A stretch of 64,000 bases of DNA from NCBI GenBank assembly GCA_029856155.1, contig JAHQWL010000055.1, forward strand, positions 64,001 through 128,000, in the 5' to 3' direction. The position numbers and the translations under genes are program-made. The stretch comes from Promethearchaeia archaeon. GTDB lineage: Archaea > Asgardarchaeota > Lokiarchaeia > Sigyniarchaeales > SOKP01. The notes beneath the pieces are model-generated. The model searched no databases. It saw nothing but the letters and a program-made list of their open reading frames with translations, and was not told where the DNA came from. Positions within the stretch are counted from its first letter, which is position 1. Each line of letters starts with the position of its first letter. This document shows positions 1 to 64,000 of this stretch, one piece after another.

Positions 1-519
1 AACTCTCATTTTGCCGATCTGTCTTATCATCCGTTGAGTACCCCCATTGGCAGGAAAAATACCTCTTCGAATTTCAGGGAAGCCAAATTCTGATCGTCTT
101 GATGCAATAACTATATCGCAAACTAGTACTAATTCTAATCCACCCCCAAGAGCATAACCATCGACAGCTGCAATTAAAGGTTTTGGAAATGCTTCAATTA
201 AATTATAATAATTGTGCCTTATATACATGGCATGGCTACGATGTCTAAGGTTTTTAGGATCAAGTCGGGTATCTCCTCTTGCAGAAAGATCCGCACCGGC
301 AGAGAAAGCAGGCTTTTTAGTGAATTCTCTAGTTCCACGTATAATTACACAACGAACACTTTTGTCTACTTCTACTGTTTCTAATGCTTCAGCAATTTCT
401 TTAAGTGTTTGATTCTGAAGAGCATTCAATTTATCGGGACGAATTATTGATACAACAGCATAATTCCCCTCCTCAACTTTTTCAATTTTTACATGTTGAA
501 ACTTTTTTTCTTCACTCAT
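1..519 (-). CDS. Enoyl-CoA hydratase/isomerase (crotonase) family protein, 3' end runs off the window
   Basis: Manual translation from ATG at 519: MSEEKKFQHVKIEK...RPDKLNAL...AFSAGADL...PKPLIAAVDGYALGGGLELVLVCDIVIAS...FGFPEIRRGIFPANGGTQR, which are crotonase motifs. Confidence 0.93.
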   Translation of the reverse strand, partial: MSEEKKFQHVKIEKVEEGNYAVVSIIRPDKLNALQNQTLKEIAEALETVEVDKSVRCVIIRGTREFTKKPAFSAGADLSARGDTRLDPKNLRHRSHAMYIRHNYYNLIEAFPKPLIAAVDGYALGGGLELVLVCDIVIASRRSEFGFPEIRRGIFPANGGTQRMIRQIGKMRV

Positions 520-688
520 TCTGTTTTCACTTTTTTTTCTTAATTTAATTTCTAATATTATTCAATCAATTTTTTTTTGTGTTTTAGTTAAACGAATTAT
601 AATGAATAAAAATTACTATAATCATATTTGTTATAATTAATCTCTAGAAAGAATCATTCTTTCTTTAAGAAAATCAACTTTATTACAA

Positions 689-717
689 TTTATACATTTC
701 AAAACAAAATGTATAAA
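689..717. promoter_or_regulatory. 11-bp perfect inverted repeat (TTTATACATTT-N7-AAATGTATAAA), candidate operator in a divergent promoter region
   Basis: Read directly from the sequence; lies between the divergent genes starting at 519 (-) and 757 (+). Confidence 0.45.
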
Positions 718-756
718 AATTGATATATAATTAAATAGAAGTAGTTAAAGATTACT

Positions 757-1998
757 ATGTTAAATAATGAAAAAAACACTGAAAATAAAAGCTTAAATGC
801 TATACGTGTTCTAAACAATGTAAACGTTAAATTTAATGATCCTTTACCTGATGTTCATACAGCTAGAATACCTATTGCTAGTTGTGGTTGGGTTGATACT
901 GCAGATGGAGTAGTTTTAATTGACACTTTAATTAGAAGGCATGCTGCAAAACAAGTTAAAGAAAGGATTAAGAGTAAAATCAAATATATTATTTACACAC
1001 ATGGCCATATGGATCATGTTGGGGGAGCTTCAGCTTTTTTAGATGATAAGCCTGAGATTATATCGAGTAAGTACTTACCAGATAGATTTGATAAATATAA
1101 AATGTTGGCTCAATATCGTGCTCATATCAATGCTGTACAATTTAACGTTCCAGAAACTTTAGAATCAATTAAATATGTATACCCCACAAAGACCTTCTTA
1201 GGAGAAATGACTATAAAACTTGGGGATAAATCATTTGAATTGCATACTACTCGAGCTGAGACTGATGATGCTTGTTGGATTTACGTTCCTGAGATCAATG
1301 TGGCTTTTATAGGGGACTTAATGATAGGTAGACATTTTCCAAATATAGGAAACCCATGGAAACCTACTCGTTTTGCTTTGGATTGGGCAAAGGTTTTAGA
1401 AGAAGTTCGTGCGAAAGAGCCCCAATATGTGTTTTGTAATGGGGGGGGAGTTATGTTTAAAGAGGAAAGAGCTATTGAAGCATTAAGTCATAATATTGAG
1501 GTTATTCGTTCTTTACACGATCAAGTTGTAGATTTAATAAATCAAGGTATACATATTACAGAAATGATTCATAAAGTCAAAGTTCCTCAACATCTTATAG
1601 ATAGTCCTTATCTTAGGCAATTATACACAAGAGTTGAGTTTTTTGTTTTCAATGTATATAGATGGTATCATGGCTATTTTGATGATAATCCAGCACATCT
1701 TCTGCCCCGACCAGAAAAGGAAGTGATGAATGAGATTTATGATCTAATTGGTGATCCTCAAAAAATTTTGAATAGAGTAAAAGAATTATTCAACCAAAAT
1801 CAATCACAACTCGCCCTTCAAGTTCTAGATGTGCTTATTCAAATAGAACCTGAAAATATTGAAGCTCGAAAATTACATATCAAACTTCTTAGGGCTTTAG
1901 CTGCTCAAGATAATTGTCTAATGTCTAAAAATGCTTGGGTGTACTACATAAATAAAGATACCAAGTTTCTTAAATCAGAAAAAAACGGAGGAAAATGA
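757..1998 (+). CDS. Alkyl/aryl sulfatase-like metallo-beta-lactamase-fold hydrolase (SdsA/BDS1 family) with dimerisation domain
   Basis: THGHMDHVGG metal motif, ETDD, FPNIGNP, and the YRWYHGYFDDNPAHLLP segment typical of alkyl sulfatases. Confidence 0.85.
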   Translation: MLNNEKNTENKSLNAIRVLNNVNVKFNDPLPDVHTARIPIASCGWVDTADGVVLIDTLIRRHAAKQVKERIKSKIKYIIYTHGHMDHVGGASAFLDDKPEIISSKYLPDRFDKYKMLAQYRAHINAVQFNVPETLESIKYVYPTKTFLGEMTIKLGDKSFELHTTRAETDDACWIYVPEINVAFIGDLMIGRHFPNIGNPWKPTRFALDWAKVLEEVRAKEPQYVFCNGGGVMFKEERAIEALSHNIEVIRSLHDQVVDLINQGIHITEMIHKVKVPQHLIDSPYLRQLYTRVEFFVFNVYRWYHGYFDDNPAHLLPRPEKEVMNEIYDLIGDPQKILNRVKELFNQNQSQLALQVLDVLIQIEPENIEARKLHIKLLRALAAQDNCLMSKNAWVYYINKDTKFLKSEKNGGK

Positions 1999-2092
1999 GC
2001 GAAAAATCGAATCCAAACCTAAGAAATTTAGACATTCTTGTTAGTTGTATGTAAACAAAAAGAGATTAAAAATAAGAAGGATAAGAATAAAT

Positions 2093-3586
2093 ATGAGTTC
2101 TAAAGAAAAATATAAACCAACTTGGAATTCTTTAAGAAGACATAGACCTCCAGAATGGCTCGATGATGCTAAATATGGTATTTATTACCATTGGGGAATA
2201 TATTCTGTCCCTGCATTCGGGCCAAAAACGGCTAAAAATGGATCTTGGTACGGTCATGCCATGTATCAGGAGGGAACGCCTCAATATGAACATCATACAA
2301 AAACTTACGGTCATCCCTCGGAGTTTGGATACAAAGATTTTATACCATTATTCACAGCAGAGAAATTTAACCCTAATGAATGGGCAAAACTCTTTAAGCA
2401 AGTAGGAGCAAAATTTGCAGGACCAGTGTGCATCCACCACGACGGTTTTGCAATGTGGGATAGTAAGGTGACAAAATGGAATGCTGCTCAAATGGGCCCC
2501 AAAAGAGATACTGTAGGTGAGATGGAAAAAGCAATCAGAAAACAGGGTTTGAAATTCATGGTAGCGTTTCATCATGCCGAGAACCACTGGTTTTTCCCTC
2601 ACTGGAATAAGAACTATGATACATCAAATCCGGAATATTCAGGATTGTATGGACCAATCCACGATGAAGATTCAAAACTTAACTTACAATGGAGATGGAT
2701 TCATCAAGCTAAACCAAGTAAGGAATATTTAGATAATTGGAAAGCAAAAATTATTGAGGTTTTAGATAATTATAAGCCAGATCTCATATGGTTTGACTTT
2801 GGATTGGGAAAGCTTCCTGATAAATACAAGAGAGAAATGCTTGCATATTATTTCAATAAAGCTGAAGAGTGGGGAAAGGAAGTTGCCGTAACTTACAAAT
2901 TGCGTAATTTACCACCCAATATTGGAATTCTTGATTATGAATTGGGTAGGGCTGATAAACTCACATATTATAGGTGGATAACCGATTCATCCGTTGACGA
3001 TCAAGGAGCATGGTCTTACGTAAAAGAAGCAGGATACAAATCAGGAGACACGCTTGTTCATAATTTAGTTGATCGGGTATCTAAAAATGGGTATCTTCTA
3101 CTGAATTTTGGACCTAAAGCAAATGGTGAAATTCCTGGTCCCGCGAAAAATTGCCTACTTCAAATAGGAAAATGGCTTGAAGTTAATGGAGAAGCAATTT
3201 ATAATACAACTCCATGGTTTACAGCTGGTGAGGGAAAAACAAAATTAGCTAGAGGAGGAATGTTCAGCGAATACACAGAAGTAAAGTATACTGCTAAGGA
3301 TATCAGATTTACTGTGAAGGATAATGCAATTTATGCCATTACTCTCGGATGGCCTGGTGAAGAATTCAAAATTAAGACCTTGAGGAAATCTTATAGAAAA
3401 ATTATACGACAGAATGAAGCAAGATTTTTTTACATAATGGATGAATCGGACATTAAATCCATTAAGATGTTAGGAGTTGATAAAGAATTGGAATGGGACT
3501 TAACGGATATAGGTCTTAAAATAAAAACTCCAAATAAAAAACCATGCGAACATGCATATGTTTTTAAAATATCAAGATTAAATTAA
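2093..3586 (+). CDS. Alpha-L-fucosidase (GH29)
   Basis: YKPTWNSL, HWGIYSVPAF, HHDGFAMWDS, PDLIWFD nucleophile region, VSKNGYLLLNFGPKANG. ATG at 2093 preferred over TTG at 2045. No signal peptide. Confidence 0.93.
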   Translation: MSSKEKYKPTWNSLRRHRPPEWLDDAKYGIYYHWGIYSVPAFGPKTAKNGSWYGHAMYQEGTPQYEHHTKTYGHPSEFGYKDFIPLFTAEKFNPNEWAKLFKQVGAKFAGPVCIHHDGFAMWDSKVTKWNAAQMGPKRDTVGEMEKAIRKQGLKFMVAFHHAENHWFFPHWNKNYDTSNPEYSGLYGPIHDEDSKLNLQWRWIHQAKPSKEYLDNWKAKIIEVLDNYKPDLIWFDFGLGKLPDKYKREMLAYYFNKAEEWGKEVAVTYKLRNLPPNIGILDYELGRADKLTYYRWITDSSVDDQGAWSYVKEAGYKSGDTLVHNLVDRVSKNGYLLLNFGPKANGEIPGPAKNCLLQIGKWLEVNGEAIYNTTPWFTAGEGKTKLARGGMFSEYTEVKYTAKDIRFTVKDNAIYAITLGWPGEEFKIKTLRKSYRKIIRQNEARFFYIMDESDIKSIKMLGVDKELEWDLTDIGLKIKTPNKKPCEHAYVFKISRLN

Positions 3587-3628
3587 ATTAGTTAAGTAAA
3601 AATCTTCCCATTTTTTAGCTAAAAATCT

Positions 3629-4795
3629 TCATCGATCATAGCTCTTTTTGAGTAGATCCATTACATCATCTACTGTTGCCACTTTTGCATGATTTTCATA
3701 ATCGGGTAGTTTAAAAGTATCTTTCCCAATATCATTTAATGTACTTTTAGGCACATTTTTATCCTTGAAACTCATCCACATTCCGATTTCTCTTAAGAAA
3801 TTATCCATCTCATCACATGCTTTTTCTGCAGCTACCTTATCTGGTTCATCCTTTAAGGCAGGATTGAATAGTCTCCCTACATCTGCATATTTTTTGATCT
3901 TATACTTCCAAGTCCAGCGATTTATTTCAGGATACACTAAAGCCAATGCTTCACCGTGATGGATGTGAGGAGCATTACCGCCTATGGCCATTCCCATCCC
4001 ATGTGGTAAAGTTACACTTGCATTAGTAATGGATAGTCCCCCAAGGGTATTTGCCCAATGAAGAGCTTCCCTTGCTTCTCGGTTTTGTCCATCCTTCATT
4101 GCTATTGGTAAGTAATTAATAACAAGTCTCATGCCTTCCAAAGCATGCATATCTACATAATCACAAGCACTAGTGTGAGAAGTATAACTTTCAAATGAGT
4201 GGCAAAAAGCATCCCAGCCTGTTGCAGCTGTAATATGAGCCGGCATCGTTATAGTTAACTCAGGGTCAATTATAGCAACATTTGGGCATAATAATTTGTC
4301 TGCTAGTGCGTATTTCAAATGTATGGCAGGATTTGTTATTACTGAAACCGGGGTTACTTCCGTTCCGGTTCCTGCGGTTGTGGTCACTGCTATAATTGGT
4401 AATAATTTATCTTCTATCGATTTTCCATCTACTACACGGTATTCCCATGCCTCACCATCGTGAGTGACTCCTACTGAAATGGCTTTTGCTGCATCAATAG
4501 GCGAGCCCCCTCCTACGCCTAGAATTACATCCACATCATTTTTTTTAGCTATTTCTGTACCAACGTTTACCATATCAGTCGTCGGATTAGTAGAAACACC
4601 ATTATAATGTATAACATTGATCCTCTTGTCTTGACACAGTTTTGTTATTTTTTCTCTTATAGGTTCTAGACTTTTACCAGACCCTGTTACCATTAAACAT
4701 TTCTTTCCATATTGGGATAATATTTCTCCAATTTCTTCAACCCTACCCCAACCAAATCTAATATCAGTAGGATTATGATAATCAAAACTTTTCAT
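3629..4795 (-). CDS. Iron-containing alcohol dehydrogenase
   Basis: GGGSPIDAAK, TTAGTGTEVT, DAFCHSFE and His metal ligands. Confidence 0.93.
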   Translation of the reverse strand: MKSFDYHNPTDIRFGWGRVEEIGEILSQYGKKCLMVTGSGKSLEPIREKITKLCQDKRINVIHYNGVSTNPTTDMVNVGTEIAKKNDVDVILGVGGGSPIDAAKAISVGVTHDGEAWEYRVVDGKSIEDKLLPIIAVTTTAGTGTEVTPVSVITNPAIHLKYALADKLLCPNVAIIDPELTITMPAHITAATGWDAFCHSFESYTSHTSACDYVDMHALEGMRLVINYLPIAMKDGQNREAREALHWANTLGGLSITNASVTLPHGMGMAIGGNAPHIHHGEALALVYPEINRWTWKYKIKKYADVGRLFNPALKDEPDKVAAEKACDEMDNFLREIGMWMSFKDKNVPKSTLNDIGKDTFKLPDYENHAKVATVDDVMDLLKKSYDR

Positions 4796-4804
4796 TTAAT
4801 CTAC

Positions 4805-5842
4805 CTATTCTTTATTTACATCAATAAAAACTTTCATTACTTTATCTTTTTTATCATCAATATATTTATAAGCTCTATCATAATCCTCAAATGGGAAATG
4901 CATCGTCATTAATGGTTTAAGGATCATCTTTTTATTATCTACAAGTTCAATCGCTTTAATGTAATCATTAGCTTGATACATTAATGTACCAATCAACCTA
5001 AGCTCACGATCTTGCACGAATCCTAAATCAACGGCAGGTTTTTCTCCAAAAACGCCAACAATTATTATGTCTGATCCCTTTCTTGCGTTTTCAATTGCTG
5101 CATCTATCGTTTCATTGGTACCAACACATTCAATTATTAAATCTGCTTTATCTGGTCCAAATGCATTTGTAATCTCTACAGACAAATTTTGTTTTGTTGG
5201 ATTTATGGTAAAGTCAATCCCAACCTCTTTTGCGATTCCCAATCTAAAATCACTTAAATCCGTAATCATTACTGCTTTAGCCCCAAGAGCTTTTGCAGCT
5301 TGTCCTACTAGGTTTCCAATTGGACCTGCTCCAAGTACTAGAATATTAAATCCTGAAATATCACCACCTCTTGATACTGCATGCACTGCTACGGCACATG
5401 GCTCAATCATAGCACCTTGTTCATATGTCATATTTTCCGGGAGTTTAATGACCTTTTCAGCATCGATGGCAAAAAATTCTGAACCTGCACCAGTTGTTTG
5501 GAAACCCATAACTTTTAGATCATCGCAAATATGGTACCTTCCGTGAGTACATGGATAACATTGATTGCAAACTTCTTGAGGTAAAATCGTCACTTTATCA
5601 CCTGATTTAAGATTCTTAACATTTGACCCAATTTTCTCAATTTTTCCAGATACTTCATGACCTTGGGTAATAGGATAGTCGGTATATGGATGTTTCCCAT
5701 GATAGACGTGAATATCACTTCCGCACACTCCAATTCTCATCATTTTTATGAGAACATCATTTTCTTCCAATTCAGGAATCGGAATATCGTGAAATTCTAT
5801 TTTACCTGGAGCCGTCATTACTTCTTGCTTCATATTATTCAT
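4805..5842 (-). CDS. Zinc-dependent (MDR) sugar-alcohol/threonine dehydrogenase-like protein
   Basis: GVCGSDIH, GHEVSG, structural Zn motif C-x2-C-x2-C-x7-C, GAGPIG. Confidence 0.9.
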   Translation of the reverse strand: MNNMKQEVMTAPGKIEFHDIPIPELEENDVLIKMMRIGVCGSDIHVYHGKHPYTDYPITQGHEVSGKIEKIGSNVKNLKSGDKVTILPQEVCNQCYPCTHGRYHICDDLKVMGFQTTGAGSEFFAIDAEKVIKLPENMTYEQGAMIEPCAVAVHAVSRGGDISGFNILVLGAGPIGNLVGQAAKALGAKAVMITDLSDFRLGIAKEVGIDFTINPTKQNLSVEITNAFGPDKADLIIECVGTNETIDAAIENARKGSDIIIVGVFGEKPAVDLGFVQDRELRLIGTLMYQANDYIKAIELVDNKKMILKPLMTMHFPFEDYDRAYKYIDDKKDKVMKVFIDVNKE

Positions 5843-5959
5843 CTTGTCATTCTAAAATATTCTCTAATAAGACAAAATATTCTTAATATTTTTAATATTA
5901 GCATTCTAAAAGAACCTAAATAATTTTAACGTTAAGTGAATTTGCATCAATGGTTAAAT

Positions 5960-7474
5960 TTATTGTTCTTCCAATATGGGAGTAGATTCAAGATCAAAGG
6001 AATAAATTTTAGCTTTTCGAAATATAAACTGAATTTTGATTTGCTCTTCAACATATGAATCTGTGGCTTTTGCTTTCTTCACATTAATGTTAGGATCTAC
6101 TAGTTGAATACGATAATTGATACATGTTTCAGTGATACGTGGAACTACATATAAAACATCATTGTTATTGTCAAGAATTTTAATGTCAATATATCCACCT
6201 GTATCAACATCCGCATTAATTTGAAGTCCACACCAATTATTAGGGATAGTTTTAATAATAGTGGTTGTGATAATCGAATCTTGATTAGGGTTAATTTGTT
6301 CAAATCCTGCGAATCCATCAATTCGTAGTGTCGTTAAACAAAAATATCCTTTTCTCCAATCTGTGTGCAATCCATCGCTCCCTAAATAGTAAATCCATAT
6401 ATCATCTTTAATAATAAAAGGACGGTTGGCAGCATATATGCACCCCCAATCATATGCGCCTTCTTCCGAACCATTAGGAATTAAAGATTCCCCGGGGTCA
6501 ATTCGTTCCCAGCTCGTATTATCCAGACTTAGAGCTAATTCAGTTGAAACTCTATCCGTTTGAGTATTAAATATCGCCACCAATCCCAAGAATACATTAG
6601 TATAAGGAAAAACTACCATACTATATACTTCAAGATGGGGTTCTAATCCTTCCAAAACCACTTCAGGTTTGGTAAAGTGAATCAAATCTGCACTTTCAGA
6701 TCTTCCCACAACCCGATGAGAATGTCCATATTTAAGTATCTTCTTCCACATACGGGTATATAAAACATATTTTGAATGAAAAATATCAAAAAAGATATTA
6801 TTATGAGTATCCCTTCCCCAGTATGTAATCGAATTTACAGTTTTGAATTGATATTTGTTAAATCCTTCAATCTCAATTGGTTCCCCCCAATGTATCCCAT
6901 CTTCAGATAATGCATAAAAGAATGAATCTTCTTTATCTAATTTAAAAATTAGCTTATATCTTTGCTGTGGGTCTTCAGAAAAGGGATCAAAATACATTCC
7001 TGCTCCATGAAAATTTACTGCAACAATATTCGTATCTTTTGAATCCTTATGCGAATAAATCCCCAAATTTGGCTTTTCCCAGTGAATTCCATTTTCTGAT
7101 TCTGCATAACATACACCCATAACGCGATAATCTCTTCCAAATTTTTTCCACATTTTCCTCGATAATTCCCGATATTTCCCTAGTAATTTTTCTTCTTCGG
7201 GGGTATCTGAGGTAGAATGATCGACTATAAATGGATTATACCAAAGTCGAAAAGGTTTACCTATAAATCTCACGGGATCATACCAAATATTAGCATAGAG
7301 ATTATCAAATCGAACTTCCCAAGGTTTATCTTCTCCAAAAAGAGGATTATTGACATGCTTCTTAACTTTACCCAATTTAATTTGTGCATTTTTGGCGTTC
7401 TCAATAGTTCGGGGATCTAGCATGAGGAATTTCTGATACTTCAACTGTCGTTCAGATTCAGGTGATAATCTCAT
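5960..7474 (-). CDS. Putative five-bladed beta-propeller glycoside hydrolase (GH32/43/130-like superfamily)
   Basis: Repeated S-x-D/N-G-x-x-W motifs (SENGIHW, SEDGIHW, SADLIHF, SLDNTSW), DTHN, LRIDGF. Family not resolvable by eye. Confidence 0.6.
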   Translation of the reverse strand: MRLSPESERQLKYQKFLMLDPRTIENAKNAQIKLGKVKKHVNNPLFGEDKPWEVRFDNLYANIWYDPVRFIGKPFRLWYNPFIVDHSTSDTPEEEKLLGKYRELSRKMWKKFGRDYRVMGVCYAESENGIHWEKPNLGIYSHKDSKDTNIVAVNFHGAGMYFDPFSEDPQQRYKLIFKLDKEDSFFYALSEDGIHWGEPIEIEGFNKYQFKTVNSITYWGRDTHNNIFFDIFHSKYVLYTRMWKKILKYGHSHRVVGRSESADLIHFTKPEVVLEGLEPHLEVYSMVVFPYTNVFLGLVAIFNTQTDRVSTELALSLDNTSWERIDPGESLIPNGSEEGAYDWGCIYAANRPFIIKDDIWIYYLGSDGLHTDWRKGYFCLTTLRIDGFAGFEQINPNQDSIITTTIIKTIPNNWCGLQINADVDTGGYIDIKILDNNNDVLYVVPRITETCINYRIQLVDPNINVKKAKATDSYVEEQIKIQFIFRKAKIYSFDLESTPILEEQ

Positions 7475-7567
7475 TTATTAATCACTATTCATCATTTTAT
7501 CTTTTAGAGTCCTCTTCCTTAATTATAGTATTTATAGGTTAAATTTCTTAAAAAGTTTAGAGGAAAG

Positions 7568-7610
7568 TTCAATTGAATTTTCATTGAAATCAGACTCTGA
7601 ATTTATCTTT
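7568..7610 (+). repeat. 43-bp dispersed repeat, copy A (TCAGA-N-TCTGA core)
   Basis: 38/43 identical, ungapped, to the reverse complement of 59891..59933. Confidence 0.7.
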
Positions 7611-7688
7611 AAGTATATCATTGAAGGAAGAAAAATATTAAAATAAGACTATATTTCTAATATCAAATTTGATTTGGATACAATATAA

Positions 7689-9221
7689 ATGTTTGATGAA
7701 AATATGGAAAGAACTAAAATAATTGATATAAAAGCAGGTAAAATTCAAGGTATTAAAGACGACGGTATAGAAATATTTAAAGGAATACCTTATGCCGAAA
7801 GAGTGGTAGGAGATTTACGGTTTAAACCCCCTGTTCCCGCGAAGCGCCTTCCGGGAGTACTTTTGGCAACTGAATTTGGCCCTATTTGTCCTCAAGTTAT
7901 CTCTCCAAAATTGATAAGTCCACCGAATCCGCAAAGTGAACCCGATTGTCTTAACTTGAATATTTGGACACCTTCTACCGATCGGGATAAACGTCCAGTA
8001 ATGGTCTGGATCCACGGTGGAGGATTAAGAAACCATAGCGCACGTTCATACGACGGTACATTCCTAGTCAAAAGGGGAAATGTGGTTGTAGTTACATTTA
8101 ACTACAGATTAAATGCTTTAGGATTTTCGTTTATACCGGGTATCTCTACCGCCCCGTTAGGACTACTCGACCAAATTACAGCATTGAAGTGGGTTCGTGA
8201 TAATATCGAAAGTTTTGGAGGGGATGCTGACAACATAACAATTTTTGGTGAAAGCGCTGGAGGTTGGTCAGTATCAACATTATTAGCAATGCCCGAAGCT
8301 AAAGGTCTTTTCCATCGAGCGATAGCTCAAAGTGGAGCTTGCAATCCTGCGGGTTTCAGAGCTTCAGAAGGTAAAGATATAAGCAAGCGTATGCTTTCAG
8401 AAGTGGGGATTCAAAAAGGTGATATCGAGGCACTTCTCAAAATTTCCGCATACGAACTCGTTCATGCTGAATCAAAAGTATGGGAAGAAAAATTAAAAGA
8501 AAAGCATTGGCCTCTTACAACTCCTCCCTACATAGATGGGGAGTATATTCCCGAACATCCTCTAGACTTGATTCGTAAGGGTCCTGCAGCAGAAGTTGAT
8601 CTGTTAGTTGGAACAAATTTAAATGAATCCTCCTCGATGAAACCAGATGATAATAATAATTTCAAGGAAGTAAGTGAAAATGGAATGCATAATTGGATAA
8701 AATTTGTGATGAAAACTCTTGGTCAAGATGAAGATAAAGCAGAAAGCTTAATAAATGCATATAGAGAAACAAGGAAAGATGAAGGTTCTCTATCCGCCCA
8801 AAAAGTCCTAGATGCATTTCTCACCGATTTTGAATTTCACATTTCTGCCATTCGAACAGCCGAGGCTCAGTCTATGCAGAATCCTAACACTTTTATGTAT
8901 TTGTTTACATGGCCCTCCTCGATTATGGATGGAATATTTGGTTCCTTTCACACTTTAGAAATACCCTTCGTATTTGGGATGTTGGATGATCCATATTGGA
9001 GTATATTTGTAGATACGAGTGAAGAAGCGAGGAAACTCAGCGAAAAGATTATGGATTCATGGATAGCGTTTGCTCGAACGGGAAATCCTTCTCACAATGG
9101 TATACCAGAATGGCCTCAATATGACACGGAAAAACGAAGTACAATGATTTTAGGTAAGGAGATAAAAGTAGTTGATGATCCATATGGAAAAGAAAGAATA
9201 GCTTGGGATGGAATTATGTAA
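7689..9221 (+). CDS. Type-B carboxylesterase (PnbA-like)
   Basis: FKGIPYA, DCLNLNIW, WIHGGG, catalytic GESAG, GTNLNE, SFHTLEI. Confidence 0.95.
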   Translation: MFDENMERTKIIDIKAGKIQGIKDDGIEIFKGIPYAERVVGDLRFKPPVPAKRLPGVLLATEFGPICPQVISPKLISPPNPQSEPDCLNLNIWTPSTDRDKRPVMVWIHGGGLRNHSARSYDGTFLVKRGNVVVVTFNYRLNALGFSFIPGISTAPLGLLDQITALKWVRDNIESFGGDADNITIFGESAGGWSVSTLLAMPEAKGLFHRAIAQSGACNPAGFRASEGKDISKRMLSEVGIQKGDIEALLKISAYELVHAESKVWEEKLKEKHWPLTTPPYIDGEYIPEHPLDLIRKGPAAEVDLLVGTNLNESSSMKPDDNNNFKEVSENGMHNWIKFVMKTLGQDEDKAESLINAYRETRKDEGSLSAQKVLDAFLTDFEFHISAIRTAEAQSMQNPNTFMYLFTWPSSIMDGIFGSFHTLEIPFVFGMLDDPYWSIFVDTSEEARKLSEKIMDSWIAFARTGNPSHNGIPEWPQYDTEKRSTMILGKEIKVVDDPYGKERIAWDGIM

Positions 9222-9331
9222 TTTTATGTATATTGAATAAGTGAATTTCATTGAAGGGTTCAAATGTAGAAAAAATGACCCAAATTTGATCCAGGATTAT
9301 ATTGCTCTAATTTTAAGTAATAAAAGAATCA

Positions 9332-10075
9332 TTAACTTTTTTTAAACCTTATAAAAAAGGTTTCTCCATTTACATCCTGTTCTATAACATTAAAACCAAC
9401 TTTTTTACCTAGATCTAAATAACGTTCTAAGTTGTATTTTTTCCCCCACCTAGTTCCATAACCAGTTGTTATTTTCTTTTTCCCAATATCTACTTCTAAT
9501 TTAACTGCATAAGTATCTTTTTCTGTTTCAGGTCTATCTGGAATAGTGAGATCCCAAAGAAAAAGCTCTCCTTTCGATTTTAGAACTCGATATGCTTCTT
9601 TAAGGACTTTCTTTTGATCTGGTTTTGATATATACATCATAGTAAAAAATATAGCAACAGTATCAAACGCCTCATCTAGGAATTTCAGATCCTTTCCATC
9701 CATAATAATTTTCACACAGTCACTTTCTGCTTCTTTAAGCTCCCTTTCAGAAGGATCTATTGATATAACATTAGGACCAGCGAATTGCCCGATAATTCCT
9801 TCTCCACCTCCTCCAATATCTAGAATTCGTCCTTTTAACAGGATCTTTTTTAAATCAATCTGATGGAGTTCAGAAAAATAAATATCTTTATAGATTACTT
9901 CTTCTTCAAATTTATCTATTGCTTCATTAGTAGCATACCAGTGATCTTCAATCTTTATACCTTGAATTTTATTGTTTTGAAAATGAGTCTGAATCTCATC
10001 TTGACTTAAACGATTATGAAGCATTCCACATATTTCTGAAATATCGTAATATTTCTCCCCATCAACTTCTCTCAT
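9332..10075 (-). CDS. Class I SAM-dependent methyltransferase with N-terminal excisionase-like HTH domain
   Basis: ILDIGGGGEG motif I, FDTV, EAYRVLKSKG. The N-terminal ~58 aa follow the HTH_17 pattern. Confidence 0.8.
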   Translation of the reverse strand: MREVDGEKYYDISEICGMLHNRLSQDEIQTHFQNNKIQGIKIEDHWYATNEAIDKFEEEVIYKDIYFSELHQIDLKKILLKGRILDIGGGGEGIIGQFAGPNVISIDPSERELKEAESDCVKIIMDGKDLKFLDEAFDTVAIFFTMMYISKPDQKKVLKEAYRVLKSKGELFLWDLTIPDRPETEKDTYAVKLEVDIGKKKITTGYGTRWGKKYNLERYLDLGKKVGFNVIEQDVNGETFFIRFKKS

Positions 10076-10162
10076 ATAATCACTTGAGATTTTATAACAG
10101 CAAAGGACTATAATATTTTATAGTTTTTAAATTTGGCAAAACTAATTAAAAAAAGTTTTTTT

Positions 10163-10723
10163 CTATTTTCTTATCTTAGGTTTGAAGATGATTGATGGTT
10201 TTATTTTATCTAAGTATTTAAAACCTTCTGCTTCATGCGTTTTACCATATTTTTCTTGCAGTAAACTTAGCGGAGCTACATCAAGTGCGAACATAGGGCA
10301 GGATTCAACGCAAATAGTTTGTTTTCCTTTTTCAAGGCGTTCTATACAAAAATTACATTTTTCCATTTTTGAATTTTCTTCATTTTGAAACTGGGGAACA
10401 TCCCATGGGCAAGCTTTTAGGCATTTTGAGCCGCATTCTTTCTTTCCCAGACATTTTTCGGTTACCACATCTACAATTCCATCAGATTCCCTTTTAATTA
10501 TTGCTTTCGTTGGACAAGCTTTTAAACACGGAGGATCTGCACAGTGATGACATGAAGTAGATAAATAGGCTAAAAATAAGTTAGGAAATGTTCCATGTTC
10601 TATGATTTTTATTGCTCTCCAATTAACTCCCACCGGTAAGTCATTCCAATCTTTGCATGCAACTACGCATGTATAACAACCCGTGCACCTAGTTTGATCA
10701 AAATAGAATCCCATTTGTTTCAT
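10163..10723 (-). CDS. dmsB: DmsB-like 4Fe-4S electron transfer subunit
   Basis: MGFYFDQTRCTGCYTCVVACKDWN and four Cys clusters; overlaps the upstream catalytic subunit by 4 nt. Confidence 0.88.
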   Translation of the reverse strand: MKQMGFYFDQTRCTGCYTCVVACKDWNDLPVGVNWRAIKIIEHGTFPNLFLAYLSTSCHHCADPPCLKACPTKAIIKRESDGIVDVVTEKCLGKKECGSKCLKACPWDVPQFQNEENSKMEKCNFCIERLEKGKQTICVESCPMFALDVAPLSLLQEKYGKTHEAEGFKYLDKIKPSIIFKPKIRK

Positions 10724-13014
10724 AATTTCAACTCTTTTTCGTTAGAGGGTGATAATTCTATTTCTATAAGAGTGCTATTTAAAGGAAACGAACCTCCTGG
10801 AGAATAACCATCTTGTGTTAACACATTAGCGCATCCACCGAGATCTATACCTTCCTTATTTGGATTATACCATGCTCCCTGATAAACACATACAGCTCCT
10901 GGAATTATTCGCTCAGTGACTTTAGCAGGAATTCTTGTTCTACCTCGATCATTATAAATATCTATCAAATCTCGATTATTTATATTACGTTTTGAGGCAT
11001 CAATAGGATTTATCCAAGCATGATGTGGTTCTATCTCTTGTAACCATGGAATATTATGCAATGTTGAGTGAGTCCTTCTTTTATTATGAGGGGTAAGAAG
11101 TTGCAATGGAAATCTCTTCGCTTTAGGAGAATCATAATGTTCTTCATGGGTTAAATACTTAGGAATTGGAGGCATTAAGGGATTATTTTTCTCTGCTATA
11201 TGCTCACAATAAATTTCAATTTTACCGGATAATGTAGGAAAAGGATAATTATCTGGGTCTTCTATTTCCTCTTTAAAGGCAACAAAAGGCTCTTCTACTT
11301 TAACTTTATAATATCCATCTCTTTTCATTTTATTATAACTTTTAATATCTTTACGGGGAGCGCTTAATATTCTTAATATTTGGTCTTCTGGTAAATCTAA
11401 TAGACTCTTTTCGATGCTCAATTTCTTTGATAATTCTTTGCATATTTCTAAATCTGATTTTGATTCATATAAAGAATCTATTGCTTTGTTTAAATAAATA
11501 TAGTAAGGAGAACCAAGCCAAGGAACGGCAATGTCATTACGTTCCATGAACGTGTTTACGGGTAAAACAATATCTGCTAATTGAGCAGTAGGTGTCATAA
11601 ACTGTTCATAAACGACTATAAAGTCAAGGGATTTTAATGCCTTGACACCCTTATTTACATCACCATATTGATTTAAACGATTGGTTCCAGCAATATAAGC
11701 CATTTTAATGTCTGCGGGATAACCTCCTTTACGACCTTCCAATATAGCATTGTAATAATCATTCCAATGAATACGGGTACTAGCGGGATTAGTTCCTCCC
11801 TTTAATTTGTATAAACTATCTTCACGTGGAGGGACACCAAAATCAACTGGATTATCTTGAAGTCTTGGTTTTTTAGGTTTTTCATCTTCTGGCTTGATTG
11901 GTCCAGACTTTTTTTTCCCCCCTGTAACGATTCTTTCACGACTATAATATGCTCGCATAAAACCAGATGCATATCCTCCGTGTATTCCAATATTACCAGT
12001 TATTGCACATAGGATATTTGCTGCTCGTGAATATTGTTCACCAAACATTGTTCTGGCAGGACCCCATCCGGCAATAAGAGCAGCGGGTTTTCTTGTAGCA
12101 TATTCTCTAGCTAAATTTATTATTGTCTTAGATGGTACTTTGGTAATCTTTTCTGCCCATTCAGGAGTTTTCGGTTGTCTATCTTGAATTCCAAGAATAT
12201 ACTCTTTATATCTATCAAAACCAATAGTAAATTTTTCGATGAATGTTTGATTATGTAAATTTTCAGAGATAATCACATATGCCATAGCATTCAGCATAGC
12301 TGTATCCGTACCAGGACGAATAGGAATCCATTCATGAGCAAGAACCGCAGCAGAATCTGTAAATATAGGATCAACAGCTATAATTTTTATTCCCTTTTCT
12401 CGAGCTTTGGCTAACCATAAACTAGTGCCAGGATCCCAAATTGTATTTGCTGGATTCCATCCCCACATTATAATTAGCTTCGAGTTAAGTAAATCTTCTC
12501 GAGCATTACCTGTCATCATTGTTCCATAGGTAGCCATAGAGGCAAAAAGAGCACCTTCATAGGAAGGAGCACCCCACATTCTAGTATATCCTCCAATCTG
12601 ATGAAGCATTAAAGCATGAGGGGTTATACCATGAAGCATCCCTTGATTTCCTCCCCCAGGGACTAGCAAAATTGCTGAATTACCATAATCTTTTTTAATT
12701 TTTTTTATATTTGAAGCTACTTCATCCAAAGCTTCCTCCCAAGAGATTCTTTCAAAAATACCCTCACCTCTCTCACCAGCACGACGTAAAGGATATTTAA
12801 GTCTCTCATCTGAATAAACTCGTTGTCTATAGGCTCTGCCTCGTAAACAAGCTCTTAATTGTGGTTCTTCTTCATTATCCGTTTCAATTCTTATAATTTT
12901 TCCATCTTTTACGTGAGCTTTTAGAACACAACGACCACCACAATCATGACAGCATCCAGTATTAATTATTTCCACTTTGTTTTTTTCTTCTGCTATTTTA
13001 TTCCAACCATCCAT
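10720..13014 (-). CDS. dmsA: DmsA/YnfE-family molybdopterin oxidoreductase catalytic subunit, no Tat signal
   Basis: CCHDCGGRC...ACLRGR FS0 motif, RLKYPLRR, IRPGTD, TPHNKRRTHS, QGAWY. Family call only; substrate unknown. Confidence 0.8.
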   Translation of the reverse strand: MDGWNKIAEEKNKVEIINTGCCHDCGGRCVLKAHVKDGKIIRIETDNEEEPQLRACLRGRAYRQRVYSDERLKYPLRRAGERGEGIFERISWEEALDEVASNIKKIKKDYGNSAILLVPGGGNQGMLHGITPHALMLHQIGGYTRMWGAPSYEGALFASMATYGTMMTGNAREDLLNSKLIIMWGWNPANTIWDPGTSLWLAKAREKGIKIIAVDPIFTDSAAVLAHEWIPIRPGTDTAMLNAMAYVIISENLHNQTFIEKFTIGFDRYKEYILGIQDRQPKTPEWAEKITKVPSKTIINLAREYATRKPAALIAGWGPARTMFGEQYSRAANILCAITGNIGIHGGYASGFMRAYYSRERIVTGGKKKSGPIKPEDEKPKKPRLQDNPVDFGVPPREDSLYKLKGGTNPASTRIHWNDYYNAILEGRKGGYPADIKMAYIAGTNRLNQYGDVNKGVKALKSLDFIVVYEQFMTPTAQLADIVLPVNTFMERNDIAVPWLGSPYYIYLNKAIDSLYESKSDLEICKELSKKLSIEKSLLDLPEDQILRILSAPRKDIKSYNKMKRDGYYKVKVEEPFVAFKEEIEDPDNYPFPTLSGKIEIYCEHIAEKNNPLMPPIPKYLTHEEHYDSPKAKRFPLQLLTPHNKRRTHSTLHNIPWLQEIEPHHAWINPIDASKRNINNRDLIDIYNDRGRTRIPAKVTERIIPGAVCVYQGAWYNPNKEGIDLGGCANVLTQDGYSPGGSFPLNSTLIEIELSPSNEKELKL

Positions 13015-13325
13015 ATTATTTTACACCTAACTTAACTAGAAAAATAAACGATGTTTAAATACTTTTCATGAAATGGATTAATGATAGTTTGATCACTATT
13101 TTATCTATACTTGAGAGAGAAAATCGAGAAGATCATAGATTATAAATAACTTCACACATTCTCAACAGGAATCTCTTCTCGTCTCTCTCTATTCTATGAA
13201 ATGTTTTATATTATTATTTTAATTTTATTGGTTAGTCAGGATGTGAATAATAAAACCTTAAAAATATATATGAATTTTTTAAATAGGGTTATTATATTAC
13301 ACTTAAATTAGCTATTTGATATTTT

Positions 13326-15527
13326 ATGACTATATTTAATACAATTCCAGATAAGCTTCCTGCATGGTATTTAAATGATTTAAAAAAAGAAAAATATGAT
13401 GACGTTATTCTTTTTGCTTTAGCTGTTTTTGGATCTCATAGTTTAGAAGAACTTGTGAATGATCCAAGCAAATCTATTAATAATCGAATGGAAGAGAAAT
13501 TATTTCATAAATGGGCAGAGAAATTAATAGATGATAATTATATTGAGAAATATGAGAAGTTTGAAAAGACATATTATAAAATAAGGTCCAAGGGTAAAGA
13601 TAGGGTTATGAAACTTACAAATAATCCGATTGTAAAACAAGTTATAAAAGGTTTTAATGAATTAATAGGAATTTCTCCAGTCAATCAAGAAATACAATCT
13701 AAATCTCTTTTTGATTATAAAATTTCCTATCAAGATTATATTTTTGGTCTATTATCAATAATCTGGCGTATTACTCACATCATTAATGCTGGAGCTGCTC
13801 GGAATAAAATAAAACCTGAGTTGAAAATTTCTCTTGGCAAATCTTTAGAAGAGAATGCTATTAATTTTGCAAACAATGTAGCAATTCAGTATGAAGACAT
13901 TCAATATACTTATAAAGAAATGAATGAAAGGATAAACCAATATGCTAACTTCTTCCTATCCTTGGGTTTAAAAAAAGGAGATATAATGAATGTTTTTTTA
14001 GAAAACAGACCTGAATTGCTGTTTATAATAGGAGCAATGTCTAAAATTGGTACCATTGCTTCATTAATTAATACCCGTCAACGATCTGCTACACTTTCTC
14101 ATAGTCTACGATTAAATCCTGTTAAGCTTTATATTATTGGAGAAGAACTGTATGAAGCATTTGAAGAAGTAAAACCAAATTTAGGATTATCTAATGAAGA
14201 ACAGTTATTTTTCTTACCAGATAAGAATCAAATGGAACTCCCTAATGGGTATATTGATCTAGCAGAGGAAGTAAAAGATCTAGATATTAAAAATCCTCCC
14301 ACCACAACAGAAATGATAGGAAACGATACTTATGCTTATATTTTTACCTCTGGGACAAGTGGTCTTCCAAAAGCAGCCCCCATGAAGAACATTCATATGA
14401 TCAGTGCTATGAATGGATGGGGAATTGTTGCTATGCATATGCAGCCTGAAGATGTTGTTTATATTTCCCTTCCATTATTTCATAGTAATGCTATTCATAT
14501 TGGATGGGCTTCAGCTCTCGCAGGCGGTTCGACAATAGCGCTAGCACGTAGATTTAGTGTTAAAAATTTCTGGAAAGATGTTATAAAATACAAGGTGACT
14601 TGTTTCAATTATATTGGAGAAATCTGTCGTTATCTTTATAATCAACCACCAAGTCCAGAGGAAAGAAATCATAGAGTATATAAGATCTGTGGGAATGGTC
14701 TTAGACCAGAAATATGGAAAGAATTTAAAGAAAGATTTGGTATAAGAGAAGTTTATGAACACTATGGAATGACTGAAATGAATAGTATGTTCTGTAATTA
14801 TTTTAATTTAGATTGTACAGTAGGATTTAATTTTTCTCAATATTCTATAGTTAAATATGATGTTGTAAATAATGAACCAATTAAAAGTGATAATGGTTTC
14901 CTTCAAGAAGTTAATGAGGGTGAAGTAGGTTTAGTATTAATGAAAATGGGGGATGAATATATTTTTACTGGTTATAGTTCTAAAGATGAGACAGAGAAAA
15001 AATTAACTCGTGATGCATTTGAAATAGGAGATTTATGGTACAACACAGGAGATATGCTTAGAAATATTGGTTATAAACATGCCCAATTTGTTGATAGACT
15101 TGGAGATACATTCCGTTGGAAAGGTGAAAATGTATCCACATCAGAAATTGAAGATATAGTTGTATCTTTTCAACAAGTTGAACACGCTTCTGTTTATGGG
15201 GTTGAAATTCCAGGAACTGAAGGACGTGCAGGTATGGTGTCGATAATGGCAACATTAGATCATAAAGAATTTAATTTTGATAGCTTTCTAATAACTTTAA
15301 AAGAAAACTTACCACCATATGCTATTCCTAAATTTGTACGATTTTTAGCGGAATTATCCACAACAAGTACTTATAAGATTCAAAAATTTGATATGAAAAA
15401 AGTTGGATTTGATATTAATAAAACGAGTGATCCAGTTTATGTACTATTACCGGAAAATCCAAATTATACACTTTTAACACAAGAGATATACAAAAATATA
15501 CTAAATTTAAAATATCGTAAATTTTGA
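13326..15527 (+). CDS. FATP/FadD6-type long-chain acyl-CoA synthetase with N-terminal winged-helix domain (copy 1)
   Basis: YIFTSGTSGLPKAA, YIGEICRYL, GNGLRP and DRLGDTFRWKGENVST (FATP signature); ~100-aa wHTH-like N-terminus. Confidence 0.92.
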   Translation: MTIFNTIPDKLPAWYLNDLKKEKYDDVILFALAVFGSHSLEELVNDPSKSINNRMEEKLFHKWAEKLIDDNYIEKYEKFEKTYYKIRSKGKDRVMKLTNNPIVKQVIKGFNELIGISPVNQEIQSKSLFDYKISYQDYIFGLLSIIWRITHIINAGAARNKIKPELKISLGKSLEENAINFANNVAIQYEDIQYTYKEMNERINQYANFFLSLGLKKGDIMNVFLENRPELLFIIGAMSKIGTIASLINTRQRSATLSHSLRLNPVKLYIIGEELYEAFEEVKPNLGLSNEEQLFFLPDKNQMELPNGYIDLAEEVKDLDIKNPPTTTEMIGNDTYAYIFTSGTSGLPKAAPMKNIHMISAMNGWGIVAMHMQPEDVVYISLPLFHSNAIHIGWASALAGGSTIALARRFSVKNFWKDVIKYKVTCFNYIGEICRYLYNQPPSPEERNHRVYKICGNGLRPEIWKEFKERFGIREVYEHYGMTEMNSMFCNYFNLDCTVGFNFSQYSIVKYDVVNNEPIKSDNGFLQEVNEGEVGLVLMKMGDEYIFTGYSSKDETEKKLTRDAFEIGDLWYNTGDMLRNIGYKHAQFVDRLGDTFRWKGENVSTSEIEDIVVSFQQVEHASVYGVEIPGTEGRAGMVSIMATLDHKEFNFDSFLITLKENLPPYAIPKFVRFLAELSTTSTYKIQKFDMKKVGFDINKTSDPVYVLLPENPNYTLLTQEIYKNILNLKYRKF

Positions 15528-15530
15528 TTC

Positions 15531-15602
15531 GAAATTGAATCATAAATTTAAAATTAGAATATTACTTTCCATTATATAAGTTAAATGTACATATATAATT
15601 TA
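15531..15602 (+). promoter_or_regulatory. 72-bp upstream module, copy 1
   Basis: 64/72 identical, ungapped, to 37387..37458; ends 14 nt before the TTG start at 15617. Confidence 0.75.
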
Positions 15603-15616
15603 AGTAGGAAATTACC

Positions 15617-18436
15617 TTGACTTCAAAATATATACTCCCAATTGATGCTAAAGATGTCTCATTGGAAATGATTGGTGGTAAAGGAAAGTCGCTAGCAAGG
15701 ATGGCATCTGCAGGAATGACGGTTCCTGATGGTTTTTACCTAACTACGTCCGCTTATAAGGATTTTGTAGAAGAAAATAACTTACAGGAAACAATCATTA
15801 ATCTAGCAAAGCCCGAAATCATCGGTAAGACAGTATCATTCGAATCAGCATCAAAGCGTATTCAAGAGCTGATAAAGGCAGCAGAGCTGTCAAGTGAGAT
15901 TATTACTGAAATCCATCAAGCCTACAGTGCACTGAATGGACAGAATCCAGCAGTAGCTGTGCGTTCTTCTGCCAATGCTGAAGACCTACCTGATTTATCT
16001 TTTGCAGGACAACAGGATACTTATTTGAATGTTCGTGGTGATGATGCACTGATAATGGCAATACGAGATTGTTGGGCCTCTCTTTGGACTCCAAGAGCGA
16101 TCAGTTATAGGCACCAAATGGGAATTCAACAGGAAGTGGTCGTCATGGCTGTCGTGGTCCAACTTATGGTACCATCAGATGTATCGGGGATACTTTTTAC
16201 TGCTAATCCAGTGACTGGAGAAAGATCAGAGTTTATTATCAATTCAAGCTTTGGTTTAGGCGAAGCAGTAGTTGGAGGGCAAGTAACACCAGACACTTAT
16301 GTGGTAGATCGGAGCTCTCTCACTGTGAAAGAGAGTATGATCGGTTCAAAAACGCAGAAAATTATTTCCAGCGATGAGCAAGGAACATTATTGCAAGATG
16401 TCTCTGAAAAAGAGCGCAACCAGTCATCTTTATCAGAAAAATTACTCAAGAAACTGAGTTCAGTTGCACTTAGTGTAGAACAAATTTTCGAGGGACTTCC
16501 TCAAGATATCGAATGGGCAATATCTGATGAAAAACTATGGATGTTACAATCCCGTCCTATCACTAATCTTCCCCCGCAACCTTTAGAAGTTGCTTGGGAA
16601 CCAACACCCCCAGCACGGATTCTCGCCCGGCGTCAGATCATAGAAAATATCCCTGATCCATGTTCCCCATTGTTCGATGAGCTGTATCTAACTGAAGGCT
16701 TGGAAACGGTTGCAAAAGGTGTGAAGCGTAAAAGCTTTTTTGTAGGAGGTGGTCCCATGTTTGTAACAGTAAATGGTTTTGCTTATCAACGGTTTGACTT
16801 CCCACAAGTTGTAACTATTCAGGATGAAATAGATAATGCTGTAACAGAAGAAGAAAAGGAAGAAAAAATTGCAAGGATTTGGCAAGAATGGGATGATTCA
16901 TTCGCGCAAATGATAAAAAAAGTTAATCCCAAGATGGAACAGCATGACTTAGATTTGTTCTTGGAAGAGCTATCACCTGAGGATTTAAAAGCATTCAAAG
17001 CATGGGCCGAAAAAACAGATATTAAAGACATTGCTCATGCGGTGACCATGCCCGAAAGTAAATATCCAGCTTATGTCGCTGGCAACAAAACCGAAGCTAA
17101 TGAGAAACAAATTAAAGAATGGAAAGAAAGAGCAATGCCTGAGCTTCTAGCAACGGTAGAAGAATGGGAAAAGATTGATTATAAAACAGCACCAGATGAG
17201 GAGTTATTGAGAGGAATTCGCGAATTAGCCCACGCTGGAGGAATGTACTGGTCCAGCAACGCAAGTCATAGCTTTGGCATTGCGAAAGCAACTGACGACC
17301 AGTTACAAGCATTTCTTCGAGAAAACCTACCAGATCATAATTTCACCAGTGGACACTTCCTAAGTGGTTTTAAATCGAAAACCTTAGAAGCCAATGAACA
17401 TATGTATAAGATCGCAAAACAGATCCAGGAAAACAAAGTGCTCTATGAATTGGTAGTTACGACACCTCCCAAACAATTGATGAATGCTCTTAAAATCCAT
17501 ACAGACGGCGGTCCAGTGGTAAAAGCCATTGAGGAGTATCTCAATATTTATGGTCACTTGGGTTACAGCCTGGACTTTATTGAACCACTTCCAATTGAAG
17601 ATCCTTCAGGGCTTTTTAGCACCTTGAAAACTATGATAACTGCCAAGGATTATAATCCAAAAAAGCATGAAATTGACGCTGCTAAGAAGCGAGAACAAGC
17701 GTTACAGAAAATAGATCAACTTCTGGATGGATTGCAGTATTGGCAGTTTCGTTATCGTAATTGGTTCACCCATCGTTTTTACTTCATTCGCGAGGATGTT
17801 ATGTTTTATCTAACCAGTGGTTGGCCAATTCTTCGGATTTTAGCTCTGGAACTCGGACAGCGACTTGTAGATATTGGTACATTCAATGTTCCGGATGATA
17901 TTTTTTATCTTGTTAAAGAAGAATTGACCAAAGCCATCAACGCACGTAAAGAGAACAAAGCGATACCAGAATATAAGCAATTAACCTTGGAACGCCGAGA
18001 ATTGAGAGAAGCACGCAAACGATTACATCCCCCAGGAACTATTCCAGAAGTCGCCAGCAATAATCCAGGTGTCGCGTTCAAAGAGACACAGGTTAAGAAT
18101 GATCCAAATAGTGATATCCTGAGAGGTATTCCGGTTAGTCCTGGAACAGTTACTAGCCCAGCTAGTCTAATTAAATCACCAGCAGAATTCGATAAAATGC
18201 AACCTGATTCAATTTTAGTTTGCCCTATGACCAATCCCGCATGGACACCGCTATTTGCTCATGCGAATGGATTAGTAACAGACATGGGCGGTATTTTGGG
18301 GCATGGATCCATCGTTGCGAGGGAATACGGCATACCTGCCGTTGTGGGGACTGGTACTATCACCCAACGCACTAAACATGGGCAAAGGATCAAAGTTGAT
18401 GGTGATACCGGAATTGTTGAGTTAATTCAAGAATGA
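15617..18436 (+). CDS. Rifampin-phosphotransferase-like small-molecule dikinase (ATP-grasp, substrate domain, C-terminal swivel phospho-His domain)
   Basis: GGKGKSL, VAVRSSANAED..SFAGQQDT, DIEWA..LQSRPIT, and a terminal GGILGHGSIVAREYGIPAVVG. No C-terminal PEP-binding barrel. Confidence 0.85.
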   Translation: MTSKYILPIDAKDVSLEMIGGKGKSLARMASAGMTVPDGFYLTTSAYKDFVEENNLQETIINLAKPEIIGKTVSFESASKRIQELIKAAELSSEIITEIHQAYSALNGQNPAVAVRSSANAEDLPDLSFAGQQDTYLNVRGDDALIMAIRDCWASLWTPRAISYRHQMGIQQEVVVMAVVVQLMVPSDVSGILFTANPVTGERSEFIINSSFGLGEAVVGGQVTPDTYVVDRSSLTVKESMIGSKTQKIISSDEQGTLLQDVSEKERNQSSLSEKLLKKLSSVALSVEQIFEGLPQDIEWAISDEKLWMLQSRPITNLPPQPLEVAWEPTPPARILARRQIIENIPDPCSPLFDELYLTEGLETVAKGVKRKSFFVGGGPMFVTVNGFAYQRFDFPQVVTIQDEIDNAVTEEEKEEKIARIWQEWDDSFAQMIKKVNPKMEQHDLDLFLEELSPEDLKAFKAWAEKTDIKDIAHAVTMPESKYPAYVAGNKTEANEKQIKEWKERAMPELLATVEEWEKIDYKTAPDEELLRGIRELAHAGGMYWSSNASHSFGIAKATDDQLQAFLRENLPDHNFTSGHFLSGFKSKTLEANEHMYKIAKQIQENKVLYELVVTTPPKQLMNALKIHTDGGPVVKAIEEYLNIYGHLGYSLDFIEPLPIEDPSGLFSTLKTMITAKDYNPKKHEIDAAKKREQALQKIDQLLDGLQYWQFRYRNWFTHRFYFIREDVMFYLTSGWPILRILALELGQRLVDIGTFNVPDDIFYLVKEELTKAINARKENKAIPEYKQLTLERRELREARKRLHPPGTIPEVASNNPGVAFKETQVKNDPNSDILRGIPVSPGTVTSPASLIKSPAEFDKMQPDSILVCPMTNPAWTPLFAHANGLVTDMGGILGHGSIVAREYGIPAVVGTGTITQRTKHGQRIKVDGDTGIVELIQE

Positions 18437-18630
18437 TCCAAATTTTGAGGGAAGGGGCAGCACATCGTATTATTGGATATGTTCCTCCAGATGCTCAAGC
18501 AATAAGCGGATTTATTTTTTCAGGTTCTGTTTGAAAAGCCCAATTGAGCGCAAATTCGAGGATCTCGAATCGACTTCTCTGTTAAGTTCAGAAACCGATT
18601 TAAATGAGTAACAATAATGTTTATTTATAA

Positions 18631-18649
18631 TAAATGTACATATATAATT
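18631..18649 (+). promoter_or_regulatory. 19-bp motif TAAATGTACATATATAATT, identical to 15582..15600
   Basis: Exact match to the 3' part of the 72-bp module; 30 nt upstream of the ATG at 18680. Confidence 0.6.
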
Positions 18650-18679
18650 AAAATTCAAAAATGAAAAATTGATCTATTC

Positions 18680-19957
18680 ATGAGAAATAAAATAAAAAAG
18701 CTATTAACTGGGATTATTGTAGTATCTTTAGTTGCTTCATTTTCTATAGCAAATCTATCAATACAAGGAATCAGCACCAATTCTGACGATTTTTCATCTT
18801 CCGTCTCTACCTCATCAACTCAAGATACTTTCTGGCCTGGAAATGCAAGTGAATGGACAGAAGTAGCTCCTGAAACCCAGGGATTAAATTCCAGTAAGAT
18901 CGATGAGATGTTTGAGTTTATTAAAGATAATAGCCAGGATGTTCATAGTATTATTGTGGTACGCAATGGATATCTGCTTGTCTACGAATATTTACATCAT
19001 TTCGAGATATATCGTTATATCGATGGCACTAAAACGTATTTTGGCGGAGACAATCTCCATGGTCAATATTCTGCTACTAAAAGCGTAATTAGCATATTGA
19101 TTGGAATAGCTCTCCAAGAAGGGTTCTTAAACAATGTAAATCAAACATTATATGAATTCTTTGCCCACAGGTGGAGTCCCAGTTTTATTAATAGTACGCT
19201 TAAGAAGAATATCACAATAGAACACTTATTAACAATGAATTCCGGAATAACTGATCCTCCTGATCATGATCATGCAACTGAAGATGATGTTATTACATTT
19301 GCACTAGATAAGGCTCCTTTAACATTTACTCCTGGAGAAGAGGGAGAATTTGAATATACCAACAATGGAGTTGATCTCTTATCAGGTATAATCGCCAATG
19401 TATCAGGAACGAGTACTGAAGAATTCGCAAAACAATATTTGTTTGAGCCGCTAGGAATTTCAGAAGACGAATACTATTGGTTGAATGATTCTATAGGTAT
19501 GGACTATGGTGGATCTGGAATAGAATGCACGCCTAAAGTACAAGCGAAAATTGGAATGCTTGCTCTGAACAATGGCACGTGGAACGGAGAACAAATAGTA
19601 GATAAAGATTATATGAAAGACGCAACAACAAATCAGACTAGTGAGGGAAAATGGGCAGATTATGGGTATTTATGGTGGATGATGCCTCCTAATTTCACTT
19701 ATGGGGGATATTTAGCAGCAGGGGCTATGGGACAGTGTATCTATGTTATACCAGAATACAATATTGTGGTTGGTTTTACGGGGTATGATGTAGAAAACTA
19801 TGAGCAAATAATTCAAGATTATATCCTTCAATTTGTTGAAATTCCTGAAACGGGACCAAATAGTCCAAGAATACCCGGATTTGATTTCAATACGATAATT
19901 CTTATGATTTTTTGCGCTTCTGTTGTATTATTAATTAGGAGGAAAAAAAAAATCTAA
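18680..19957 (+). CDS. Exported beta-lactamase/AmpC-family serine hydrolase with C-terminal IPGF-TM-basic anchor (copy 1)
   Basis: Signal peptide, SATK (SxxK), LLTMNSG, YTN (YxN), tail IPGFDF-hydrophobic-RRKKKI. Confidence 0.88.
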   Translation: MRNKIKKLLTGIIVVSLVASFSIANLSIQGISTNSDDFSSSVSTSSTQDTFWPGNASEWTEVAPETQGLNSSKIDEMFEFIKDNSQDVHSIIVVRNGYLLVYEYLHHFEIYRYIDGTKTYFGGDNLHGQYSATKSVISILIGIALQEGFLNNVNQTLYEFFAHRWSPSFINSTLKKNITIEHLLTMNSGITDPPDHDHATEDDVITFALDKAPLTFTPGEEGEFEYTNNGVDLLSGIIANVSGTSTEEFAKQYLFEPLGISEDEYYWLNDSIGMDYGGSGIECTPKVQAKIGMLALNNGTWNGEQIVDKDYMKDATTNQTSEGKWADYGYLWWMMPPNFTYGGYLAAGAMGQCIYVIPEYNIVVGFTGYDVENYEQIIQDYILQFVEIPETGPNSPRIPGFDFNTIILMIFCASVVLLIRRKKKI

Positions 19958-20102
19958 GAAATTATATATTCACAATATTGTAAAAAGAAAGATTATAAAT
20001 GAACACCATATATTAAACAAACTTTAAATAGTGCTATTACTAAATATTTTCAATTACAATATTTTTGTTTGTAAATTAATTTAATCAAAAAATTGAACAG
20101 AA

Positions 20103-21434
20103 ATGAGAAATAAGATTGAAAAGCTAATTATTTGCTTGATCTCATTGGTTTTAGTTACTTCAACTTCGATAGGCTCTCTATCAATGCGAGAAATCAGCAC
20201 CAATTCTGACGATTTTTCAAATTCCGTTTCTACCTCATCAACTCAAGATATATTTTGGCCTGGAAATTCAAGTGAATGGACAGAAGTAGCTCCTGAAACT
20301 CAAGGATTAAATTCCAGTAAGATTGATGAGATGTTTGAATTTATTGAAAATAGATCAATTGATATTCATAGTATTATTGTTGTACGCAATGGACATCTGC
20401 TTGTCTACGAATATCTGCAATCTTCCCAAATATATACAAATATAGATGGTTCTAAAACGTATCCATGGGGCCTACTCCATGATCAAGCTTCTACCACTAA
20501 AAGCCTAATGAGCATTGTGATTGGGATAGCTCTCCAAGAAGGTTTCTTAGACAATGTAAGCCAAACATTATATGAATTCTTTGCCCACATTTGGGATGCT
20601 AATTTTACTGATAGCGAACTAAAGAAGGACATCACAATAGAACAATTATTAACAATGAATTCCGGATTATGTGGTGAAGGTCCTCTTTATCCTCCTAACG
20701 CCAAAGACCTTTTAGATTCTTATGGTTCCATTAAATGGGCACTTGATCTTGTGCCATTGGTTTTTACTCCTGGACAAGCGGGAGCTTTTGAATATAGCAA
20801 TGATGGGCCTAATCTCTTATCAGGTATAATTACCAATGTAACTGGTAAAAGCACTGAAGAATTCACAAAAGATTATCTATTTGAACCTTTGGGAATTTCA
20901 GAAGATGAATACTCTTGGTGGCATGATGATTACAACATTAGTTCTGGGGGATATGGATTTTTTTGTTCACCGAAAGTACAAGCGAAATTAGGAATGCTAT
21001 GTCTAAACAATGGCATGTGGAACGGAACCCAAATAGTAGATAAGGATTATATGAAAGACGCAACAACACACCAAATTACAGGTTGGTCTGATTATGGGTA
21101 TTTATTTTACATTAATATTTCAGTGATGACAACTGATTGGTTTGGACTTCCAAAAATAATAGAGTATGATGGATATTATACTGTTGGAGCTGGAGGACAA
21201 TGTATCTATGTTTTACCAAAATACAATCTTGTGGTATGTTTTACTGCTTCAGATGGAGGCCCTTATGAGCAGATGATATATAATTATATTCTCCACCAAA
21301 TTACTGATCCTCCTGAAAATGGACCAACTAATCCAGCAATACCCGGATTTGATTTTAATATGGTATTTCTTATGATTTTTTGCGCTTCTGCCCTATTAGT
21401 CTTTAGAAGGAAGAAGATCTCTAAGAATTCTTAA
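20103..21434 (+). CDS. Exported beta-lactamase/AmpC-family serine hydrolase with C-terminal IPGF anchor (tandem copy 2)
   Basis: Signal peptide, STTK, YSN, IPGFDF-TM-RRKK; long near-identical DNA blocks shared with copy 1. Confidence 0.88.
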   Translation: MRNKIEKLIICLISLVLVTSTSIGSLSMREISTNSDDFSNSVSTSSTQDIFWPGNSSEWTEVAPETQGLNSSKIDEMFEFIENRSIDIHSIIVVRNGHLLVYEYLQSSQIYTNIDGSKTYPWGLLHDQASTTKSLMSIVIGIALQEGFLDNVSQTLYEFFAHIWDANFTDSELKKDITIEQLLTMNSGLCGEGPLYPPNAKDLLDSYGSIKWALDLVPLVFTPGQAGAFEYSNDGPNLLSGIITNVTGKSTEEFTKDYLFEPLGISEDEYSWWHDDYNISSGGYGFFCSPKVQAKLGMLCLNNGMWNGTQIVDKDYMKDATTHQITGWSDYGYLFYINISVMTTDWFGLPKIIEYDGYYTVGAGGQCIYVLPKYNLVVCFTASDGGPYEQMIYNYILHQITDPPENGPTNPAIPGFDFNMVFLMIFCASALLVFRRKKISKNS

Positions 21435-21440
21435 AATATC

Positions 21441-21460
21441 TTTTTTTTACTAATTTTTTT
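21441..21460 (+). terminator. Oligo-T tract, archaeal-type terminator candidate
   Basis: T8 and T7 runs immediately after the stop at 21434. Confidence 0.4.
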
Positions 21461-21507
21461 CTAGAAGGTAATATTCTATTTATTAATTATTAAAACTTGA
21501 AATAAAA

Positions 21508-23256
21508 ATGAAAATGAAGCGAGAGTTACGGATTGAAAAACGTTATTTGAACTTTCCTGTTAAACACGTTAAATACGGAACAAAAAAAAGTTTAATACAC
21601 TTCATTATTGATGGTAAACTCGTACGTGAACTTGAAGTTTCACTGGCAATAGACGAACCTGATTTCTGGGTGTTTCTTGATGTTTCTGAATTTAAAGGTA
21701 AAAAAGCAACTTTACAAATCAAAAAGGAAAATGAAGCATTCAATAAAATTTATCAGGCTGACACATTTCCTGGAGAAGAAAACCTCTACAAAGAGCGCCT
21801 AAGACCTCAGTTCCATTTCTCAACACGTCGAGGATGGAACAACGACCCAAATGGTCTCGTCTATCATGACGGAGAATATCATTTGTTTTACCAGCATAAT
21901 CCTTACGGATGGGATTATGGTTCTGATGCCAATAAAGCTTGGGGTCATGCAATAAGCACTGACTTGGTACACTGGAAAGAAATAGGTGATGCAATTTATC
22001 CAGATAACCTAGGTGGAATATACTCTGGTTCAGCAGTTGTTGATAAGCTTAATACTACGGATTTTCAAAGTAGTGACGAAAAACCAATAATATGTATCTA
22101 TACTTCCGCTGGTGGTAAAACCCCGTGGTCAAAAGACAAGCCTTTTACCCAATCTATTGCATTTAGCAACGATAGGGGTAGAACTTTTACCAAATATAGT
22201 GGAAATCCTGTTCAAGATCTCATTGAACCAATGAATCGCGATCCAAAAGTTATTTGGCATGAACCATCAAATCAATGGGTAATTGTGTTATACTTAGAAG
22301 AAAGTGTTATGGGATTTTTCACATCCAAGGACCTTAAATCCTGGAAACTTCAAAGTAAATATGGAAGAGAAAATCTTCACGAATGCCCGGAATTATTCCA
22401 ATTAGCTATTGATGGAAATCAACAGAACAAAAAATGGATTTTATATGCTGGTAATGGTCGTTACGACATAGGACAATTCGATGGGAAGAAATTTATTCCC
22501 GAAACTAAAGAGATTGAGTTTTGCTATGGTAATTGTTTCTATGCATCACAAACTTTTAACAATGTTCCTGAAGAAGATGGTAGACGTATTCAAATGGCAT
22601 GGGGATTAAGTCCTATGCCAGATATGCCATTTAATCAACAGATGCTCTTTCCCGTTGAACTCACGCTAAGAACTACAGAAGATGGACTGAGAATGTTTGC
22701 TCAACCTATAGATGAAATTAAGAATATTTACGGCAAGAACTGGATATATCAAGAAAAAATTATCGAGGAAGGTCACCATTCAATTATGGAAGAAAATGTT
22801 GATTATGGCTTATACGATATTTCAGTCGAGTTTGAATTTGGGAGTGCCGAAAGATTTGGACTTTTAATTAAAAATATACAAATTACCTACGATATCAATG
22901 AGCAAAAGCTCTATTGTCAAGAACGTTATGCGCCATTAAAACCCATGGATGGTAGAATTAAACTCAGAATCCTTGTTGATCGCACAACATTGGAGATTTT
23001 CGCCAATGATGGCCAAATTTATATGCCGGTCCGTACATCTATTAAACTCTCAGATTTTTCCGAGGACTTTTCAAAATGGGGAACAGATTTTAACATTTCA
23101 GAATTTGTTGAACTATATCCACACAAAATCAATTATATAGTGTCCTATTTTAAACCTATCATTATAGAAAAAAACAATATTTTAGCTTTTAGCGAAGGTG
23201 GAGAAACTAAGCTAGCCAAAATGGAAATTTATGAGCTAAACTCAATTTGGTATTAA
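21508..23256 (+). CDS. GH32 levanase/beta-fructofuranosidase
   Basis: WNNDPNG, RDPKV and ECPE catalytic triad motifs, FYASQTF; N-terminal accessory domain. Confidence 0.93.
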   Translation: MKMKRELRIEKRYLNFPVKHVKYGTKKSLIHFIIDGKLVRELEVSLAIDEPDFWVFLDVSEFKGKKATLQIKKENEAFNKIYQADTFPGEENLYKERLRPQFHFSTRRGWNNDPNGLVYHDGEYHLFYQHNPYGWDYGSDANKAWGHAISTDLVHWKEIGDAIYPDNLGGIYSGSAVVDKLNTTDFQSSDEKPIICIYTSAGGKTPWSKDKPFTQSIAFSNDRGRTFTKYSGNPVQDLIEPMNRDPKVIWHEPSNQWVIVLYLEESVMGFFTSKDLKSWKLQSKYGRENLHECPELFQLAIDGNQQNKKWILYAGNGRYDIGQFDGKKFIPETKEIEFCYGNCFYASQTFNNVPEEDGRRIQMAWGLSPMPDMPFNQQMLFPVELTLRTTEDGLRMFAQPIDEIKNIYGKNWIYQEKIIEEGHHSIMEENVDYGLYDISVEFEFGSAERFGLLIKNIQITYDINEQKLYCQERYAPLKPMDGRIKLRILVDRTTLEIFANDGQIYMPVRTSIKLSDFSEDFSKWGTDFNISEFVELYPHKINYIVSYFKPIIIEKNNILAFSEGGETKLAKMEIYELNSIWY

Positions 23257-23291
23257 ATGATAATTAAAAGAATTATAATCTTCTAATTTAA

Positions 23292-24986
23292 TTAATCCAT
23301 TCCTTCTCTGTCTTTTACTCCATATGGTGGATTAACACACCAGATATAATGGCCTTCATCGATTTTTATTTGATGGGGTGACTCAAATTCGCATTCTGGT
23401 GTTCGATTATCTGATACACACCGAGGATTAAAAGTACATCCTGGTGGTGGATCAATTGGGCTCGGAACTTCGCCATCTATAACATATTTTATATCTTGAT
23501 CAAAAGGATCTATTTCAGAGTGACTCTTTAGGAGTGCTTGAGTATAGGGATGGGCTGGATTTAAAAAGATTTGATCAGTTTCCCCAATCTCAACAACCTT
23601 ACCTAGATACATTACAGCAACTCTATCCGCAATATGATTCACAACGGCTAAATTATGTGTTATAAACAAGAAACCATATCCATATTCCTCCTGTAAGTCT
23701 ATAAGGAGGTTTAAGATTTGTGCTTGTACAGACACATCAAGAGCTGATGTGGGCTCATCAAGGACAACTAATTCTGGATTACAAGCAAGTGCTCTTGCTA
23801 TAATAATTCTTTGCTTTTGCCCCCCTGAAAACTCGTGAGGATAACGATCCATGTGTTCTCGTTTTAATGAAACCTGTTTCAATAGCCGCAAAACATGTCT
23901 TCTGATTTTCATTTTATCGGTAATAGCAAGCAAATTCTTAAGCGGTTCTGCTATAATATCAGTAACTTTTAAACGTGGATTTAAAGAAGCATCAGGATCC
24001 TGGAAAACCATTTGAATTTTTTGTCTGAAATAACTTGAAAATTCGTTCGGGATAGGTTCGTCATGAAATAATATTTCTCCATCTTCTATATCTAGTAATC
24101 CTAAAATTGTGTTTGCGATAGTTGTTTTCCCACATCCACTTTCTCCAACTAACCCTAATGTTTCACCTGTCTTGATCTCAAATGATATACTATCAACCGC
24201 TTTTACTTCACCAATTTTCCTTTTAAGTACCCCTTTAAGTAGAGGATAATATACTTTAAGGTTTGTAACTTTTAATAAAGGCTTACCCTTTTCTAAAACT
24301 TTTAGATCTCTGATCTCCTGAATTGGTATGGTTTTATAAGCGATTAATTTGGCTATAGCTATAGTTATAATAGAAATAATAATACTTATTAAGGAATCTA
24401 CAATAAAATAATCAAAGAACATTCTTTGTTGAATGATAAACATTAACATTAGACAAAGAGGGCCTGGTATTACACCGACAATAACGACAACTCTTCTTAA
24501 CTTCACCAATTGAATTTTATCTCCCCAACTTGCTATAAATCCTGATACACCAAAAATAACTAGAAGGAACAGAACAAAAGTAAATTTTGAACCATCCAAT
24601 TTATCATCACCTGTAATTAGAAAAATATCTATAATATCAAAAAGAGAAGATATATAAATGGTAGCAATGAATAAAATAATTTGAGCGAAGGCTACAATTT
24701 CTAAAGATCTTAACCACTTCTTTTTTTGAATTATTATTAAGATACCTAATCCAATAATAGTATTGATAAAAATCATGAGAAGGTCAGTGAACAGGTTTTT
24801 ACCGATCAATGAATAAATGGTTAACCCCACAACCATGCCTATAACAAACCAGGTTATATTTATAATCAACGCTGATAAAAAGGATTTATCCCATCTTCTA
24901 AATTTGATATGCCTATTTATATAAAACGTACCCACTAATATTTGTAATAGTTGAGTAGTAAACAATAATGTTATATTAACAGCCAT
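23292..24986 (-). CDS. oppF: OppF/DppF-type peptide ABC ATPase fused to an N-terminal multi-pass membrane domain
   Basis: GESGCGKT, FSGGQKQR, LDEPTSALD, HPYT, C-terminal Cys cluster; ~218-aa hydrophobic N-terminus. Confidence 0.88.
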   Translation of the reverse strand: MAVNITLLFTTQLLQILVGTFYINRHIKFRRWDKSFLSALIINITWFVIGMVVGLTIYSLIGKNLFTDLLMIFINTIIGLGILIIIQKKKWLRSLEIVAFAQIILFIATIYISSLFDIIDIFLITGDDKLDGSKFTFVLFLLVIFGVSGFIASWGDKIQLVKLRRVVVIVGVIPGPLCLMLMFIIQQRMFFDYFIVDSLISIIISIITIAIAKLIAYKTIPIQEIRDLKVLEKGKPLLKVTNLKVYYPLLKGVLKRKIGEVKAVDSISFEIKTGETLGLVGESGCGKTTIANTILGLLDIEDGEILFHDEPIPNEFSSYFRQKIQMVFQDPDASLNPRLKVTDIIAEPLKNLLAITDKMKIRRHVLRLLKQVSLKREHMDRYPHEFSGGQKQRIIIARALACNPELVVLDEPTSALDVSVQAQILNLLIDLQEEYGYGFLFITHNLAVVNHIADRVAVMYLGKVVEIGETDQIFLNPAHPYTQALLKSHSEIDPFDQDIKYVIDGEVPSPIDPPPGCTFNPRCVSDNRTPECEFESPHQIKIDEGHYIWCVNPPYGVKDREGMD

Positions 24987-25036
24987 TTTGACTTATCCTT
25001 CCATTTTTATATTATTTAAAATAAGTTTTATTGACT

Positions 25037-26920
25037 TTATTCCTCATGTTTTTTTATAGAAATTTCTGCTAATTCTTTAAAATCATCATCATAAAGATGA
25101 CAGGCTACAAAATAATCTGGTTCAAGCTCTATACTTTTTGGTATTTTCGAATCGCAAGGTTCGAAGCAGTACTTGCAACGTGGATGAAATCTGCATCCAG
25201 AAGGTGGATAAATCAGGTTTGGTACCGTTCCTTTTATAACTTCAAGATGACGTCTCTTTTTTCCTACAACGGGAACAGAGGCTATGAGACTTCTTGTGTA
25301 GGGATGATAGGGTTTTATGAATAGTTTCTGAATACTCCCATTTTCGACTATAAAACCTGAATACATCACAGCAACCCTATCACACATTTTGGAAATTATT
25401 CCTAGATCATGTGTGATAAACAACATTGAAGTATTAAATTTACTCTTAAGTTCTTTCATTAACTTTAGAATTTGATTTTGAATGGTTACGTCCAGTGCTG
25501 TTGTAGGTTCATCCGCGATTAAAAGTTTTGGGCTGCAAGCAAGACCCATAGCGATCTGAACCCTTTGTCGCATTCCTCCACTCAATTCATGTGGGTATAA
25601 ATTAAAAATCAAATTTGGGAATGGGATATTTAAATCCTGTAAAAGTCGCTCACTCCACTCTCGCGCAACAGTAAAAATACTTTTATCTTGTTTAGATGCT
25701 TCTATCAGCAATTCATTTTCCATATGCAAGAGAAAGACTTCAGTGATTTGAGCCCCAATTCTAAAAACGGGATTAAGAGAATTAAGGGGATCCTGAAAAA
25801 TCATGGTAATATCTTTCCCACGATATTCCAATACTTCAGATATCGATTTTTGTATCAAATCTTCTCCTTCAAAGATGACTTTACCTTTTTCTATTTTTCC
25901 TGGAGGGCGTACTAATTGTAGAATAGATAATGCTGTAACGGATTTACCACAACCAGTTTCTCCTACAAGACCAAGAGTTTCTCCCTCATTAATTTTAAAA
26001 GAAACACCTTCAACAGCTTTTACAATTCCCTCCTCTGTGTAGAAATAAGTTGTAAGATCTTGAACTTCTAAAATAACATTATTCCCAACACCCCTTATTT
26101 CATCACTTTGCTTTTTCTCATGTAGTTCAATGACTTTCTGAAGTTTTACTTCACTCCTTTCAAGAGCTTGTGGTTTAAATATCTTCTTTAATGTAATAAA
26201 GTAAACAGTGACATATAGTGCATTAACGACTATAATTAAAATACGAATATCTTGCTCGTATAGAATGATACCAAATAGTCTCTGTAAATATAGTTCAACA
26301 ATAATGAGCTGAATAGACCAAATTCCAAATGAGATAAGTCCACCAGTATATATGGCCTGCTTAAGCACGTTATCCGGAATCCGTGTCTCAATTGGCCGAG
26401 CTTTATTAACTGTAATTGTTATGATCATAGCAAAACCGATTACAAAAATAGCCCACAGAAAACCAAGATTGAATACATCAGGAATTTCCATAGGAATTTG
26501 GAGGAGAGGTATTGATAAAAAGATGGCTCCAACGATCCACGCTAGTATTATAAATTTAATATATAATCTCCTAAATTGTTCACTGATAATATTTTCCTCA
26601 TCATGCAATTTGTATTTCGCAAATCTCTTCAAAAAAATGGCGTGTAAGGGTAGAAATATTGTTGTCATTATAGCAAATAAAAATGCATCTGTAGTCAAGT
26701 ATCTGAATAAATAATACCCCTCAAAAATATAAAAATGTCCGAGAGATTCTAAAAGCAGACGAATACTTAATATTATCCCAAAAATAATTAGGGTGCTTAC
26801 ACCCGAACTATATCTATGAACCCTTTTAGAAATCCGAACTTCATCTCGGAGATTATTATTTAGAATGACAGCACTCAAATATAAAACCGAAGCTGCTACT
26901 AAAGCTTCAATTAATGACAT
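25037..26920 (-). CDS. oppD: OppD/DppD-type peptide ABC ATPase fused to an N-terminal multi-pass membrane domain
   Basis: GETGCGKS, LSGGMRQR, ADEPTTALD, HPYT, GCRFHPRC; ~248-aa hydrophobic N-terminus. Confidence 0.88.
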   Translation of the reverse strand: MSLIEALVAASVLYLSAVILNNNLRDEVRISKRVHRYSSGVSTLIIFGIILSIRLLLESLGHFYIFEGYYLFRYLTTDAFLFAIMTTIFLPLHAIFLKRFAKYKLHDEENIISEQFRRLYIKFIILAWIVGAIFLSIPLLQIPMEIPDVFNLGFLWAIFVIGFAMIITITVNKARPIETRIPDNVLKQAIYTGGLISFGIWSIQLIIVELYLQRLFGIILYEQDIRILIIVVNALYVTVYFITLKKIFKPQALERSEVKLQKVIELHEKKQSDEIRGVGNNVILEVQDLTTYFYTEEGIVKAVEGVSFKINEGETLGLVGETGCGKSVTALSILQLVRPPGKIEKGKVIFEGEDLIQKSISEVLEYRGKDITMIFQDPLNSLNPVFRIGAQITEVFLLHMENELLIEASKQDKSIFTVAREWSERLLQDLNIPFPNLIFNLYPHELSGGMRQRVQIAMGLACSPKLLIADEPTTALDVTIQNQILKLMKELKSKFNTSMLFITHDLGIISKMCDRVAVMYSGFIVENGSIQKLFIKPYHPYTRSLIASVPVVGKKRRHLEVIKGTVPNLIYPPSGCRFHPRCKYCFEPCDSKIPKSIELEPDYFVACHLYDDDFKELAEISIKKHEE

Positions 26921-26976
26921 TCCAAAATTTAATTCAATACCAACTTGAAATACTATTCCTATGATTATAGTTTACC

Positions 26977-27984
26977 TCATTTTTGTATGGTTAATCGTGG
27001 ATCTAAAGCGTCCCTTACTCCATCCCCCATTAACATAAACCCAACAGCAGTTATTCCGATAAAAATACCCGGCCATATTGCTGCCGCTATGGCAGTCATT
27101 GGGCGTCCTAAAGTCCAATTTATATCAATTCCCCAAGTTGCAATGTCAGGGTCTCCAAAACCTAGAAAAGCAAGCCCCGCTAAACCTAAAACTGTGCCCG
27201 CAGCTCCACCGAAGAAAGTTATTATCATAGGTGATATGGAGTTTGGTACAATATGTTTAAACATGACTTTAAATTTAAGAGCACCACCTGTTTTTGCTGC
27301 CTTTACATAATCAAATTGTTTTACTTGTAAAACCAATGATCGCATAAACCTAATATTATATGGAATGCCAAGTACCCCATAAATTACTAGAGTAGTTAAT
27401 AAATCTTGACCAATTATAGGAGCGAGAATGATTATTAAAATTAACATTGGAAATGAATACCATAAATCAGCAAAACGCATCATAAGATAATCAACAATAC
27501 CACCAAAATAGGCTGAAATTGTTCCTAAAATTAGACCACCCCCCATCGATATAATTACTGGTATAAACGCCATTCCTATTGAAGTTCGAGCACCCCATAT
27601 TATTCGTGCATATACATCATACCCATACAATGTTGTCCCTAGTGGATGTTCCGGGCTAGGATCATCGAAAGGAACGCCGTCTGGGGGAATGTATGGGGGT
27701 ACTACCTCTTGTAGCGGAATATCGGTTAAAAATGGCCCATAAACTGCTAAAATTACAATATATAAAACCATCAAGAACCCAATAATTGTTAAAGGGGTAA
27801 GAAAACGACGGAATACCCGCCTTTTTGATTTTATTTTTTCAATTTCATTTTCGTAAGCGGAGAATTCTGGATCACGCCAAGCGGGAAGTAGATAAAATTT
27901 CAATAGGCGTACCCACTTCTTACCTCCACTTACAGAAAAATCTTTATAATCTCTTTCTTCTATTGTTATATCTTGTTCAGTCAT
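26977..27984 (-). CDS. oppC: OppC/DppC peptide ABC permease
   Basis: HPLGT..GYDVYARIIWGARTS, EAA-like loop DYVKAAKTGGA, GDGVRDALDPR. Confidence 0.92.
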   Translation of the reverse strand: MTEQDITIEERDYKDFSVSGGKKWVRLLKFYLLPAWRDPEFSAYENEIEKIKSKRRVFRRFLTPLTIIGFLMVLYIVILAVYGPFLTDIPLQEVVPPYIPPDGVPFDDPSPEHPLGTTLYGYDVYARIIWGARTSIGMAFIPVIISMGGGLILGTISAYFGGIVDYLMMRFADLWYSFPMLILIIILAPIIGQDLLTTLVIYGVLGIPYNIRFMRSLVLQVKQFDYVKAAKTGGALKFKVMFKHIVPNSISPMIITFFGGAAGTVLGLAGLAFLGFGDPDIATWGIDINWTLGRPMTAIAAAIWPGIFIGITAVGFMLMGDGVRDALDPRLTIQK

Positions 27985-28013
27985 ATTTCAAATCTTTTGT
28001 TTTAATTATATCT

Positions 28014-29120
28014 TTAATTATATGTTATCCTCGGATCAATAATGGTATACATTACATCAGCAACCAATAGTCCAATGAGTGTAATTATTACAGCAAATAC
28101 CATTAAGCCATTAATGACCAAGTAATCACCTGCTGTAATTGCATTGAGAAACCACCAACCAAATCCTTTGTAATCAAAAGTCATCTCAATGAAAAGTGAT
28201 CCTAAAATTGCTCCTGCAGTACCCCCAATGATAAGATTACTCGTGGGGATGAGGGCATTCCGGAGTGCATGTTTATTAATAACATCGTTTTCTTCAACTC
28301 CTTTTGCACGAGCAGTTCTGATATAATCGCTATCTAATACTTCTAACATGCTTGAGCGCGTTAGTCTAGATATCCCTGCTAAGGACAAAAAAACCATACA
28401 TATGGAGGGAAGAATTAAATGCAAAATTGTATCAAAAAGAAACTTTTGATCATTATAAATAATGGCATCGAGAATTCGGAAGCCTGTGGTAAATCCACCT
28501 GCAGCATTTGGTAAAAAAAGCCCCGGTGAATTCGTTAACTGAACAGGTATAGCAAGTTGACCATTAGTAAATTCGGTAATATAAACACCAAAACCAATTT
28601 GAAGCAAGATAGCAATCCAAAAAACTGGAAAACCCGCGCCAAGTATCGTAATGAAACGAATTATATTATCTTTCACTTTATCTTTGTGTCTTGCTGCTGT
28701 AGCTCCAAGTTTGACAGCGATAATTGGAGTCAAAAAAATAGGGACTATCATTAATTCAATAGTCTTAGGAAAGATTTCAGCAATAAATTCAAGGACAGGT
28801 TTTCCTTCATTAAGTGTGTAAGATTCACCCCATTCTCCTATGAAAAAGTTTCTTAAATAATTAAAGAGTTGAACGTACCAAGGATCATTATATCCCACTC
28901 TTTCCATTTCCGCTGCAAGTAGTTCTGGGTTATCAGCTCCAACTCTAAATAGTATAGGGCTTACTAGCATCATCCTCGCTAATAGCCATGTAATTATTAA
29001 AGAAAGTATTAACATCGGAAACACAATAATAATTCGCTTAATGATATATTTTATCATGTTAGTGTGTTTTTTTCCCTTAGATTTCTTGAATTTGATTTCC
29101 TTTTTAGAGTTCTTTTCCAT
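28014..29120 (-). CDS. oppB: OppB/DppB peptide ABC permease (true start may be the internal MIKYIIKR)
   Basis: YIIKRI, RSSMLEVLDSDYIRTARAKG, HALRNALIP, DVMYTIIDPRI. Confidence 0.92.
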   Translation of the reverse strand: MEKNSKKEIKFKKSKGKKHTNMIKYIIKRIIIVFPMLILSLIITWLLARMMLVSPILFRVGADNPELLAAEMERVGYNDPWYVQLFNYLRNFFIGEWGESYTLNEGKPVLEFIAEIFPKTIELMIVPIFLTPIIAVKLGATAARHKDKVKDNIIRFITILGAGFPVFWIAILLQIGFGVYITEFTNGQLAIPVQLTNSPGLFLPNAAGGFTTGFRILDAIIYNDQKFLFDTILHLILPSICMVFLSLAGISRLTRSSMLEVLDSDYIRTARAKGVEENDVINKHALRNALIPTSNLIIGGTAGAILGSLFIEMTFDYKGFGWWFLNAITAGDYLVINGLMVFAVIITLIGLLVADVMYTIIDPRITYN

Positions 29121-29158
29121 TTTTATTCTTCACTTCTTTTATTATAATCCTTTTTTAC

Positions 29159-29653
29159 TCAAATTTTTCTTCTCTTTTTTATAATTTGTTTAAATTTCAT
29201 CCCACTTAAAGCCCCAGTAAACGTACACCCATACAAGATTAAAATATTTAAATAACCCTCTCCATGAGCAAATTGTAAGATGAACGGCTCTGCAGAGAAT
29301 CCAAACATTATCCAATAAAACAAAAAACCTTCAGCTATTAATAATGGTACCATCCACAATGAGGCTTTTATCCCATAATGTGGAATTTCTTCCTTATAGG
29401 TTAATAAAAAACATATGAAAAATAACAATAAAATGGGCAAGTAGAAAGTTTGTGGATATACTTTATAGGTCCAAAACAATATTGTAGGATCCATTTCAGT
29501 ATAAGGGATCGATACCGATCTACTACTAATCAAGAGTATATTCGCGACAATTCCGAAATAACCCAATAAAACAACTATATATGCAAAAATAATTGACCCT
29601 TGTCTACCCCAGTCAATTTGGAAATGTCCCTTTATTTCTGTATCATTTGTCAA
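29159..29653 (-). CDS. Uncharacterised membrane protein (~4 TM), first gene of the opp operon
   Basis: Four hydrophobic segments and a basic C-terminus; co-oriented 38 nt upstream of oppB; TTG start. Confidence 0.7.
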   Translation of the reverse strand: MTNDTEIKGHFQIDWGRQGSIIFAYIVVLLGYFGIVANILLISSRSVSIPYTEMDPTILFWTYKVYPQTFYLPILLLFFICFLLTYKEEIPHYGIKASLWMVPLLIAEGFLFYWIMFGFSAEPFILQFAHGEGYLNILILYGCTFTGALSGMKFKQIIKKRRKI

Positions 29654-29798
29654 AAGATATTCCTCTTTTTTATTGCTATTGTTATTAATTGTTCTTTGTG
29701 TTTTCCGATATATTCCGAAATTAAATATCTTACAATTAATCTACGTTATTTCTAAGAAATATTGAAATATTTAAATATCTTAATTACGTAACCTTATT

Positions 29799-29819
29799 TA
29801 AATTTACGATGTAAATTTA
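29799..29819. promoter_or_regulatory. Perfect 9-bp inverted repeat TAAATTTAC-GAT-GTAAATTTA, candidate operator
   Basis: In the divergent region between the opp operon and oppA, 27 nt before the oppA ATG. Confidence 0.45.
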
Positions 29820-29846
29820 TCTAAAAAAATGGAGAATAAATAAAAA

Positions 29847-32129
29847 ATGCAAAAATTCTCAACTAAATTAATTTTTATGCTTTTAATTAGCTCGCTTATT
29901 TTACCTTTCTTCCCTGTAAACACTAAAGCTGCCTCCGTTACAATACCTACATTAAAAATAGGATTGAAAAGCGGTGGAGTGGGAAGCTGGGACGGAATTA
30001 TAGCAACATCAGGATTCCATGCTTCTTATGGTCAAAATGCTCTTGAAGGGTTCGTGCAGATGCATCCTGGGTGGTCAGGTGATCCCGAAGATCTTCTCCC
30101 TGTGCTCGCAACGGAATTGGAGATTCATGAATGGCCAGAGGAACCTAATTCTTATGGCTGGATCAATAAAGGTGGTGTTAGGGCAATAGACTTAACTTTG
30201 CGAGAGGGTGTTACCTTCCATGATGGTTCCGCTTGGAACGCAACGGTGGCGAAATGGAATATTGATCGTAATATGGTGATGACTGGAAATATAACGGGTT
30301 CAATAACAATTTATGATATTGGAGTTACTAAGGCGAGAACTGCTTATTGGGTAAATGCCGAGGATTGGGTAGATTATGAAACTGCTACGTGGAATATATC
30401 CCAATTTATTGGAAAACCGGGTACATACGAGGGATTTGGATCTTCTACAGATGATGATATGATTGGGCGATATAGCAGAATTAAAAATGTGACCATACTC
30501 GAAAATCAAGAATTTGGAGGAAAAATTCGAATTTACTATAATGATTGGGGTGGTGCAGGCTCGCAGTTGCTATATGGTCTTGACTTTATGATGATTTCAA
30601 TGGACGCGTATAAAGACTATTTCGATCGACCAATTTATGGTTTGGGACAAGACCCTAACTTTCCACAACCATCGGGTCTTACAGGAGACCCGGACGATTA
30701 TCCTACTACCGGATTTCCTGGGCACTTGATTGGAACGGGACCTTATATATTTATCCAGCAAGATGAATTGATATTTCAAGGAGGTCGTATGATAAGAAAT
30801 CCAAATTGGTGGAATGCTACTGCTGCTGCTGCTGATGGTTGGCATCAAGTTGAAGAACTTGCTTTCGTTTACTTCTATTCTGACGATCTTACCGGAAGAA
30901 CTATAGGAATGGTTACTGAGACCATTGATATGGCTTATGATGCCCTATGGGCTGGAAATCTTATCTATGATGAAATGGAAGCTGATCCCGACATTAGATA
31001 TATGGATTTGGGTTATGAAGAAACTCGTACTTTTATAACATTGAATAGCATTAATGAAACATATTGGAAATATTGGGCAGATAATCCATCAAGAACTCCC
31101 TCAGAAATTAAGTCGAGGACTGAATTGCATGACATTGATTCGAGTGGAAGAGTCCATACTGACGGAATTGATAGGGCTCTTAGGAAAGCGTTAAGTTATG
31201 CATTTGATTATGATACTTTTATTAACGTCGTCAAACAAGGACGTGCAATACGATCTGCAGGTTTTCTTGGACATCAAAGTCCATATTACAATCCAAATAT
31301 ATCTATTCCTTACCGAAATCTTACAATCGCACGAAAAACGCTAATTAATGATCCTTTCTGGGGCCCAAAAGTGGCGGCTAGAAAGTTAGATATCAATAAC
31401 GCAACTGCTGATTGGATTTGGGTAGCGAACAATGATCCTATCTTTGAATTTAAGCTCATGTGGGAGGAGTCTACTGTACCCCAGGCGGACTTATTCTCGA
31501 CGAACATTAAAGAAATTGGGATTAAGTTGGACACTCCAGATGGGAAACGTGATAACGACTTAAAGTTACACCCAAATATCTTACAAGTAATGATTTTCCG
31601 TATTGAGGAATTCCCAGCGTTCACGTATCATGGAGTCCCTACTAACTGGCCTGATGACAGCAAGAACTCTGTACCAGTCCTTGAATATTATTATAAGAGT
31701 CCTGGACTTCCGTATGTCAACGGTTCGGGGCTAGCTTGGCCTGGTGTAGGTTATCTTGGGGGACAATTCTTTAACATAGGATTTCATTATAATGCAACCG
31801 TTGATAAATGGATAGAGAAACTTTGGTTTTCAGACAGCACTAGAACGCAAGCGCTAATGAATAATATGACCAGACACGTTCAAACCTATCACTACCCGGA
31901 GATCTTTATTTCTAATAACAAGTTCGGAATTGCAATGGATAAAGATTGGAAATTTGCTAACTTTCGGGATTATATCCATGCATTCGTAAAATATCTTCCT
32001 GCTAGTGGTGGTGATGGTGGTGTCCAAATCCCAGGGTTCGAAACTGCTCCTCTTTTAGCTATTGCTATTGTAACTATTACGGGAATCGGTTATTCGTTGA
32101 ATAGAAAGAGAAAACGAGCTGAAATTTAA
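29847..32129 (+). CDS. oppA: Family-5 (OppA/DppA) solute-binding protein with C-terminal IPGF anchor
   Basis: Signal peptide, LREGVTFHDGSAWNA, IGTGPY, LRKALSYAFDY, tail IPGFET-TM-RKRKR. Confidence 0.88.
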   Translation: MQKFSTKLIFMLLISSLILPFFPVNTKAASVTIPTLKIGLKSGGVGSWDGIIATSGFHASYGQNALEGFVQMHPGWSGDPEDLLPVLATELEIHEWPEEPNSYGWINKGGVRAIDLTLREGVTFHDGSAWNATVAKWNIDRNMVMTGNITGSITIYDIGVTKARTAYWVNAEDWVDYETATWNISQFIGKPGTYEGFGSSTDDDMIGRYSRIKNVTILENQEFGGKIRIYYNDWGGAGSQLLYGLDFMMISMDAYKDYFDRPIYGLGQDPNFPQPSGLTGDPDDYPTTGFPGHLIGTGPYIFIQQDELIFQGGRMIRNPNWWNATAAAADGWHQVEELAFVYFYSDDLTGRTIGMVTETIDMAYDALWAGNLIYDEMEADPDIRYMDLGYEETRTFITLNSINETYWKYWADNPSRTPSEIKSRTELHDIDSSGRVHTDGIDRALRKALSYAFDYDTFINVVKQGRAIRSAGFLGHQSPYYNPNISIPYRNLTIARKTLINDPFWGPKVAARKLDINNATADWIWVANNDPIFEFKLMWEESTVPQADLFSTNIKEIGIKLDTPDGKRDNDLKLHPNILQVMIFRIEEFPAFTYHGVPTNWPDDSKNSVPVLEYYYKSPGLPYVNGSGLAWPGVGYLGGQFFNIGFHYNATVDKWIEKLWFSDSTRTQALMNNMTRHVQTYHYPEIFISNNKFGIAMDKDWKFANFRDYIHAFVKYLPASGGDGGVQIPGFETAPLLAIAIVTITGIGYSLNRKRKRAEI

Positions 32130-32139
32130 AAGATATACA

Positions 32140-32151
32140 TTTTTTTTTTTT
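32140..32151 (+). terminator. T12 tract after oppA
   Basis: Oligo-T run 10 nt after the stop codon. Confidence 0.45.
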
Positions 32152-32382
32152 AATTTTTTATTATATATTTTTCTCGAATTATTTAGAAGAGAGATGAATA
32201 AGAATGGTTTCTCTTGAAATTTATTTTTAATTTATAAAATAATTATTTGAAGTACTACCCAAGTATCCCTATTACTACTCCCATTACTAGTTTAGTCATC
32301 CTCAGCAAACCTCATTAAAAAAAAAGTAACCACGTAAACTCTAAGTAATTATTTTAATTATTAGAATAGTTAATAAAGAACG

Positions 32383-32838
32383 ATGAACATGAACGAAAAA
32401 ACATATATTATTGCAGATAAGAAATATCATATAATTAAAATAGGAAGATCTAAGAATCCAGACAAACGCTTGAAAACAATTCAAATAAACGGTAGTACAG
32501 AATTGGAAATCATTTGTGTTTTTGAGAAAGATATTGAAAGAGAGATAAAGGAGTTGTTGAAAAAATATAAAGTTCGAGGAGAATGGTACTTTCCTAACCC
32601 AAAGACACTGCTAGAAATCCAAGAAAATTATCTTCCTAATAATCAAGAAATAGCTTCATTAATTGATAATTTATTTGGAAAAATAGAACTGAGTGATCAA
32701 CCTATTTGCTTTTGCTGGGTAGACGATAAAGAAAGTAGATGTCAATTCAAACAACATAAAGGTTCGATTATAACTTGTGAGTCTTACGAAATTTGGAGAT
32801 CTTGTGTAAGAAAAGAAGAAATAAATTTCGGTGATTAG
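32383..32838 (+). CDS. GIY-YIG superfamily nuclease (T5orf172/Mug113-like) with Cys-rich C-terminal extension
   Basis: TYII...IKIGRSKNPDKRLKTIQ...IEREI...VRGEWY. Confidence 0.75.
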   Translation: MNMNEKTYIIADKKYHIIKIGRSKNPDKRLKTIQINGSTELEIICVFEKDIEREIKELLKKYKVRGEWYFPNPKTLLEIQENYLPNNQEIASLIDNLFGKIELSDQPICFCWVDDKESRCQFKQHKGSIITCESYEIWRSCVRKEEINFGD

Positions 32839-32891
32839 TGATTTTTAAGAAAAAAGTTAAATAAAAAAAAAAGAGATTTTCTAAATTTTAA

Positions 32892-34160
32892 TTATTTCTT
32901 TCTCTTCATTCGTATTATTATAGCAGCGGTCAATGCAGTGAAAATGCCCATAACAACAAGAGGTTCATAACCAGGGATTGGTGGTGGCGGTGATGGTTCT
33001 GGTGCTTCTCCAACAGTCATGATAACTTCATCATAAACAACATGTCCGCGTTGATCTGTAAAGCCGACTCGAAAGAGGTGATCTCCTGCAGCTAAACCAT
33101 CTGGAACGGCATAACTAACTTCTACTCCGCTTGTCCAAGCAGTTGGAGTTAGTACTCCGGTTCCATTCCGGGTAATCCCATATTGATAAGGATTTGCATC
33201 TGTTGCTGTCCATTCTATTGTTACTCCTGTGTAATCATGGTCGACTGCAAAATCAGCTGGAGTTGCAGTTAATACGGGATCAGCTGAATCCTCTAGCGTT
33301 ACATCGTAGAGTATAGTACTACCATACTCGAATGAGTGGTATGTCAATACACCATCCGACCCGTAGGTAGTATTTATAGTTATGGCAAGTGAATTATTTC
33401 CAAATCCCATGGCAGGTGAAAACATTGAAAACCCGTTAGGTAATTCGGAAAATGAGAGAGAATAACTATAATTAGCTGATATTGCATAATATAATTCTAA
33501 CATTGTATCAGATAATGATACGAATTCCGTCCAGTTCACATTTGTTGGTGCAAAGAAGATTGAGTTTGCGTTAAAAGTACCCCACATACCCAAATACCAT
33601 ATGTTAGTGGCCCACCACAAATTAGTACATAAAAGACCATACGACATATCTTCCGCAAATCCTGCTGTCTCGTTATTGATAGCAAAGGTCCTAGGCGTTT
33701 CCCAATATCTGTAATAAAGATAATCTGGAAAATTCATGACAGTATAACTGTCATTTATACTCATCTGAACAAGTGAGTTACCAGGATAATCCCAAGCTTC
33801 AAATGGATCTGACATATTCACTCCTTCATCAAAATTCGTATCGTAACCATCTTTGTCTGAGAAAATTGATGCAATGTCCATACGTATAGTATACTGTGGT
33901 GCAGTAGGAGTCTTATCGGTCGATCCAAGTATCGTAGTAAAATTATCTATCCAGCTATGACCAAAGGGTTCCCCCCAGTGAGGGGTCATATTATCAGTGA
34001 ACCATTGGTCCCATTGTAAATATATATTTACATCGAATTCGTAAACATCCCCCTCTGACACACCAACATAGGGAGTAGGTTGAGCTATCGAAGGTCTCAT
34101 GAATGGAAGAAGTAATAACAATCCTACGAGTGAAATCGTTACTATTTTAGTTTTTTTCAT
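32892..34160 (-). CDS. Exported surface protein with Ig-like C-terminal domain and IPGY-TM-basic anchor
   Basis: Signal peptide, many N-x-S/T sequons, beta-rich terminal domain, PEPSPPPP linker, IPGYEP-TM-RMKRKK. Confidence 0.8.
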   Translation of the reverse strand: MKKTKIVTISLVGLLLLLPFMRPSIAQPTPYVGVSEGDVYEFDVNIYLQWDQWFTDNMTPHWGEPFGHSWIDNFTTILGSTDKTPTAPQYTIRMDIASIFSDKDGYDTNFDEGVNMSDPFEAWDYPGNSLVQMSINDSYTVMNFPDYLYYRYWETPRTFAINNETAGFAEDMSYGLLCTNLWWATNIWYLGMWGTFNANSIFFAPTNVNWTEFVSLSDTMLELYYAISANYSYSLSFSELPNGFSMFSPAMGFGNNSLAITINTTYGSDGVLTYHSFEYGSTILYDVTLEDSADPVLTATPADFAVDHDYTGVTIEWTATDANPYQYGITRNGTGVLTPTAWTSGVEVSYAVPDGLAAGDHLFRVGFTDQRGHVVYDEVIMTVGEAPEPSPPPPIPGYEPLVVMGIFTALTAAIIIRMKRKK

Positions 34161-34231
34161 ATTCCTTTATCACTTTTTTTATTTAATAGTTTTTATTAGA
34201 TGTGTTTTAATATTATTTATCCGCATTATAT

Positions 34232-34254
34232 ATAAATGTACCACATACATTTAT
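34232..34254. promoter_or_regulatory. Perfect 9-bp inverted repeat ATAAATGTA-N5-TACATTTAT, candidate operator
   Basis: About 70 nt upstream of the surface-protein start at 34160. Confidence 0.45.
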
Positions 34255-34343
34255 GCCAGCCACATTTATCAAAAATTTATCCATTAATTTAAAAGCAATT
34301 GATTCAAGGATATTATGTTAAATTATAAAATTATTCATCTCAA

Positions 34344-34445
34344 CTAACGTCCCAACAATTTATAGAATCGTGTGTTCTCCTCATACGTCATCTTTATAAG
34401 AAAGGGTACACCTAATTCTGTATGTGGAAAATCAACAATCTCAGG
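34344..34445 (-). pseudogene. 3' relic of a paralog of 35662..36261
   Basis: Translates PEIVDFPHTELGVPFLIKMTYEENTRFYKLLGR*, versus PELKDFPQTEYGVPILTKMTDEEKARFYKLLQL* in the intact gene; in-frame TAA immediately upstream. Confidence 0.8.
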
Positions 34446-34563
34446 TTATAATTTTCCTATATAATTCTCTATTTGTTGTCAAAAAAATATTTTCAAAAAG
34501 TCTGATTATATTCGCAACAATCCCAGAACTCAAATAAAACTCCATTTTATTAACGGATTTTCT

Positions 34564-35463
34564 TTAAAAATCTGGACTTTCATATTCTGGGTTAGGATAT
34601 TTATAAAAACCTTGACCCGTCTTTATTCCGAGATGCCCTTTATCTACGAAATTAGTTTTAAGATACTCATATATTGCTTGTGCTTGTTTATCCCCGGATT
34701 TTATGGCATGTCGTTCTCGTAACTCTAAACCTACATCTAAGCCAATGCTATCCATAATCCCGAAAATTCCAATTCCCATATTCATCGTTTTCATCCAAGA
34801 TTTATCTACTTGCTGAGGAGTAGCGATTCCGTTTACTACTAATTCAAGTGCTTTATTTATCAATGCTAACAATAATGAATTGGTGATATATCCTGGATGC
34901 TCTTTGTCAAGAACGATCGGTGTTAATCCAATTCTTCTGCTAAATTCAATTATAACATCAATTACTTCTTTTGCTGTACCAGGATGTCCCATAATATCTG
35001 CAGTTTTAGTAATAAATATAGGGTTATTGGTGTGTAGTGCTAAAAACCTTTCAGGACGTCCTGTGCTTTTAGCTAACCATGAAGGTAAAAGCATGGATGT
35101 GTTTGTAGTGAATATTGTGTGTTTTGGGCACAATTTGTTAAATTTCTCAAATACTTCTCTCTTTAAAGAAACGATTTCCGGAACAGACTCAGAAAGTAAA
35201 TCAACATCTTTTGCTGCATCTGCGGGATCGTTGGTTGTATATATCCTCTTCAGCATTTGATCTGCTTCTTCCCTGCTAATTACTTCTTTGGCTACAATCA
35301 AATTCGTTCGCTTTTGAATATCATCCCACACTATATCGTTCTTCGCTGGATTTCTTATAAAAATTCTCACATCGTATCCATGCATGGCTGATTGCATACC
35401 CATTTGGACACCCATAGTCCCTGATCCTAGAATTATAATGCGCTTTATATTTTCGATTTTCAA
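34564..35463 (-). CDS. 3-hydroxyacyl-CoA dehydrogenase
   Basis: GSGTMG Rossmann motif, ESVPE, TNTS, ALH, PGYITN, GIKTGQGFYKY; TTG start. Confidence 0.92.
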   Translation of the reverse strand: MKIENIKRIIILGSGTMGVQMGMQSAMHGYDVRIFIRNPAKNDIVWDDIQKRTNLIVAKEVISREEADQMLKRIYTTNDPADAAKDVDLLSESVPEIVSLKREVFEKFNKLCPKHTIFTTNTSMLLPSWLAKSTGRPERFLALHTNNPIFITKTADIMGHPGTAKEVIDVIIEFSRRIGLTPIVLDKEHPGYITNSLLLALINKALELVVNGIATPQQVDKSWMKTMNMGIGIFGIMDSIGLDVGLELRERHAIKSGDKQAQAIYEYLKTNFVDKGHLGIKTGQGFYKYPNPEYESPDF

Positions 35464-35661
35464 AATTTTCAGTCGATTTTATTCTTGATTATGCTTTATA
35501 GAAATTAAGTCCTAAATCCGTAATAAAATTCTGTATTAGATACTTTTTACCTATGGATCTACAATTTTTCTTACCATTCCTATTACATAAACCTTAAGTT
35601 TTCAAGGAATTATTAAATTTATTAGAGAGTCTAATAGACTAGTAAAAAAACTCTTCTTCAG

Positions 35662-36261
35662 TTATAACTGTAACAATTTATAAAATCGTGCTTTTTCTTC
35701 ATCTGTCATCTTAGTAAGAATCGGTACACCATATTCAGTTTGGGGAAAATCCTTAAGCTCTGGTGAATGTCTCAGTCGTCTAGCGGTAATATTATGAAGA
35801 CCTTCTCCACCAATCCCCATGAGTGCTTCTCCAATAACAGGAGGAAATAATGGTTTGCTCTTGAAAATACTTGTGTTATTACGTATTCCTACTATTTCTA
35901 ATTCTTCAAACAACTTTCTTTCATCATTCATTCGCTTTTCTTGGCCCTTAAGGTCGTAGATGAAGGAGGAGGCATGTGCTATTAATGCCCACTCAATAGC
36001 AACATGAAATCCAGGAAGTTCTAGGCATTCTTTCGATAATGATGCTCCTCCACTGACTTTTCTGTCGTGGATCATAAAGTGCCAACCTACTCTATCTCGT
36101 CCAGCTAAAAGACGTTTTGGTATATGTGTATATTCTTCACTGAATCCCCATTCAAATTTACTAAGATCTAACTTAGCTTGCTTGATGAGATTCACACCTG
36201 TTTTAGCAGCAAACTCACACCACTCTAAAGAACCGAACTCCCACTTTTCAAGTTCATTCAC
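35662..36261 (-). CDS. Hypothetical protein
   Basis: 199-aa ORF preceded by a GAGGAG site; its C-terminus is conserved in the relic at 34344..34445. Confidence 0.75.
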   Translation of the reverse strand: MNELEKWEFGSLEWCEFAAKTGVNLIKQAKLDLSKFEWGFSEEYTHIPKRLLAGRDRVGWHFMIHDRKVSGGASLSKECLELPGFHVAIEWALIAHASSFIYDLKGQEKRMNDERKLFEELEIVGIRNNTSIFKSKPLFPPVIGEALMGIGGEGLHNITARRLRHSPELKDFPQTEYGVPILTKMTDEEKARFYKLLQL

Positions 36262-36436
36262 ATTTTATCTCCTCTTGATGGTTAAATCTTTTATTTGTTC
36301 TAATATTTCAGTATTGGTTTATTTAAAATAAAAATTTTAGGTTTCTATTGTAATAATACTAATATAATTCACAAATTTTTTCAAATATGATTAATAATCA
36401 TTAATAACGGGATATTTTTAAAAATCGGTTCAAAAA

Positions 36437-37303
36437 ATGAAATTAAGGGATTATCATACACACAACAGACGATGTGGACATGCGTTAGGTGAAATTGAGG
36501 ATTACATAAAAGCTGCGATTGATAAGGATCTTAAAGAAATAGGGATTTCAGATCATTTTCCATTAGGAGCGGTAATTGATGACCCACAATTAGCAGAATT
36601 CATTAAAAAAGCGTCAATGGAAGTTGAGGAATTCCCTAGGTATATTAAAGAAATAAAAGGACTGAAAGAAAAATATAAGGATAAAATAAGCATTCGAATA
36701 TCCACAGAAGTTAATTTTTACACTCCTGGAAGAGCTTTATCTCGGCAAAAGGAGGTTCTTAAACCTTTTATGGATGATATGGATTATATAATTGGGGCGA
36801 TACATGATATAAAATGGCATGAGTCTCCTGTAATCGTCATGTATCCCAATGAGGAAATTCTAAGAGAGTATGGTGGAGACAAAATTATATTAGAATATTT
36901 TAACAAGTTGATAAAACTGGTAGATTCTAATTTTTTTGATGTAATTGCTCATTTTGATTTTTATCGTATTTTATTCCGTCCAAATAATCCCGAATATTCA
37001 CAGTATTTATGGCAAAAGCTCTTGGATCTATTAGACAAGATTAAAAGTCGAGGATTGGCTATTGAGATTAATACGTCGGGATTTCTTAAAAAACTTGGAA
37101 GTCAACATCCAGATGATGAAATTATTAAAGAAATAATTCAACGTAATATTCCTCTAGTGTTAGGTTCTGATGCTCATAGACCAAAATATGTTGGATACAT
37201 GTTTCAAGAAACTATAGAAAAGTTAAGAAAATTGGGTTTATCTCATTTATGTATATATGAAAAACGTGAGCAAAAATTAGAAAAAATTTTATATCTCTTT
37301 TAA
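36437..37303 (+). CDS. PHP-family histidinol-phosphatase-like protein (HisJ/HisK family)
   Basis: DYHTH..CGHA, GISDH, IAHFD, IEINTSG, LGSDAH. Confidence 0.88.
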   Translation: MKLRDYHTHNRRCGHALGEIEDYIKAAIDKDLKEIGISDHFPLGAVIDDPQLAEFIKKASMEVEEFPRYIKEIKGLKEKYKDKISIRISTEVNFYTPGRALSRQKEVLKPFMDDMDYIIGAIHDIKWHESPVIVMYPNEEILREYGGDKIILEYFNKLIKLVDSNFFDVIAHFDFYRILFRPNNPEYSQYLWQKLLDLLDKIKSRGLAIEINTSGFLKKLGSQHPDDEIIKEIIQRNIPLVLGSDAHRPKYVGYMFQETIEKLRKLGLSHLCIYEKREQKLEKILYLF

Positions 37304-37386
37304 GAAAAGAAAATATTTTGATGTTATAAAATAATAGTCGTTACAACCGAATTCTCAATACAAAGTTTAATTATCTTTAAGCAATT

Positions 37387-37458
37387 GAAAATGAATCATA
37401 AATTTAAAATTGAAATATATCTTTCAATTACATAAGTTAAATATACATATATAATTTA
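37387..37458 (+). promoter_or_regulatory. 72-bp upstream module, copy 2; contains the palindrome AATTGAAA-N6-TTTCAATT (37408..37429)
   Basis: 64/72 identical to 15531..15602. Confidence 0.75.
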
Positions 37459-37483
37459 AAAAGTAAGTAAAAAAAAGGAGATT

Positions 37484-38401
37484 TTGTTGGAATTTGGAGC
37501 GCAAATATTAAATTATTTTAACACATGGGAAGAAATCCTTCCGACGATTAAGCATATAGATGCAGGACCGTGGAGTAGCCTGATGTTCTCAGATCATTTT
37601 CTACCACCCTATCCTGGAGCAAATCTGGAAGCTGAATCTGCTTTAGAGAGCTGGACCATGCTCACGGCGACCGCTGCTGTTACAGAACGAGTGAGATTAG
37701 CGGTGCTTGTAACAGGCAATTTATTTCGTAATCCGGCATTACTTGCTAAAATGGCTTCCACTATAGACCAAATCTCTAAAGGTCGGCTTATCCTAGCTAT
37801 TGGTGCTGGTTGGTATGAACGAGAGCATGAGGCATTCGGTTGGAACTTTCCAGGAGTTAAGGAGAGGTGTGATCGTCTTGAAGAGGCAGTAGAGCTGATA
37901 AAAATGCTGTTTACTGCTGATGGGCCAATAGATTACAATGGTCAGTATTATAAGCTTAATCAAGCATATTTTTCGCCTCCCTGTATACAGAAGCCACATA
38001 TTCCAATCATGGTTGGAGGAAATGGAGAAAAAAGGACATTACGTACACTCGCTCGTTTCGGTGATATTGCTAATATTGATCTTAATAAACCTGGAACTCC
38101 AGAATTGTTTAGACATAAACTGGATGTGATTGAACGACATTGTGAAGAACTTGGTCGTGATCCATCTGAAATTAAAAAAACTATGGTGACTCCATTACGA
38201 ATTTTTGACGATGAAAAAGAAGCTGCCCAGTATCTTGAAAAACGTGGAAGAAAAACATGGTTATACGGTACAGTTCCATATATAATTGAACGAGTTCAGC
38301 AATATATCGATGCTGGTGCCGAGGAGATCATATTTAGTGGTCTATCCACCGTTGAATGGGCTGAGCAAGTAGAAGACAAGATTTTTCCAGCGTTTAGCTG
38401 A
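37484..38401 (+). CDS. LLM-class (probably F420-dependent) oxidoreductase, copy 1
   Basis: SDHF, RNPALLAKMASTIDQISKGRLILAIGAGW, IMVGGNGEKRTL. Start is probably the TTG at 37487, by comparison with the paralog. Confidence 0.9.
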   Translation: MLEFGAQILNYFNTWEEILPTIKHIDAGPWSSLMFSDHFLPPYPGANLEAESALESWTMLTATAAVTERVRLAVLVTGNLFRNPALLAKMASTIDQISKGRLILAIGAGWYEREHEAFGWNFPGVKERCDRLEEAVELIKMLFTADGPIDYNGQYYKLNQAYFSPPCIQKPHIPIMVGGNGEKRTLRTLARFGDIANIDLNKPGTPELFRHKLDVIERHCEELGRDPSEIKKTMVTPLRIFDDEKEAAQYLEKRGRKTWLYGTVPYIIERVQQYIDAGAEEIIFSGLSTVEWAEQVEDKIFPAFS

Positions 38402-38469
38402 GATTTTTTTATTTTTAAAAATAAGTTCCGTGTAGTATCTTCAAATGACCAGAAAACAAATATTGAGAA

Positions 38470-39375
38470 ATGAAAGGATTAATTTATGACATTCAAAGGT
38501 TTGCCATTCATGATGGTCCAGGAATTAGGACCTTAATTTACATGAAAGGATGCCCCCTTAGATGTTTATGGTGTTCTTCACCTCACACGCAAAAAAAGTC
38601 TCCAGAAATTCTCTATCTTGAGTCAAATTGTAAAGGATGCTTGAGCTGTGTTGAGGCGTGTCCAGAAAAAGCCATTAAACTTTCTGATAATGAGAAAATA
38701 ACGATAGATAGAAACATTTGTAATACCTGTGGTCAGTGTGTTGAAACATGCCCTAACGACGCTTTAAGACTTGTAGGAAAACAAATAACGGTAGAAGAAC
38801 TATTCCAAGATGTAATGAAGGACAATCCCTTTTACAGAAGGTCAAAAGGAGGGGTCACGGTAGGGGGCGGTGAACCTACTATGCAACATGAATTTGTCGC
38901 GAATTTTCTTAAGAAATGTAAGGAAACGTATATTCACGCAGCAATCGAAACCTGCGGATATGCAAAATGGGAAAGTTTGGAAAATATCCTCGATTATGTA
39001 GATCTCCTCTATTTTGACATTAAGCACATGGATTCAAACATCCACAAAAAAATTACGGGGATTTCAAACGAAATAATCTTAGAGAATGCAAGAAAAGCTT
39101 CTAAATTGAAACCACTTATAATCCGCATTCCTCTAATACCGGATATTAACGATTCTGAAGAAAATATTTTAAAAACGGCAGGGTTCGCTGCCGAATTAGG
39201 AGAAAATCTACTGTGGATTGAACTTCTACCTTACCACAAGTTTGGAATTGTTACTTATGAGCAACTTGGTCGAGAGTATGAACTCAAGGATGTTGAACCT
39301 CCGAGCGAAGAACACATGAAAAAATTAAAGGCGCTCGTTGAGTCCTGTGGTGTAAAGGCTCAAATAGGTGGATAA
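38470..39375 (+). CDS. Glycyl-radical enzyme activating protein (radical SAM with ferredoxin insert)
   Basis: IQRFAIHDGPGIRT, GCPLRCLWC (CxxxCxxC), two CxxCxxCxxxC, GGVTVGGGEP, LLPYH. Confidence 0.95.
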   Translation: MKGLIYDIQRFAIHDGPGIRTLIYMKGCPLRCLWCSSPHTQKKSPEILYLESNCKGCLSCVEACPEKAIKLSDNEKITIDRNICNTCGQCVETCPNDALRLVGKQITVEELFQDVMKDNPFYRRSKGGVTVGGGEPTMQHEFVANFLKKCKETYIHAAIETCGYAKWESLENILDYVDLLYFDIKHMDSNIHKKITGISNEIILENARKASKLKPLIIRIPLIPDINDSEENILKTAGFAAELGENLLWIELLPYHKFGIVTYEQLGREYELKDVEPPSEEHMKKLKALVESCGVKAQIGG

Positions 39376-39394
39376 TACCTCTTAAAAAATCCAT

Positions 39395-41482
39395 CTACAT
39401 TTTTTCGACTCGACATAAAAGAGCTTTTGTTGATACTGAAGCTGTTATTGAATCCTTTGGGCCATCGTCTGTAATTTGATTAATGTTTAACTTTTCCCAC
39501 CCATCTTCTCTTCCATACCAGAACCCGTGAGGTGTGTGAACAATTTTTGGATGTGTCTCCTCGAAGTACTTAACTTTAACCTCAACTTTACCTCTTGGTG
39601 AAACCAAATGAACCCACTCTCCGTCTTCAATTCCTAGACTTTTACATGTATCAGGATGTATTTCAAGTTCAGGATCCGGTGCGTTTTTCCTAAGAGATGG
39701 AATATTTCGAAATGAGGAATGATAATAGGACAAGATTCTCCTCCCTGTGGTTAATACAAGAGGGTATTTCTTCCATAGATCAGGGGTGCTAACAGGGCTT
39801 TCTGGTGGTTCCTTATACGCAGGAATAGGATTTAAACCCCATTCTTCAAAATACTTTGGACACAATCCAATTTTACCCGATGGTGTATTAAACCTACCCC
39901 TTTTTTCATACAATTTGTATTTCATGGGAAGAGAAAATTTGCCGACTTTTTTAAATTCCTCAAATGTCATCCCAATAGGTTCTAAGCGATAATTGAGAGA
40001 TTCTTCAACTGTCTGCCAATAGTCTTTGAGACCCATTTTTTTAGCGAGTTCAACTAAGATTTCTTTTTCGCAACGACACTCTGGAACGGGTTCTACAGCT
40101 TTCACTTGACAGAAAACATGGTTTTTCATGCTCAAATCTTCAATATCATCCCTTTCTGTCCAATGCGCTGCTGGAAGCACGACATCCGCCATTTGTGTGG
40201 TAGGTGTGTGGAAGTAATCCACGGAAAATAGAAATTCTAAAGCATTTAAAGCTTCCTTGACATGTTTAGAGTTAGCATATGCACACATGGGATTAGTAGC
40301 AAACAATCCAATGGTTTTAACAGGATACGGGTCTTCCTTAAGAATAGCATCCCATACTAATTCAGGAGTTACTGACATTCCTGTGAAGCGTATCCCTGGA
40401 AATTTATCACGACCTATTTTTTTCTTTGCTTGTTCAGCTGATAACGCGATTTCATATTGATAGTCGCCCCCATAACAACTCCGCGCTTTTGTTGGAGGTA
40501 CATGACTTACATTTCCTCCTTTAATGTCTAAATTTCCGGTAATCGCGGCTAAAATGGTGAGTGAGCGTGTGAGATCGAAAACATTAATTGATTGGCAGGC
40601 ACCACCAGGACCAGGACCCATCGCAGCAGGCTTAGTTGTAGCATAGGTGATCGCTGCCGCTTCTATCTCTTCAGATGGAATCCATGTTAATTCAGCAACA
40701 CGGTCCAAATTGAATTCTGAGGCACGTTCCTTTAACTGGTCAAAACCTTCGGTCCATTTTTCTACGAATTCTTTATCGTATAGTTCATTTTCAATGATTA
40801 CGTTTATGAAACAAAGAGCCAATGCTACATCAGTTCCAGGTCTAATGGCAAGCCAGTGATCTGCTTTGCGTGTATATGAATTACCTCTAGGATCAACAAC
40901 AATGAGTTTAGCTCCTGCTTTTAAACCTTTTCTAATGAAATAATTATAAATTCCGGGGTATGATTTTTCAGGATTATGTGCCCACAACAATATGCATTTA
41001 CTATTCCCATAGTCAGGATCGAGTATTCCAAATCCAGCGGTGAGAGAGCTTGCGAGGACAATAGGAGCACCGCTCATGTGACCAGCTGACATGAAATTAG
41101 GTGTCCCAAATAGACTCATAAAGCGGTAAATCCAAGGTGGCATGCCTCTTGTCGTGCCTTGACCAAATACGACGGATTCAGCCCCCCATTTTTCTCGCGT
41201 TTCAAGGAGTTTTTTAGCTATAGTGTCAAGAGCTTTTTCCCAAGATACTTCCTCAAACTTTCCTTCTCCTCGTTTCCCAACTCTTATCAATGGTTTGGTC
41301 AGTCGTTCAGGATGATATATTATCTCCATACATGCCCTCCCTTTTGGGCACATATATCCATGGCTTATGGGATGGTCCTTGTCTCCTTTTACTCCCACTA
41401 TTTTTCCATCTTTTACTTCGAGAAGCACACCACAACGGGAGTGACAGTCAAAACAGATCGTTCGAACAGTTTTAGTACTCAT
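39395..41482 (-). CDS. Mo/W-bisPGD oxidoreductase of the acetylene-hydratase-like clade, single subunit
   Basis: CFDCHSRC...C FS0, RFMSLFGTPN, IRPGTD, DPYPVK, TPTTQMADVVLPAAHWTER, TPSGKI, PHGFW. Confidence 0.8.
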   Translation of the reverse strand: MSTKTVRTICFDCHSRCGVLLEVKDGKIVGVKGDKDHPISHGYMCPKGRACMEIIYHPERLTKPLIRVGKRGEGKFEEVSWEKALDTIAKKLLETREKWGAESVVFGQGTTRGMPPWIYRFMSLFGTPNFMSAGHMSGAPIVLASSLTAGFGILDPDYGNSKCILLWAHNPEKSYPGIYNYFIRKGLKAGAKLIVVDPRGNSYTRKADHWLAIRPGTDVALALCFINVIIENELYDKEFVEKWTEGFDQLKERASEFNLDRVAELTWIPSEEIEAAAITYATTKPAAMGPGPGGACQSINVFDLTRSLTILAAITGNLDIKGGNVSHVPPTKARSCYGGDYQYEIALSAEQAKKKIGRDKFPGIRFTGMSVTPELVWDAILKEDPYPVKTIGLFATNPMCAYANSKHVKEALNALEFLFSVDYFHTPTTQMADVVLPAAHWTERDDIEDLSMKNHVFCQVKAVEPVPECRCEKEILVELAKKMGLKDYWQTVEESLNYRLEPIGMTFEEFKKVGKFSLPMKYKLYEKRGRFNTPSGKIGLCPKYFEEWGLNPIPAYKEPPESPVSTPDLWKKYPLVLTTGRRILSYYHSSFRNIPSLRKNAPDPELEIHPDTCKSLGIEDGEWVHLVSPRGKVEVKVKYFEETHPKIVHTPHGFWYGREDGWEKLNINQITDDGPKDSITASVSTKALLCRVEKM

Positions 41483-41731
41483 ACCCTACTCAATTTTAGC
41501 AATTTTAACAATTTTAGTATTTATGAATATTTCTTTATTTATAATCTTTCAAATCAGAGATTGAAAATGTTAATATCTAATCTTTTCGCTTTCCCATAAA
41601 GATATTATAATAAAAAATATTAAAATCGGAATAAAATATACAGCATATATTTAAAAATTTCTAATCCCTAATATAAACAGTAGTTAATTTTTTCATCCTT
41701 TTAAAATAATTTAGAAGAGAAGTTTCGAAAA

Positions 41732-44206
41732 ATGGTGCAGATTATAGAGAAAGCAGATAAATCGAAACCCGAATCTTTATTGGAAAGAGTATTAACTGTA
41801 CAGCCAACTGAGAGAGTGGAGAGGCATAGGCAACGCTATATAGACCGTAAACTTGTATACTCGATTGATAGAGATCGTATTGAAGTGAGGGTTATGAAGG
41901 AAACAGAAGGTGAGCCGATGATAACTCGCAAAGCGAAGCTCTTTCAAACCATAGTTAGAGAGTTACCCATCGACATCTTTCCAGATGAGCTTTTAGTCGG
42001 TTGGTATGATCCTATACCAAACAACTGCCCTCTTCCTGTAAGAAGTGACCCTAATCTAGAAAATTATCTCGATGTTATTAGTAGTCGAGAACGCAATCCA
42101 ATTTTAATTACCCCAGAACAGATGAGAGAATTAAAAGAGGAAATTATTCCCTACTGGAAGGGGCAAGGCAATTGGGAAAGAACACGCCATGATCCTGCTC
42201 ATTACAAGCCAGTTCCTAAGGGATTTACTTTTGAAAGGTGGTATAATGAGAGTAGAACGATGGCATATTGGCATATTGGTCACTTCATTCCCAATAATGA
42301 AAAAGTATTGAAAAAGGGATTTTTGGGAATAAAGAAGGATGCTGAGGAAAGGTTGGGAAGGATCGATCGGACCAATCCTGAAGAGGTCAAAAAAATACCC
42401 TTCCTTGAAGGTGTGATTATGGTTATGGAAGCCGCAGCTTCCATCGGTAAGCGTTTTGCTACCAGGGCAAGAGAATTAGCCGAAAAGGAAGTAGATTCTA
42501 AAAGGAAGGCTGAATTACTCAAAATAGCTGAAGTGTGCGATTGGGTACCCGCAAATCCCGCGAGAACATTCTACGAAGCGATACAATCAATCTGGTTTTC
42601 ACATATCCTTCATTGGTGGGAAATCCGTGATGTGGCATCCATTAGTCCTGGAAGAATGGATCAGTATCTGTATCCTTACTATGAAGCCGATATAAGAGAG
42701 GGGAGAATTACCAAAAATGAAGCACAGGAACTTATTGATTGCTTCCTTCTAAGACCTTCATGGTTTCTTTATAGTTTAAACACCCCAAAAGGTTATCTTC
42801 TAACGGATACTGCCGGAATTGCACAGCATGTTGATGTAGGTGGTCTCAGATCAGATGGAACCGATGCTACTACTGAACTTTCATACATGATTCTTGAGGG
42901 TATGATGCATACCAGATTAGTAGAACCTGATGTAGGAATCTTGCTTCACAGTAGAACACCTGAAGATCTCCTCATTAAGGCCTGTCAGCTTTGTGCACTT
43001 GGAACAGGTCATCCTGAATTTCTCAATCATGATAACTTTATTGTTAATCTCCTTGGCCGAGCGACATACGGTGGAGATTCACCAATAACACTGGAGATTG
43101 CCAGAAAGGCTAGTGCAATGGGCTGCGCTGAGCCATCTTTAGCTGGTATGGATTCTGGGTATTGTACCTCAGTTTATATCCCATTACTTCCAGGAGTCTT
43201 AATATCGGTGTTGACAAATGGAAGGAGGGGCTGGCTCGAAGGAATTACAGCTCCTAAAACCGGAGATCCTAACAACTTCAAAAGCTTTGAAGAATTACGG
43301 GAAGCATTTAGAAAACAACTCGTCTGGGGATTTGATATGGAGACAATTGCCACCAATATTGGCGAGAGACTTATGGCCGAATACGACCCAACTATATATC
43401 AATCAGCACTCATAGAGGACTGCATTGAAAAAGGGTTATGCAGGGAAGAAGGTGGAGCTAGGTTTAATTTTGGGCCATTCGTATCATGTGTTGGTGTTAC
43501 CGATGTCGGAGATTCCTTGGCCGCTATTAAAAAACTTGTGTTTGAAGAAAAAAAGATTACTATAGACCAGTTGGTCGATGCATTGGATAAGAATTTTGAA
43601 GGTTACGAAGACTTGCGCCAAATGTTGTTAAAAGTACCTAAATTTGGAAATGACAACGACTATGCCGATGAACAAACAGCGTGGGTAATGCGCACTTTCG
43701 CTCAAGAAGCGATAAAACAAAAAAATACGCGTGGTGGTCGAAAAATACCGGTTCACATACCTTTAAGTAGCTATGTCAGAGCTGGTGCGGCTGTAGGAGC
43801 ACTCCCTTCTGGAAGACTAGCCGAAGAACCGCTAGCAGATTCACTCGCGCCCACGAAAGGTAGCGATGTTAGTGGTCCTACTGCGGTTTTCAAGTCAGTA
43901 GGTAAGATCAACCATGCCGAGGTTTTCGCAGGAATTTCCTGCAATATGAGGCTAGATCCAGTGATGTTCAAGGAAGATTATGGCTTCAAAAGGTTTGCAG
44001 ATCTAATGAGAGTTTTTGTCGACCAGAAAATACATCATATCCAGTTTAATGTAATTTCATCAGATACATTAAAGGCAGCCCAAAAAGAACCCGATAAATA
44101 CAGGGATTTAATGGTGAGAGTAGCTGGGTATGTAGCTCGATTTGTTGAGCTGCCTGAGTCGGTACAAGATAGTATTATCGATCGAACGGTACATGGTTCA
44201 TATTAA
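41732..44206 (+). CDS. Glycyl radical enzyme, unclassified (PflD/eliminase-like)
   Basis: Cys loop MGCAEP (Cys codon 43124..43126), Gly loop RVAGY (Gly codon 44126..44128), SPGRMDQY, PKFGND, HIQFNV. Confidence 0.93.
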   Translation: MVQIIEKADKSKPESLLERVLTVQPTERVERHRQRYIDRKLVYSIDRDRIEVRVMKETEGEPMITRKAKLFQTIVRELPIDIFPDELLVGWYDPIPNNCPLPVRSDPNLENYLDVISSRERNPILITPEQMRELKEEIIPYWKGQGNWERTRHDPAHYKPVPKGFTFERWYNESRTMAYWHIGHFIPNNEKVLKKGFLGIKKDAEERLGRIDRTNPEEVKKIPFLEGVIMVMEAAASIGKRFATRARELAEKEVDSKRKAELLKIAEVCDWVPANPARTFYEAIQSIWFSHILHWWEIRDVASISPGRMDQYLYPYYEADIREGRITKNEAQELIDCFLLRPSWFLYSLNTPKGYLLTDTAGIAQHVDVGGLRSDGTDATTELSYMILEGMMHTRLVEPDVGILLHSRTPEDLLIKACQLCALGTGHPEFLNHDNFIVNLLGRATYGGDSPITLEIARKASAMGCAEPSLAGMDSGYCTSVYIPLLPGVLISVLTNGRRGWLEGITAPKTGDPNNFKSFEELREAFRKQLVWGFDMETIATNIGERLMAEYDPTIYQSALIEDCIEKGLCREEGGARFNFGPFVSCVGVTDVGDSLAAIKKLVFEEKKITIDQLVDALDKNFEGYEDLRQMLLKVPKFGNDNDYADEQTAWVMRTFAQEAIKQKNTRGGRKIPVHIPLSSYVRAGAAVGALPSGRLAEEPLADSLAPTKGSDVSGPTAVFKSVGKINHAEVFAGISCNMRLDPVMFKEDYGFKRFADLMRVFVDQKIHHIQFNVISSDTLKAAQKEPDKYRDLMVRVAGYVARFVELPESVQDSIIDRTVHGSY

Positions 44207-44244
44207 TAATTGTTAATTTTAAAAATTTATTTCTTTTTTTAACT

Positions 44245-45156
44245 TTAGATAAATTCTGAGAGGATCTCATTATTTAAACGCTTATATAGTTCCGCTTTGG
44301 ATGGGACGCTCCCAAAAATGAGCTCTTCAACACCAACATCCAAATATTCTTGGATGCGATTGATAATAAAAGAGGTAGAGCCAGTTAACGTCCAATCTCC
44401 TCGTATTTTGCGATATCTTATTGCTTTTTTCTCGTCATTTTCTAGATGAATGGGCATATGTAAAGTCTTCTTTATTTCCTTTGGATCACGCCCAAATTCT
44501 TCACAGTGGCGCTCTAAGACTTCAATTTTACGTTTAAACATTTCGGGGGATCCTGGTGCGTTAAAATCAAGATTACAAATATCTCCAAACCTTGCCAATG
44601 TTCTTAATGTTCGTTTTTCTCCGTTTCCTCCTATTAAAATCGGCATATGTGGTTTCTGCGTACAAGGCGGTGAAAAGTAAGCGTTTTTCAGCGTGTAATA
44701 CTGTCCATTGTAACTAACTGGTCCTTCTGTTGTAAAGAGTAACTTGATCAGCTCTACTGCCTCTTCGAGACGATCGCTTCGTTCTTTAGCACTTGGAAAT
44801 TCCCAACCGAAGGCTTCATATTCTCGCTTATACCAACCGGCGCCAATTCCAAGGATAAACCGACCACCTGAAATTTGGTCCACGGTTGCCGCCATCTTTG
44901 CTAATAAGGCAGGATTGCGGTATGTATTGCCTGATACAAGAACACCTAATCGTAAGCGCTCTGTAACTGTAGCAGCTGCAGTTATAAGCGACCACCCCTC
45001 TAAAGCATCTTTATGCTCTACATTATCTCCAATTGGTGGAAAAAAATGGTCCGAGACCCAAAGACTGGACCACGGTCCTGACTCTACAGTTTTAATTGTG
45101 GAAAGAATACTTTCCCATGAGGTCAAATAATTATTTATCTGGGCACCAAATTGCAT
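44245..45156 (-). CDS. LLM-class (probably F420-dependent) oxidoreductase, copy 2
   Basis: SDHF, YRNPALLAKMAATVDQISGGRFILGIGAGW; close paralog of 37484..38401. Confidence 0.9.
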   Translation of the reverse strand: MQFGAQINNYLTSWESILSTIKTVESGPWSSLWVSDHFFPPIGDNVEHKDALEGWSLITAAATVTERLRLGVLVSGNTYRNPALLAKMAATVDQISGGRFILGIGAGWYKREYEAFGWEFPSAKERSDRLEEAVELIKLLFTTEGPVSYNGQYYTLKNAYFSPPCTQKPHMPILIGGNGEKRTLRTLARFGDICNLDFNAPGSPEMFKRKIEVLERHCEEFGRDPKEIKKTLHMPIHLENDEKKAIRYRKIRGDWTLTGSTSFIINRIQEYLDVGVEELIFGSVPSKAELYKRLNNEILSEFI

Positions 45157-45270
45157 TGATAATCCTCTTCTATTACATAAAAGTTAATTCTTAAATTAGA
45201 TTTTTTAAATAATAATAGTTTTTTTAAAATTTAATAGTTGTTTTATTGCTTTCAAGATTTATAATATTCA

Positions 45271-46950
45271 ATGTCAAAAAAAATACATGGTGGAGATATT
45301 TTAGTTAAATGTCTCCTTGAGGAGAATGTTAAATACTTGTTTGGGATTCCTGGTGGTCAACTCCTCCCAATGTATGACGCAATTTATCAATGGGGTAGAG
45401 AAAAAGGAATTAGTACCGTATTATTTCGCCACGAACAAGTTGCAGCTCACGCAGCTGATGCTTATGCCCGAGTCACTAATACACCTGGGGTATGTTTTGG
45501 AACTGTAGGACCAGGAGCTTTGCACCTATTACCTGGAATAGGAGCTGCGTGGAGCGATAATGTTCCGGTAGTTGCTATAGTACCCCAGGTAAATGCACAA
45601 TATGAAGATTCTTTCATTCTCCAAGGTAATTTAGATCAGATTGCATTGTTCAAACCAATTACTAAGTATCAAAAGTCGATTAGAAGAATAGAAGAAATTC
45701 CTGATGCTGTACATAAGATATTTCGAGAAGTAAGTAGTGGACGACCACAACCTGTGGTTTTGGAGGTTTTTTCGGATGCATTTTATGATAACATTGAAGA
45801 AGATCATTTATCTATCTTGCCTTCTAATCAATATCGAGCAATAAAAAAACCTGCTGTAGATATCTCTTTAATAAAAGAATCTCTGGAATTACTAATATCA
45901 GCTAAAAAACCACTAATCGTATCTGGTGGCGGAGTTTTAAGAGCTGAAGCATGGAACGAGTTAAAGGAGCTTGCTGAATATTTACAAATACCCGTTATTA
46001 CAAGCCTTGGAGGAACAGGATCTTTTTCGAATAAATCTAAATGTTTTCTTGGGGGTTTAAATTTGTTTTCAGTCCAAGCTACGGTAGGAGCAGATGTAGT
46101 ATTAGCCCTTGGTGTTAAATTTTCATATACCTTAGCACTCGGAAAACCACCAGCTTGGGAGGATTCTCAAAAATTAATCCATGTTGATATAGATCCATCC
46201 ATAATTGGAAGATCGAAACCAATAACATTGGGTATTGTAGCTGATTGCAAACAATATTTAACACAATTACTAACAGAACTAAAAAAAAGTATTCATGTTG
46301 AAAAAAGAGATTGGTTGGAAACTTTAGTCACCAATAAAAAAAAATATCACGCTACTTTTATAAAAAAAGCTAACACCAATGAAATTCCGATTACTCCTGT
46401 AAGAATGGTTAAAGAAGTTTATGAATTTATGGATGAGGATGCTATTTTAATCACCGATGGAGGAGACCTTACTGTTTTTGCGGTAGAATCTATAAACTTA
46501 TATAAGGATCGAAAACCCTTATCATACCTTCAAGCAATTGGGATGGGACACCTTGGTGTATCCGTAGGCTACGGAATTGGGGCAAAGTTAGGAAAACCTG
46601 ATAAACAGGTGATTGCTATCTGTGGAGATGGGAGCTTCATGATAAACATCCAAGATTTAGAAACAGCAGTCAGATTAGGATTGAAAAATTTAATTTTTAT
46701 AATTGGGAACAATTCTTGCTGGGGAATGATTAAGAGTGACCAAGTTTTTAAATTTAATAATCGCTTTATTGACGTAGACTTGCCTTATTGCAATTTCGGG
46801 AAAATAGCTGAATCCTTTGGATGCTACGGTGAGGAAGTTGTAGATCCTAATGAAATTAATCCTGCTTTAGAGCGTGCAAAAAATTCGGAAAAACCCGCGG
46901 TTATAGATGTTAAAATTAAATTTGAAAGCTCCAGTATGTCTGGAGGATAA
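45271..46950 (+). CDS. ThDP-dependent enzyme, acetolactate synthase/2-hydroxyacyl-CoA lyase (IlvB-like) family
   Basis: HGG, RHEQ, GPG, DGGD and the GDGSF...NN ThDP motif; no small regulatory subunit adjacent. Confidence 0.88.
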   Translation: MSKKIHGGDILVKCLLEENVKYLFGIPGGQLLPMYDAIYQWGREKGISTVLFRHEQVAAHAADAYARVTNTPGVCFGTVGPGALHLLPGIGAAWSDNVPVVAIVPQVNAQYEDSFILQGNLDQIALFKPITKYQKSIRRIEEIPDAVHKIFREVSSGRPQPVVLEVFSDAFYDNIEEDHLSILPSNQYRAIKKPAVDISLIKESLELLISAKKPLIVSGGGVLRAEAWNELKELAEYLQIPVITSLGGTGSFSNKSKCFLGGLNLFSVQATVGADVVLALGVKFSYTLALGKPPAWEDSQKLIHVDIDPSIIGRSKPITLGIVADCKQYLTQLLTELKKSIHVEKRDWLETLVTNKKKYHATFIKKANTNEIPITPVRMVKEVYEFMDEDAILITDGGDLTVFAVESINLYKDRKPLSYLQAIGMGHLGVSVGYGIGAKLGKPDKQVIAICGDGSFMINIQDLETAVRLGLKNLIFIIGNNSCWGMIKSDQVFKFNNRFIDVDLPYCNFGKIAESFGCYGEEVVDPNEINPALERAKNSEKPAVIDVKIKFESSSMSGG

Positions 46951-46968
46951 TCGTTAAGTAATTAATTG

Positions 46969-48288
46969 TTAATCAAATTTAAGAGAATACAAAATATCTC
47001 TTAAATTTTCAGAATAATAATTAGCGTTGGCATAAATGCTAATGACAATCCGATGATCATCTTTTTCAACCGAAAGATGGATGCTTATAATCTTAAAAAT
47101 ACCTGCGTATTTATATTCAATAACACTTTCATAAGCAGGTGTTCCGTCTCTTAAAGTTTTCGGTTCATTGGAAATAATATTTATATCTCTTGCTATATCC
47201 TTGATTCGTCCTGCAATTTGTTGGGCAGTTTCATCTAATGGTCGATCATGTATCGAAGATTTAATAACAGAAATCAAAAGATCAATACCAGGCTCTTTAG
47301 TGGCAATTAAGACCGGTTTATTCTCTGGAAAGTTCATTGGGTTTGGTTTCAATTCTATAAAACTTTCGGGGTAATATATGGAAAAAACAGGCGTATAGCT
47401 TTTAAAGATCTTCGATTTTTTTTCACTTTTTGCCTTAAATCCTTCATGCAATTCTAAAGTATCTTCACTAATGCACTCAAACCGAGACTTTACCAATGGT
47501 ATGTATTCTGGATGAGTTAAAACATAAAATATGTCGTTTTTAATTGCTTTAATCACTAATTCTGCCAAATATTCTGGAGCCATTGCTCCCGCCAAGATTC
47601 TATTCATATTTTCCCTACTAATTTCTGATTGTTTAATCGTTTCTGCTGGTGGTTGCCAAACACCTGGTCGGTTTTGTCTAAATATATGTGTATTATTTAT
47701 AATATTTGTATTAACACGCCCAGGACAAACTACAGATACGCCCACATTTGTATTAAAGCATTCTAAAGCCAAAGATTCAGAAATTGCGATTACAGCGGAT
47801 TTAGATGTAGGATATGGTGAATTGTCACCTGAAAGTAATCCTGCCATTGATGAAGTATTAACAATATGGCATGGTTCTTCACTTGTTAACATTCGATTTA
47901 AAAAATGTTGAATACCATAGATAACCCCAAAAACATTAACACCAAGAATCCAATTCCAATTTTCAAGTGTAATTAAACTAATGCGCCCAGCTCCTCCGAC
48001 CCCCGCATTGTTACAAAGTATATTTACGGACCCAAAACGTTCATAAGAAGCATCTGCTAATTGGGCCACCTGTTCTGGGTCACTCACATCTGTTATTTGA
48101 GTCATTACTTCAGTCCCGATTTCTTCAAGTTCTTTTGCTACCTTATCTAGATTTTCTTTATCGATGTCTGCTAGGACAATTTTCATCCCCCGTTTAGCAA
48201 AACCATAAGCAAGTCCACGCCCAATACCACTTGCCGCTCCCGTAATTACAGCAACCTTTCCTTTAAAATCTTTTATCATAATGTTCAC
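46969..48288 (-). CDS. Short-chain dehydrogenase with a ~150-aa C-terminal extra domain (PsbP/Mog1-like by pattern)
   Basis: TGAASGIG, NNAG, YPTSK. Start may be the ATG at 48279. Confidence 0.85.
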   Translation of the reverse strand: MNIMIKDFKGKVAVITGAASGIGRGLAYGFAKRGMKIVLADIDKENLDKVAKELEEIGTEVMTQITDVSDPEQVAQLADASYERFGSVNILCNNAGVGGAGRISLITLENWNWILGVNVFGVIYGIQHFLNRMLTSEEPCHIVNTSSMAGLLSGDNSPYPTSKSAVIAISESLALECFNTNVGVSVVCPGRVNTNIINNTHIFRQNRPGVWQPPAETIKQSEISRENMNRILAGAMAPEYLAELVIKAIKNDIFYVLTHPEYIPLVKSRFECISEDTLELHEGFKAKSEKKSKIFKSYTPVFSIYYPESFIELKPNPMNFPENKPVLIATKEPGIDLLISVIKSSIHDRPLDETAQQIAGRIKDIARDINIISNEPKTLRDGTPAYESVIEYKYAGIFKIISIHLSVEKDDHRIVISIYANANYYSENLRDILYSLKFD

Positions 48289-48432
48289 ATCAATTTATAT
48301 TCGAAATTAGACCTTCTTTACTTAAAAGAAATTCATACTATGCTAATATGCCAAAGCTGTTAAATATAATAAAACTTAGTTACATATAATTTTCTATAAA
48401 AATCACTGATTATTATATATAAAAACTTAAAA

Positions 48433-49203
48433 GTGAAACATATGGAAGTATTAGATGGGAAAGTAGCCTTAATAACTGGTGGCTCGAGTGGTATTGGGAA
48501 ATGTATCGCTCTAACATATGCCAAAGCAGGAGCCAGTGTTGTGGTTGCAAGCCGAAAACAGGAGAATCTCGATAAAGTAGTTGAAGAAATCAGAGCATTT
48601 GGGAGGGAATCGCTTGCTATATCTACTGATGTTAAGATTCCGGAACAGGTTGAAAATATGGTTAAACAAACAGTAGATCATTTTGGACGACTTGATATAA
48701 TGGTTAACAACGCTGGTAGGGGGATCCCGACTCAACCATTAGATATCTCTGTCAAAGAATGGAATCATGTCCTTGCTCTCAATCTCACGGGGGTTTTTCT
48801 TGGAAGTTTGGCTGCTGGTAAGGTAATGATTGAGCAGAAACAAGGTAAAATTATCAATATAGCCTCAACGGCGGGAGTTATAATGTCTCCGGGAATGATG
48901 CATTATTCTGTTGCAAAAGCAGGTGTCATCATGCTAACTAAAAATTTAGCAGCTTCATGGGCGGAGCATAACATTAATGTAAATTGTATTGCTCCGGGGT
49001 TCACATTGACCGAAAGAATAATACAATGGGGGATATTAGCTCCTGAACAATATGATGATAGTACACCTCGACTATTACGTCCTCCAGTTCCTAAAAATAT
49101 CGCTGATCTGGCTCTTTTTCTCGCTTCGCCAGCGTCCGATCAAATAACCGGTGAACTTCTAATTATAAGGAGTCATTTTTCTTGGGATCGTGGATCCCAA
49201 TAA
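48433..49203 (+). CDS. Classical SDR oxidoreductase (FabG-like family)
   Basis: TGGSSGIG, NNAG, YSVAK, NCIAPG. Confidence 0.92.
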   Translation: MKHMEVLDGKVALITGGSSGIGKCIALTYAKAGASVVVASRKQENLDKVVEEIRAFGRESLAISTDVKIPEQVENMVKQTVDHFGRLDIMVNNAGRGIPTQPLDISVKEWNHVLALNLTGVFLGSLAAGKVMIEQKQGKIINIASTAGVIMSPGMMHYSVAKAGVIMLTKNLAASWAEHNINVNCIAPGFTLTERIIQWGILAPEQYDDSTPRLLRPPVPKNIADLALFLASPASDQITGELLIIRSHFSWDRGSQ

Positions 49204-49285
49204 ATATACAATATAAATTTATATTTAATGTGATTTTTTCTATAGTATCTTAATAAGAAAAAAGAAGTATTTAGGGAAAAACCCG

Positions 49286-50650
49286 ATGAAAGAAATAGAT
49301 TTATTCGATAAGATTTATGGAGCTTGGACTGGAAAAGTTGCGGGAGGTACATTTGGGATGCCAGTTGAGGGAAGATCTCGCGTTGTCATTACTAACATGC
49401 ACCCTCCTTTAGACGGATGGAGCAAGCATCATAAACAAGGTATAAATGATGATGAACAATATGAATTAATAACTATATTAGCATTAGAAGAATTAAGTGA
49501 TGATGAATTTGCGAATAAGTTTAAAGCGGGAACAATTTTGGAACCAGACTATCTTGGATCATATTGGTTGAAGTATTTACTCCCTCAGTATGTATTTACA
49601 GCAGAAAAAGCAGCGTATGATAACGCAAAAGATGGTGTCCCTTGGGAACATGCAGGTGATTACGTTTATGAGCATAAAGGTAAAGTCTATGGAAATGAGT
49701 ATGCTGATTGGATTGGAGCACAAATGAAGGGAGAATTATATGGAATGTTACTCCCTGCATGGGGTTGGTATGAAGATTCCAAAAATGATCTAGAATTATT
49801 AAAACCATGCTTAGATTTATCACTTCAAGATGCAATAATTGCTCATAGAGAGGTAGGAATTGTAGGGGAATTATTCATCTCAGCCATTATTGCAGTAGCA
49901 ATAGCACATAACCCATTTGAATATAAGGAAGAGATAAACTTCCCAAAGTCAGCAGTTCATAGATGGGATAAGGAAGAAGACGAGATTTCTGAAGGATTTA
50001 AGCAACAAGTTGACCAGGCGGGGATTTGTTCTGAAACTATAATCAGTGATATTAAACGCATTAAATCAGTCTTGCTAGAATATGCTTCTTTAAAAGATTC
50101 GATATCAACTGAAGACGTAGAAGTATATTATAGCTTTATTGATCCTATAATCGATACCTACCTCGATAATCCAGATTCAAGAGAGTGGGAAACCAATTTT
50201 TATGCTAAAACTAAAAAAGATTGGCAAAAAACTTTGGATGGTTTATGGTGGCTATTTGAAAGAAAAATGGTAAAAGATGCAATTTCCAGATTTAAAGATT
50301 TTCCAAGCATGCTCGAACGACGATTAAATTCCTTTAGTAAAAGTAAAGCTGTTCATACATTATTCAATAATGGTGCAATTATTGTCGGTTTATTATATGG
50401 GGATGGAGATTTCATTCAGACGGTGCGTATTAGTACCTTATGTGGAGCTGATACCGATTGCAATGCTGGCAACGCAGGAGCAATCATTGGTGCTTATTTA
50501 GGTCAGAAATTAATTCCATCATATGCGAAGCGTTTCATTCGCGGAGAAATAATACCTGGTCTTAAGGAATGGAAAGATAAATCAATATACAACCTTGCAG
50601 AGAGAACACTAACTCAAGCAGAACGTTTCAAGAGGTTTATGTCCCTTTAA
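49286..50650 (+). CDS. ADP-ribosylglycohydrolase-family protein
   Basis: KIYGAWTGKVAGGTFGMPVEG, NDDEQY, FTAE, WIGAQM, GADTDCNAGNAGAIIG. Confidence 0.85.
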   Translation: MKEIDLFDKIYGAWTGKVAGGTFGMPVEGRSRVVITNMHPPLDGWSKHHKQGINDDEQYELITILALEELSDDEFANKFKAGTILEPDYLGSYWLKYLLPQYVFTAEKAAYDNAKDGVPWEHAGDYVYEHKGKVYGNEYADWIGAQMKGELYGMLLPAWGWYEDSKNDLELLKPCLDLSLQDAIIAHREVGIVGELFISAIIAVAIAHNPFEYKEEINFPKSAVHRWDKEEDEISEGFKQQVDQAGICSETIISDIKRIKSVLLEYASLKDSISTEDVEVYYSFIDPIIDTYLDNPDSREWETNFYAKTKKDWQKTLDGLWWLFERKMVKDAISRFKDFPSMLERRLNSFSKSKAVHTLFNNGAIIVGLLYGDGDFIQTVRISTLCGADTDCNAGNAGAIIGAYLGQKLIPSYAKRFIRGEIIPGLKEWKDKSIYNLAERTLTQAERFKRFMSL

Positions 50651-50702
50651 CATTCCGTAAATATTTATTTTCTAAATTCCTATAACTTTAAGAGAGAATA
50701 AT

Positions 50703-51695
50703 ATGTTGAAAAAAGACTGGCAATTGCATCACGTTTGTCTCGTTGTTAGGAACTGGAATAACGCTTTGGATTATTATCAAAGTACAAGAATGGGGTTAAG
50801 TGTAGGTCCTCAAGCAATGTACATGGATTATCGGCATGGCGGACCCGCCGATATCTACGCTAATGATAAAGTTCCAAGGGTAAGTGGTGGTTCTGGACCA
50901 GGAAAACCTCTGAAAGTGGAATCAAAACAAGGAAGAAGAGAAAATAACTATAAGTTTATGGATAAAGACTGCCTAGTTGGGGATCTACTCCTTGAAATTG
51001 GGGAAAATCAAGGTATTCCATTAGAGGGAATTACCCACGTATGTTTCAATGTCCCAGATATCTACGCAGAAACGGATAAACTGCTGAAAAAAGGCTGCGA
51101 TCTCATGTGGAGTATTACTCAGGGTGATAATCTTTTGGAAAATCACATCGACACTCGTAAGTATGGTAACGTGGATATATCATTCAGACCTCCTGTACTC
51201 AAGCTTGAAAGAGCATGGTTAGATCATCATCTTTCGTATCCTTATCTAAAGGATTGGAAATTCCATGGAATTGGTATTGGAGTTCGGGATCTTGATAAAG
51301 CAGTTGAATACTACGAGATGCTGGATATTATCGATTTTCAAAACGAAACTGATCTTGATGGCAATTCACTTGACTCAATTAACGTATCAAGCGAAACTAT
51401 AGATTTAAATTTCAAGACGAGAGCCATTGTTGGTAAAATTGGTCCAATGGCTTTTGAGTTTATTCAACCTCTTGAAGGAAATTCTGTCTATCAAGAATCC
51501 CTTGACAGTAGAGGTGAAGGTGTTGCCGATCTTGCCTTTACAGTAGAGGATCTCGAGAAAGAAGCCGCAACCATGATATATAGGGGCATCCCCGTAGTAC
51601 TCAGCGGTAAACCTAAGAATGGTCCTGCCTTTGCTCGCTTTGATACTCGTAAAAATAGCGGTAATATCATGATAAGACTGATCCAAAGAGAATAA
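50703..51695 (+). CDS. VOC/glyoxalase-superfamily protein (methylmalonyl-CoA epimerase-like, two modules)
   Basis: HHVCLVVR...EGITHVCFNV, and a second module HGIGIGVRDLDKA...EFIQP...RGEGVADLAFTVEDLE. Confidence 0.8.
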   Translation: MLKKDWQLHHVCLVVRNWNNALDYYQSTRMGLSVGPQAMYMDYRHGGPADIYANDKVPRVSGGSGPGKPLKVESKQGRRENNYKFMDKDCLVGDLLLEIGENQGIPLEGITHVCFNVPDIYAETDKLLKKGCDLMWSITQGDNLLENHIDTRKYGNVDISFRPPVLKLERAWLDHHLSYPYLKDWKFHGIGIGVRDLDKAVEYYEMLDIIDFQNETDLDGNSLDSINVSSETIDLNFKTRAIVGKIGPMAFEFIQPLEGNSVYQESLDSRGEGVADLAFTVEDLEKEAATMIYRGIPVVLSGKPKNGPAFARFDTRKNSGNIMIRLIQRE

Positions 51696-51702
51696 TAGAA
51701 AA

Positions 51703-52416
51703 ATGGATACTGAAAAAATATGGAAAGAAGGTGAATGGACAATTGAAGCACGTCAGATAATTGATGGGCTTAAAGAGTTCCCTGACAATTCAAAAATAAT
51801 CCTAATTTTAAGACATTCCCATCGAAATGAACCGACAGCATTAGAAAAAGCTCAAAAATTAAGATTAACACCCCAAGGTCATACAATTGCTAAGAAGTTC
51901 GGCGAGAATTTACCTATTAATAGACCTATCAACATTTTCCACAGCATTATATGGCGATGCAAAGAAACGGCTCAAAATATTCATGAGGGATTTAAAAATA
52001 TTGGCGGAACAAGTGAAATAAAGGGAGTACTTACAGCTCTCGCTGATGTTGGAATTACTAATAGGGAGTTTTTTTTGAATGAATTTAATAATTTTCCTGT
52101 ACTTGACACCTTTTATCGATGGGTGGTTGGTCATTATGATCTTATTTATTGGAAACCGTTCATCGAGTATTGTCAATCAACTGCTCTCACTATTCTGGAC
52201 CAAGTTAAAACCTCTCCTGAAAATGGGTTGAATATTTTTGTAACTCATGACTTTAATGTAATGGCTCTTAGATTTGGATGGTTTGCGCTTCTACCAGACA
52301 AATGGGTGAAATTTCTAGGTGGATTTGCATTCACGATAGAAGAGGATCAAATCTTGCTTTTAGATTATGGCGAATTAAAACCAGTACCAATTCCATATTG
52401 GTGGAAAAAATCATGA
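51703..52416 (+). CDS. Histidine phosphatase superfamily protein
   Basis: LRHS, LTPQG, RCKETA, VTHD. Confidence 0.85.
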   Translation: MDTEKIWKEGEWTIEARQIIDGLKEFPDNSKIILILRHSHRNEPTALEKAQKLRLTPQGHTIAKKFGENLPINRPINIFHSIIWRCKETAQNIHEGFKNIGGTSEIKGVLTALADVGITNREFFLNEFNNFPVLDTFYRWVVGHYDLIYWKPFIEYCQSTALTILDQVKTSPENGLNIFVTHDFNVMALRFGWFALLPDKWVKFLGGFAFTIEEDQILLLDYGELKPVPIPYWWKKS

Positions 52417-52555
52417 AAGCTCCAAATTGAAAAAGAAATTAAACTTTTGATAAAAATGCTGCATGAAATTTTTCTGCTAATTCATTCCGAGACCGCAATT
52501 GATAAAAGAAAAACTTAATATATAAATCTAAAAAAAAATTTAAATTTAGATTTTT

Positions 52556-55105
52556 CTAATTACCAATCTCAATATCACGACGCTGCATTTCTAAAAGGCG
52601 CTTATATTTACCGTTTGATGCTAAAAGTTCGTCATGATTCCCTTGTTCTATTATTCCTTTCTTATCAGCACTCAATACAATAATATGATCAGCATTTTTA
52701 ATTGTAGAAAGCCTATGAGCTATTATAATTGTAGTTCTGCCTTTTCTTGCCTTATTCAGAGCATCCTGGATCAAAGTTTCAGTGTAGGGATCAACAGAAG
52801 AAGTCGCCTCGTCTAATATTAAGATTTTTGGGTCAGTAATCATAGCTCTAGCAAATGCTATTAATTGACGTTGACCAATTGATATATTAGATGCGTTTTC
52901 TTTAAGTTTAGTATCATATTTCTTATGTAATGCTTCAATAAAATTATGTAATCCAAGAAATTTCGAGACTTCAATCATTTTCTTCTCTTTTTCGTGTGAT
53001 GGATTATCATAGGCATATAGTAAGTTTTCTTTAATCGTCCCAGTAAAGAGAAATGCATCTTGAGGCACTAAACCAATCAAGTCTCTTAGATCCTTCTTGG
53101 TAATTTCACGAATATTAATACCGTCAAGTTTAATATTCCCTTTATTAACGTCATAAAACCGAGAAATCAATTTTACTAGTGTGGTTTTCCCTGCTCCAGT
53201 TTCTCCAACAATAGCTATCGTCTTTCCTTTCTCAATTTCTAAATCCACATTTCTCAATACATAACCTTTATTTTGTTCATGGCTAATTGATATTTTTTCT
53301 TCCTCGATAGCAGTTTGTACAACTTTATGGATTTGATTATAGACATCTTCAGGAATTTCTGTACTTGCTAGCATCCTAATCATTGATTTAGGCGACATTT
53401 GAGGCATCCATCCCATCATTCCCGAGCTTTCAGCCTGCATTCCACTGTCAGAAGACTGCTGAATAATAGCTTTATTCCTTAGACTCCTTTCCAGAAACTT
53501 AGACATTTGTAAGATTGCATCATGAGGAATAATAGATAAAGACCTAATAGTTGAGTCTTTTTCTTTACTAAAGGAATTAATATACTCTGGATGTTCATTT
53601 GAAATTTCGGTATTTGGTACTGCATATCCGAACTCTGCTAATGTTTTATCAATCATTTTAGGAATTTCTGCTGAGTCCCTACCCTTAATATTCATAAATA
53701 ATTTCATTCTAATATTTTGGGGCATATTCATCCCATTCTTCACCATAAAGGAAGAATAAGGTTCAGGAAGGGATTTAAAGAACTCGATTAATTTTTTAAA
53801 CATAGGATTATTTTGCATATCTTGGGGATTCATTCCTGTTCGGTGCCCCATTTTGGGAGTTATTTTTTTTGCTTCTGGTGAGTTTGATAATACTTTTTCT
53901 CCTCCAAGTTTAATTAAGTCATTCTCCTCCATTATATATCCAAAACTAATATCTTCAAATTGAATCTTACCTTGAAAATTTTCAATTTTTTTTGGGTTAT
54001 CTACATCAGGTATCTCCACCTTCTCTTTCAACAAAGTATATATTCTGTCACTAGCTGCTAAAGATGAGGCTATAATTTCTTGTATTCCCATTAACATCTT
54101 GAATGGTTGGAAAAATTGACCTAAAATTGTTATATACGCACTTAGAACTCCAACGGTCACAGAAATCCCAAAAATAGAAATATTACCCAAATAAGCAAAT
54201 CCCGCTGCCAATAATACTCCTGCAGTGAGAATTGTTGTTACTAATGAAATTAATGGGAAAATTGTCGCCATAAACTTTCTTATTTTTAAAATAGCATTAT
54301 AATTAGCAGTATTTACTCTGTCAAACTCTGCTGAAGCCTTCCTTTCTTGGCCATAAGCCTGAATTACCTTTGCTCCTGCTACATTCTCTTGAATTGAGGA
54401 GGTAACACCTCCAATTGTTCTTCGAGACTCTTTAAATAGCTTTATTGCTACTCTTTTAAATAAATATGTGAAAGTGTAGAAGATTGGAAATATAATCATT
54501 GAAATTAGAGCTAAATAAATATTTAATATATACATTATTGCAATAGTAAGACCTACACTAACTAAACTATTAATAATTTGTACAAATTGGCCTCCTACTA
54601 GTTGATTAAGCAAAGTTACATCATTTGTTGTAACAGAAATTATATCACCAGATGCCCTTTTATCAAAATAACTTAAAGACGTATCCTGTAATTTGAAGAA
54701 GAGGTCATTTCTTATGTCATATGTGACTCTTTGGGAGATTTTACCCATTCCAAACTGTGAATAGTAAGTAATTGATGCCATTATTAAGAGTAAAGCAAAA
54801 TAAAATGAACTCATGTTAATTATATATCGAGAATTTCCTCCAACTATACCTATATCAATAATACTTGCAGCGATTAATGGAGTTATTGAAGTAATCATGG
54901 TTCCAACTAATAACAATATAAAGAAAATTACAAATTTTAATCTAAATTGTTTGATGTAAGAAAAAAGCCATTTCCAAAGCTCATTTCTTGGATGCGCTAG
55001 TTTAGTTTTTTCTGTATCCAATAAAAATCGAGGTTTTGCACTTGCACTTGGTTGGATTATCTCTTGTTCTTCTTTTTTATGATTATTATTATGATTATTA
55101 TTCAA
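52556..55105 (-). CDS. ABC exporter half-transporter (TMD+NBD) with a ~222-aa insertion in the NBD
   Basis: Six-TM domain, GETGAGKT, ISIGQRQ, LDEATS, AHRLST; insertion at 53270..53935. Confidence 0.9.
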   Translation of the reverse strand: MNNNHNNNHKKEEQEIIQPSASAKPRFLLDTEKTKLAHPRNELWKWLFSYIKQFRLKFVIFFILLLVGTMITSITPLIAASIIDIGIVGGNSRYIINMSSFYFALLLIMASITYYSQFGMGKISQRVTYDIRNDLFFKLQDTSLSYFDKRASGDIISVTTNDVTLLNQLVGGQFVQIINSLVSVGLTIAIMYILNIYLALISMIIFPIFYTFTYLFKRVAIKLFKESRRTIGGVTSSIQENVAGAKVIQAYGQERKASAEFDRVNTANYNAILKIRKFMATIFPLISLVTTILTAGVLLAAGFAYLGNISIFGISVTVGVLSAYITILGQFFQPFKMLMGIQEIIASSLAASDRIYTLLKEKVEIPDVDNPKKIENFQGKIQFEDISFGYIMEENDLIKLGGEKVLSNSPEAKKITPKMGHRTGMNPQDMQNNPMFKKLIEFFKSLPEPYSSFMVKNGMNMPQNIRMKLFMNIKGRDSAEIPKMIDKTLAEFGYAVPNTEISNEHPEYINSFSKEKDSTIRSLSIIPHDAILQMSKFLERSLRNKAIIQQSSDSGMQAESSGMMGWMPQMSPKSMIRMLASTEIPEDVYNQIHKVVQTAIEEEKISISHEQNKGYVLRNVDLEIEKGKTIAIVGETGAGKTTLVKLISRFYDVNKGNIKLDGINIREITKKDLRDLIGLVPQDAFLFTGTIKENLLYAYDNPSHEKEKKMIEVSKFLGLHNFIEALHKKYDTKLKENASNISIGQRQLIAFARAMITDPKILILDEATSSVDPYTETLIQDALNKARKGRTTIIIAHRLSTIKNADHIIVLSADKKGIIEQGNHDELLASNGKYKRLLEMQRRDIEIGN

Positions 55106-55117
55106 CTTTTAAACCTC

Positions 55118-56851
55118 CTAGGTTGAAATTTTAGATTTTTGTTTTTGTAATAAAGTTTCAAATATCTGTTTATACAAAGCATTTGATTCTATCAAGTCAT
55201 CATGAATCCCATAGCCCACTACTCTTCCGTGGTCGAGTATTAGAATTAGATCAGCATTGCGAATTGTAGAAATGCGTTGTGTTATTATAATTGTAGTAGT
55301 ATCTCTCATAACCTTTGTGAGGGCCTCTTGAATCCTGTATTCAGTCTCTACATCAACTGAACTTGTTGAATCATCGAAAATTAATATTTTAGGCTTTATA
55401 ATAAGAGCTCTTGCGATAGAAAGTCTTTGTTTTTGACCTCCTGAAAGTCTTGTACCCCTTTCTCCTACAATTGAATCATAACCGTTGGGTAAGGATATTA
55501 TAAAATCATGCAAATTTGCGATTTTCGCTGCATTTATTATCTCATCTTTGGTTGCATCTTCTTTACCATAAGCAATATTATCAGCAATACTTTTATTAAA
55601 CAAATAAGTTTCTTGTGAAACAATGCCGATATTTCGGCGTAAATCTTTTAGTAAATAATTTTTAATATCTTTATCATCAATTTTTATACTACCTTCATTT
55701 ACTTCATAAAATCGAGGTATTAAGTTAATAATTGTTGATTTACCGGATCCAGTTGTACCAAGTATAGCCATAGTTTTCCCAACAGGCACTTTAAAAGATA
55801 CATCTTTTAGGATTCGATTATCAGGAATATATCCAAAAGTCACATTTTCAAATTCAACCTCACCCTTAAATAATTCTATTGGAATAGCATCAGGTAAATC
55901 ATTAATCTCTGGAGATGAATCGAGAACCTCTCTAACTCTAGTCAATGCAGCATCAGCTTGTATATAAATAAGCATAATATTACCCAAAATCATCAATGGG
56001 AATCCGAGTGAAGCTATATAGGAATTTAAGGTTACTAAAGTCTGGAGATCCATTCTTCCCTCTATTACCCATATTCCCCCTAAGAAGAAAGTAATAATAA
56101 CCATGAATCCAATAATAACGTAGATTAAAGGCATATATAATGAATGATACCTAACTGATTCTACACTTGCATTATAAAACCGCCTATTATCTTTCAGAAA
56201 TTTTTGACGTTCTTTCTTTTGGGTATTAAACATTCGAACCACTTCAGCTCCAACTATATTTTCTCTAATAGTGTTCGTTAATTTTCCAAAACTTTCCCGA
56301 GTCTCAATGAAAATCGGTTTCAATTTCTTGGCTACATAATAAGATAAGCTAATTGATATTGTAAAAGCTGTTACTAAAAGGAAAGATAATTCAAGACTGA
56401 AAATTATAAATCCAACTGTAATTCCAATTAATTGTAATATTGATTGTATACCAAGTGCTAATCCAAAACCAAAAATTTGCTGCGTTTCCTCAATATCACT
56501 TGTTGCTCGGGATATTAATTGTCCAGTTTCAGTCTTATCAAAGTAAGAAAAAGACTGACGGTATATAGCATTACTAATATCATTTCTTAAATGATATATT
56601 GCTTTCGAAGAAACTTCAGCACCTCTAAGTCGAGATGCTCTATTCGTAAGATATGCCAAACCAGCAAGTATTATTATAGATAAGAAATCCATTATTAATT
56701 TTCTTGCATCGGTTAATCCTCCTACTAATCTTCCAATAAATATTGGGGTAGTGGTTGAAAGAATTGTAGACAATGTTAGTAGTATAAATTGAATTATAAA
56801 ATCCTTTCGAGATTTCAACCAATATTTTAATATCATTCGTGCTGAATTCAT
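55118..56851 (-). CDS. ABC exporter half-transporter, heterodimer partner with degenerate Walker B
   Basis: GTTGSGKS, LSGGQKQR, FDDSTS (catalytic E to D), TQR (H-loop H to Q); the pattern of TM287/288-type heterodimers. Confidence 0.92.
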   Translation of the reverse strand: MNSARMILKYWLKSRKDFIIQFILLTLSTILSTTTPIFIGRLVGGLTDARKLIMDFLSIIILAGLAYLTNRASRLRGAEVSSKAIYHLRNDISNAIYRQSFSYFDKTETGQLISRATSDIEETQQIFGFGLALGIQSILQLIGITVGFIIFSLELSFLLVTAFTISISLSYYVAKKLKPIFIETRESFGKLTNTIRENIVGAEVVRMFNTQKKERQKFLKDNRRFYNASVESVRYHSLYMPLIYVIIGFMVIITFFLGGIWVIEGRMDLQTLVTLNSYIASLGFPLMILGNIMLIYIQADAALTRVREVLDSSPEINDLPDAIPIELFKGEVEFENVTFGYIPDNRILKDVSFKVPVGKTMAILGTTGSGKSTIINLIPRFYEVNEGSIKIDDKDIKNYLLKDLRRNIGIVSQETYLFNKSIADNIAYGKEDATKDEIINAAKIANLHDFIISLPNGYDSIVGERGTRLSGGQKQRLSIARALIIKPKILIFDDSTSSVDVETEYRIQEALTKVMRDTTTIIITQRISTIRNADLILILDHGRVVGYGIHDDLIESNALYKQIFETLLQKQKSKIST

Positions 56852-56866
56852 ATTTAATTCTCCTAG

Positions 56867-56947
56867 TTACTCTTTGCTACAGAAATTCATTGAGTTTAAA
56901 TCATCATGGATGACAAACCTCTGAATGTCGTAAATAAATCCTTTCAT
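56867..56947 (-). pseudogene. 5' relic of a glycyl-radical activating enzyme gene
   Basis: MKGFIYDIQRFVIHD, then unrelated sequence. The reverse complement of 56902..56956 is 50/55 identical to 38461..38515. Confidence 0.8.
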
Positions 56948-57051
56948 TTCTCAATATCTATGTTCTGTACATATGTGGATAAAATCTTGAATTTCTTTAT
57001 TTAAATAAACAAAACGTTTAAATGTTAAGTGTTAAGTTGATTTTTAAGTTT

Positions 57052-57366
57052 TTAATGATTTTTGGGATGTAAAAACTTCAACCAATAAGATCCAAGATAG
57101 TTTGGTTCCAAAATTGTCCCGGCTTTTAACCTATTAGCAAAATCATCATCACTTAATGCTTCTAATGCTAATAAAGATATCAATTCATATTGTTCATCAT
57201 CATTTACAACTTGTCTATGATGCTTGCTCCATCCGCTTAAAGAAGGGTGCATATTAGTAATGACTTCGCGACGTTTTCCTTCGACAGGCATCCCAAATGT
57301 GCCTCCTGCAATTTTTCCTGTCCAGCTACCCCAAATTTTTTGGAGCAAAAAATTTTTATCAACCAT
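57052..57366 (-). pseudogene. Truncated ADP-ribosylglycohydrolase paralog (N-terminal ~100 aa only)
   Basis: Closely matches aa 1-100 of 49286..50650, then stops; the DTDCN motif is missing. Confidence 0.85.
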
Positions 57367-57503
57367 AATCTATCCTAATTTTTTCTTTAATGCTTAATTT
57401 AAAAAACATAGTAAAGTCTTAAATTTATATTAAATTTTATAAATAGACATATTATATTAGGATTAATATTTATTTAATTTTTTGGAAAACAGTAGAATTC
57501 AAC

Positions 57504-59696
57504 ATGAGCATAAATACCATACCTGATAAAATCCCTAAAAAATTCTTGATGAGATTAAAAAGAGGAAAGTATGATGATACTATTCTTTTTGCTCTAGCGG
57601 TTTTTGGACCTCATAAAATTAAAGAACTCGTTAATGATGTAAGTGACTCTATTTCTGATAGGATGGATATGGAGTTATTTTATGAATGGGCAGACAAATT
57701 AAAGACTAATGGATTCATTGAAGATTATAAAAAAGATGATGACATCTATTTTAAAGCAACAGAGAAGGGTAAGGATGAATTATTATCGAGAGTAGAAAAC
57801 ACTTTTATGATACGGTATTTAAAAACGTTTTTTTCGCAGTGGCTAGGACCAATTGAACCTGAAAAAGAAAATAAATCAAAATCACCGGATGTCTTAAAAT
57901 ATAGGGATATTATATTTGGTCTCTTATCTGTTTACTGGAGATTATGTGATTTCTTCATTACTATAATAAGAGGTGCAAAGATAGGACCAGATGAAGATAT
58001 CTCACTTGGTACAAGTCTAGAATATAATGCAGAACAATATTCTGGTAATCCTGCTATTTATTATGAAGATGTTATGTATACATATAAAGAATTCAACGAA
58101 TTAATTAATCAATACGCTAATTATCTTCTTTCTTTAGGTGTAATTAAAGGAGAAGTAATTAATATATTCGTGGAAAACAGACCTGAATTGTTATTTTTAA
58201 TTGGAGCAATGTCAAAAATTGGTACTATAGGAGCATTAATTAATACAAGACAAAGATCGTCAACACTTCTGCAAAGCTTAAAACTAAATCCAGTAAAAAT
58301 CTATATTATTGGAGAGGAACTTATTGAACCTTTTGAAGAAATAAAATCAGATTTGGGCTTAACTGGGAAGGAAAAACTCTTTTTTTTGAAGGATAAGGGG
58401 AAAATTGATATACCAGAAGATTTTGTTGATCTTAAAAAAGAGATTGAGGAAGAAAGTAAAGAAAATCCATCAACTAAAACAAAAATAAAGGGAAAAGATA
58501 CCTATATTTATATTTTTACTTCTGGAACAACAGGACTTCCAAAAGCAGCACATATTCGGAACATGTATACGGCAAGCTCAATAAATACCTGGGGTAAAGC
58601 AGTATTACATATGACACCTGATGACATTATGTATATATCTCTTCCCTTGTTTCATAGTAACGCGCTCCATATTGGATGGTCAGCCGCTATTAGAGGTGGA
58701 TCAGCAATAGCTATTGCTCGAAGATTTAGTGTTCGAAATTTCTGGGAAGATATAAAAAAATTTAATACTACATGTTTTAATTATATCGGAGAAATCTGTC
58801 GCTATCTTTTTAATCAACCACCAAGTCCGGAGGATCGAAAACATAGAGTTTACAAGATTTGTGGGAATGGTCTTAGAGCTGAAATATGGAAAGAATTCAA
58901 AGAACGATTTGGTATAAGAGAAGTCTATGAACACTATGGAATGACTGAAATGTGGGGAATGTTTTGTAACTATCTTAATTTAGATTGTACTATTGGATAT
59001 AACGCTGCTCCATATGCTATTGTAAAGTATAACATTGAAAATAATGAACCTGAAAGAGATAAAAATGGTTTTTTACAAAGAGTTGAAGAGGGTCAAGCAG
59101 GACTATTGATTATACAAGCAGTGTCTGAATACATTTTTGCTGGTTATACGGATACAATAGCATCCAAGAAAAAATTATTATATGATGTATTTGAAAAGGG
59201 TGATGTTTGGATGAATGCAGGTGATATAGTACGGAATATTGGATATAAACATGCTCAATTTGTTGATAGACTTGGTGATACATTTCGATGGAAAGGAGAG
59301 AATGTATCTACCACAGAAGTTGAGGAAGTAATCTCTTCTTTTGAATCAATTGACCACATTTCTGTGTATGGAGTTGAAATTCCAGGAACTGAAGGACGAG
59401 CAGGGATGGCATCAATACTAACAACTGTTAAACATGAAAAATTCGACTTTAATCCTTTTTTAAGAACAATGGAGAGTAATTTACCTAAATATGCTATCCC
59501 AATATTCATTCGATTCTTGTCTGAATTATCAACAACAAGCACATACAAAATCCAGAAATTTGACAAGAAGAAAATTGGTTTTGATATAAATAAAACCAGT
59601 GACCCTGTTTATGTATTATTGCCAGAAAGTCCAAATTATACACTTTTAACTCCTGAAATTTATGAAAGAATTCTACAAATAAAATATAGATTTTAA
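57504..59696 (+). CDS. FATP/FadD6-type long-chain acyl-CoA synthetase with N-terminal winged-helix domain (copy 2)
   Basis: YIFTSGTTGLPKAA and DRLGDTFRWKGENVST; colinear with 13326..15527 including the N-terminal domain. Confidence 0.92.
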   Translation: MSINTIPDKIPKKFLMRLKRGKYDDTILFALAVFGPHKIKELVNDVSDSISDRMDMELFYEWADKLKTNGFIEDYKKDDDIYFKATEKGKDELLSRVENTFMIRYLKTFFSQWLGPIEPEKENKSKSPDVLKYRDIIFGLLSVYWRLCDFFITIIRGAKIGPDEDISLGTSLEYNAEQYSGNPAIYYEDVMYTYKEFNELINQYANYLLSLGVIKGEVINIFVENRPELLFLIGAMSKIGTIGALINTRQRSSTLLQSLKLNPVKIYIIGEELIEPFEEIKSDLGLTGKEKLFFLKDKGKIDIPEDFVDLKKEIEEESKENPSTKTKIKGKDTYIYIFTSGTTGLPKAAHIRNMYTASSINTWGKAVLHMTPDDIMYISLPLFHSNALHIGWSAAIRGGSAIAIARRFSVRNFWEDIKKFNTTCFNYIGEICRYLFNQPPSPEDRKHRVYKICGNGLRAEIWKEFKERFGIREVYEHYGMTEMWGMFCNYLNLDCTIGYNAAPYAIVKYNIENNEPERDKNGFLQRVEEGQAGLLIIQAVSEYIFAGYTDTIASKKKLLYDVFEKGDVWMNAGDIVRNIGYKHAQFVDRLGDTFRWKGENVSTTEVEEVISSFESIDHISVYGVEIPGTEGRAGMASILTTVKHEKFDFNPFLRTMESNLPKYAIPIFIRFLSELSTTSTYKIQKFDKKKIGFDINKTSDPVYVLLPESPNYTLLTPEIYERILQIKYRF

Positions 59697-59890
59697 AAAA
59701 GGAAATTACACACACAATCACAGCCCCAATCTTTCCTCAAAACTATCACGAGAACTATATGCCTTCGATTCAATTATGCGATGAATAAAGGATGTTCAGC
59801 TAGAATCGTTATAGTTTATACTATAGTTTTATGATGTTGGGAATGTGTATTCCGAAAGTTTGCGAGATTAGAAATTTTTATTAATTCCTG

Positions 59891-59933
59891 AAAGGTAAAT
59901 TCAGAATCTGATTTCAATCAAAATTCCCTTGAA
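59891..59933 (-). repeat. 43-bp dispersed repeat, copy B
   Basis: Reverse complement is 38/43 identical to 7568..7610; begins 2 nt after the nucleoside hydrolase stop. Confidence 0.7.
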
Positions 59934-59935
59934 AG

Positions 59936-60850
59936 TTATGATTTAACCAGTCGATTAACGAGCAGATCCTTAAAAGCTTGAACATCTTTCCAAGTAATGG
60001 CGCATCGTATATTATTTCCTTTTTCACTTATCTTGGTAATCCCTTTCTTAGTAACTTTAATTTTTAAATCTTCAATATTTAGTAACTCTTCAGAGAATCC
60101 GAGGTAAATCGCCACCGTATCAAATAGGATCGACGTTTTTTTATCTTCAGTGATCAATTTGGTTAAACTTTTTTCCTTAGCCCATATCTTAAAATTTTCC
60201 TTGATTAATTTGACAATTGTATTATCACAATTCATAATACGTTCGAAATTATCACCCGATAACACGATATTTCCACACGTATCCAATGGAGTGATTGTTT
60301 TCTTCCATGGTGCCTGAAACACCTCTCTACACGATTGAATATCATGTTCCACGTTATATTCGGGGTATGGAGAAGGTGCACCTTTGTATCCAATTCGAAT
60401 GCTTCCGTGCATTCCTACAAATCGAGCATTCTCTGTGATATTAGGATTCATTTTAAGTGCACCTGCCACGGTTCCTAAAGGCCCAATGGCAATAAGCGTT
60501 ATAGAGTCAGGAGAGTCTATTATAGTGGAACAAAGTACCTCTATGCCGTTTTTATAGACAGATCCAGAGTATTCGGATAATTTATAATCTTTAATCCAAC
60601 TATACTGTTTTCCCTTTTTACGATTTTCTGAAGGACCAATCCCTATAGGAATATCCGTGCGCCCAGCAATCTCGAGAAATTTAGCGACAAGCTTGGCTTT
60701 TAGCACAGTATCGTCTGTTGTTGTTGTAATTAATTTAACATCGAATTCGGGACACTTCAATAAAAAGCCCAAAGCCCACGTGTCATCAATATCCTCCCCT
60801 ATATCGGTGTCCAGAATTACTGGAATTTTTTTACTGCTTAAATTTCTCAC
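59936..60850 (-). CDS. Nucleoside hydrolase (IU-NH family)
   Basis: ILDTDIGEDIDD, IAIGPL, EYNV, PLD, LFD; GTG start. Confidence 0.92.
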   Translation of the reverse strand: MRNLSSKKIPVILDTDIGEDIDDTWALGFLLKCPEFDVKLITTTTDDTVLKAKLVAKFLEIAGRTDIPIGIGPSENRKKGKQYSWIKDYKLSEYSGSVYKNGIEVLCSTIIDSPDSITLIAIGPLGTVAGALKMNPNITENARFVGMHGSIRIGYKGAPSPYPEYNVEHDIQSCREVFQAPWKKTITPLDTCGNIVLSGDNFERIMNCDNTIVKLIKENFKIWAKEKSLTKLITEDKKTSILFDTVAIYLGFSEELLNIEDLKIKVTKKGITKISEKGNNIRCAITWKDVQAFKDLLVNRLVKS

Positions 60851-61343
60851 CGCATCTTGTTTTCCTTTTCATAATTAAATATTAATGCTAGTTTTAATAG
60901 GAATGTATTAAAAATTAAAAATTAAATGAAAATAGTGGTTAAGCGAGAATCATCAATACAAATAAATTTTAATGAATCTATTGGAAAATGCATATCATTA
61001 TCAGAATCAATAGTAATGGGGGCGTTCGAATAAAAACTCTTTTAATTTTAAACTATACCTCATAAAAACTCTTTTATTTTCTTTTTATTTATTTTCTTTT
61101 TTGCTTATTTAGCATTTCATTTTTTTATTCACAATTGATAATATTTTTGTCAATAGATCCAATTTGAAGAAATAAAAATATGACTAATATGGCATTACCT
61201 TCCAATACTCATTCCCTTAACCTTATTTAAATTTATGAAGTAAATTTATCTTGAAAAATTGCTCACCATAACAAAATGCGAGAAAAAAATGTGACTGCTT
61301 AAAAAAAATAAAAAGTAAATATCGGTTAATCAATCTTGGTTGT

Positions 61344-61835
61344 CTATATTTTAAAGTTCGTTTTCTTCAACATGTGAGTTATTTCGAATGACATAATAGC
61401 TTCCTTACTTAAATCTAAATTAACTTTACTGATAGTAAATAAAGATTTTAAGATTCCTCTATCATTGTATGTTTTTGATTCTTGCTTGTTAAGAATTTGT
61501 ACTTCCACTTCCATGGTATCATCCACTCTTAGGGATGTTTTAAATTTAAGATTTTGGATTCCCAATAATGCTATTACTGTTCTCTCATATACCCCTAATT
61601 TCAAAAAAAGACCTATCGCTAAGGGGATAATGAACGGTCCAGGAAATACAGTAGTTTTATAGGGCATTTCTTTAGTGGCATAAATTTCGTCAAAGAACAT
61701 GGATGAATTGAACCAACATAAATTACAAAAATCTAATAAATCTGATTCTCTTAAAGTCCTTCTAGAAGTTGTGAAAATATCTCCTTCATTGAATTCCTCA
61801 AAATATTTACCTCGAATTTCAGTTATCTTTTTCAC
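61344..61835 (-). CDS. MaoC-like hot-dog-fold dehydratase
   Basis: RGKYFEEF..GD..TSRRTL.E.D...F pattern. The usual catalytic D/H appear replaced (WFNSSMF). Confidence 0.75.
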   Translation of the reverse strand: MKKITEIRGKYFEEFNEGDIFTTSRRTLRESDLLDFCNLCWFNSSMFFDEIYATKEMPYKTTVFPGPFIIPLAIGLFLKLGVYERTVIALLGIQNLKFKTSLRVDDTMEVEVQILNKQESKTYNDRGILKSLFTISKVNLDLSKEAIMSFEITHMLKKTNFKI

Positions 61836-62223
61836 CTTTATAAAAGATTTTACATTAAATTAATAAGAATTCCACACAAAAAATAACTTTTTTGAATTTA
61901 AAATTCACTTTATAGGTTGAAATGAATGAAGCAATTTGTTAATAAGATTTGAAATTACCAAATTTAATTATTTACTATGAAAAAGGATTAAATTTTCAAC
62001 TTTTTTATGTATAAATAAGAGCAGAATCTATGCTTCTCTAATTTTAAATACTAACAGAATATTGAATTATTACTTCAATAATACATCCATTCAGATGGAT
62101 TTACTGAGTTTTAATAAATGAATTATAATTCTTGAATTATCTTAGCAAACTTATAATTTGATATTTCATTGAACTTTTTAATTAAATTTTAATCATTTCT
62201 AATAATAATAAAAATTGATTTAA

Positions 62224-63444
62224 ATGATTGGAACTATACAATTTGAGGATTTAGATTTAAATTTTGGATATTCTTGTATGCCCGATAGATTATATTATTA
62301 TTCAGAAGAAGAAAATGAATTCCGTATGGATGTGCGTAAATGGTGCGAAGAGAATATACAACCCGTTACTGATAAGATTGATAAGGAGAGAAATACAAAA
62401 TTAGCTGTGGAAACTCTACGAAAAATGAAACCATATCTAAATATAGTAATTCCTGAAGAAGCTGGGGGATTAGGTAAAGGAATAGTTTATCGTACGATTT
62501 TTGGTGAAGAGTTATCTGCTTTTAATTATTCCATCGGAACTATATTTGGCGCTTCCTCTTGTTTATTTACTGGACCTATCATTGAGTATGGGACTTCTGA
62601 ACAAAAAAAGAAATATCTTACAGGTATTGCTGATGGTACAAAAATTGGGGCAATAGGGATAACAGAACCTACAGGAGGTTCTGATGCTATAGGAGGAATG
62701 AATTTAAGAGCCAGAAAACAGGGAGATTACTATATATTAAATGGAGAAAAAAGATTTATAACTAATGGAAGTGTTGCAGACTACATTTGTCTATATGCGG
62801 TTACTAATGACCAAGTTAATAGACATCAAGGTATTTCAGCTTTCATCTTTGAGACAGAGACACCTGGATTTGAGGTTATCAAAGATTATAATCATATGGG
62901 CCGTAGAGGAATGCCAAATTCTCATCTCCGATTTGATAATTGTAAAGTACCTGTCGAAAATTTACTCTATAAGGAAAATGAAGGAGTTGAGGTATTGATG
63001 TTTGGACTTGATGGTGAGAGAACATTTACAGCATCTCAATATATTGGTTTAGCTAGAAGTGCATTCGAAGTTGCATATAAGTATGCTCATAGGAGGATTC
63101 AATTTAAAAAACCAATTTACTCATTTGAAGGAATTTCATTTAAACTTAGTGAGATGTACATGGATATAGAATTAAATAGGATTGCAATGGCACAAATAGC
63201 CCGAATGCTCGACGATGGACATTACTGTAGAGCATCAGTTGCTGCTGTTAAAGCTAAACTTGCAGATGCTACTGTTAAAATTACCCAAGATGCTATTCAG
63301 ATTGTTGGTGGTATAGGTTATTCTGAAGAATATCCCTTAGAACGCTATTACAGAGATGCAAAAATAGGGCAAATTGCAGCAGGTTCAACTGAAATAATGA
63401 AGTATTTAATCTCAAGAGAAATGATAAGAATGTGGGGTAAATAA
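62224..63444 (+). CDS. Acyl-CoA dehydrogenase
   Basis: ITEPTGGSD, LNGEKRFITNG, RIQFKKPI, IQIVGGIGY..EYPLERYYRDAK, GSTEI. Confidence 0.95.
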   Translation: MIGTIQFEDLDLNFGYSCMPDRLYYYSEEENEFRMDVRKWCEENIQPVTDKIDKERNTKLAVETLRKMKPYLNIVIPEEAGGLGKGIVYRTIFGEELSAFNYSIGTIFGASSCLFTGPIIEYGTSEQKKKYLTGIADGTKIGAIGITEPTGGSDAIGGMNLRARKQGDYYILNGEKRFITNGSVADYICLYAVTNDQVNRHQGISAFIFETETPGFEVIKDYNHMGRRGMPNSHLRFDNCKVPVENLLYKENEGVEVLMFGLDGERTFTASQYIGLARSAFEVAYKYAHRRIQFKKPIYSFEGISFKLSEMYMDIELNRIAMAQIARMLDDGHYCRASVAAVKAKLADATVKITQDAIQIVGGIGYSEEYPLERYYRDAKIGQIAAGSTEIMKYLISREMIRMWGK

Positions 63445-63448
63445 AGCT

Positions 63449-64000
63449 ATGGGAAATAAAATTACTTTAGACATTAGAGATAACATTGCTACTATAAAAT
63501 TAATGGATCCGGAAAAATTAAATCCACTAAACAAAGAAACTGGGAAAGAATTATATGAAACTTTAGAAAATCTTAAGGATAATAATGAAGTGAGATGTTT
63601 AATAATTACAGGTTCAGGCAGAGCTTTTTCTACTGGAGGGGACATAAAACAATTTAAATCAAGTATTGAAAATGGTACACCAAGTCAGGTTATGGAGGAA
63701 ACATTGAGTAGTCTGTATATGATTGCGAAAACCTTGCGACTTTATCCAAAACCAGTAATAGCAGCCGTGAATGGATGGGCTGTTGGTGCAGGAATGAATC
63801 TTGCTTTATCATGTGACTTTATTATAGCGTCAGAAAAAGCAAAATTTAGACAATCATTTAGTAAACTTGGTTTAATACCTGGATTTGCTGGAACAATCCT
63901 ACTCAGTCGCCAACTTACATGGCAGCAAGCTACTCAAATGGCATTTTTTGGCGATACGTACACTTCTGAAGAAATGTCTAAACTTGGCTTTATAAATGAA
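63449..64000 (+). CDS. Enoyl-CoA hydratase/isomerase, 3' end runs off the window
   Basis: Manual translation: MGNKITLDIRDNIATI...PEKLNPL...TGSGRAFSTGGDI...PKPVIAAVNGWAVGAGMNLALSCDF. Confidence 0.92.
   Translation, partial: MGNKITLDIRDNIATIKLMDPEKLNPLNKETGKELYETLENLKDNNEVRCLIITGSGRAFSTGGDIKQFKSSIENGTPSQVMEETLSSLYMIAKTLRLYPKPVIAAVNGWAVGAGMNLALSCDFIIASEKAKFRQSFSKLGLIPGFAGTILLSRQLTWQQATQMAFFGDTYTSEEMSKLGFINE

Follow-up and report, generated by a model that had tools for sequence, protein, structure and literature searches.

Two long-chain acyl-CoA synthetases encoded in a 64,000-nucleotide window of a Promethearchaeia archaeon genome (the whole stretch of DNA analysed here) each carry an additional winged-helix domain at the N-terminus. 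The residue pattern of this domain suggests, with a probability of about one in two, that it is a repurposed interaction or regulatory module tethered to the synthetase, rather than a DNA binder.

Gene 1 (13326..15527, + strand) encodes a 733-aa fusion of a winged helix with a FATP-type long-chain acyl-CoA synthetase, and gene 2 (57504..59696, + strand) encodes a 730-aa paralogue of the same architecture. Both ORFs lie exactly where the initial annotation had placed two FATP-type synthetases with an extra N-terminal domain, and the proteins share 62 % identity over 728 aa. Both score above the cut-off of 625 bits for NF006134 (PRK08279), at 710.3 bits for gene 1 (aa 139–731) and 692.9 bits for gene 2 (aa 153–729), and the Pfam AMP-binding match (PF00501) starts at aa 173–174 (E 4.5e-52 and 4.7e-53, respectively). 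The AMP-binding_C family (PF13193) is above its cut-off in gene 1 (28.0 bits) and just below it in gene 2 (23.0 against 24.5 bits). The adenylation motifs T-S-G-T-S/T-G-L-P-K, Y-G-M-T-E and the FATP-type G-D-T-F-R-W-K-G-E-N-V are intact in both translations, and both genes encode complete FATP/FadD6-type long-chain acyl-CoA synthetases of predicted activity. Neither reaches the mycobacterial exception model NF038342 FadD6 (535.7 and 511.8 bits against a cut-off of 975). A homologue of 726 aa is annotated publicly as a plain 'long-chain-acyl-CoA synthetase'.

The winged-helix domain occupies aa 1–115 of each protein (13326..13670 in gene 1 and 57504..57848 in gene 2, both on the + strand). In gene 1 it is supported by the AF2 model, Foldseek, VIA-align and PDB profile matches, and in gene 2 by alignment and by its place in the same clade of the domain tree. 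In both proteins it is followed by a linker of ~20 aa (in gene 1, aa 116–134; 13671..13727, + strand), which is variable in the alignment and modelled with low confidence (pLDDT 35–42 over aa 112–133 of the full-length model of gene 1), and then by the synthetase body (in gene 1, 13728..15527, + strand), defined by the NF006134 match and by alignment with bacterial N-termini. Profile matches place the start of the body at about aa 135–139. In the N-terminus alignment, the first residue of Chitinophagales (bacterial) and unfused archaeal relatives falls at a position equivalent to aa ~122 of gene 1, so the extension comes to ~120 aa (the 115-aa domain plus a linker), and bacterial FadD6-type enzymes are indeed without the domain, as had been proposed. 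The body opens with a conserved hydrophobic helix (aa 135–160). Its interpretation as a transmembrane anchor was rejected: the Kyte–Doolittle 19-residue means of 1.4–1.7 are not above those of a buried segment of the enzyme core, and the bacterial homologues have the same helix. A third FATP-like synthetase in this genome (590 aa; L042:1477-3249, G000:C88) has neither the winged helix nor the hydrophobic N-terminal helix, and scores 614 bits with NF006134, just below the cut-off. Since this paralogue is unfused, the domain is taken to be accessory to catalysis.

An AF2 model of the N-terminal domain, built from an alignment of 32 homologous domains (pLDDT 80.3, pTM 0.73), has helices at residues 13–20, 24–35, 40–43 and 57–69, a wing formed by strands 73–78 and 81–86, and further helices at 88–97 and 101–114; in gene 1 a Pro-rich tail, T-I-P-D-K-L-P, precedes the helices. 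Foldseek returned only wHTH DNA-binding proteins from the PDB (LmrR/PadR, MarR and ScoC), with a best E of 4e-3 at probability 1.00 and TM 0.50–0.60 to LmrR/PadR/MarR. VIA-align against representatives gave Z 9–10 to MarR, PadR, HxlR and Sso10a-type proteins, and a sequence profile search of the PDB recovered AspA (E 0.007) and about 20 PadR entries, many at E 0.04–0.6. A language-model look-up, used as a lead only, pointed to ArnR1-like and DUF4364 archaeal wHTH clusters. The model and the searches support a winged helix-turn-helix to which C-terminal helices are added. In Pfam, no family is matched at threshold by the 32 members, genes 1 and 2 included. Sub-threshold matches are nearly all to winged-helix families: DUF4364 in 19 of the 32, and also HTH_45, DUF6293_C, PadR, F-93 WHD, PaaX and Penicillinase_R. 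Pfam PadR (PF03551) gives no match at its gathering threshold and is seen below it in 3 of the 32 domains (best E 0.02), those of genes 1 and 2 not among them. The original description of a PadR/ArsR/MarR-like wHTH therefore holds for the fold, but not for membership in Pfam PadR or MarR; the domain family is missing from Pfam. Prediction of a two-copy homodimer of the domain scored 0.10 against a mark of 0.42, which counts neither for nor against a dimer. A full-length AF2 model (mean pLDDT 51, from 13 sequences only) is too poor for the docking of domain and enzyme to be read from it, although it still gives the winged-helix secondary structure, the low-confidence linker and the helix at aa 135–160.

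Among solved structures, PadR/AspA-type proteins (LmrR, B. subtilis PadR and pNOB8 AspA) have the same topology of three helices, wing and C-terminal helices, and have the wing motif Y-x-I/L-T-x-x-G in common with the N-terminal domain. The latter differs in its extra conserved Pro-rich tail, its fusion to an enzyme, and the acidic start of helix 3 and tip of the wing. The highest structural Z (~10; rmsd 2.0–3.8 over 72–76 residues) is to the MarR family, but there is no match to it at sequence level, and the long N- and C-terminal dimerization helices of MarR are absent.

Searching 1.84 billion representatives with a profile of the domain recovered just 71 proteins, nearly all matching from residue 1. 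Genes 1 and 2 match the family alignment at E 4.6e-46 and 8.4e-45, respectively, and have the N-terminal I-P-x-K-I-P tail. An architecture search across the phylum, suggested in the initial annotation, located the domain in 34 of 400 genomes (including this one), all belonging to one family (f1). It is carried on synthetase frames of ~735 aa in 20 species-level genomes of three genera, twice in this genome (G000), G235 and G247; on frames of 576 to 1071 aa in 13 genomes, one frame being cut at a contig end; and as a stand-alone 113-aa protein in one genome. The long non-synthetase members consist of the wHTH, a conserved helical middle region and TPR arrays (TPR assigned by Pfam), and this is the architecture of most of the family. 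The N-terminal domain of such archaeal proteins (L024, L034–L036) is homologous to that studied here, at E 1e-13 to 1e-20 with a single sequence, and has the same tail; they differ in a basic, near-invariant helix 3 and in having a TPR array in place of an enzyme. A HEAT-repeat protein (L039, E 2.7e-5) was judged a spurious match. Outside the window, this genome also encodes a distantly related sister family, whose proteins have two wHTH units in tandem. An N-Y-P-P motif stands before each unit, the recognition helix of each opens with a canonical Q-S-S/T-L-S, and the units are succeeded by the helical middle region (L-N-H-P motif) that the TPR-linked proteins also have. The copies are L004/L054 (C54:34060-34296), L051 (C67:1104-1376), L050, L052/L053 (C54) and L055 (C102), several of them clustered on contig C54.

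In a maximum-likelihood tree of 84 domains with a midpoint root, the synthetase-linked domains all group in one clade (support 98/91), which points to a single fusion; six short fragments that have the same linker also fall in it. The sister group is formed by four proteins of 102–118 aa, of which L033 at least is encoded by a complete stand-alone ORF, and the rest of the tree is made up of TPR-linked domains. The simplest history would be one fusion followed by duplication into at least four subclades; the apparent direction of change across the tree depends on the midpoint root. At the L033 locus (L033:1-1833, G182:C74), two ORFs of 211 and 99 aa, possibly pieces of a transposase, precede the 113-aa winged-helix gene by ~540 nt.

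Comparison of 25 non-redundant synthetase-type domains with 40 TPR-type domains reveals a marked difference in helix 3 and the wing. In the TPR type, helix 3 starts with N56 (31/40), K57 (37/40), N58 (29/40) and T59 (39/40) and continues with H/Y61, K62 and K65 (27/40), giving a near-invariant basic helix, N-K-N-T-F-H-K; the wing tip reads R/K77-x-G79-K/R80. In the synthetase type, by contrast, position 56 is D/E in 24 of 25 domains, position 57 is E in 14 of 25 (or K), position 58 is variable (entropy 2.84 bits), position 59 is L, position 61 is free and position 65 is E/D/N, and the wing tip has D79 (18/25), N/D80 and E81 (17/25). The net charge of helix 3 and wing is +3 to +10 in TPR-linked domains and −7 to +2 in synthetase-linked domains. 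At the level of sequence, the recognition helix and wing of the synthetase-type domains do not offer the basic, conserved surface expected for reading DNA. The TPR-linked relatives look like ordinary DNA-binding regulators, whereas the enzyme-linked clade and its stand-alone sisters appear to have lost the DNA-reading signature and to have acquired acidic residues, several of which are conserved.

Constraint on the domain is nonetheless evident. P8, P12, L29, L32, G36, R54, F60, L67 and G90 are invariant over 32 family members, and 13 full-length fusion proteins (59–70 % full-length identity to gene 1) all have T6, P8, K10, P12, Y24, D25, H38, E42, R54, F60, L67 and G90; W63 and F60 are conserved aromatic residues. 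The extensions of genes 1 and 2 are 47 % identical to each other, and the invariant residues are kept in 20 species-level genomes, far above chance. The conservation in two diverged paralogues emphasized in the initial annotation is thus upheld, and the conserved motif string quoted there is present in the sequence. Such constraint argues that the acidic shift reflects a change of function rather than decay.

The replacement of the basic helix-3 start and wing tip by acidic residues is the reason for reading the domain as a protein-interaction or regulatory module. With its basic signature lost, the synthetase-linked winged helix would no longer read DNA. One possibility is that it instead links the synthetase to a basic partner; another is that it packs against the synthetase itself, thereby regulating the activation of fatty acids for beta-oxidation. 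Both a DNA-binding trigger enzyme and a wHTH reused as an interaction module had been put forward at the outset; the residue pattern speaks against the former, and the latter fits better. Several observations weigh against a module of this kind. The genes around the fusion genes differ from one subclade to another, and synteny points to no partner. Some of the basic residues that characterize DNA-binding wings persist in the synthetase type, or are even more strongly conserved there (R54, invariant; K/R85, 24/25; K89, 19/25), and charge is indirect evidence. In addition, the two genes share an upstream block, rare elsewhere in the genome, which resembles the operator of an autoregulator.

This block is bipartite. 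Before gene 1 it consists of CTTAAA, 18 nt and TAAATAGGGTTATTATATTA (13257..13299, + strand; 27–69 nt before the start codon), and before gene 2 of CTTAAA, 17 nt and TAAATAGACATATTATATTA (57418..57459, + strand; 45–86 nt before the start codon); the consensus of the second half is T-A-A-A-T-A-G-(A-C-A/G-G-T)-T-A-T-T-A-T-A-T-T-A. The 20-mer of the block occurs in the window only at these two places (0.08 expected), and the strict bipartite pattern has three matches in the 4.1-Mb genome, two of which are those at genes 1 and 2. A genome-wide search for the 20-mer with 3 mismatches gave 15 matches against 11 in the control, and the 20-mer is therefore not a dispersed repeat. The block is present at the same place before the orthologues in G180, G228 and G247. 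As the two proteins are only 62 % identical, neutral intergenic DNA should have lost such a block, which argues that it is a functional cis-element. The arrangement of a TATA-like sequence followed by a conserved stretch makes it a plausible candidate for a repressor site, tied no more to the winged-helix domain than to another factor. In the G228 orthologue of gene 1, the first half of the block is overlapped by a perfect 13-nt inverted repeat (L005:1907-1940; TAATAAAATCTTA, 8-nt spacer, TAAGATTTTATTA), which is not conserved in other loci.

The block is relevant to the possibility that the fusions are BirA-like trigger enzymes, in which the winged helix would bind DNA, probably the upstream block of its own gene, with binding modulated by occupancy of the synthetase with fatty acid, acyl-AMP or acyl-CoA. 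A single chain would then unite a FadD-like enzyme with a FadR-like sensor. Enzyme–wHTH regulators such as BirA, PutA and NadR are an established class, and BirA, a wHTH–biotin protein ligase, likewise has an N-terminal winged helix on an adenylate-forming enzyme. The wHTH fold, the DNA binding of its closest solved relatives, the strongly basic and conserved recognition helix of the TPR-linked relatives, the retention of R54, K/R85 and K89, and the position of the rare block 27–86 nt upstream of both paralogues and at the G180, G228 and G247 orthologues are all in keeping with such a mechanism. However, all 25 synthetase-type domains have acidic or variable residues at the beginning of helix 3 and at the tip of the wing, with loss of N-K-N-T, and the enzyme folds of BirA and the fusions are unrelated. 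No palindromic operator was found: a scan of five upstream regions gave many AT-rich imperfect inverted repeats and no palindrome conserved across the loci. The block is also missing before the other fusion subclades (L056, L060 and L011–L023), which have conserved upstream sequences of their own. A relaxed form of the bipartite pattern occurs at background frequency in 135 genomes, such that only matches beside fusion genes are meaningful, and the overlap with a TATA-like sequence means that the block may be a promoter bound by another factor. On balance, a DNA-binding trigger enzyme is conceivable but on the unlikely side. Its fullest form, a self-contained fatty-acid sensor-regulator in which the acyl-adenylate/acyl-CoA state switches binding of the winged helix to its own upstream block, is unlikely.

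The winged helix could also be a small-molecule sensor that takes up a hydrophobic ligand (fatty acid or acyl-CoA) and provides the enzyme with a site for allosteric control or product feedback. The best Foldseek matches include structures of LmrR, one of the PadR/MarR proteins that bind ligands; the domain has two conserved aromatics (W63 and F60), and the substrates of the enzyme are hydrophobic. These aromatics are, however, most simply explained as core residues of helix 3, any pocket is hypothetical, and with no PadR or MarR membership at sequence level we consider this role improbable. A decaying, functionless relic of a fusion is very improbable: the domain does change more rapidly than the body, the paralogues being 47 % identical over the domain and 62 % overall, but it is intact, with no stops or deletions, in 20 genomes, three genera and at least four subclades, and has more than 20 invariant positions. 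Heterodimerization with TPR-type relatives was considered and rejected as a general mechanism, as the two types co-occur in only 2 of the 31 genomes having either, and this genome has only the distant tandem-wHTH relatives.

Gene 2 is situated 2.5 kb from acyl-CoA dehydrogenase and enoyl-CoA hydratase genes (62224..64000). Its orthologues (81 % identity) lie in a row comprising an acyl-CoA dehydrogenase, a Zn-alcohol dehydrogenase, an aldehyde:ferredoxin oxidoreductase, the fusion gene and an MBL-fold hydrolase (L058:31-7071, and also L059 and L061), a row that is not kept in the window. This arrangement suggests a route from alcohol or aldehyde to acyl-CoA, and the gene context as a whole fits fatty-acid activation, possibly from alcohols or aldehydes, for beta-oxidation. 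Divergent from gene 2 is a 104-aa ORF (57052-57366, − strand), which matches the first 79 of 287 positions of an ADP-ribosylglycohydrolase (E 1.8e-5, just below the cut-off) and is probably a truncated gene remnant. Outside the archaea, the synthetase bodies most similar to those of the fusions occur in Chitinophagales MAGs (L062:1340-5791 and L063:1467-5833; 42–46 % identity), each preceded by two genes resembling the acyl-CoA dehydrogenase of the window, a hint that the enzyme was exchanged laterally between this archaeal lineage and Bacteroidota.

The bodies of the fusion proteins share the motifs TSGTxGxPK and D-R-x-G-D-T-F-R-W-K-G-E-N-V with FadD6/PRK08279 and FATP/SLC27, and the difference lies at the N-terminus. 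In bacterial FadD6/PRK08279 enzymes the chain begins with the hydrophobic helix (~aa 122 here). In eukaryotic FATPs this place is taken by a membrane anchor, and the N-terminus serves to anchor or target the protein. A winged helix at this position appears to be confined to this archaeal synthetase clade, and no description of a winged-helix–acyl-CoA synthetase architecture was found in the literature. It would represent a third N-terminal solution for the FATP family, taken over from a lineage-specific family of probable regulators. Should the domain have kept its DNA binding, the fusions would be a new type of trigger enzyme, and if they are self-contained sensors, the first BirA-style trigger enzyme for lipid metabolism, in an Asgard archaeon. 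If, as we favour, the domain is an interaction module, it would provide a clean natural example of a DNA-binding fold converted to another use, and would mark a partner through which Asgard archaea control or localize the activation of fatty acids; the lipid metabolism of these archaea is relevant to models of eukaryote origins.

Follow-up and report, generated by a model that had tools for sequence, protein, structure and literature searches.

Textbook type I importers have soluble ATPases, which different systems can share or swap. Is there an importer in which both ATPases are permanently built into the membrane, and what would the added domains do there? The question is raised by a locus in a window of 64,000 nucleotides from a Promethearchaeia archaeon (GCA_029856155.1 JAHQWL010000055.1:64001-128000), where an importer of the Opp/Dpp kind combines two such ATPases with a further small membrane subunit.

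The locus and its import core

The operon lies on the minus strand (23292-29653) and encodes, in this order, a protein with four transmembrane (TM) segments, OppB, OppC, OppD (627 aa), and OppF (564 aa), the ORFs of the two ATPases each starting with a 7-TM domain (Table 1). The gene of the substrate-binding protein is transcribed divergently, and both promoters are presumably sited in the region between the two transcription units. The same divergent arrangement is found in nine related loci, while in a few others the binding-protein gene is elsewhere or on the same strand. Nearly all related loci with enough flanking sequence have binding-protein genes adjoining the operon. The other neighbours give varied hints as to the substrate: GH32, beta-lactamase-fold hydrolases, and, in related loci, GRE modules.

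Table 1. Features of the importer locus, in positions of the window
Feature	Position	Strand	Description
4-TM accessory membrane protein	29159..29653	-	164 aa (translation); no Pfam/NCBIfam match
OppB-type permease	28014..29120	-	368 aa; BPD_transp_1 1.2e-37 and BPD_transp_1_N
OppC-type permease	26977..27984	-	335 aa; BPD_transp_1 2.2e-26
OppD-like ORF P0002	25037-26920	-	627 aa; NBD from about residue 283
OppD N-terminal 7-TM domain	26075..26920	-	residues 1-282, of which ~30 aa form a helical linker
OppD-type ATPase domain	25037..26074	-	residues 283-627; ABC_tran 2.8e-26, oligo_HPY 8.6e-19
OppF-like ORF P0001	23292-24986	-	564 aa; NBD from about residue 233
OppF N-terminal 7-TM domain	24291..24986	-	residues 1-232
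OppF-type ATPase domain	23292..24290	-	residues 233-564; ABC_tran 1.6e-34, oligo_HPY 1.1e-16
Divergent intergenic region, 4-TM gene / binding-protein gene	29654..29846	.	193 bp (ORF coordinates)
Family-5 substrate-binding protein	29847..32129	+	760 aa; SBP_bac_5 1.7e-19; divergent from the operon

The import core has all its usual parts. OppB and OppC are both complete BPD_transp_1 permeases (PF00528), with NCBIfam matches of the Opp4B/DppB and Opp4C/DppC types, respectively, and their coupling loops are canonical (EAA-type, RTARAKG... in OppB, and VKAAKTGG... in OppC). Both ATPases consist of ABC_tran (PF00005) followed by oligo_HPY (PF08352), and have intact Walker A/B, signature, H-loop, HPY, and terminal Cys cluster. 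The motifs read GETGCGKS (Walker A), LSGGMRQR (signature), LLIADEPT (Walker B), and HPY in OppD, and GESGCGKT, FSGGQKQR, VVLDEPT, and HPY in OppF. NCBIfam places the former in an OppD subfamily (1.1e-98) and matches the latter to DppF/OppF models (2e-108), in both cases below the equivalog cut-offs. The four cysteines of OppD (Cys576/582/589/607) have the spacing of those of E. coli DppD (6/7/18; C284/290/297/315), whereas those of OppF (Cys517/523/532/550) are spaced 6/9/18 instead of the 6/7/17 of E. coli DppF. Since the C-terminal four-Cys sites of E. coli DppD/F are [4Fe-4S] ligands (PMC12136057), those of the window, which match them in pattern, are putative cluster sites.

The binding protein is divergent: its SBP_bac_5 match (PF00496) covers only residues 281-563, its NCBIfam matches are all far below cut-off, and its orthologues across related loci are just 23-47% identical. 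Besides a signal peptide and 12 N-x-S/T sequons, it has a C-terminal anchor in which IPGF is followed by a TM segment and RKRKR (the tail reads ...IPGFETAPLLAIAIVTITGIGYSLNRKRKRAEI). It had no PGF-CTERM match in NCBIfam at E <= 0.01, and a search of the 97%-complete genome for an archaeosortase gave no match to Exosortase_EpsH (PF09721). The IPGF-TM-basic tail is generic, as it is common to unrelated surface proteins of the window. The sequence-only reading of the window had listed ATPase domains intact and in frame with their N-terminal regions, complete OppB and OppC, and a divergent OppA with an IPGF anchor; the ORF positions, the motifs, and the family matches agree with it on all these points.

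The sequences are consistent with a type I ABC importer of the Opp/Dpp kind (PepT, TC 3.A.1.5) that is functional and has a canonical translocation core. None of its proteins reached an equivalog model, and peptides are a candidate substrate; the cargo of the PepT family also includes sugars, opines, and metals. The ATPase pair of the window is the sole one of Opp type found in the 97%-complete genome (E <= 1e-30), so that the system is presumably a working importer and, as the only one of its type found there, likely matters for feeding. Cultured Asgard archaea break down amino acids and peptides (PMC7997004). In P. syntrophicum, no protein was detected in greater abundance than a family-5 binding protein (PMC11284389).

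The three added membrane modules

Hydropathy and AlphaFold2 models both give seven long helices for residues 1-282 of OppD and for residues 1-232 of OppF (hereafter OppD-N and OppF-N). The models are of medium confidence (pLDDT 73-74), and a fold relationship could be missed with them. The ORFs and the recurrence of the fusions in relatives likewise support the earlier claim that both ATPases are joined to domains of about seven TM helices.

We found 167 homologues of the fused OppD. The most conserved part of the alignment of OppD-N spans TM5, a cytoplasmic loop (R180-x-P182), and TM6 (GIWSIQ...E209), and five polar residues are invariant within its predicted helices (S202, Q204, E209, T168, and N172). 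A search of 1.84 billion cluster representatives returned only 59 matches to OppD-N; nine of the ten long ones that were scanned carry ABC_tran and oligo_HPY, and the tenth had no Pfam match. OppD-N is an orphan family, seen only attached to OppD ATPases. Some paralogues contain a partial second copy of the domain (frames of 976-1069 aa). At the other extreme, TM5-6 alone are still recognisable in a genome of the sister family, and E209 is substituted there.

The fused OppF, with 55 homologues, is more variable. An in-frame N-terminal TM extension is present in all 17 loci checked, with 7 TM, ~4 TM, or ~3 TM. The conserved core comprises TM5-TM7; it contains an IPG motif, within TM6, and the cytoplasmic loop SWGDKIQLVKLRR. 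The ~3-TM form (7/17 loci) aligns to TM5-7 of the long form and retains the WGDKIQL cytoplasmic loop. Two polar residues, Q102 and Q186, are invariant within the predicted helices, and the linker to the ATPase domain is also conserved (Y217-T219-I220...E232).

The third module is the 4-TM protein, whose length is counted from a TTG start (homologues are ~13 aa longer). It has four hydrophobic segments, and both termini are predicted to be cytoplasmic from the charge of the loops. DWGRQG and YKE(D/E)IPHYGIKAS, its conserved motifs, are on this same side of the membrane. The family has 269 homologues, of which those with a labelled source are nearly all from Asgard metagenome-assembled genomes (MAGs), and its alignment contains 34 invariant columns. 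With few exceptions, related loci have the gene first in the operon. The sequence-only reading had called it an orphan leading the operon: it does head the operon and matches no family, but it is not an orphan of the fused design, being also at the head of a second operon type with a soluble OppD. Because of this occurrence beside a soluble OppD, the 4-TM subunit may not need the fused domains to act on OppB/C.

In one case of a second operon type (L056), OppF has an insert of ~230 aa that includes TM segments and is placed after Walker A and before the Q-loop. As in the window, a normally soluble Opp-type ATPase of an archaeal importer has gained membrane helices. However, the insert is inside the ATPase domain instead of N-terminal, and it is unrelated to OppF-N and to the 4-TM family. 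The acquisition of membrane helices by Opp-type ATPases through different routes suggests a recurrent pressure for membrane embedding in archaea.

The fused design is conserved beyond the window. We observed the same gene order with uninterrupted frames in ~20 loci from independent Asgard MAGs, and OppD-N within stop-free frames of 630-1069 aa in 19 other genomes, which excludes chance. Between loci whose binding proteins are 23-47% identical, the N-domains have 30-64% identity. The ATPase domains of the TM-fused OppD and OppF form one clade each (SH-aLRT 98 and 94 in a quick tree), pointing to a likely single origin of the fusions. The modules belong to a lineage of Asgard archaea, chiefly the family of the window itself, and no relatives of the domains were found outside Asgard archaea.

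The three modules are unrelated to one another and to OppB/C. Using hhalign, we found no similarity between OppD-N and OppF-N, nor between either of them and OppB or OppC in any pair, in line with what had been read from the sequence. The N-terminal 232 residues of OppF and 282 of OppD belong to no Pfam or NCBIfam family, and neither ABC_membrane nor any other Pfam family matched them even at E <= 10. None of the three modules had a match among PDB sequences or in the fold libraries searched. The OppD-N model gave no fold match, including with Foldseek, the OppF-N model gave nothing in fold searches that exceeded what generic helical bundles would give, and the ABC_membrane, ABC2, and FtsX folds were not matched by the N-domains. 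Among the fold matches listed there was no exporter TMD, a negative of little weight by itself. Chains bearing a TMD0 were absent among the Foldseek/VIA matches of these medium-confidence models. We considered, and rejected, the assignment of the fused proteins to half-transporters of ABC exporters: they lack an exporter membrane domain of Pfam at E <= 10, their ATPase domains are of the OppD/F class, and their cytoplasmic loops have 8-14 aa, in contrast to the long coupling helices of exporters.

The literature searched contained no account of OppD or OppF fused to TM domains, and this conserved design is apparently undescribed there. The earlier proposal of an undescribed system is strengthened by this result and by the lack of a match of the N-domains to any known permease or fold, a permease match being one of the two findings named beforehand as evidence against it. 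The design also introduces three membrane protein families that are new and lend themselves well to structural work.

Placement and role of the added modules

The distribution of positive charges gives the orientation of the fused domains. Averaged over 29 and 25 homologues, respectively, the K+R counts per loop are 2.7/1.9/4.0/6.3 on the cytoplasmic side versus 0.2/0.6/0.7/2.1 on the other for OppD-N, and 3.6/2.6/3.8/2.0 versus 0/0.1/0.6/0.2 for OppF-N. The counts of both domains fit an N-out/C-in pattern, which keeps the ATPases in the cytoplasm, and their best-conserved loops face this side.

The best explanation, to which we give an even chance, combines a normal import core with accessory, TMD0-like modules for docking or anchoring that do not translocate, their placement and role being deduced from the above. 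The membrane-anchored family-5 binding protein would hand the substrate to the OppB/OppC heterodimer, whose coupling loops would engage two catalytically competent ATPases. OppD-N, OppF-N, and the free 4-TM subunit would all stay outside the translocation pathway. Through the fused domains, the ATPases would be permanently tethered in the bilayer, yet remain cytoplasmic. Within the complex, the position of these domains is most likely beside OppB/C, as an outer shell, from where the conserved cytoplasmic loops and their flanking helices could dock onto the ATPases or the core. Such docking fits the fact that these are the best-conserved elements. Moreover, the shrinkage of OppF-N to ~3 TM with retention of the loop fits docking or anchoring better than a ligand pocket of seven helices. 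The resemblance to TMD0 is an analogy, as no homology was found. One observation goes against simple anchoring: the invariant polar residues of OppD-N exceed the needs of a passive anchor and could serve in ion or ligand binding, or in a second pathway.

These residues, and the corresponding ones of OppF-N, are also what favours sensing or gating, a role suggested by the sequence-only reading and which we regard as unlikely. The domains would sense an external ligand, the lipid state, or an ion or proton gradient, and switch the ATPases on or off, thereby doing from within the membrane what C-terminal regulatory domains do in MalK, MetN, or OpuA. They are covalently joined to the ATPase domains, in OppF by a conserved linker, and have their best-conserved loops on the cytoplasmic side. 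However, they showed no likeness to known families or folds of sensor domains in the searches made, OppF-N is reduced to ~3 TM in 7 of 17 loci, and E209 is replaced in the sister family. Furthermore, the conservation of the N-domains while the binding proteins diverge argues against substrate-specific sensing. If docking or anchoring modules receive any regulatory input, it would be generic (membrane or energy state).

TMD0 is an interaction hub in TAP and SUR, and the one of TAP binds the helix of tapasin. The extra helices could similarly bind the helix that anchors the binding protein at its C-terminus, or the anchor helix of surface hydrolases from the neighbourhood, and keep the receptor next to the translocator in a cell without periplasm. 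The TM anchor of the binding protein and the proximity of its gene to the operon are consistent with such recruitment. Yet we find it improbable, given that a tail common to unrelated surface proteins offers little specificity, that conservation in the N-domains is strongest on the cytoplasmic side and not at the outer leaflet, and that removal of the tail by a sortase-like enzyme, if real, would leave no helix to bind.

There is still less to recommend a second ATP-driven function, in which the fused proteins form an extra pathway or a mechanotransmission device, either by themselves or together with the 4-TM subunit, and one ATPase pair powers both import through OppB/C and a further membrane process such as export or flipping. 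The order of membrane domain and then ATPase domain is that of exporters, the polar residues within the membrane are invariant, and some paralogues have the partial second OppD-N. However, type I importer structures have established a single coupling groove per ATPase domain (e.g., PMC12136057), and those of the window are expected to be filled by the intact EAA loops of OppB/C. The short loops of the N-domains are unlike exporter coupling helices, the ABC_membrane, ABC2, and FtsX folds were not matched, and unrelated domains, with ~3 to 7 TM in OppF, are a poor basis for a pseudo-symmetric pathway. It is equally a long shot that the fused domains and the 4-TM subunit are active elements of the machine instead of anchors, and that the ATP-driven movements of OppD/OppF power a second membrane process through them. 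This process might be ion movement via S202/Q204/E209 of OppD-N, the export or flipping of another substrate, or a mechanical effect on the surface layer. If true, the system would be a bifunctional ABC machine of a hitherto undescribed kind, specific to Asgard archaea.

Finally, the possibility that mis-assembly, a missed frameshift, or the wrong joining of an upstream membrane gene created the fusions was tested and rejected as next to nil, because frames are open across the junctions in the 19 other genomes and in many metagenome contigs of different projects, with none of the junction stop codons that the sequence-only reading had named as the sign of an error; there is also no Met near either junction, in the proteins of the window or in the family consensus, the column-wise conservation of the N-domains is typical of coding sequence, and at the sole weak point, a short public gene call (366 aa) for a related OppF, the upstream frame is open, with an ATG and ~3 TM.

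Comparison with known systems

Understanding the fused design could uncover a new way of assembling or regulating ABC importers, and its parts have partial counterparts elsewhere. MalK, MetN (C2), ModC, and OpuA (CBS) also have extra domains covalently attached to the ATPase domain of a type I importer, where they modulate the ATPase. These domains are C-terminal and cytosolic, with known folds and ligands, whereas those of the window are N-terminal and polytopic, with a fold that was not matched.

The TMD0 of ABCC proteins (MRP1, SUR1), that of TAP1/TAP2, and the NTE of HMT-1 (PMC2944878) are likewise N-terminal bundles outside the translocation core, and serve in anchoring, assembly, or partner binding. 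The TMD0 of ABCC proteins further shares an odd number of helices and an external N-terminus with the domains of the window. But TMD0 proteins have the exporter fold, with TMD0 and then the core TMD in one chain, and we found no similarity to them in sequence or fold. In the window, the bundle is joined directly to the ATPase domain of a type I importer whose core TMDs are proteins of their own.

A further comparison is with E. coli DppBCDF/DppA and M. tuberculosis OppABCD (PMC12136057). These share with the system of the window two BPD_transp_1 permeases with EAA-type loops, ATPases made of ABC_tran and oligo_HPY with the four-Cys cluster motif, and a family-5 binding protein. In DppBCDF the ATPases are soluble, peripheral proteins of ~330 aa, and in OppABCD the two ATPase domains are fused to each other (PMC12136057). 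In contrast, each ATPase of the window has an N-terminal integral membrane domain with 7 TM, and only the window has an extra 4-TM subunit heading the operon and a C-terminally anchored binding protein of 760 aa.

An intact import core with added membrane modules

The operon lies on contig C55 of a 4.1-Mb MAG (97% complete), which taxon labels of public homologues assign to Lokiarchaeia-type Asgard archaea, and comprises five minus-strand ORFs spaced only 29-56 nt apart, with a 193-bp spacer between its leading gene and the divergent binding-protein gene (see the table). OppB, OppC, both ATPase domains (NBDs), and the binding protein were all assigned by Pfam and NCBIfam. Every catalytic motif is retained in the two NBDs, as are the EAA-type coupling loops of the two permeases. 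The Cys spacing of OppD (6/7/18) is identical to that of the [4Fe-4S] ligands of Escherichia coli DppD, whereas OppF has 6/9/18 compared with 6/7/17 in E. coli DppF (PMC12136057). From these motifs, Cys patterns, and loops, we conclude that the canonical import core is intact.

Coordinates of the operon, its surroundings, and related OppD paralogues (positions in the window unless a locus is named)
Feature	Position	Strand	Evidence or remark
4-TM membrane protein, 164 aa	29159-29653	-	ORF
OppB	28014-29120	-	ORF, Pfam/NCBIfam
OppC	26977-27984	-	ORF, Pfam/NCBIfam
OppD-like protein, 627 aa	25037-26920	-	ORF; ABC_tran + oligo_HPY
OppF-like protein, 564 aa	23292-24986	-	ORF; ABC_tran + oligo_HPY
Family-5 binding protein, 760 aa	29847-32129	+, divergent	Pfam/NCBIfam
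GH32 glycoside hydrolase, intracellular-looking	21508-23256	+	Convergent on OppF; Glyco_hydro_32N 6.9e-62, C domain, DUF4980
Two tandem beta-lactamase-fold (PF00144) proteins, surface-anchored	18680-19957; 20103-21434	+	Just beyond GH32
MUG113/T5orf172 (GIY-YIG-like) gene	32383-32838	+	Directly after binding-protein gene
422-aa ORF	32892-34160	-	No Pfam match; same flank as MUG113/T5orf172 gene
Glycyl-radical enzyme (GRE) island	37.4-49.2 kb; region noted 37484-50650		Counterpart abuts OppF in L018
OppD paralogues with partial second N-domain	L015 7107-9890; L023 7691-10480; L024 7617-10658; G273:C126		

Three parts of the operon have no Pfam or NCBIfam family: residues 1-282 of OppD (OppD-N), residues 1-232 of OppF (OppF-N), and the whole 164-aa 4-TM protein. 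This holds also for Pfam at E ≤ 10, where the matches seen (MFS_1 at 0.053, Gaa1, AgrB, and others) are all far below the cut-off and were rejected as noise. Seven long helices are predicted for each of OppD-N and OppF-N, both by hydropathy and in AlphaFold2 models based on the family alignments (pLDDT 73.7 and 73.1). The mean number of Lys+Arg per loop alternates between 2.7/1.9/4.0/6.3 and 0.2/0.6/0.7/2.1 in OppD-N (29 homologues) and between 3.6/2.6/3.8/2.0 and 0/0.1/0.6/0.2 in OppF-N (25 homologues). This alternation fits an N-out/C-in topology, which would place the ATPases on the cytoplasmic side; the 4-TM protein is predicted to be N-in/C-in. Conservation in OppD-N peaks in TM5, a cytoplasmic loop (R180-x-P182), TM6 (GIWSIQL..E209), and an external QD(I)R before TM7. 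The peaks in OppF-N are a cytoplasmic loop, SWGDKIQLVKLRR, the IPG motif of TM6, and the linker that joins the NBD; those in the 4-TM protein, whose loop sequence is YKEDIPHYGIKAS, are the cytoplasmic motifs DWGRQG and YKE(D/E)IPHYGIKAS. Homologues of the 4-TM protein have an N-terminus about 13 residues longer than that of the window's copy. The frame is open upstream of the gene (29654-29746, minus strand), but has no ATG, GTG, or TTG before the TTG at 29653; this TTG may not be the true start, and a rarer start codon may be in use.

Conservation and relatives of the fusions

The fusion of both Opp ATPases to membrane domains, proposed in the sequence-only reading, is borne out by the related loci. 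OppD-N is present in 19 of the 300 other genomes of the phylum sample, 18 of them among the 68 of the window's own family, and every frame (630-1069 aa) runs uninterrupted through the junction. Around 20 loci share the same order by tblastn: a binding protein, usually divergent, followed by the 4-TM gene, OppB, OppC, and the TM-fused OppD and OppF. All 29 loci in species-representative genomes are from uncultured archaeal MAGs; every one of the 26 that are taxonomically labelled is Asgard. Among full-length proteins, fused homologues number 167 for OppD-N and 55 for OppF-N; they originate from many projects, and those with taxon labels are nearly all Asgard. The OppD-N profile matched only 59 proteins in 1.84 billion cluster representatives. 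Of the ten longest-class matches scanned with Pfam, nine have ABC_tran and oligo_HPY and one matched no family; the short matches (66-300 aa) are taken to be truncated gene calls, and no free-standing OppD-N was identified in this set. Within the phylum sample, a single TM-fused OppD comes from beyond the window's family; it is on a 4.8-kb contig (L021, G241:C79). Both NBD trees group it tightly with a sequence from the genus of the window, making mis-binning or a recent transfer possible.

The modules also occur in reduced forms. In loci where OppF-N was not found by BLAST, the frame 5' of the NBD is still open for about 105-113 aa. It has two or three peaks of hydrophobicity and a start codon, which is ATG in five of the seven; one public gene call for a related OppF begins too late. 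In a single-contig genome of the sister family (4.36 Mb), OppF (453 aa) has a three-helix extension that aligns with TM5-7 of the long OppF-N (hhalign 97.3%, E 2e-11), and only TM5-6 of OppD-N are still recognisable in OppD (658 aa; 92.6%, E 5e-7). Neither the window's proteins nor the family consensus have a Met close to either junction, which makes separate initiation of a soluble ATPase unlikely. With uninterrupted frames and conserved order across these loci, the chance that the fused frames are an artefact is very small, and the membrane-fused architecture is real and conserved.

Foldseek and profile searches with the isolated N-domains matched no known permease. In Foldseek against the PDB, both models hit generic 7-TM rows (GPCR/rhodopsin) and nothing else (TM-scores 0.15-0.33, E ≥ 0.18). 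The best Z-scores of the wide VIA-align search, 8.2 for OppD-N and 11.2 for OppF-N (on partial four-helix bundles), are within the range the tool states to be common for helical bundles, and TM did not exceed 0.37 in a fold search of the ESM Atlas. The Atlas feature search had no match for OppD-N and only unnamed clusters, mostly Asgard archaeal, for the 4-TM protein. PDB sequence profile searches with the family alignments of these two modules gave no significant match. In hhalign profile comparisons, the three modules are unrelated to each other and to OppB or OppC. A complex prediction for OppD-N with the 4-TM protein scored 0.00, which gives no verdict either way on binding. We found no account in the literature of OppD or OppF carrying membrane domains, nor are fusions in the Opp family mentioned by a survey of Asgard transporters; the architecture is apparently undescribed.

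Evolution of the fusions and the wider 4-TM family

A quick ML tree of the NBDs, with its root set by the D/F paralogy, recovers TM-fused OppD as one clade (SH-aLRT 98) and TM-fused OppF as another (94). The NBDs of a second type of operon in the window's family (L055-L058; G071, G171, G207, G147) fall in separate clades. These operons encode OppB, OppC, a soluble OppD (407-434 aa), and an OppF (340-588 aa) that is soluble or has a TM-containing insert inside the NBD. In L056, this insert of about 230 aa lies between Walker A and the Q-loop, combines TM segments with a charged coiled-coil-like stretch, and is unrelated by hhalign to any of the three modules.

The second type likewise opens with a 4-TM gene, diverged from the window's (about 27-32% identity), and the 4-TM gene is not unique to the fused design. 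The 4-TM family is present in 56 of the 301 genomes of the phylum sample, including 52 of 68 in the window's family and three of seven in the sister family. With this distribution, wider than that of the fusions, the 4-TM protein is not dedicated to the 7-TM domains and more probably acts on the core of OppB/C and NBDs. Some genomes have up to four TM-fused loci; the window's has no further Opp-type ATPase at E ≤ 1e-30. Some OppD paralogues (976-1069 aa) have, after the first copy of OppD-N and before the ATPase, a partial second one of roughly TM4-6.

Gene neighbourhood and role of the modules

Archaeal Opp-type systems are known to carry sugars as well as peptides (references in PMC11284389). 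A peptide substrate is not established for this importer, which reached no NCBIfam equivalog model. The GH32 gene beside the operon, with a 78% identical copy adjoining the closest related operon (L018 15310-17034), suggests that the substrate could be a fructo-oligosaccharide instead. The PF00144 proteins end in the same IPGF, TM, and basic tail as the binding protein, and may be surface hydrolases feeding the importer. Their homologues adjoin the related operons of L016 and L018, with weaker matches in L054 and L017 (in the latter about 3.5 kb past the binding-protein gene). In eight loci (L002, L003, L004, L011, L012, L013, L014, L022), a PFL-like GRE about 33% identical to the window's (41732-44206) lies directly 3' of OppF, followed in at least three (L012, L014, L022) by an activase homologue. 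In L018, genes 76-94% identical to the window's GRE, Mo/W-enzyme, and related genes directly adjoin OppF. It is possible that the importer supplies a GRE pathway. We rejected the idea that the length of OppF's extension (about three or seven TM) follows the GRE neighbourhood, because GRE-linked loci have both forms.

Codons for I-P-G-F give six matches (1.25 expected); at least three surface proteins have them in their C-terminal anchors (19871, 21339, 32028, and 63875, plus strand). No PGF-CTERM model matched the binding protein, and a search of the 97%-complete genome for an exosortase/archaeosortase (PF09721) was negative. The IPGF tail could be a sorting signal specific to Asgard archaea that is read by an uncharacterised processing enzyme. 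No link was shown to the abundant binding protein of P. syntrophicum (DSAG12_03090): the sequons of the binding protein in the single-contig sister-family genome (G213) differ in position from the published glycosites N157/N398/N474/N483. The MUG113/T5orf172 gene and the 422-aa ORF are possibly a mobile-element remnant.

The modules are conserved independently of the fast-diverging binding protein (23-47% identity across loci), and that of OppF tolerates reduction to its last three helices. Together with the canonical core and the coherent topology and membrane-integral nature of the conserved modules, this points to an accessory role. In the reading we favour, at about even confidence, OppD-N and OppF-N are non-translocating domains that would tether each ATPase beside its permease, docking through their conserved cytoplasmic loops. 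Polar residues invariant within the membrane speak for a generic sensor or gate; we consider this unlikely, and the sensory gating first envisaged is unproven. It is more doubtful still that the domains are a hub for anchored partners. Slightly less probable again is a second membrane function driven by ATP: OppB/C should already fill the coupling grooves, and it also counts against this reading that the two N-domains are unrelated and variable in size. As accessory tethers, OppD-N and OppF-N would be functionally comparable to the TMD0 of ABCC and TAP transporters.

Follow-up and report, generated by a model that had tools for sequence, protein, structure and literature searches.

In a 64,000-nt stretch of DNA from a Promethearchaeia archaeon (Lokiarchaeia; assembly GCA_029856155.1, contig JAHQWL010000055.1, positions 64,001-128,000), hereafter the window, the gene of an uncharacterized, oxygen-sensitive glycyl radical enzyme (GRE) lies within a set of genes that also surrounds its orthologues in 27 other Lokiarchaeial genome or metagenome loci. 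The reading that we prefer, and to which we give about an even chance, is that this is a real, conserved Lokiarchaeial catabolic gene set comprising the GRE, F420-type luciferase-like oxidoreductases (LLMs), a Mo/W enzyme and an importer, and that it was elaborated from a family-wide module in which an Opp importer is followed by one or more GREs and an activase. The genes probably specify a route of anaerobic breakdown that is as yet undescribed. Gene identities were derived from Pfam and NCBIfam profile searches of the window ORFs, with scores compared to the curated cut-offs (Table 1). An earlier note on this DNA had described two LLM genes bracketing the activase, Mo/W enzyme and GRE genes, followed by a ThDP enzyme and two SDRs; all these genes are present in that order and orientation, and the span of 37387-49203 given for them holds apart from its start, the first ORF beginning at 37484. 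The chance juxtaposition which that note had considered is not what the comparison reveals: given the recurrence of the partner set in 27 loci, the arrangement is more than chance. These loci are closely related (GRE identity 76-95%), so that each recurrence of the adjacency is only partly independent of the others.

Table 1. Features of the GRE cluster and its surroundings, in window coordinates
Feature	Position	Strand	Basis and remarks
OppF and OppD, in both cases fused to membrane domains; OppC; OppB; small membrane protein of 164 aa	23292-29653	-	Pfam ABC_tran+oligo_HPY, BPD_transp_1
OppA-like family-5 solute-binding protein, 760 aa	29847-32129	+	Pfam SBP_bac_5
T5orf172/MUG113-domain protein	32383-32838	+	Pfam; recurrent GRE neighbour, arrangements B and C
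LLM1, F420-type luciferase-like oxidoreductase	37484-38401	+	TIGR03560, 232.4 bits vs 231.4
GRE-activating radical-SAM enzyme, two Fer4 (ferredoxin) inserts	38470-39375	+	TIGR02494, 362 bits vs cut-off 174
Cytoplasmic bisPGD Mo/W enzyme, acetylene-hydratase-like	39395-41482	-	Fe4S4, Molybdopterin and Molydop_binding domains
Divergent Mo/W-GRE intergenic region, 249 bp	41483-41731	.	Two conserved A/T-rich blocks, alignment of 12 loci
GRE, eliminase type	41732-44206	+	PFL-like and Gly_radical domains; PDB alignments; conserved pocket motifs; monophyletic orthologue group
LLM2, F420-type, LLM1 paralogue	44245-45156	-	TIGR03560, 245.3 bits vs 231.4
ThDP enzyme, ALS/oxalyl-CoA-decarboxylase-like	45271-46950	+	Pfam TPP_enzyme N/M/C; arrangement A only
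SDR, 439 aa, ~150-aa C-terminal extension without assignment	46969-48288	-	Pfam adh_short; arrangement A only
Classical SDR, 256 aa	48433-49203	+	Pfam adh_short; duplicated in some relatives
ADP-ribosylglycohydrolase (ARH)-family protein	49286-50650	+	PF03747; upstream of LLM1 in most relatives
Two-domain VOC/glyoxalase-fold protein	50703-51695	+	Pfam; beside LLM/GRE in arrangement C; 8 loci
Histidine-phosphatase-like protein	51703-52416	+	Weak Pfam match; syntenic with VOC gene
Rearrangement scar: 281-nt copy of ARH gene 5' end and 112-nt copy of LLM1-activase junction	56902-57349	-	Inverted repeats I2, I3; DNA alignment, 90% column identity
Long-chain acyl-CoA synthetase	57504-59696	+	NF006134, 693 vs 625

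The most constant partner of the cluster is an Opp/Dpp-type ABC importer, which the earlier note had overlooked and which in relatives runs straight into the cluster. Orthologues of the Opp operon (66-92% identity) lie directly upstream of the LLM and GRE genes in 11 related loci, and in the present genome the block is inverted relative to the cluster. Among 135 genomes, OppD at no less than 76% identity was found only in the four that bear the GRE. The OppA-like protein has 50% orthologues in two of the related loci, and no relative of it was found in PDB. Paralogous Opp operons are present in 11 other genomes, each followed by one to four GRE genes and an activase; these simple modules contain no Mo/W, ThDP, SDR, ARH or VOC partners. 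Orthologues (74-83%) of the T5orf172/MUG113 protein are adjacent to the GRE in four loci.

An LLM gene adjoins the GRE in 20 of the 27 orthologous loci and was found at every locus with 2.5 kb or more of visible sequence on each side of the GRE. As the earlier note had it, the two LLM genes are inverted paralogues, with 62% protein identity and a 568-nt inverted DNA repeat at 72%. Both belong to TIGR03560, although marginally so (Table 1), and the capacity to make F420 is encoded in the genome, with CofD (311 vs 257), CofE (273 vs 181) and CofH (457 vs 374) all above the cut-offs. Adf (1RHC), which has the same LLM fold, is among their best PDB matches at 79 bits, but the similarity to any characterized F420-dependent LLM (Adf, Mer, Fgd) is remote. 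Homologues with 70-72% identity occur also in unrelated contexts away from GREs, and a literature search brought up no earlier report of a GRE-LLM pair.

The Mo/W gene is present in 15 loci. It adjoins the GRE in each of four arrangements, which together span three of the four subclades of the GRE tree. Identities of the two proteins drop in parallel (89-94% for the Mo/W enzyme with 83-95% for the GRE, and 85-87% with 79-81%), and every Mo/W orthologue seen with more than 84% identity was linked to the GRE. The spacer between the two divergent genes contains two blocks conserved in the 12 aligned loci, one of which, ATTTAAAAATTT, is invariant and lies about 70 nt upstream of the GRE start; these blocks fit divergent archaeal promoters, in agreement with the divergent promoter proposed earlier. 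The Mo/W gene is nevertheless not an obligatory component of the cluster: a 99% complete genome, G233, encodes the GRE, two LLMs, the VOC protein and the 256-aa SDR but no Mo/W orthologue (best match 35%), and has no activase within 10 kb. Of the co-occurrence that the earlier note had proposed as a check, the LLM part stands, and the Mo/W part does not hold throughout.

It is appreciably less probable, but still a serious contender, that the functional unit consists of the importer, LLM, GRE and activase only, with the Mo/W enzyme, ThDP enzyme, SDRs, ARH and VOC proteins as co-travelling neighbours that have separate roles. Such a minimal unit would accommodate the gene content of G233, the Opp-GRE-activase modules that have no extra partners, and the confinement of the ThDP enzyme and the 439-aa SDR to arrangement A. 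It would also accord with the distribution of the Mo/W enzyme, which belongs to a widespread, uncharacterized acetylene-hydratase-like subfamily that is common in Desulfobacteria with neither GRE nor LLM genes nearby. A further point in its favour, and a caveat on the Mo/W enzyme, is that in the 97%-complete genome from which the window derives, the search for molybdopterin cofactor biosynthesis genes yielded no match for MoaC, MoaE, MoeA_N, Mob_synth_C or WtpA, and a MoaA score below the cut-offs, while MoaC is present in 39 of the 53 genomes of the genus. Against it stands the tight linkage just described, that is, the persistence of the Mo/W gene beside the GRE through four rearrangements and in three of four subclades, with no close orthologue seen elsewhere.

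The Mo/W enzyme itself, with dN/dS of 0.07-0.08, most closely resembles acetylene hydratase of Pelobacter acetylenicus (best PDB match 2e7z, 367 bits, E 1.6e-108), with which it shares the character of a monomeric cytoplasmic bisPGD protein of ~700 aa with an N-terminal [4Fe-4S] motif (Cys4, from residue 10; no TAT signal) and a bridging Lys. In place of the W-ligand Cys141 and the catalytic Asp13 of acetylene hydratase, it has Ser137 and His14, both invariant in 121 archaeal and bacterial homologues. Given the acetylene-hydratase-like character, its chemistry can fairly be taken as hydration or (de)hydroxylation. In 10 of 22 loci, comprising those of bacterial orthologues and two of Asgard paralogues, a Zn-alcohol dehydrogenase gene adjoins the Mo/W gene, and in the bacterial orthologues this neighbourhood fits an alcohol or carbonyl product.

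An aromatic (polyphenol) pathway, in which the Mo/W enzyme would be of the soluble catechol-dehydroxylase type and the GRE, LLM, SDRs and ThDP enzyme would handle reduced ring intermediates, appears improbable. The molybdenum catechol dehydroxylases (Dadh, Cldh, Dodh) have been reported to lie nearest to acetylene hydratase and to include small soluble forms, devoid of a TAT signal, that adjoin MFS transporters (PMC7028382); compared by description only, they resemble the present enzyme in relatedness and solubility, and Asgard paralogues of the Mo/W enzyme with 62% identity to it also adjoin MFS genes. However, no small 4Fe-4S partner gene adjoins the Mo/W gene here; the neighbours of the bacterial orthologues, apart from Zn-alcohol dehydrogenases, are TetR or FadR-type regulators and not aromatic-pathway genes. 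The wider neighbourhood in the window, with acyl-CoA synthetase, ACAD, ECH and 3HCDH genes, is aliphatic or lipid-related and likewise speaks against an aromatic pathway.

Returning to the preferred reading, a radical eliminase at the core of a catabolic cluster, the GRE contains the two diagnostic domains of the superfamily (PF02901, 567 bits; PF01228, 99 bits), the RVAGY glycine loop at 796-800 (Gly799) and the GCAEP cysteine loop at 464-468 with Cys465, Ala and Glu467, and is accompanied by a cognate activase. Alignment by phmmer to 1r8w, 6vxc and 5i2a identifies the residues typical of 1,2-eliminases, Glu467 (Cys+2) and His184, both kept in 28 GRE orthologues. Within the eliminase class, His occupies the GDH His164 position, and Asp is found there in CutC. 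The GRE shares with GDH (1R8W), CutC, HypD (6VXC) and propanediol dehydratase (5I2A) the two-domain fold, the RVxGY and G-C-x-E loops, the equivalent of GDH His164 and HypD His160, the SISPGRxDQY strand and the ferredoxin-insert type of activase; the activase itself comes closest to the HypD activase equivalog (356 vs cut-off 425). With PDB scores of 458-489 bits, the GRE is about equidistant from these four enzymes, and it scores below the NCBIfam cut-offs of all characterized eliminases (HpsG 548/1000, HypD 530/1100, CutC 508/1050, HpfG 453/1000), belonging to none of the characterized families. The pocket, formed by Ala364, His366, Asp368, Cys478, Thr479, His675 and Ile676, differs from GDH by Y339A, N341H, I343D, H446C/D447T and Y640I, is conserved among the 28 orthologues and is unlike those of all solved GREs; no residue-level evidence pointing to a substrate was found. 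The partners are also distinct: F420 LLMs, a Mo/W enzyme and an Opp importer, compared to the aldehyde dehydrogenases or microcompartment genes of the known eliminases. B12-independent glycerol dehydratase was rejected as an assignment, its substrate-binding Tyr339, Asp447 and Tyr640 being replaced by Ala364, Thr479 and Ile676, as was pyruvate formate-lyase, given the single Cys of the GCAEP loop instead of a Cys-Cys pair (TIGR01255, 115 bits vs 994).

Published Asgard GREs have been assigned to the Ass/Bss type from a single Cys and ~30% identity (PMC8163825), and the present GRE shares with them the phylum, a lone Cys in the active site and an activase with a ferredoxin insert; beta-oxidation and acyl-CoA synthetase genes also lie nearby. 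That it would accordingly be a fumarate-adding alkyl- or benzylsuccinate synthase seems very unlikely: unlike the GREs annotated in that study, it has the eliminase Glu/His pair and is linked to an importer, its PDB scores are 420-490 bits for eliminases compared to 306 for MasD (9o8u) and 282 for BSS (4pkc), no X-succinate synthase beta or gamma small subunit genes were noticed in the set of called ORFs, and the constant partner imports polar solutes. A hydrocarbon reading of this GRE is not supported. The least probable option, a true acetylene hydratase or a formate dehydrogenase serving a PFL-like GRE, can claim the best PDB match to the former and the best NCBIfam match to Fdh-alpha (330 bits), but is contradicted by the tested residues, namely the invariant Ser that replaces the Cys/Sec ligand and aligns with the Cys ligand of Psr, the Asp13 to His change and the loss of the hydrophobic ring (Ser, Gly and Tyr at the positions of Ile14, Ile142 and Trp179), as well as by scores about half of the cut-offs for Fdh-alpha (666) and the Psr-Phs reductases (PhsA, 326 vs 694) and by the GRE features that set it apart from PFL.

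These comparisons show what the genes are, which catalytic motifs they carry, that their linkage is conserved and that F420 can be made; from them we infer the reaction type, the order of the steps and every substrate of the putative pathway. A small organic substrate would be taken up by the Opp-type importer, and the activase together with SAM would generate a radical at Gly799 of the GRE, to be passed to Cys465. The resulting thiyl radical would abstract a hydrogen from the substrate, with Glu467 and His184 then helping to expel a hydroxyl- or amine-type leaving group by 1,2-elimination, yielding a carbonyl or imine product. One or two F420-dependent LLMs could reduce this C=O or C=N product or, otherwise, make the hydroxylated substrate. 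The Ser-ligated Mo/W enzyme would be a frequent but dispensable accessory that adds or removes a hydroxyl on a related intermediate, by hydration or hydroxyl transfer, and the ThDP enzyme, SDRs and VOC protein of the present arrangement might further process the carbonyl products. The interpretation in the earlier note, an undescribed pathway that couples radical, Mo/W and F420 chemistries, is partly supported, in that the GRE lies outside the characterized families, the partner set recurs, F420 biosynthesis genes are present and the Mo/W enzyme is of the acetylene hydratase type; the dispensability of the Mo/W gene, the occurrence of its subfamily and of close LLM homologues away from GREs, and the missing cofactor genes weigh on the other side, and we infer the coupling of the three chemistries in a single pathway.

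The tail that the earlier note had included in the cluster is present here, but its ThDP enzyme and longer SDR are features of one arrangement. The ThDP enzyme, found in 6 loci, consists of the three ThDP domains and is about equally similar to ALS, OXC/HACL and Gcl (PDB scores: BbmA 241, ALS 231, OXC 226 bits), with all NCBIfam equivalogs below the cut-off (e.g. ALS, 400 vs 538). In two relatives, the long-chain acyl-CoA synthetase gene directly follows the histidine-phosphatase-like gene. The five core genes are richer in GC than the flanks, as noted earlier, but mildly so (GC 0.38-0.42 and GC3 0.29-0.35, compared to the typical 0.30-0.36 and 0.20-0.28), and some other genes within the window have matching values.

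The window belongs to a 4.1-Mb metagenome-assembled genome (MAG) that is 97% complete, and close homologues of its proteins are found in MAGs of Promethearchaeota (Lokiarchaeial Asgard) and in metagenomes from marine sediment. Pfam and NCBIfam searches returned the genes, order and orientation that the earlier note had read from the sequence, namely LLM1> activase> Mo/W< GRE> LLM2< ThDP> SDR439< SDR256> (arrowheads give direction; GRE, glycyl radical enzyme; LLM, F420-type luciferase-like oxidoreductase; SDR439 and SDR256, SDRs of 439 and 256 aa). On the 3' side of SDR256 lie genes for an ADP-ribosylglycohydrolase-family protein (ARH), for a two-domain VOC protein and, by a weak match, for a histidine-phosphatase-like protein. 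The two LLMs, described earlier as inverted paralogues, share 62% identity and constitute an inverted repeat at the DNA level. The spacer between the Mo/W and GRE genes, for which a divergent promoter had been claimed, contains two A/T blocks that are conserved, in keeping with divergent promoters. The rise in GC content proposed for the core of the cluster is genuine, if modest, and is equalled by a few other genes of the window. Searches of the window against Rfam and for tRNA genes gave no matches.

Features of the window (positions in nt)
Feature	Position	Strand	Remarks
Left-hand hydrolytic/catabolic gene run	757-9221 and 18680-23256		MBL-type alkyl sulfatase, alpha-L-fucosidase, Fe-ADH, carboxylesterase, beta-lactamase-fold protein, GH32
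Second bisPGD Mo/W-type protein	10720-13014	-	764 aa, 29% identical to the Mo/W enzyme of the cluster
Acyl-CoA synthetase paralogue	13326-15527	+	62% paralogue of the long-chain acyl-CoA synthetase
Opp/Dpp-type ABC importer (Opp)	23292-32129		ATPases membrane-fused
Gene-free gap	34161-34563
Direct repeat, first copy	34354-34446		in the gene-free gap
Direct repeat, second copy	35672-35764		in the 3' part of a 199-aa gene without a family
LLM1	37484-38401	+
LLM1-activase junction	38404-38515
Activase	38470-39375	+
Mo/W (bisPGD) enzyme	39395-41482	-
GRE	41732-44206	+
LLM2	44245-45156	-
ThDP (ALS-like) enzyme	45271-46950	+
ARH gene, 5' end	49300-49580
Two ABC-exporter genes	52556-56851
Scar	56902-57349

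The most constant partner of the cluster is one that the earlier note had not named, the Opp importer. In relatives, its orthologues (66-92% identity) lead directly into the cluster in the order OppA< p164> OppBCDF> (ARH>) LLM> ... GRE>, and such loci include all arrangement types (L029, L030, L081, L088, L089, L113, L136, L170, L080, L118 and L139). Among the 135 genomes of the taxonomic family, OppD of at least 76% identity occurs only in the four that bear this GRE. Paralogous Opp operons (OppD 61-66%) are present in 11 other genomes, where OppA< p164> OppBCDF> is each time followed by one to four tandem GREs, 32-36% identical to the present one, and a convergent activase (L172-L183: G024:C26, G002:C3, G014:C129, G004:C100, G008:C59, G015:C65, G212:C4, G225:C81, G238:C14, G209:C8 and G237:C27). 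This recurrence in 11 genomes indicates that Opp importer > GRE(s) > activase is a conserved Lokiarchaeial module, of which the present cluster is an elaborated member. The modules suggest that importer-coupled GREs have radiated within this Lokiarchaeial family. The module of G024 contains four GREs in tandem. No relative of the OppA protein was found in the PDB.

The glycyl loop of the GRE reads RVAGY and its Cys loop GCAEP, with Cys465 and Glu467, and His184 aligns with His164 of glycerol dehydratase (GDH) and His160 of HypD. These catalytic residues are those of the 1,2-eliminases, and the Cys-Cys pair of PFL is absent. The protein is approximately equidistant from CutC, GDH, HypD and PD (458-489 bits), and scores far under every NCBIfam equivalog cut-off. 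Its pocket differs from those of all solved enzymes: compared to GDH, Tyr339, Asn341 and Ile343 are replaced by Ala, His and Asp, His446 and Asp447 by Cys and Thr, and Leu639 and Tyr640 by His and Ile. The pocket residues are kept in 28 orthologues, most of which carry GCNEP. With two Tyr lost to small residues and a His and an Asp gained, the pocket may point to a larger, polar and possibly amine-bearing substrate.

Orthologues of the GRE (at least 78% identity) were detected in four of 400 Asgard species-representative genomes, the own genome and G233 of genus g1, and G239 and G251 of genus g22; a metagenome scan added many further contigs. IQ-TREE recovered the orthologue group as monophyletic (100/100). 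The genes of the sister clade, at 47-58% identity (L092, which is LAZR01000216.1, L094 and L099), stand in tandem arrays, of which the one on L092 has five copies; LLM, Mo/W and Opp genes were not found in these loci, and SDR genes are present. Dehalococcoidia and Desulfobacterales also have GRE homologues, at 58-64% identity. Horizontal transfer of the GRE is not established: the gene is patchy and 94% identical to its counterpart in genus g22 versus 78% in the congener, but unrelated flanking genes, including several of the left-hand run, match a g22 genome (L171) at 82-93% identity as well, and the GC shift is mild. The own genome encodes seven GRE paralogues. An apparent conserved in-frame stop (TAA) in one paralogue group is only the terminal stop codon.

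Partners were counted at 27 loci with a GRE of at least 75% identity, and absence was scored only where at least 2.5 kb was visible on both sides. The co-occurrence of LLM and Mo/W genes with the GRE, which the earlier note had proposed to check, stands for LLM (present at 20 loci, missing from none) and in part for Mo/W (15 loci; missing from L083 and L030). ThDP (six loci; missing from five) and SDR439 (four loci; missing from five) are confined to a single layout, arrangement A. The Mo/W gene was found in four different layouts (Mo< GRE>; GRE> Mo<; Mo> LLM< GRE>; Mo> GRE>), and Mo-linked loci belong to three of the four subclades of the GRE orthologue group. Mo/W and GRE identities fall in parallel across loci, and no Mo/W orthologue of more than 84% identity was observed apart from the GRE. 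However, the 99% complete G233 possesses the GRE, two LLMs, VOC and SDR256 and lacks the Mo/W orthologue, so that the Mo/W enzyme is linked yet dispensable; in the arrangement without Mo/W, VOC adjoins LLM/GRE. No such linkage was found beyond this orthologue group: no GRE was seen beside the 62% and 43-46% Asgard Mo/W paralogues, and neither GRE nor LLM near any of 20 homologues in Desulfobacteria. An exclusive association of LLM with GRE is rejected as well, because LLM homologues (70-72%) occur in unrelated contexts in six or seven GRE-less genomes. In the locus of the Hel_238 MAG, a 385-aa ORF without a Pfam family (L027:3340-4497) lies between GRE and LLM2.

The nearest solved relative of the Mo/W enzyme is acetylene hydratase (AH; 367 bits), followed by polysulfide/thiosulfate reductase and formate dehydrogenases. 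The tungsten ligand Cys141 of AH, also Cys in Psr, corresponds to Ser137, and the catalytic Asp13 to His14; Ile14, Ile142 and Trp179 of AH correspond to Ser, Gly and Tyr. The Fe-S motif starts at residue 10, leaving no export signal. This Ser and this His recur without exception in 121 homologues (58-92% identity) of Asgard archaea, Desulfobacterota (Desulfosudis oleivorans among them) and Spirochaetota, which delineates a distinct, widespread subfamily without a characterised member. Its Asgard and sulfate-reducer representatives are approximately 60% identical, 26 of 301 Desulfobacteria genomes carry one copy, and the Mo/W gene of the cluster is under strong purifying selection (dN/dS 0.07-0.08). 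The nearest reported relatives of AH are the catechol dehydroxylases (PMC7028382).

We surveyed the neighbourhoods of 22 homologues, 20 from Desulfobacteria and two Asgard paralogue loci. At 10 of the 22 loci the next gene downstream encodes a Zn-dependent alcohol dehydrogenase, which fits a Mo/W reaction producing or consuming an alcohol or carbonyl; the other commonest neighbours are regulators of the TetR and of the GntR/FadR type, a QueG-like Fe-S/HEAT protein and an acyl-CoA ligase. In Desulfobacteria (L143-L162), the order is often QueG-like Fe-S/HEAT - TetR - Mo - Zn-ADH with a divergent GntR/FadR-type regulator, an arrangement that offers a lead to the function of the subfamily. Within the window, the gene for the second bisPGD protein is divergent from the acyl-CoA synthetase paralogue, and the 43-46% Mo/W paralogues of other genomes also adjoin AMP-binding genes.

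With respect to cofactors, a check for F420 biosynthesis in the own genome was positive, with CofD, CofE and CofH all above cut-offs. This 97% complete genome encodes at least three bisPGD proteins, yet pterin-cofactor synthesis genes were not recognised: MoaA scored under the cut-offs, and MoaC, MoaE, MoeA_N, Mob_synth_C and the tungstate transporter WtpA had no match. Of 53 genomes of the genus, 39 encode MoaC, G251 and G233 among them; G239, also a carrier of the Mo/W gene, does not. The gap might be explained by contigs left unbinned, by uptake of the cofactor or by a role that needs no pterin.

Under the best-supported reading, an importer-supplied substrate would undergo radical 1,2-elimination by the GRE, with F420-dependent redox chemistry on the C=O or C=N so formed after, or before, the GRE step; the Ser-type Mo/W enzyme would be a frequent accessory catalysing hydration or hydroxyl transfer, and the ThDP, SDR and VOC enzymes a variable downstream tail. 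One candidate substrate class is a polar N-bearing compound derived from peptides or conjugates, in line with the link to Opp, the His and Asp of the pocket, the presence of ARH and phosphatase-like genes, and the rank of the HypD activase as best activase equivalog; the F420H2-dependent LLM imine reductases of 4-alkylproline biosynthesis would be a precedent for cyclic-imine reduction. The other candidate, a lipid-derived diol or ether, draws on the long-chain acyl-CoA synthetase (693 bits versus 625), on ACAD, ECH, 3HCDH, alkyl sulfatase and esterases close by, and on the FadR-type regulators that adjoin bacterial Mo/W orthologues.

All parts of the cluster fall in known superfamilies. We tentatively propose, as a possibility that we rate less likely than not, that a Lokiarchaeial family of importer-coupled GREs has diversified and that this cluster encodes a new anaerobic pathway combining a novel-pocket GRE, responsible for an undescribed elimination of an imported substrate, with F420 LLM reductases and a new Ser-ligated class of AH-like Mo/W enzymes. 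If true, this would be the first F420-linked GRE pathway. The literature searched describes neither of the two subfamilies (GRE and Ser/His Mo/W), nor the pairing of GRE with LLM, nor the importer-GRE module, nor any connection of F420 with GRE metabolism. No closer relatives of eukaryotes are known than the Asgard archaea, whose sources of carbon in sediments are little understood; most of their numerous GREs have been interpreted, on weak grounds, as hydrocarbon-activating enzymes. The systematic wiring of GRE paralogues to Opp-type importers makes GRE substrates open to experiment, and the two families without a characterised member, the GRE subfamily with its own conserved pocket and the Ser/His AH-like Mo/W subfamily, could each give new chemistry.

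The own locus has been rearranged, with the Opp block inverted and shifted by 5 kb. The scar contains an inverted 281-nt copy of the ARH 5' end, approximately 87-90% identical, together with 112 nt copied from the LLM1-activase junction; it is a trace of rearrangement or of a lost second copy. The two ABC-exporter genes split a VOC-HisPhos-acyl-CoA-synthetase run that is unbroken in L081 and L089, and by this comparison look like an insertion. Between the Opp block and the cluster, there is also a 93-nt direct repeat with 77% identical copies, the first of which may be a gene fragment.
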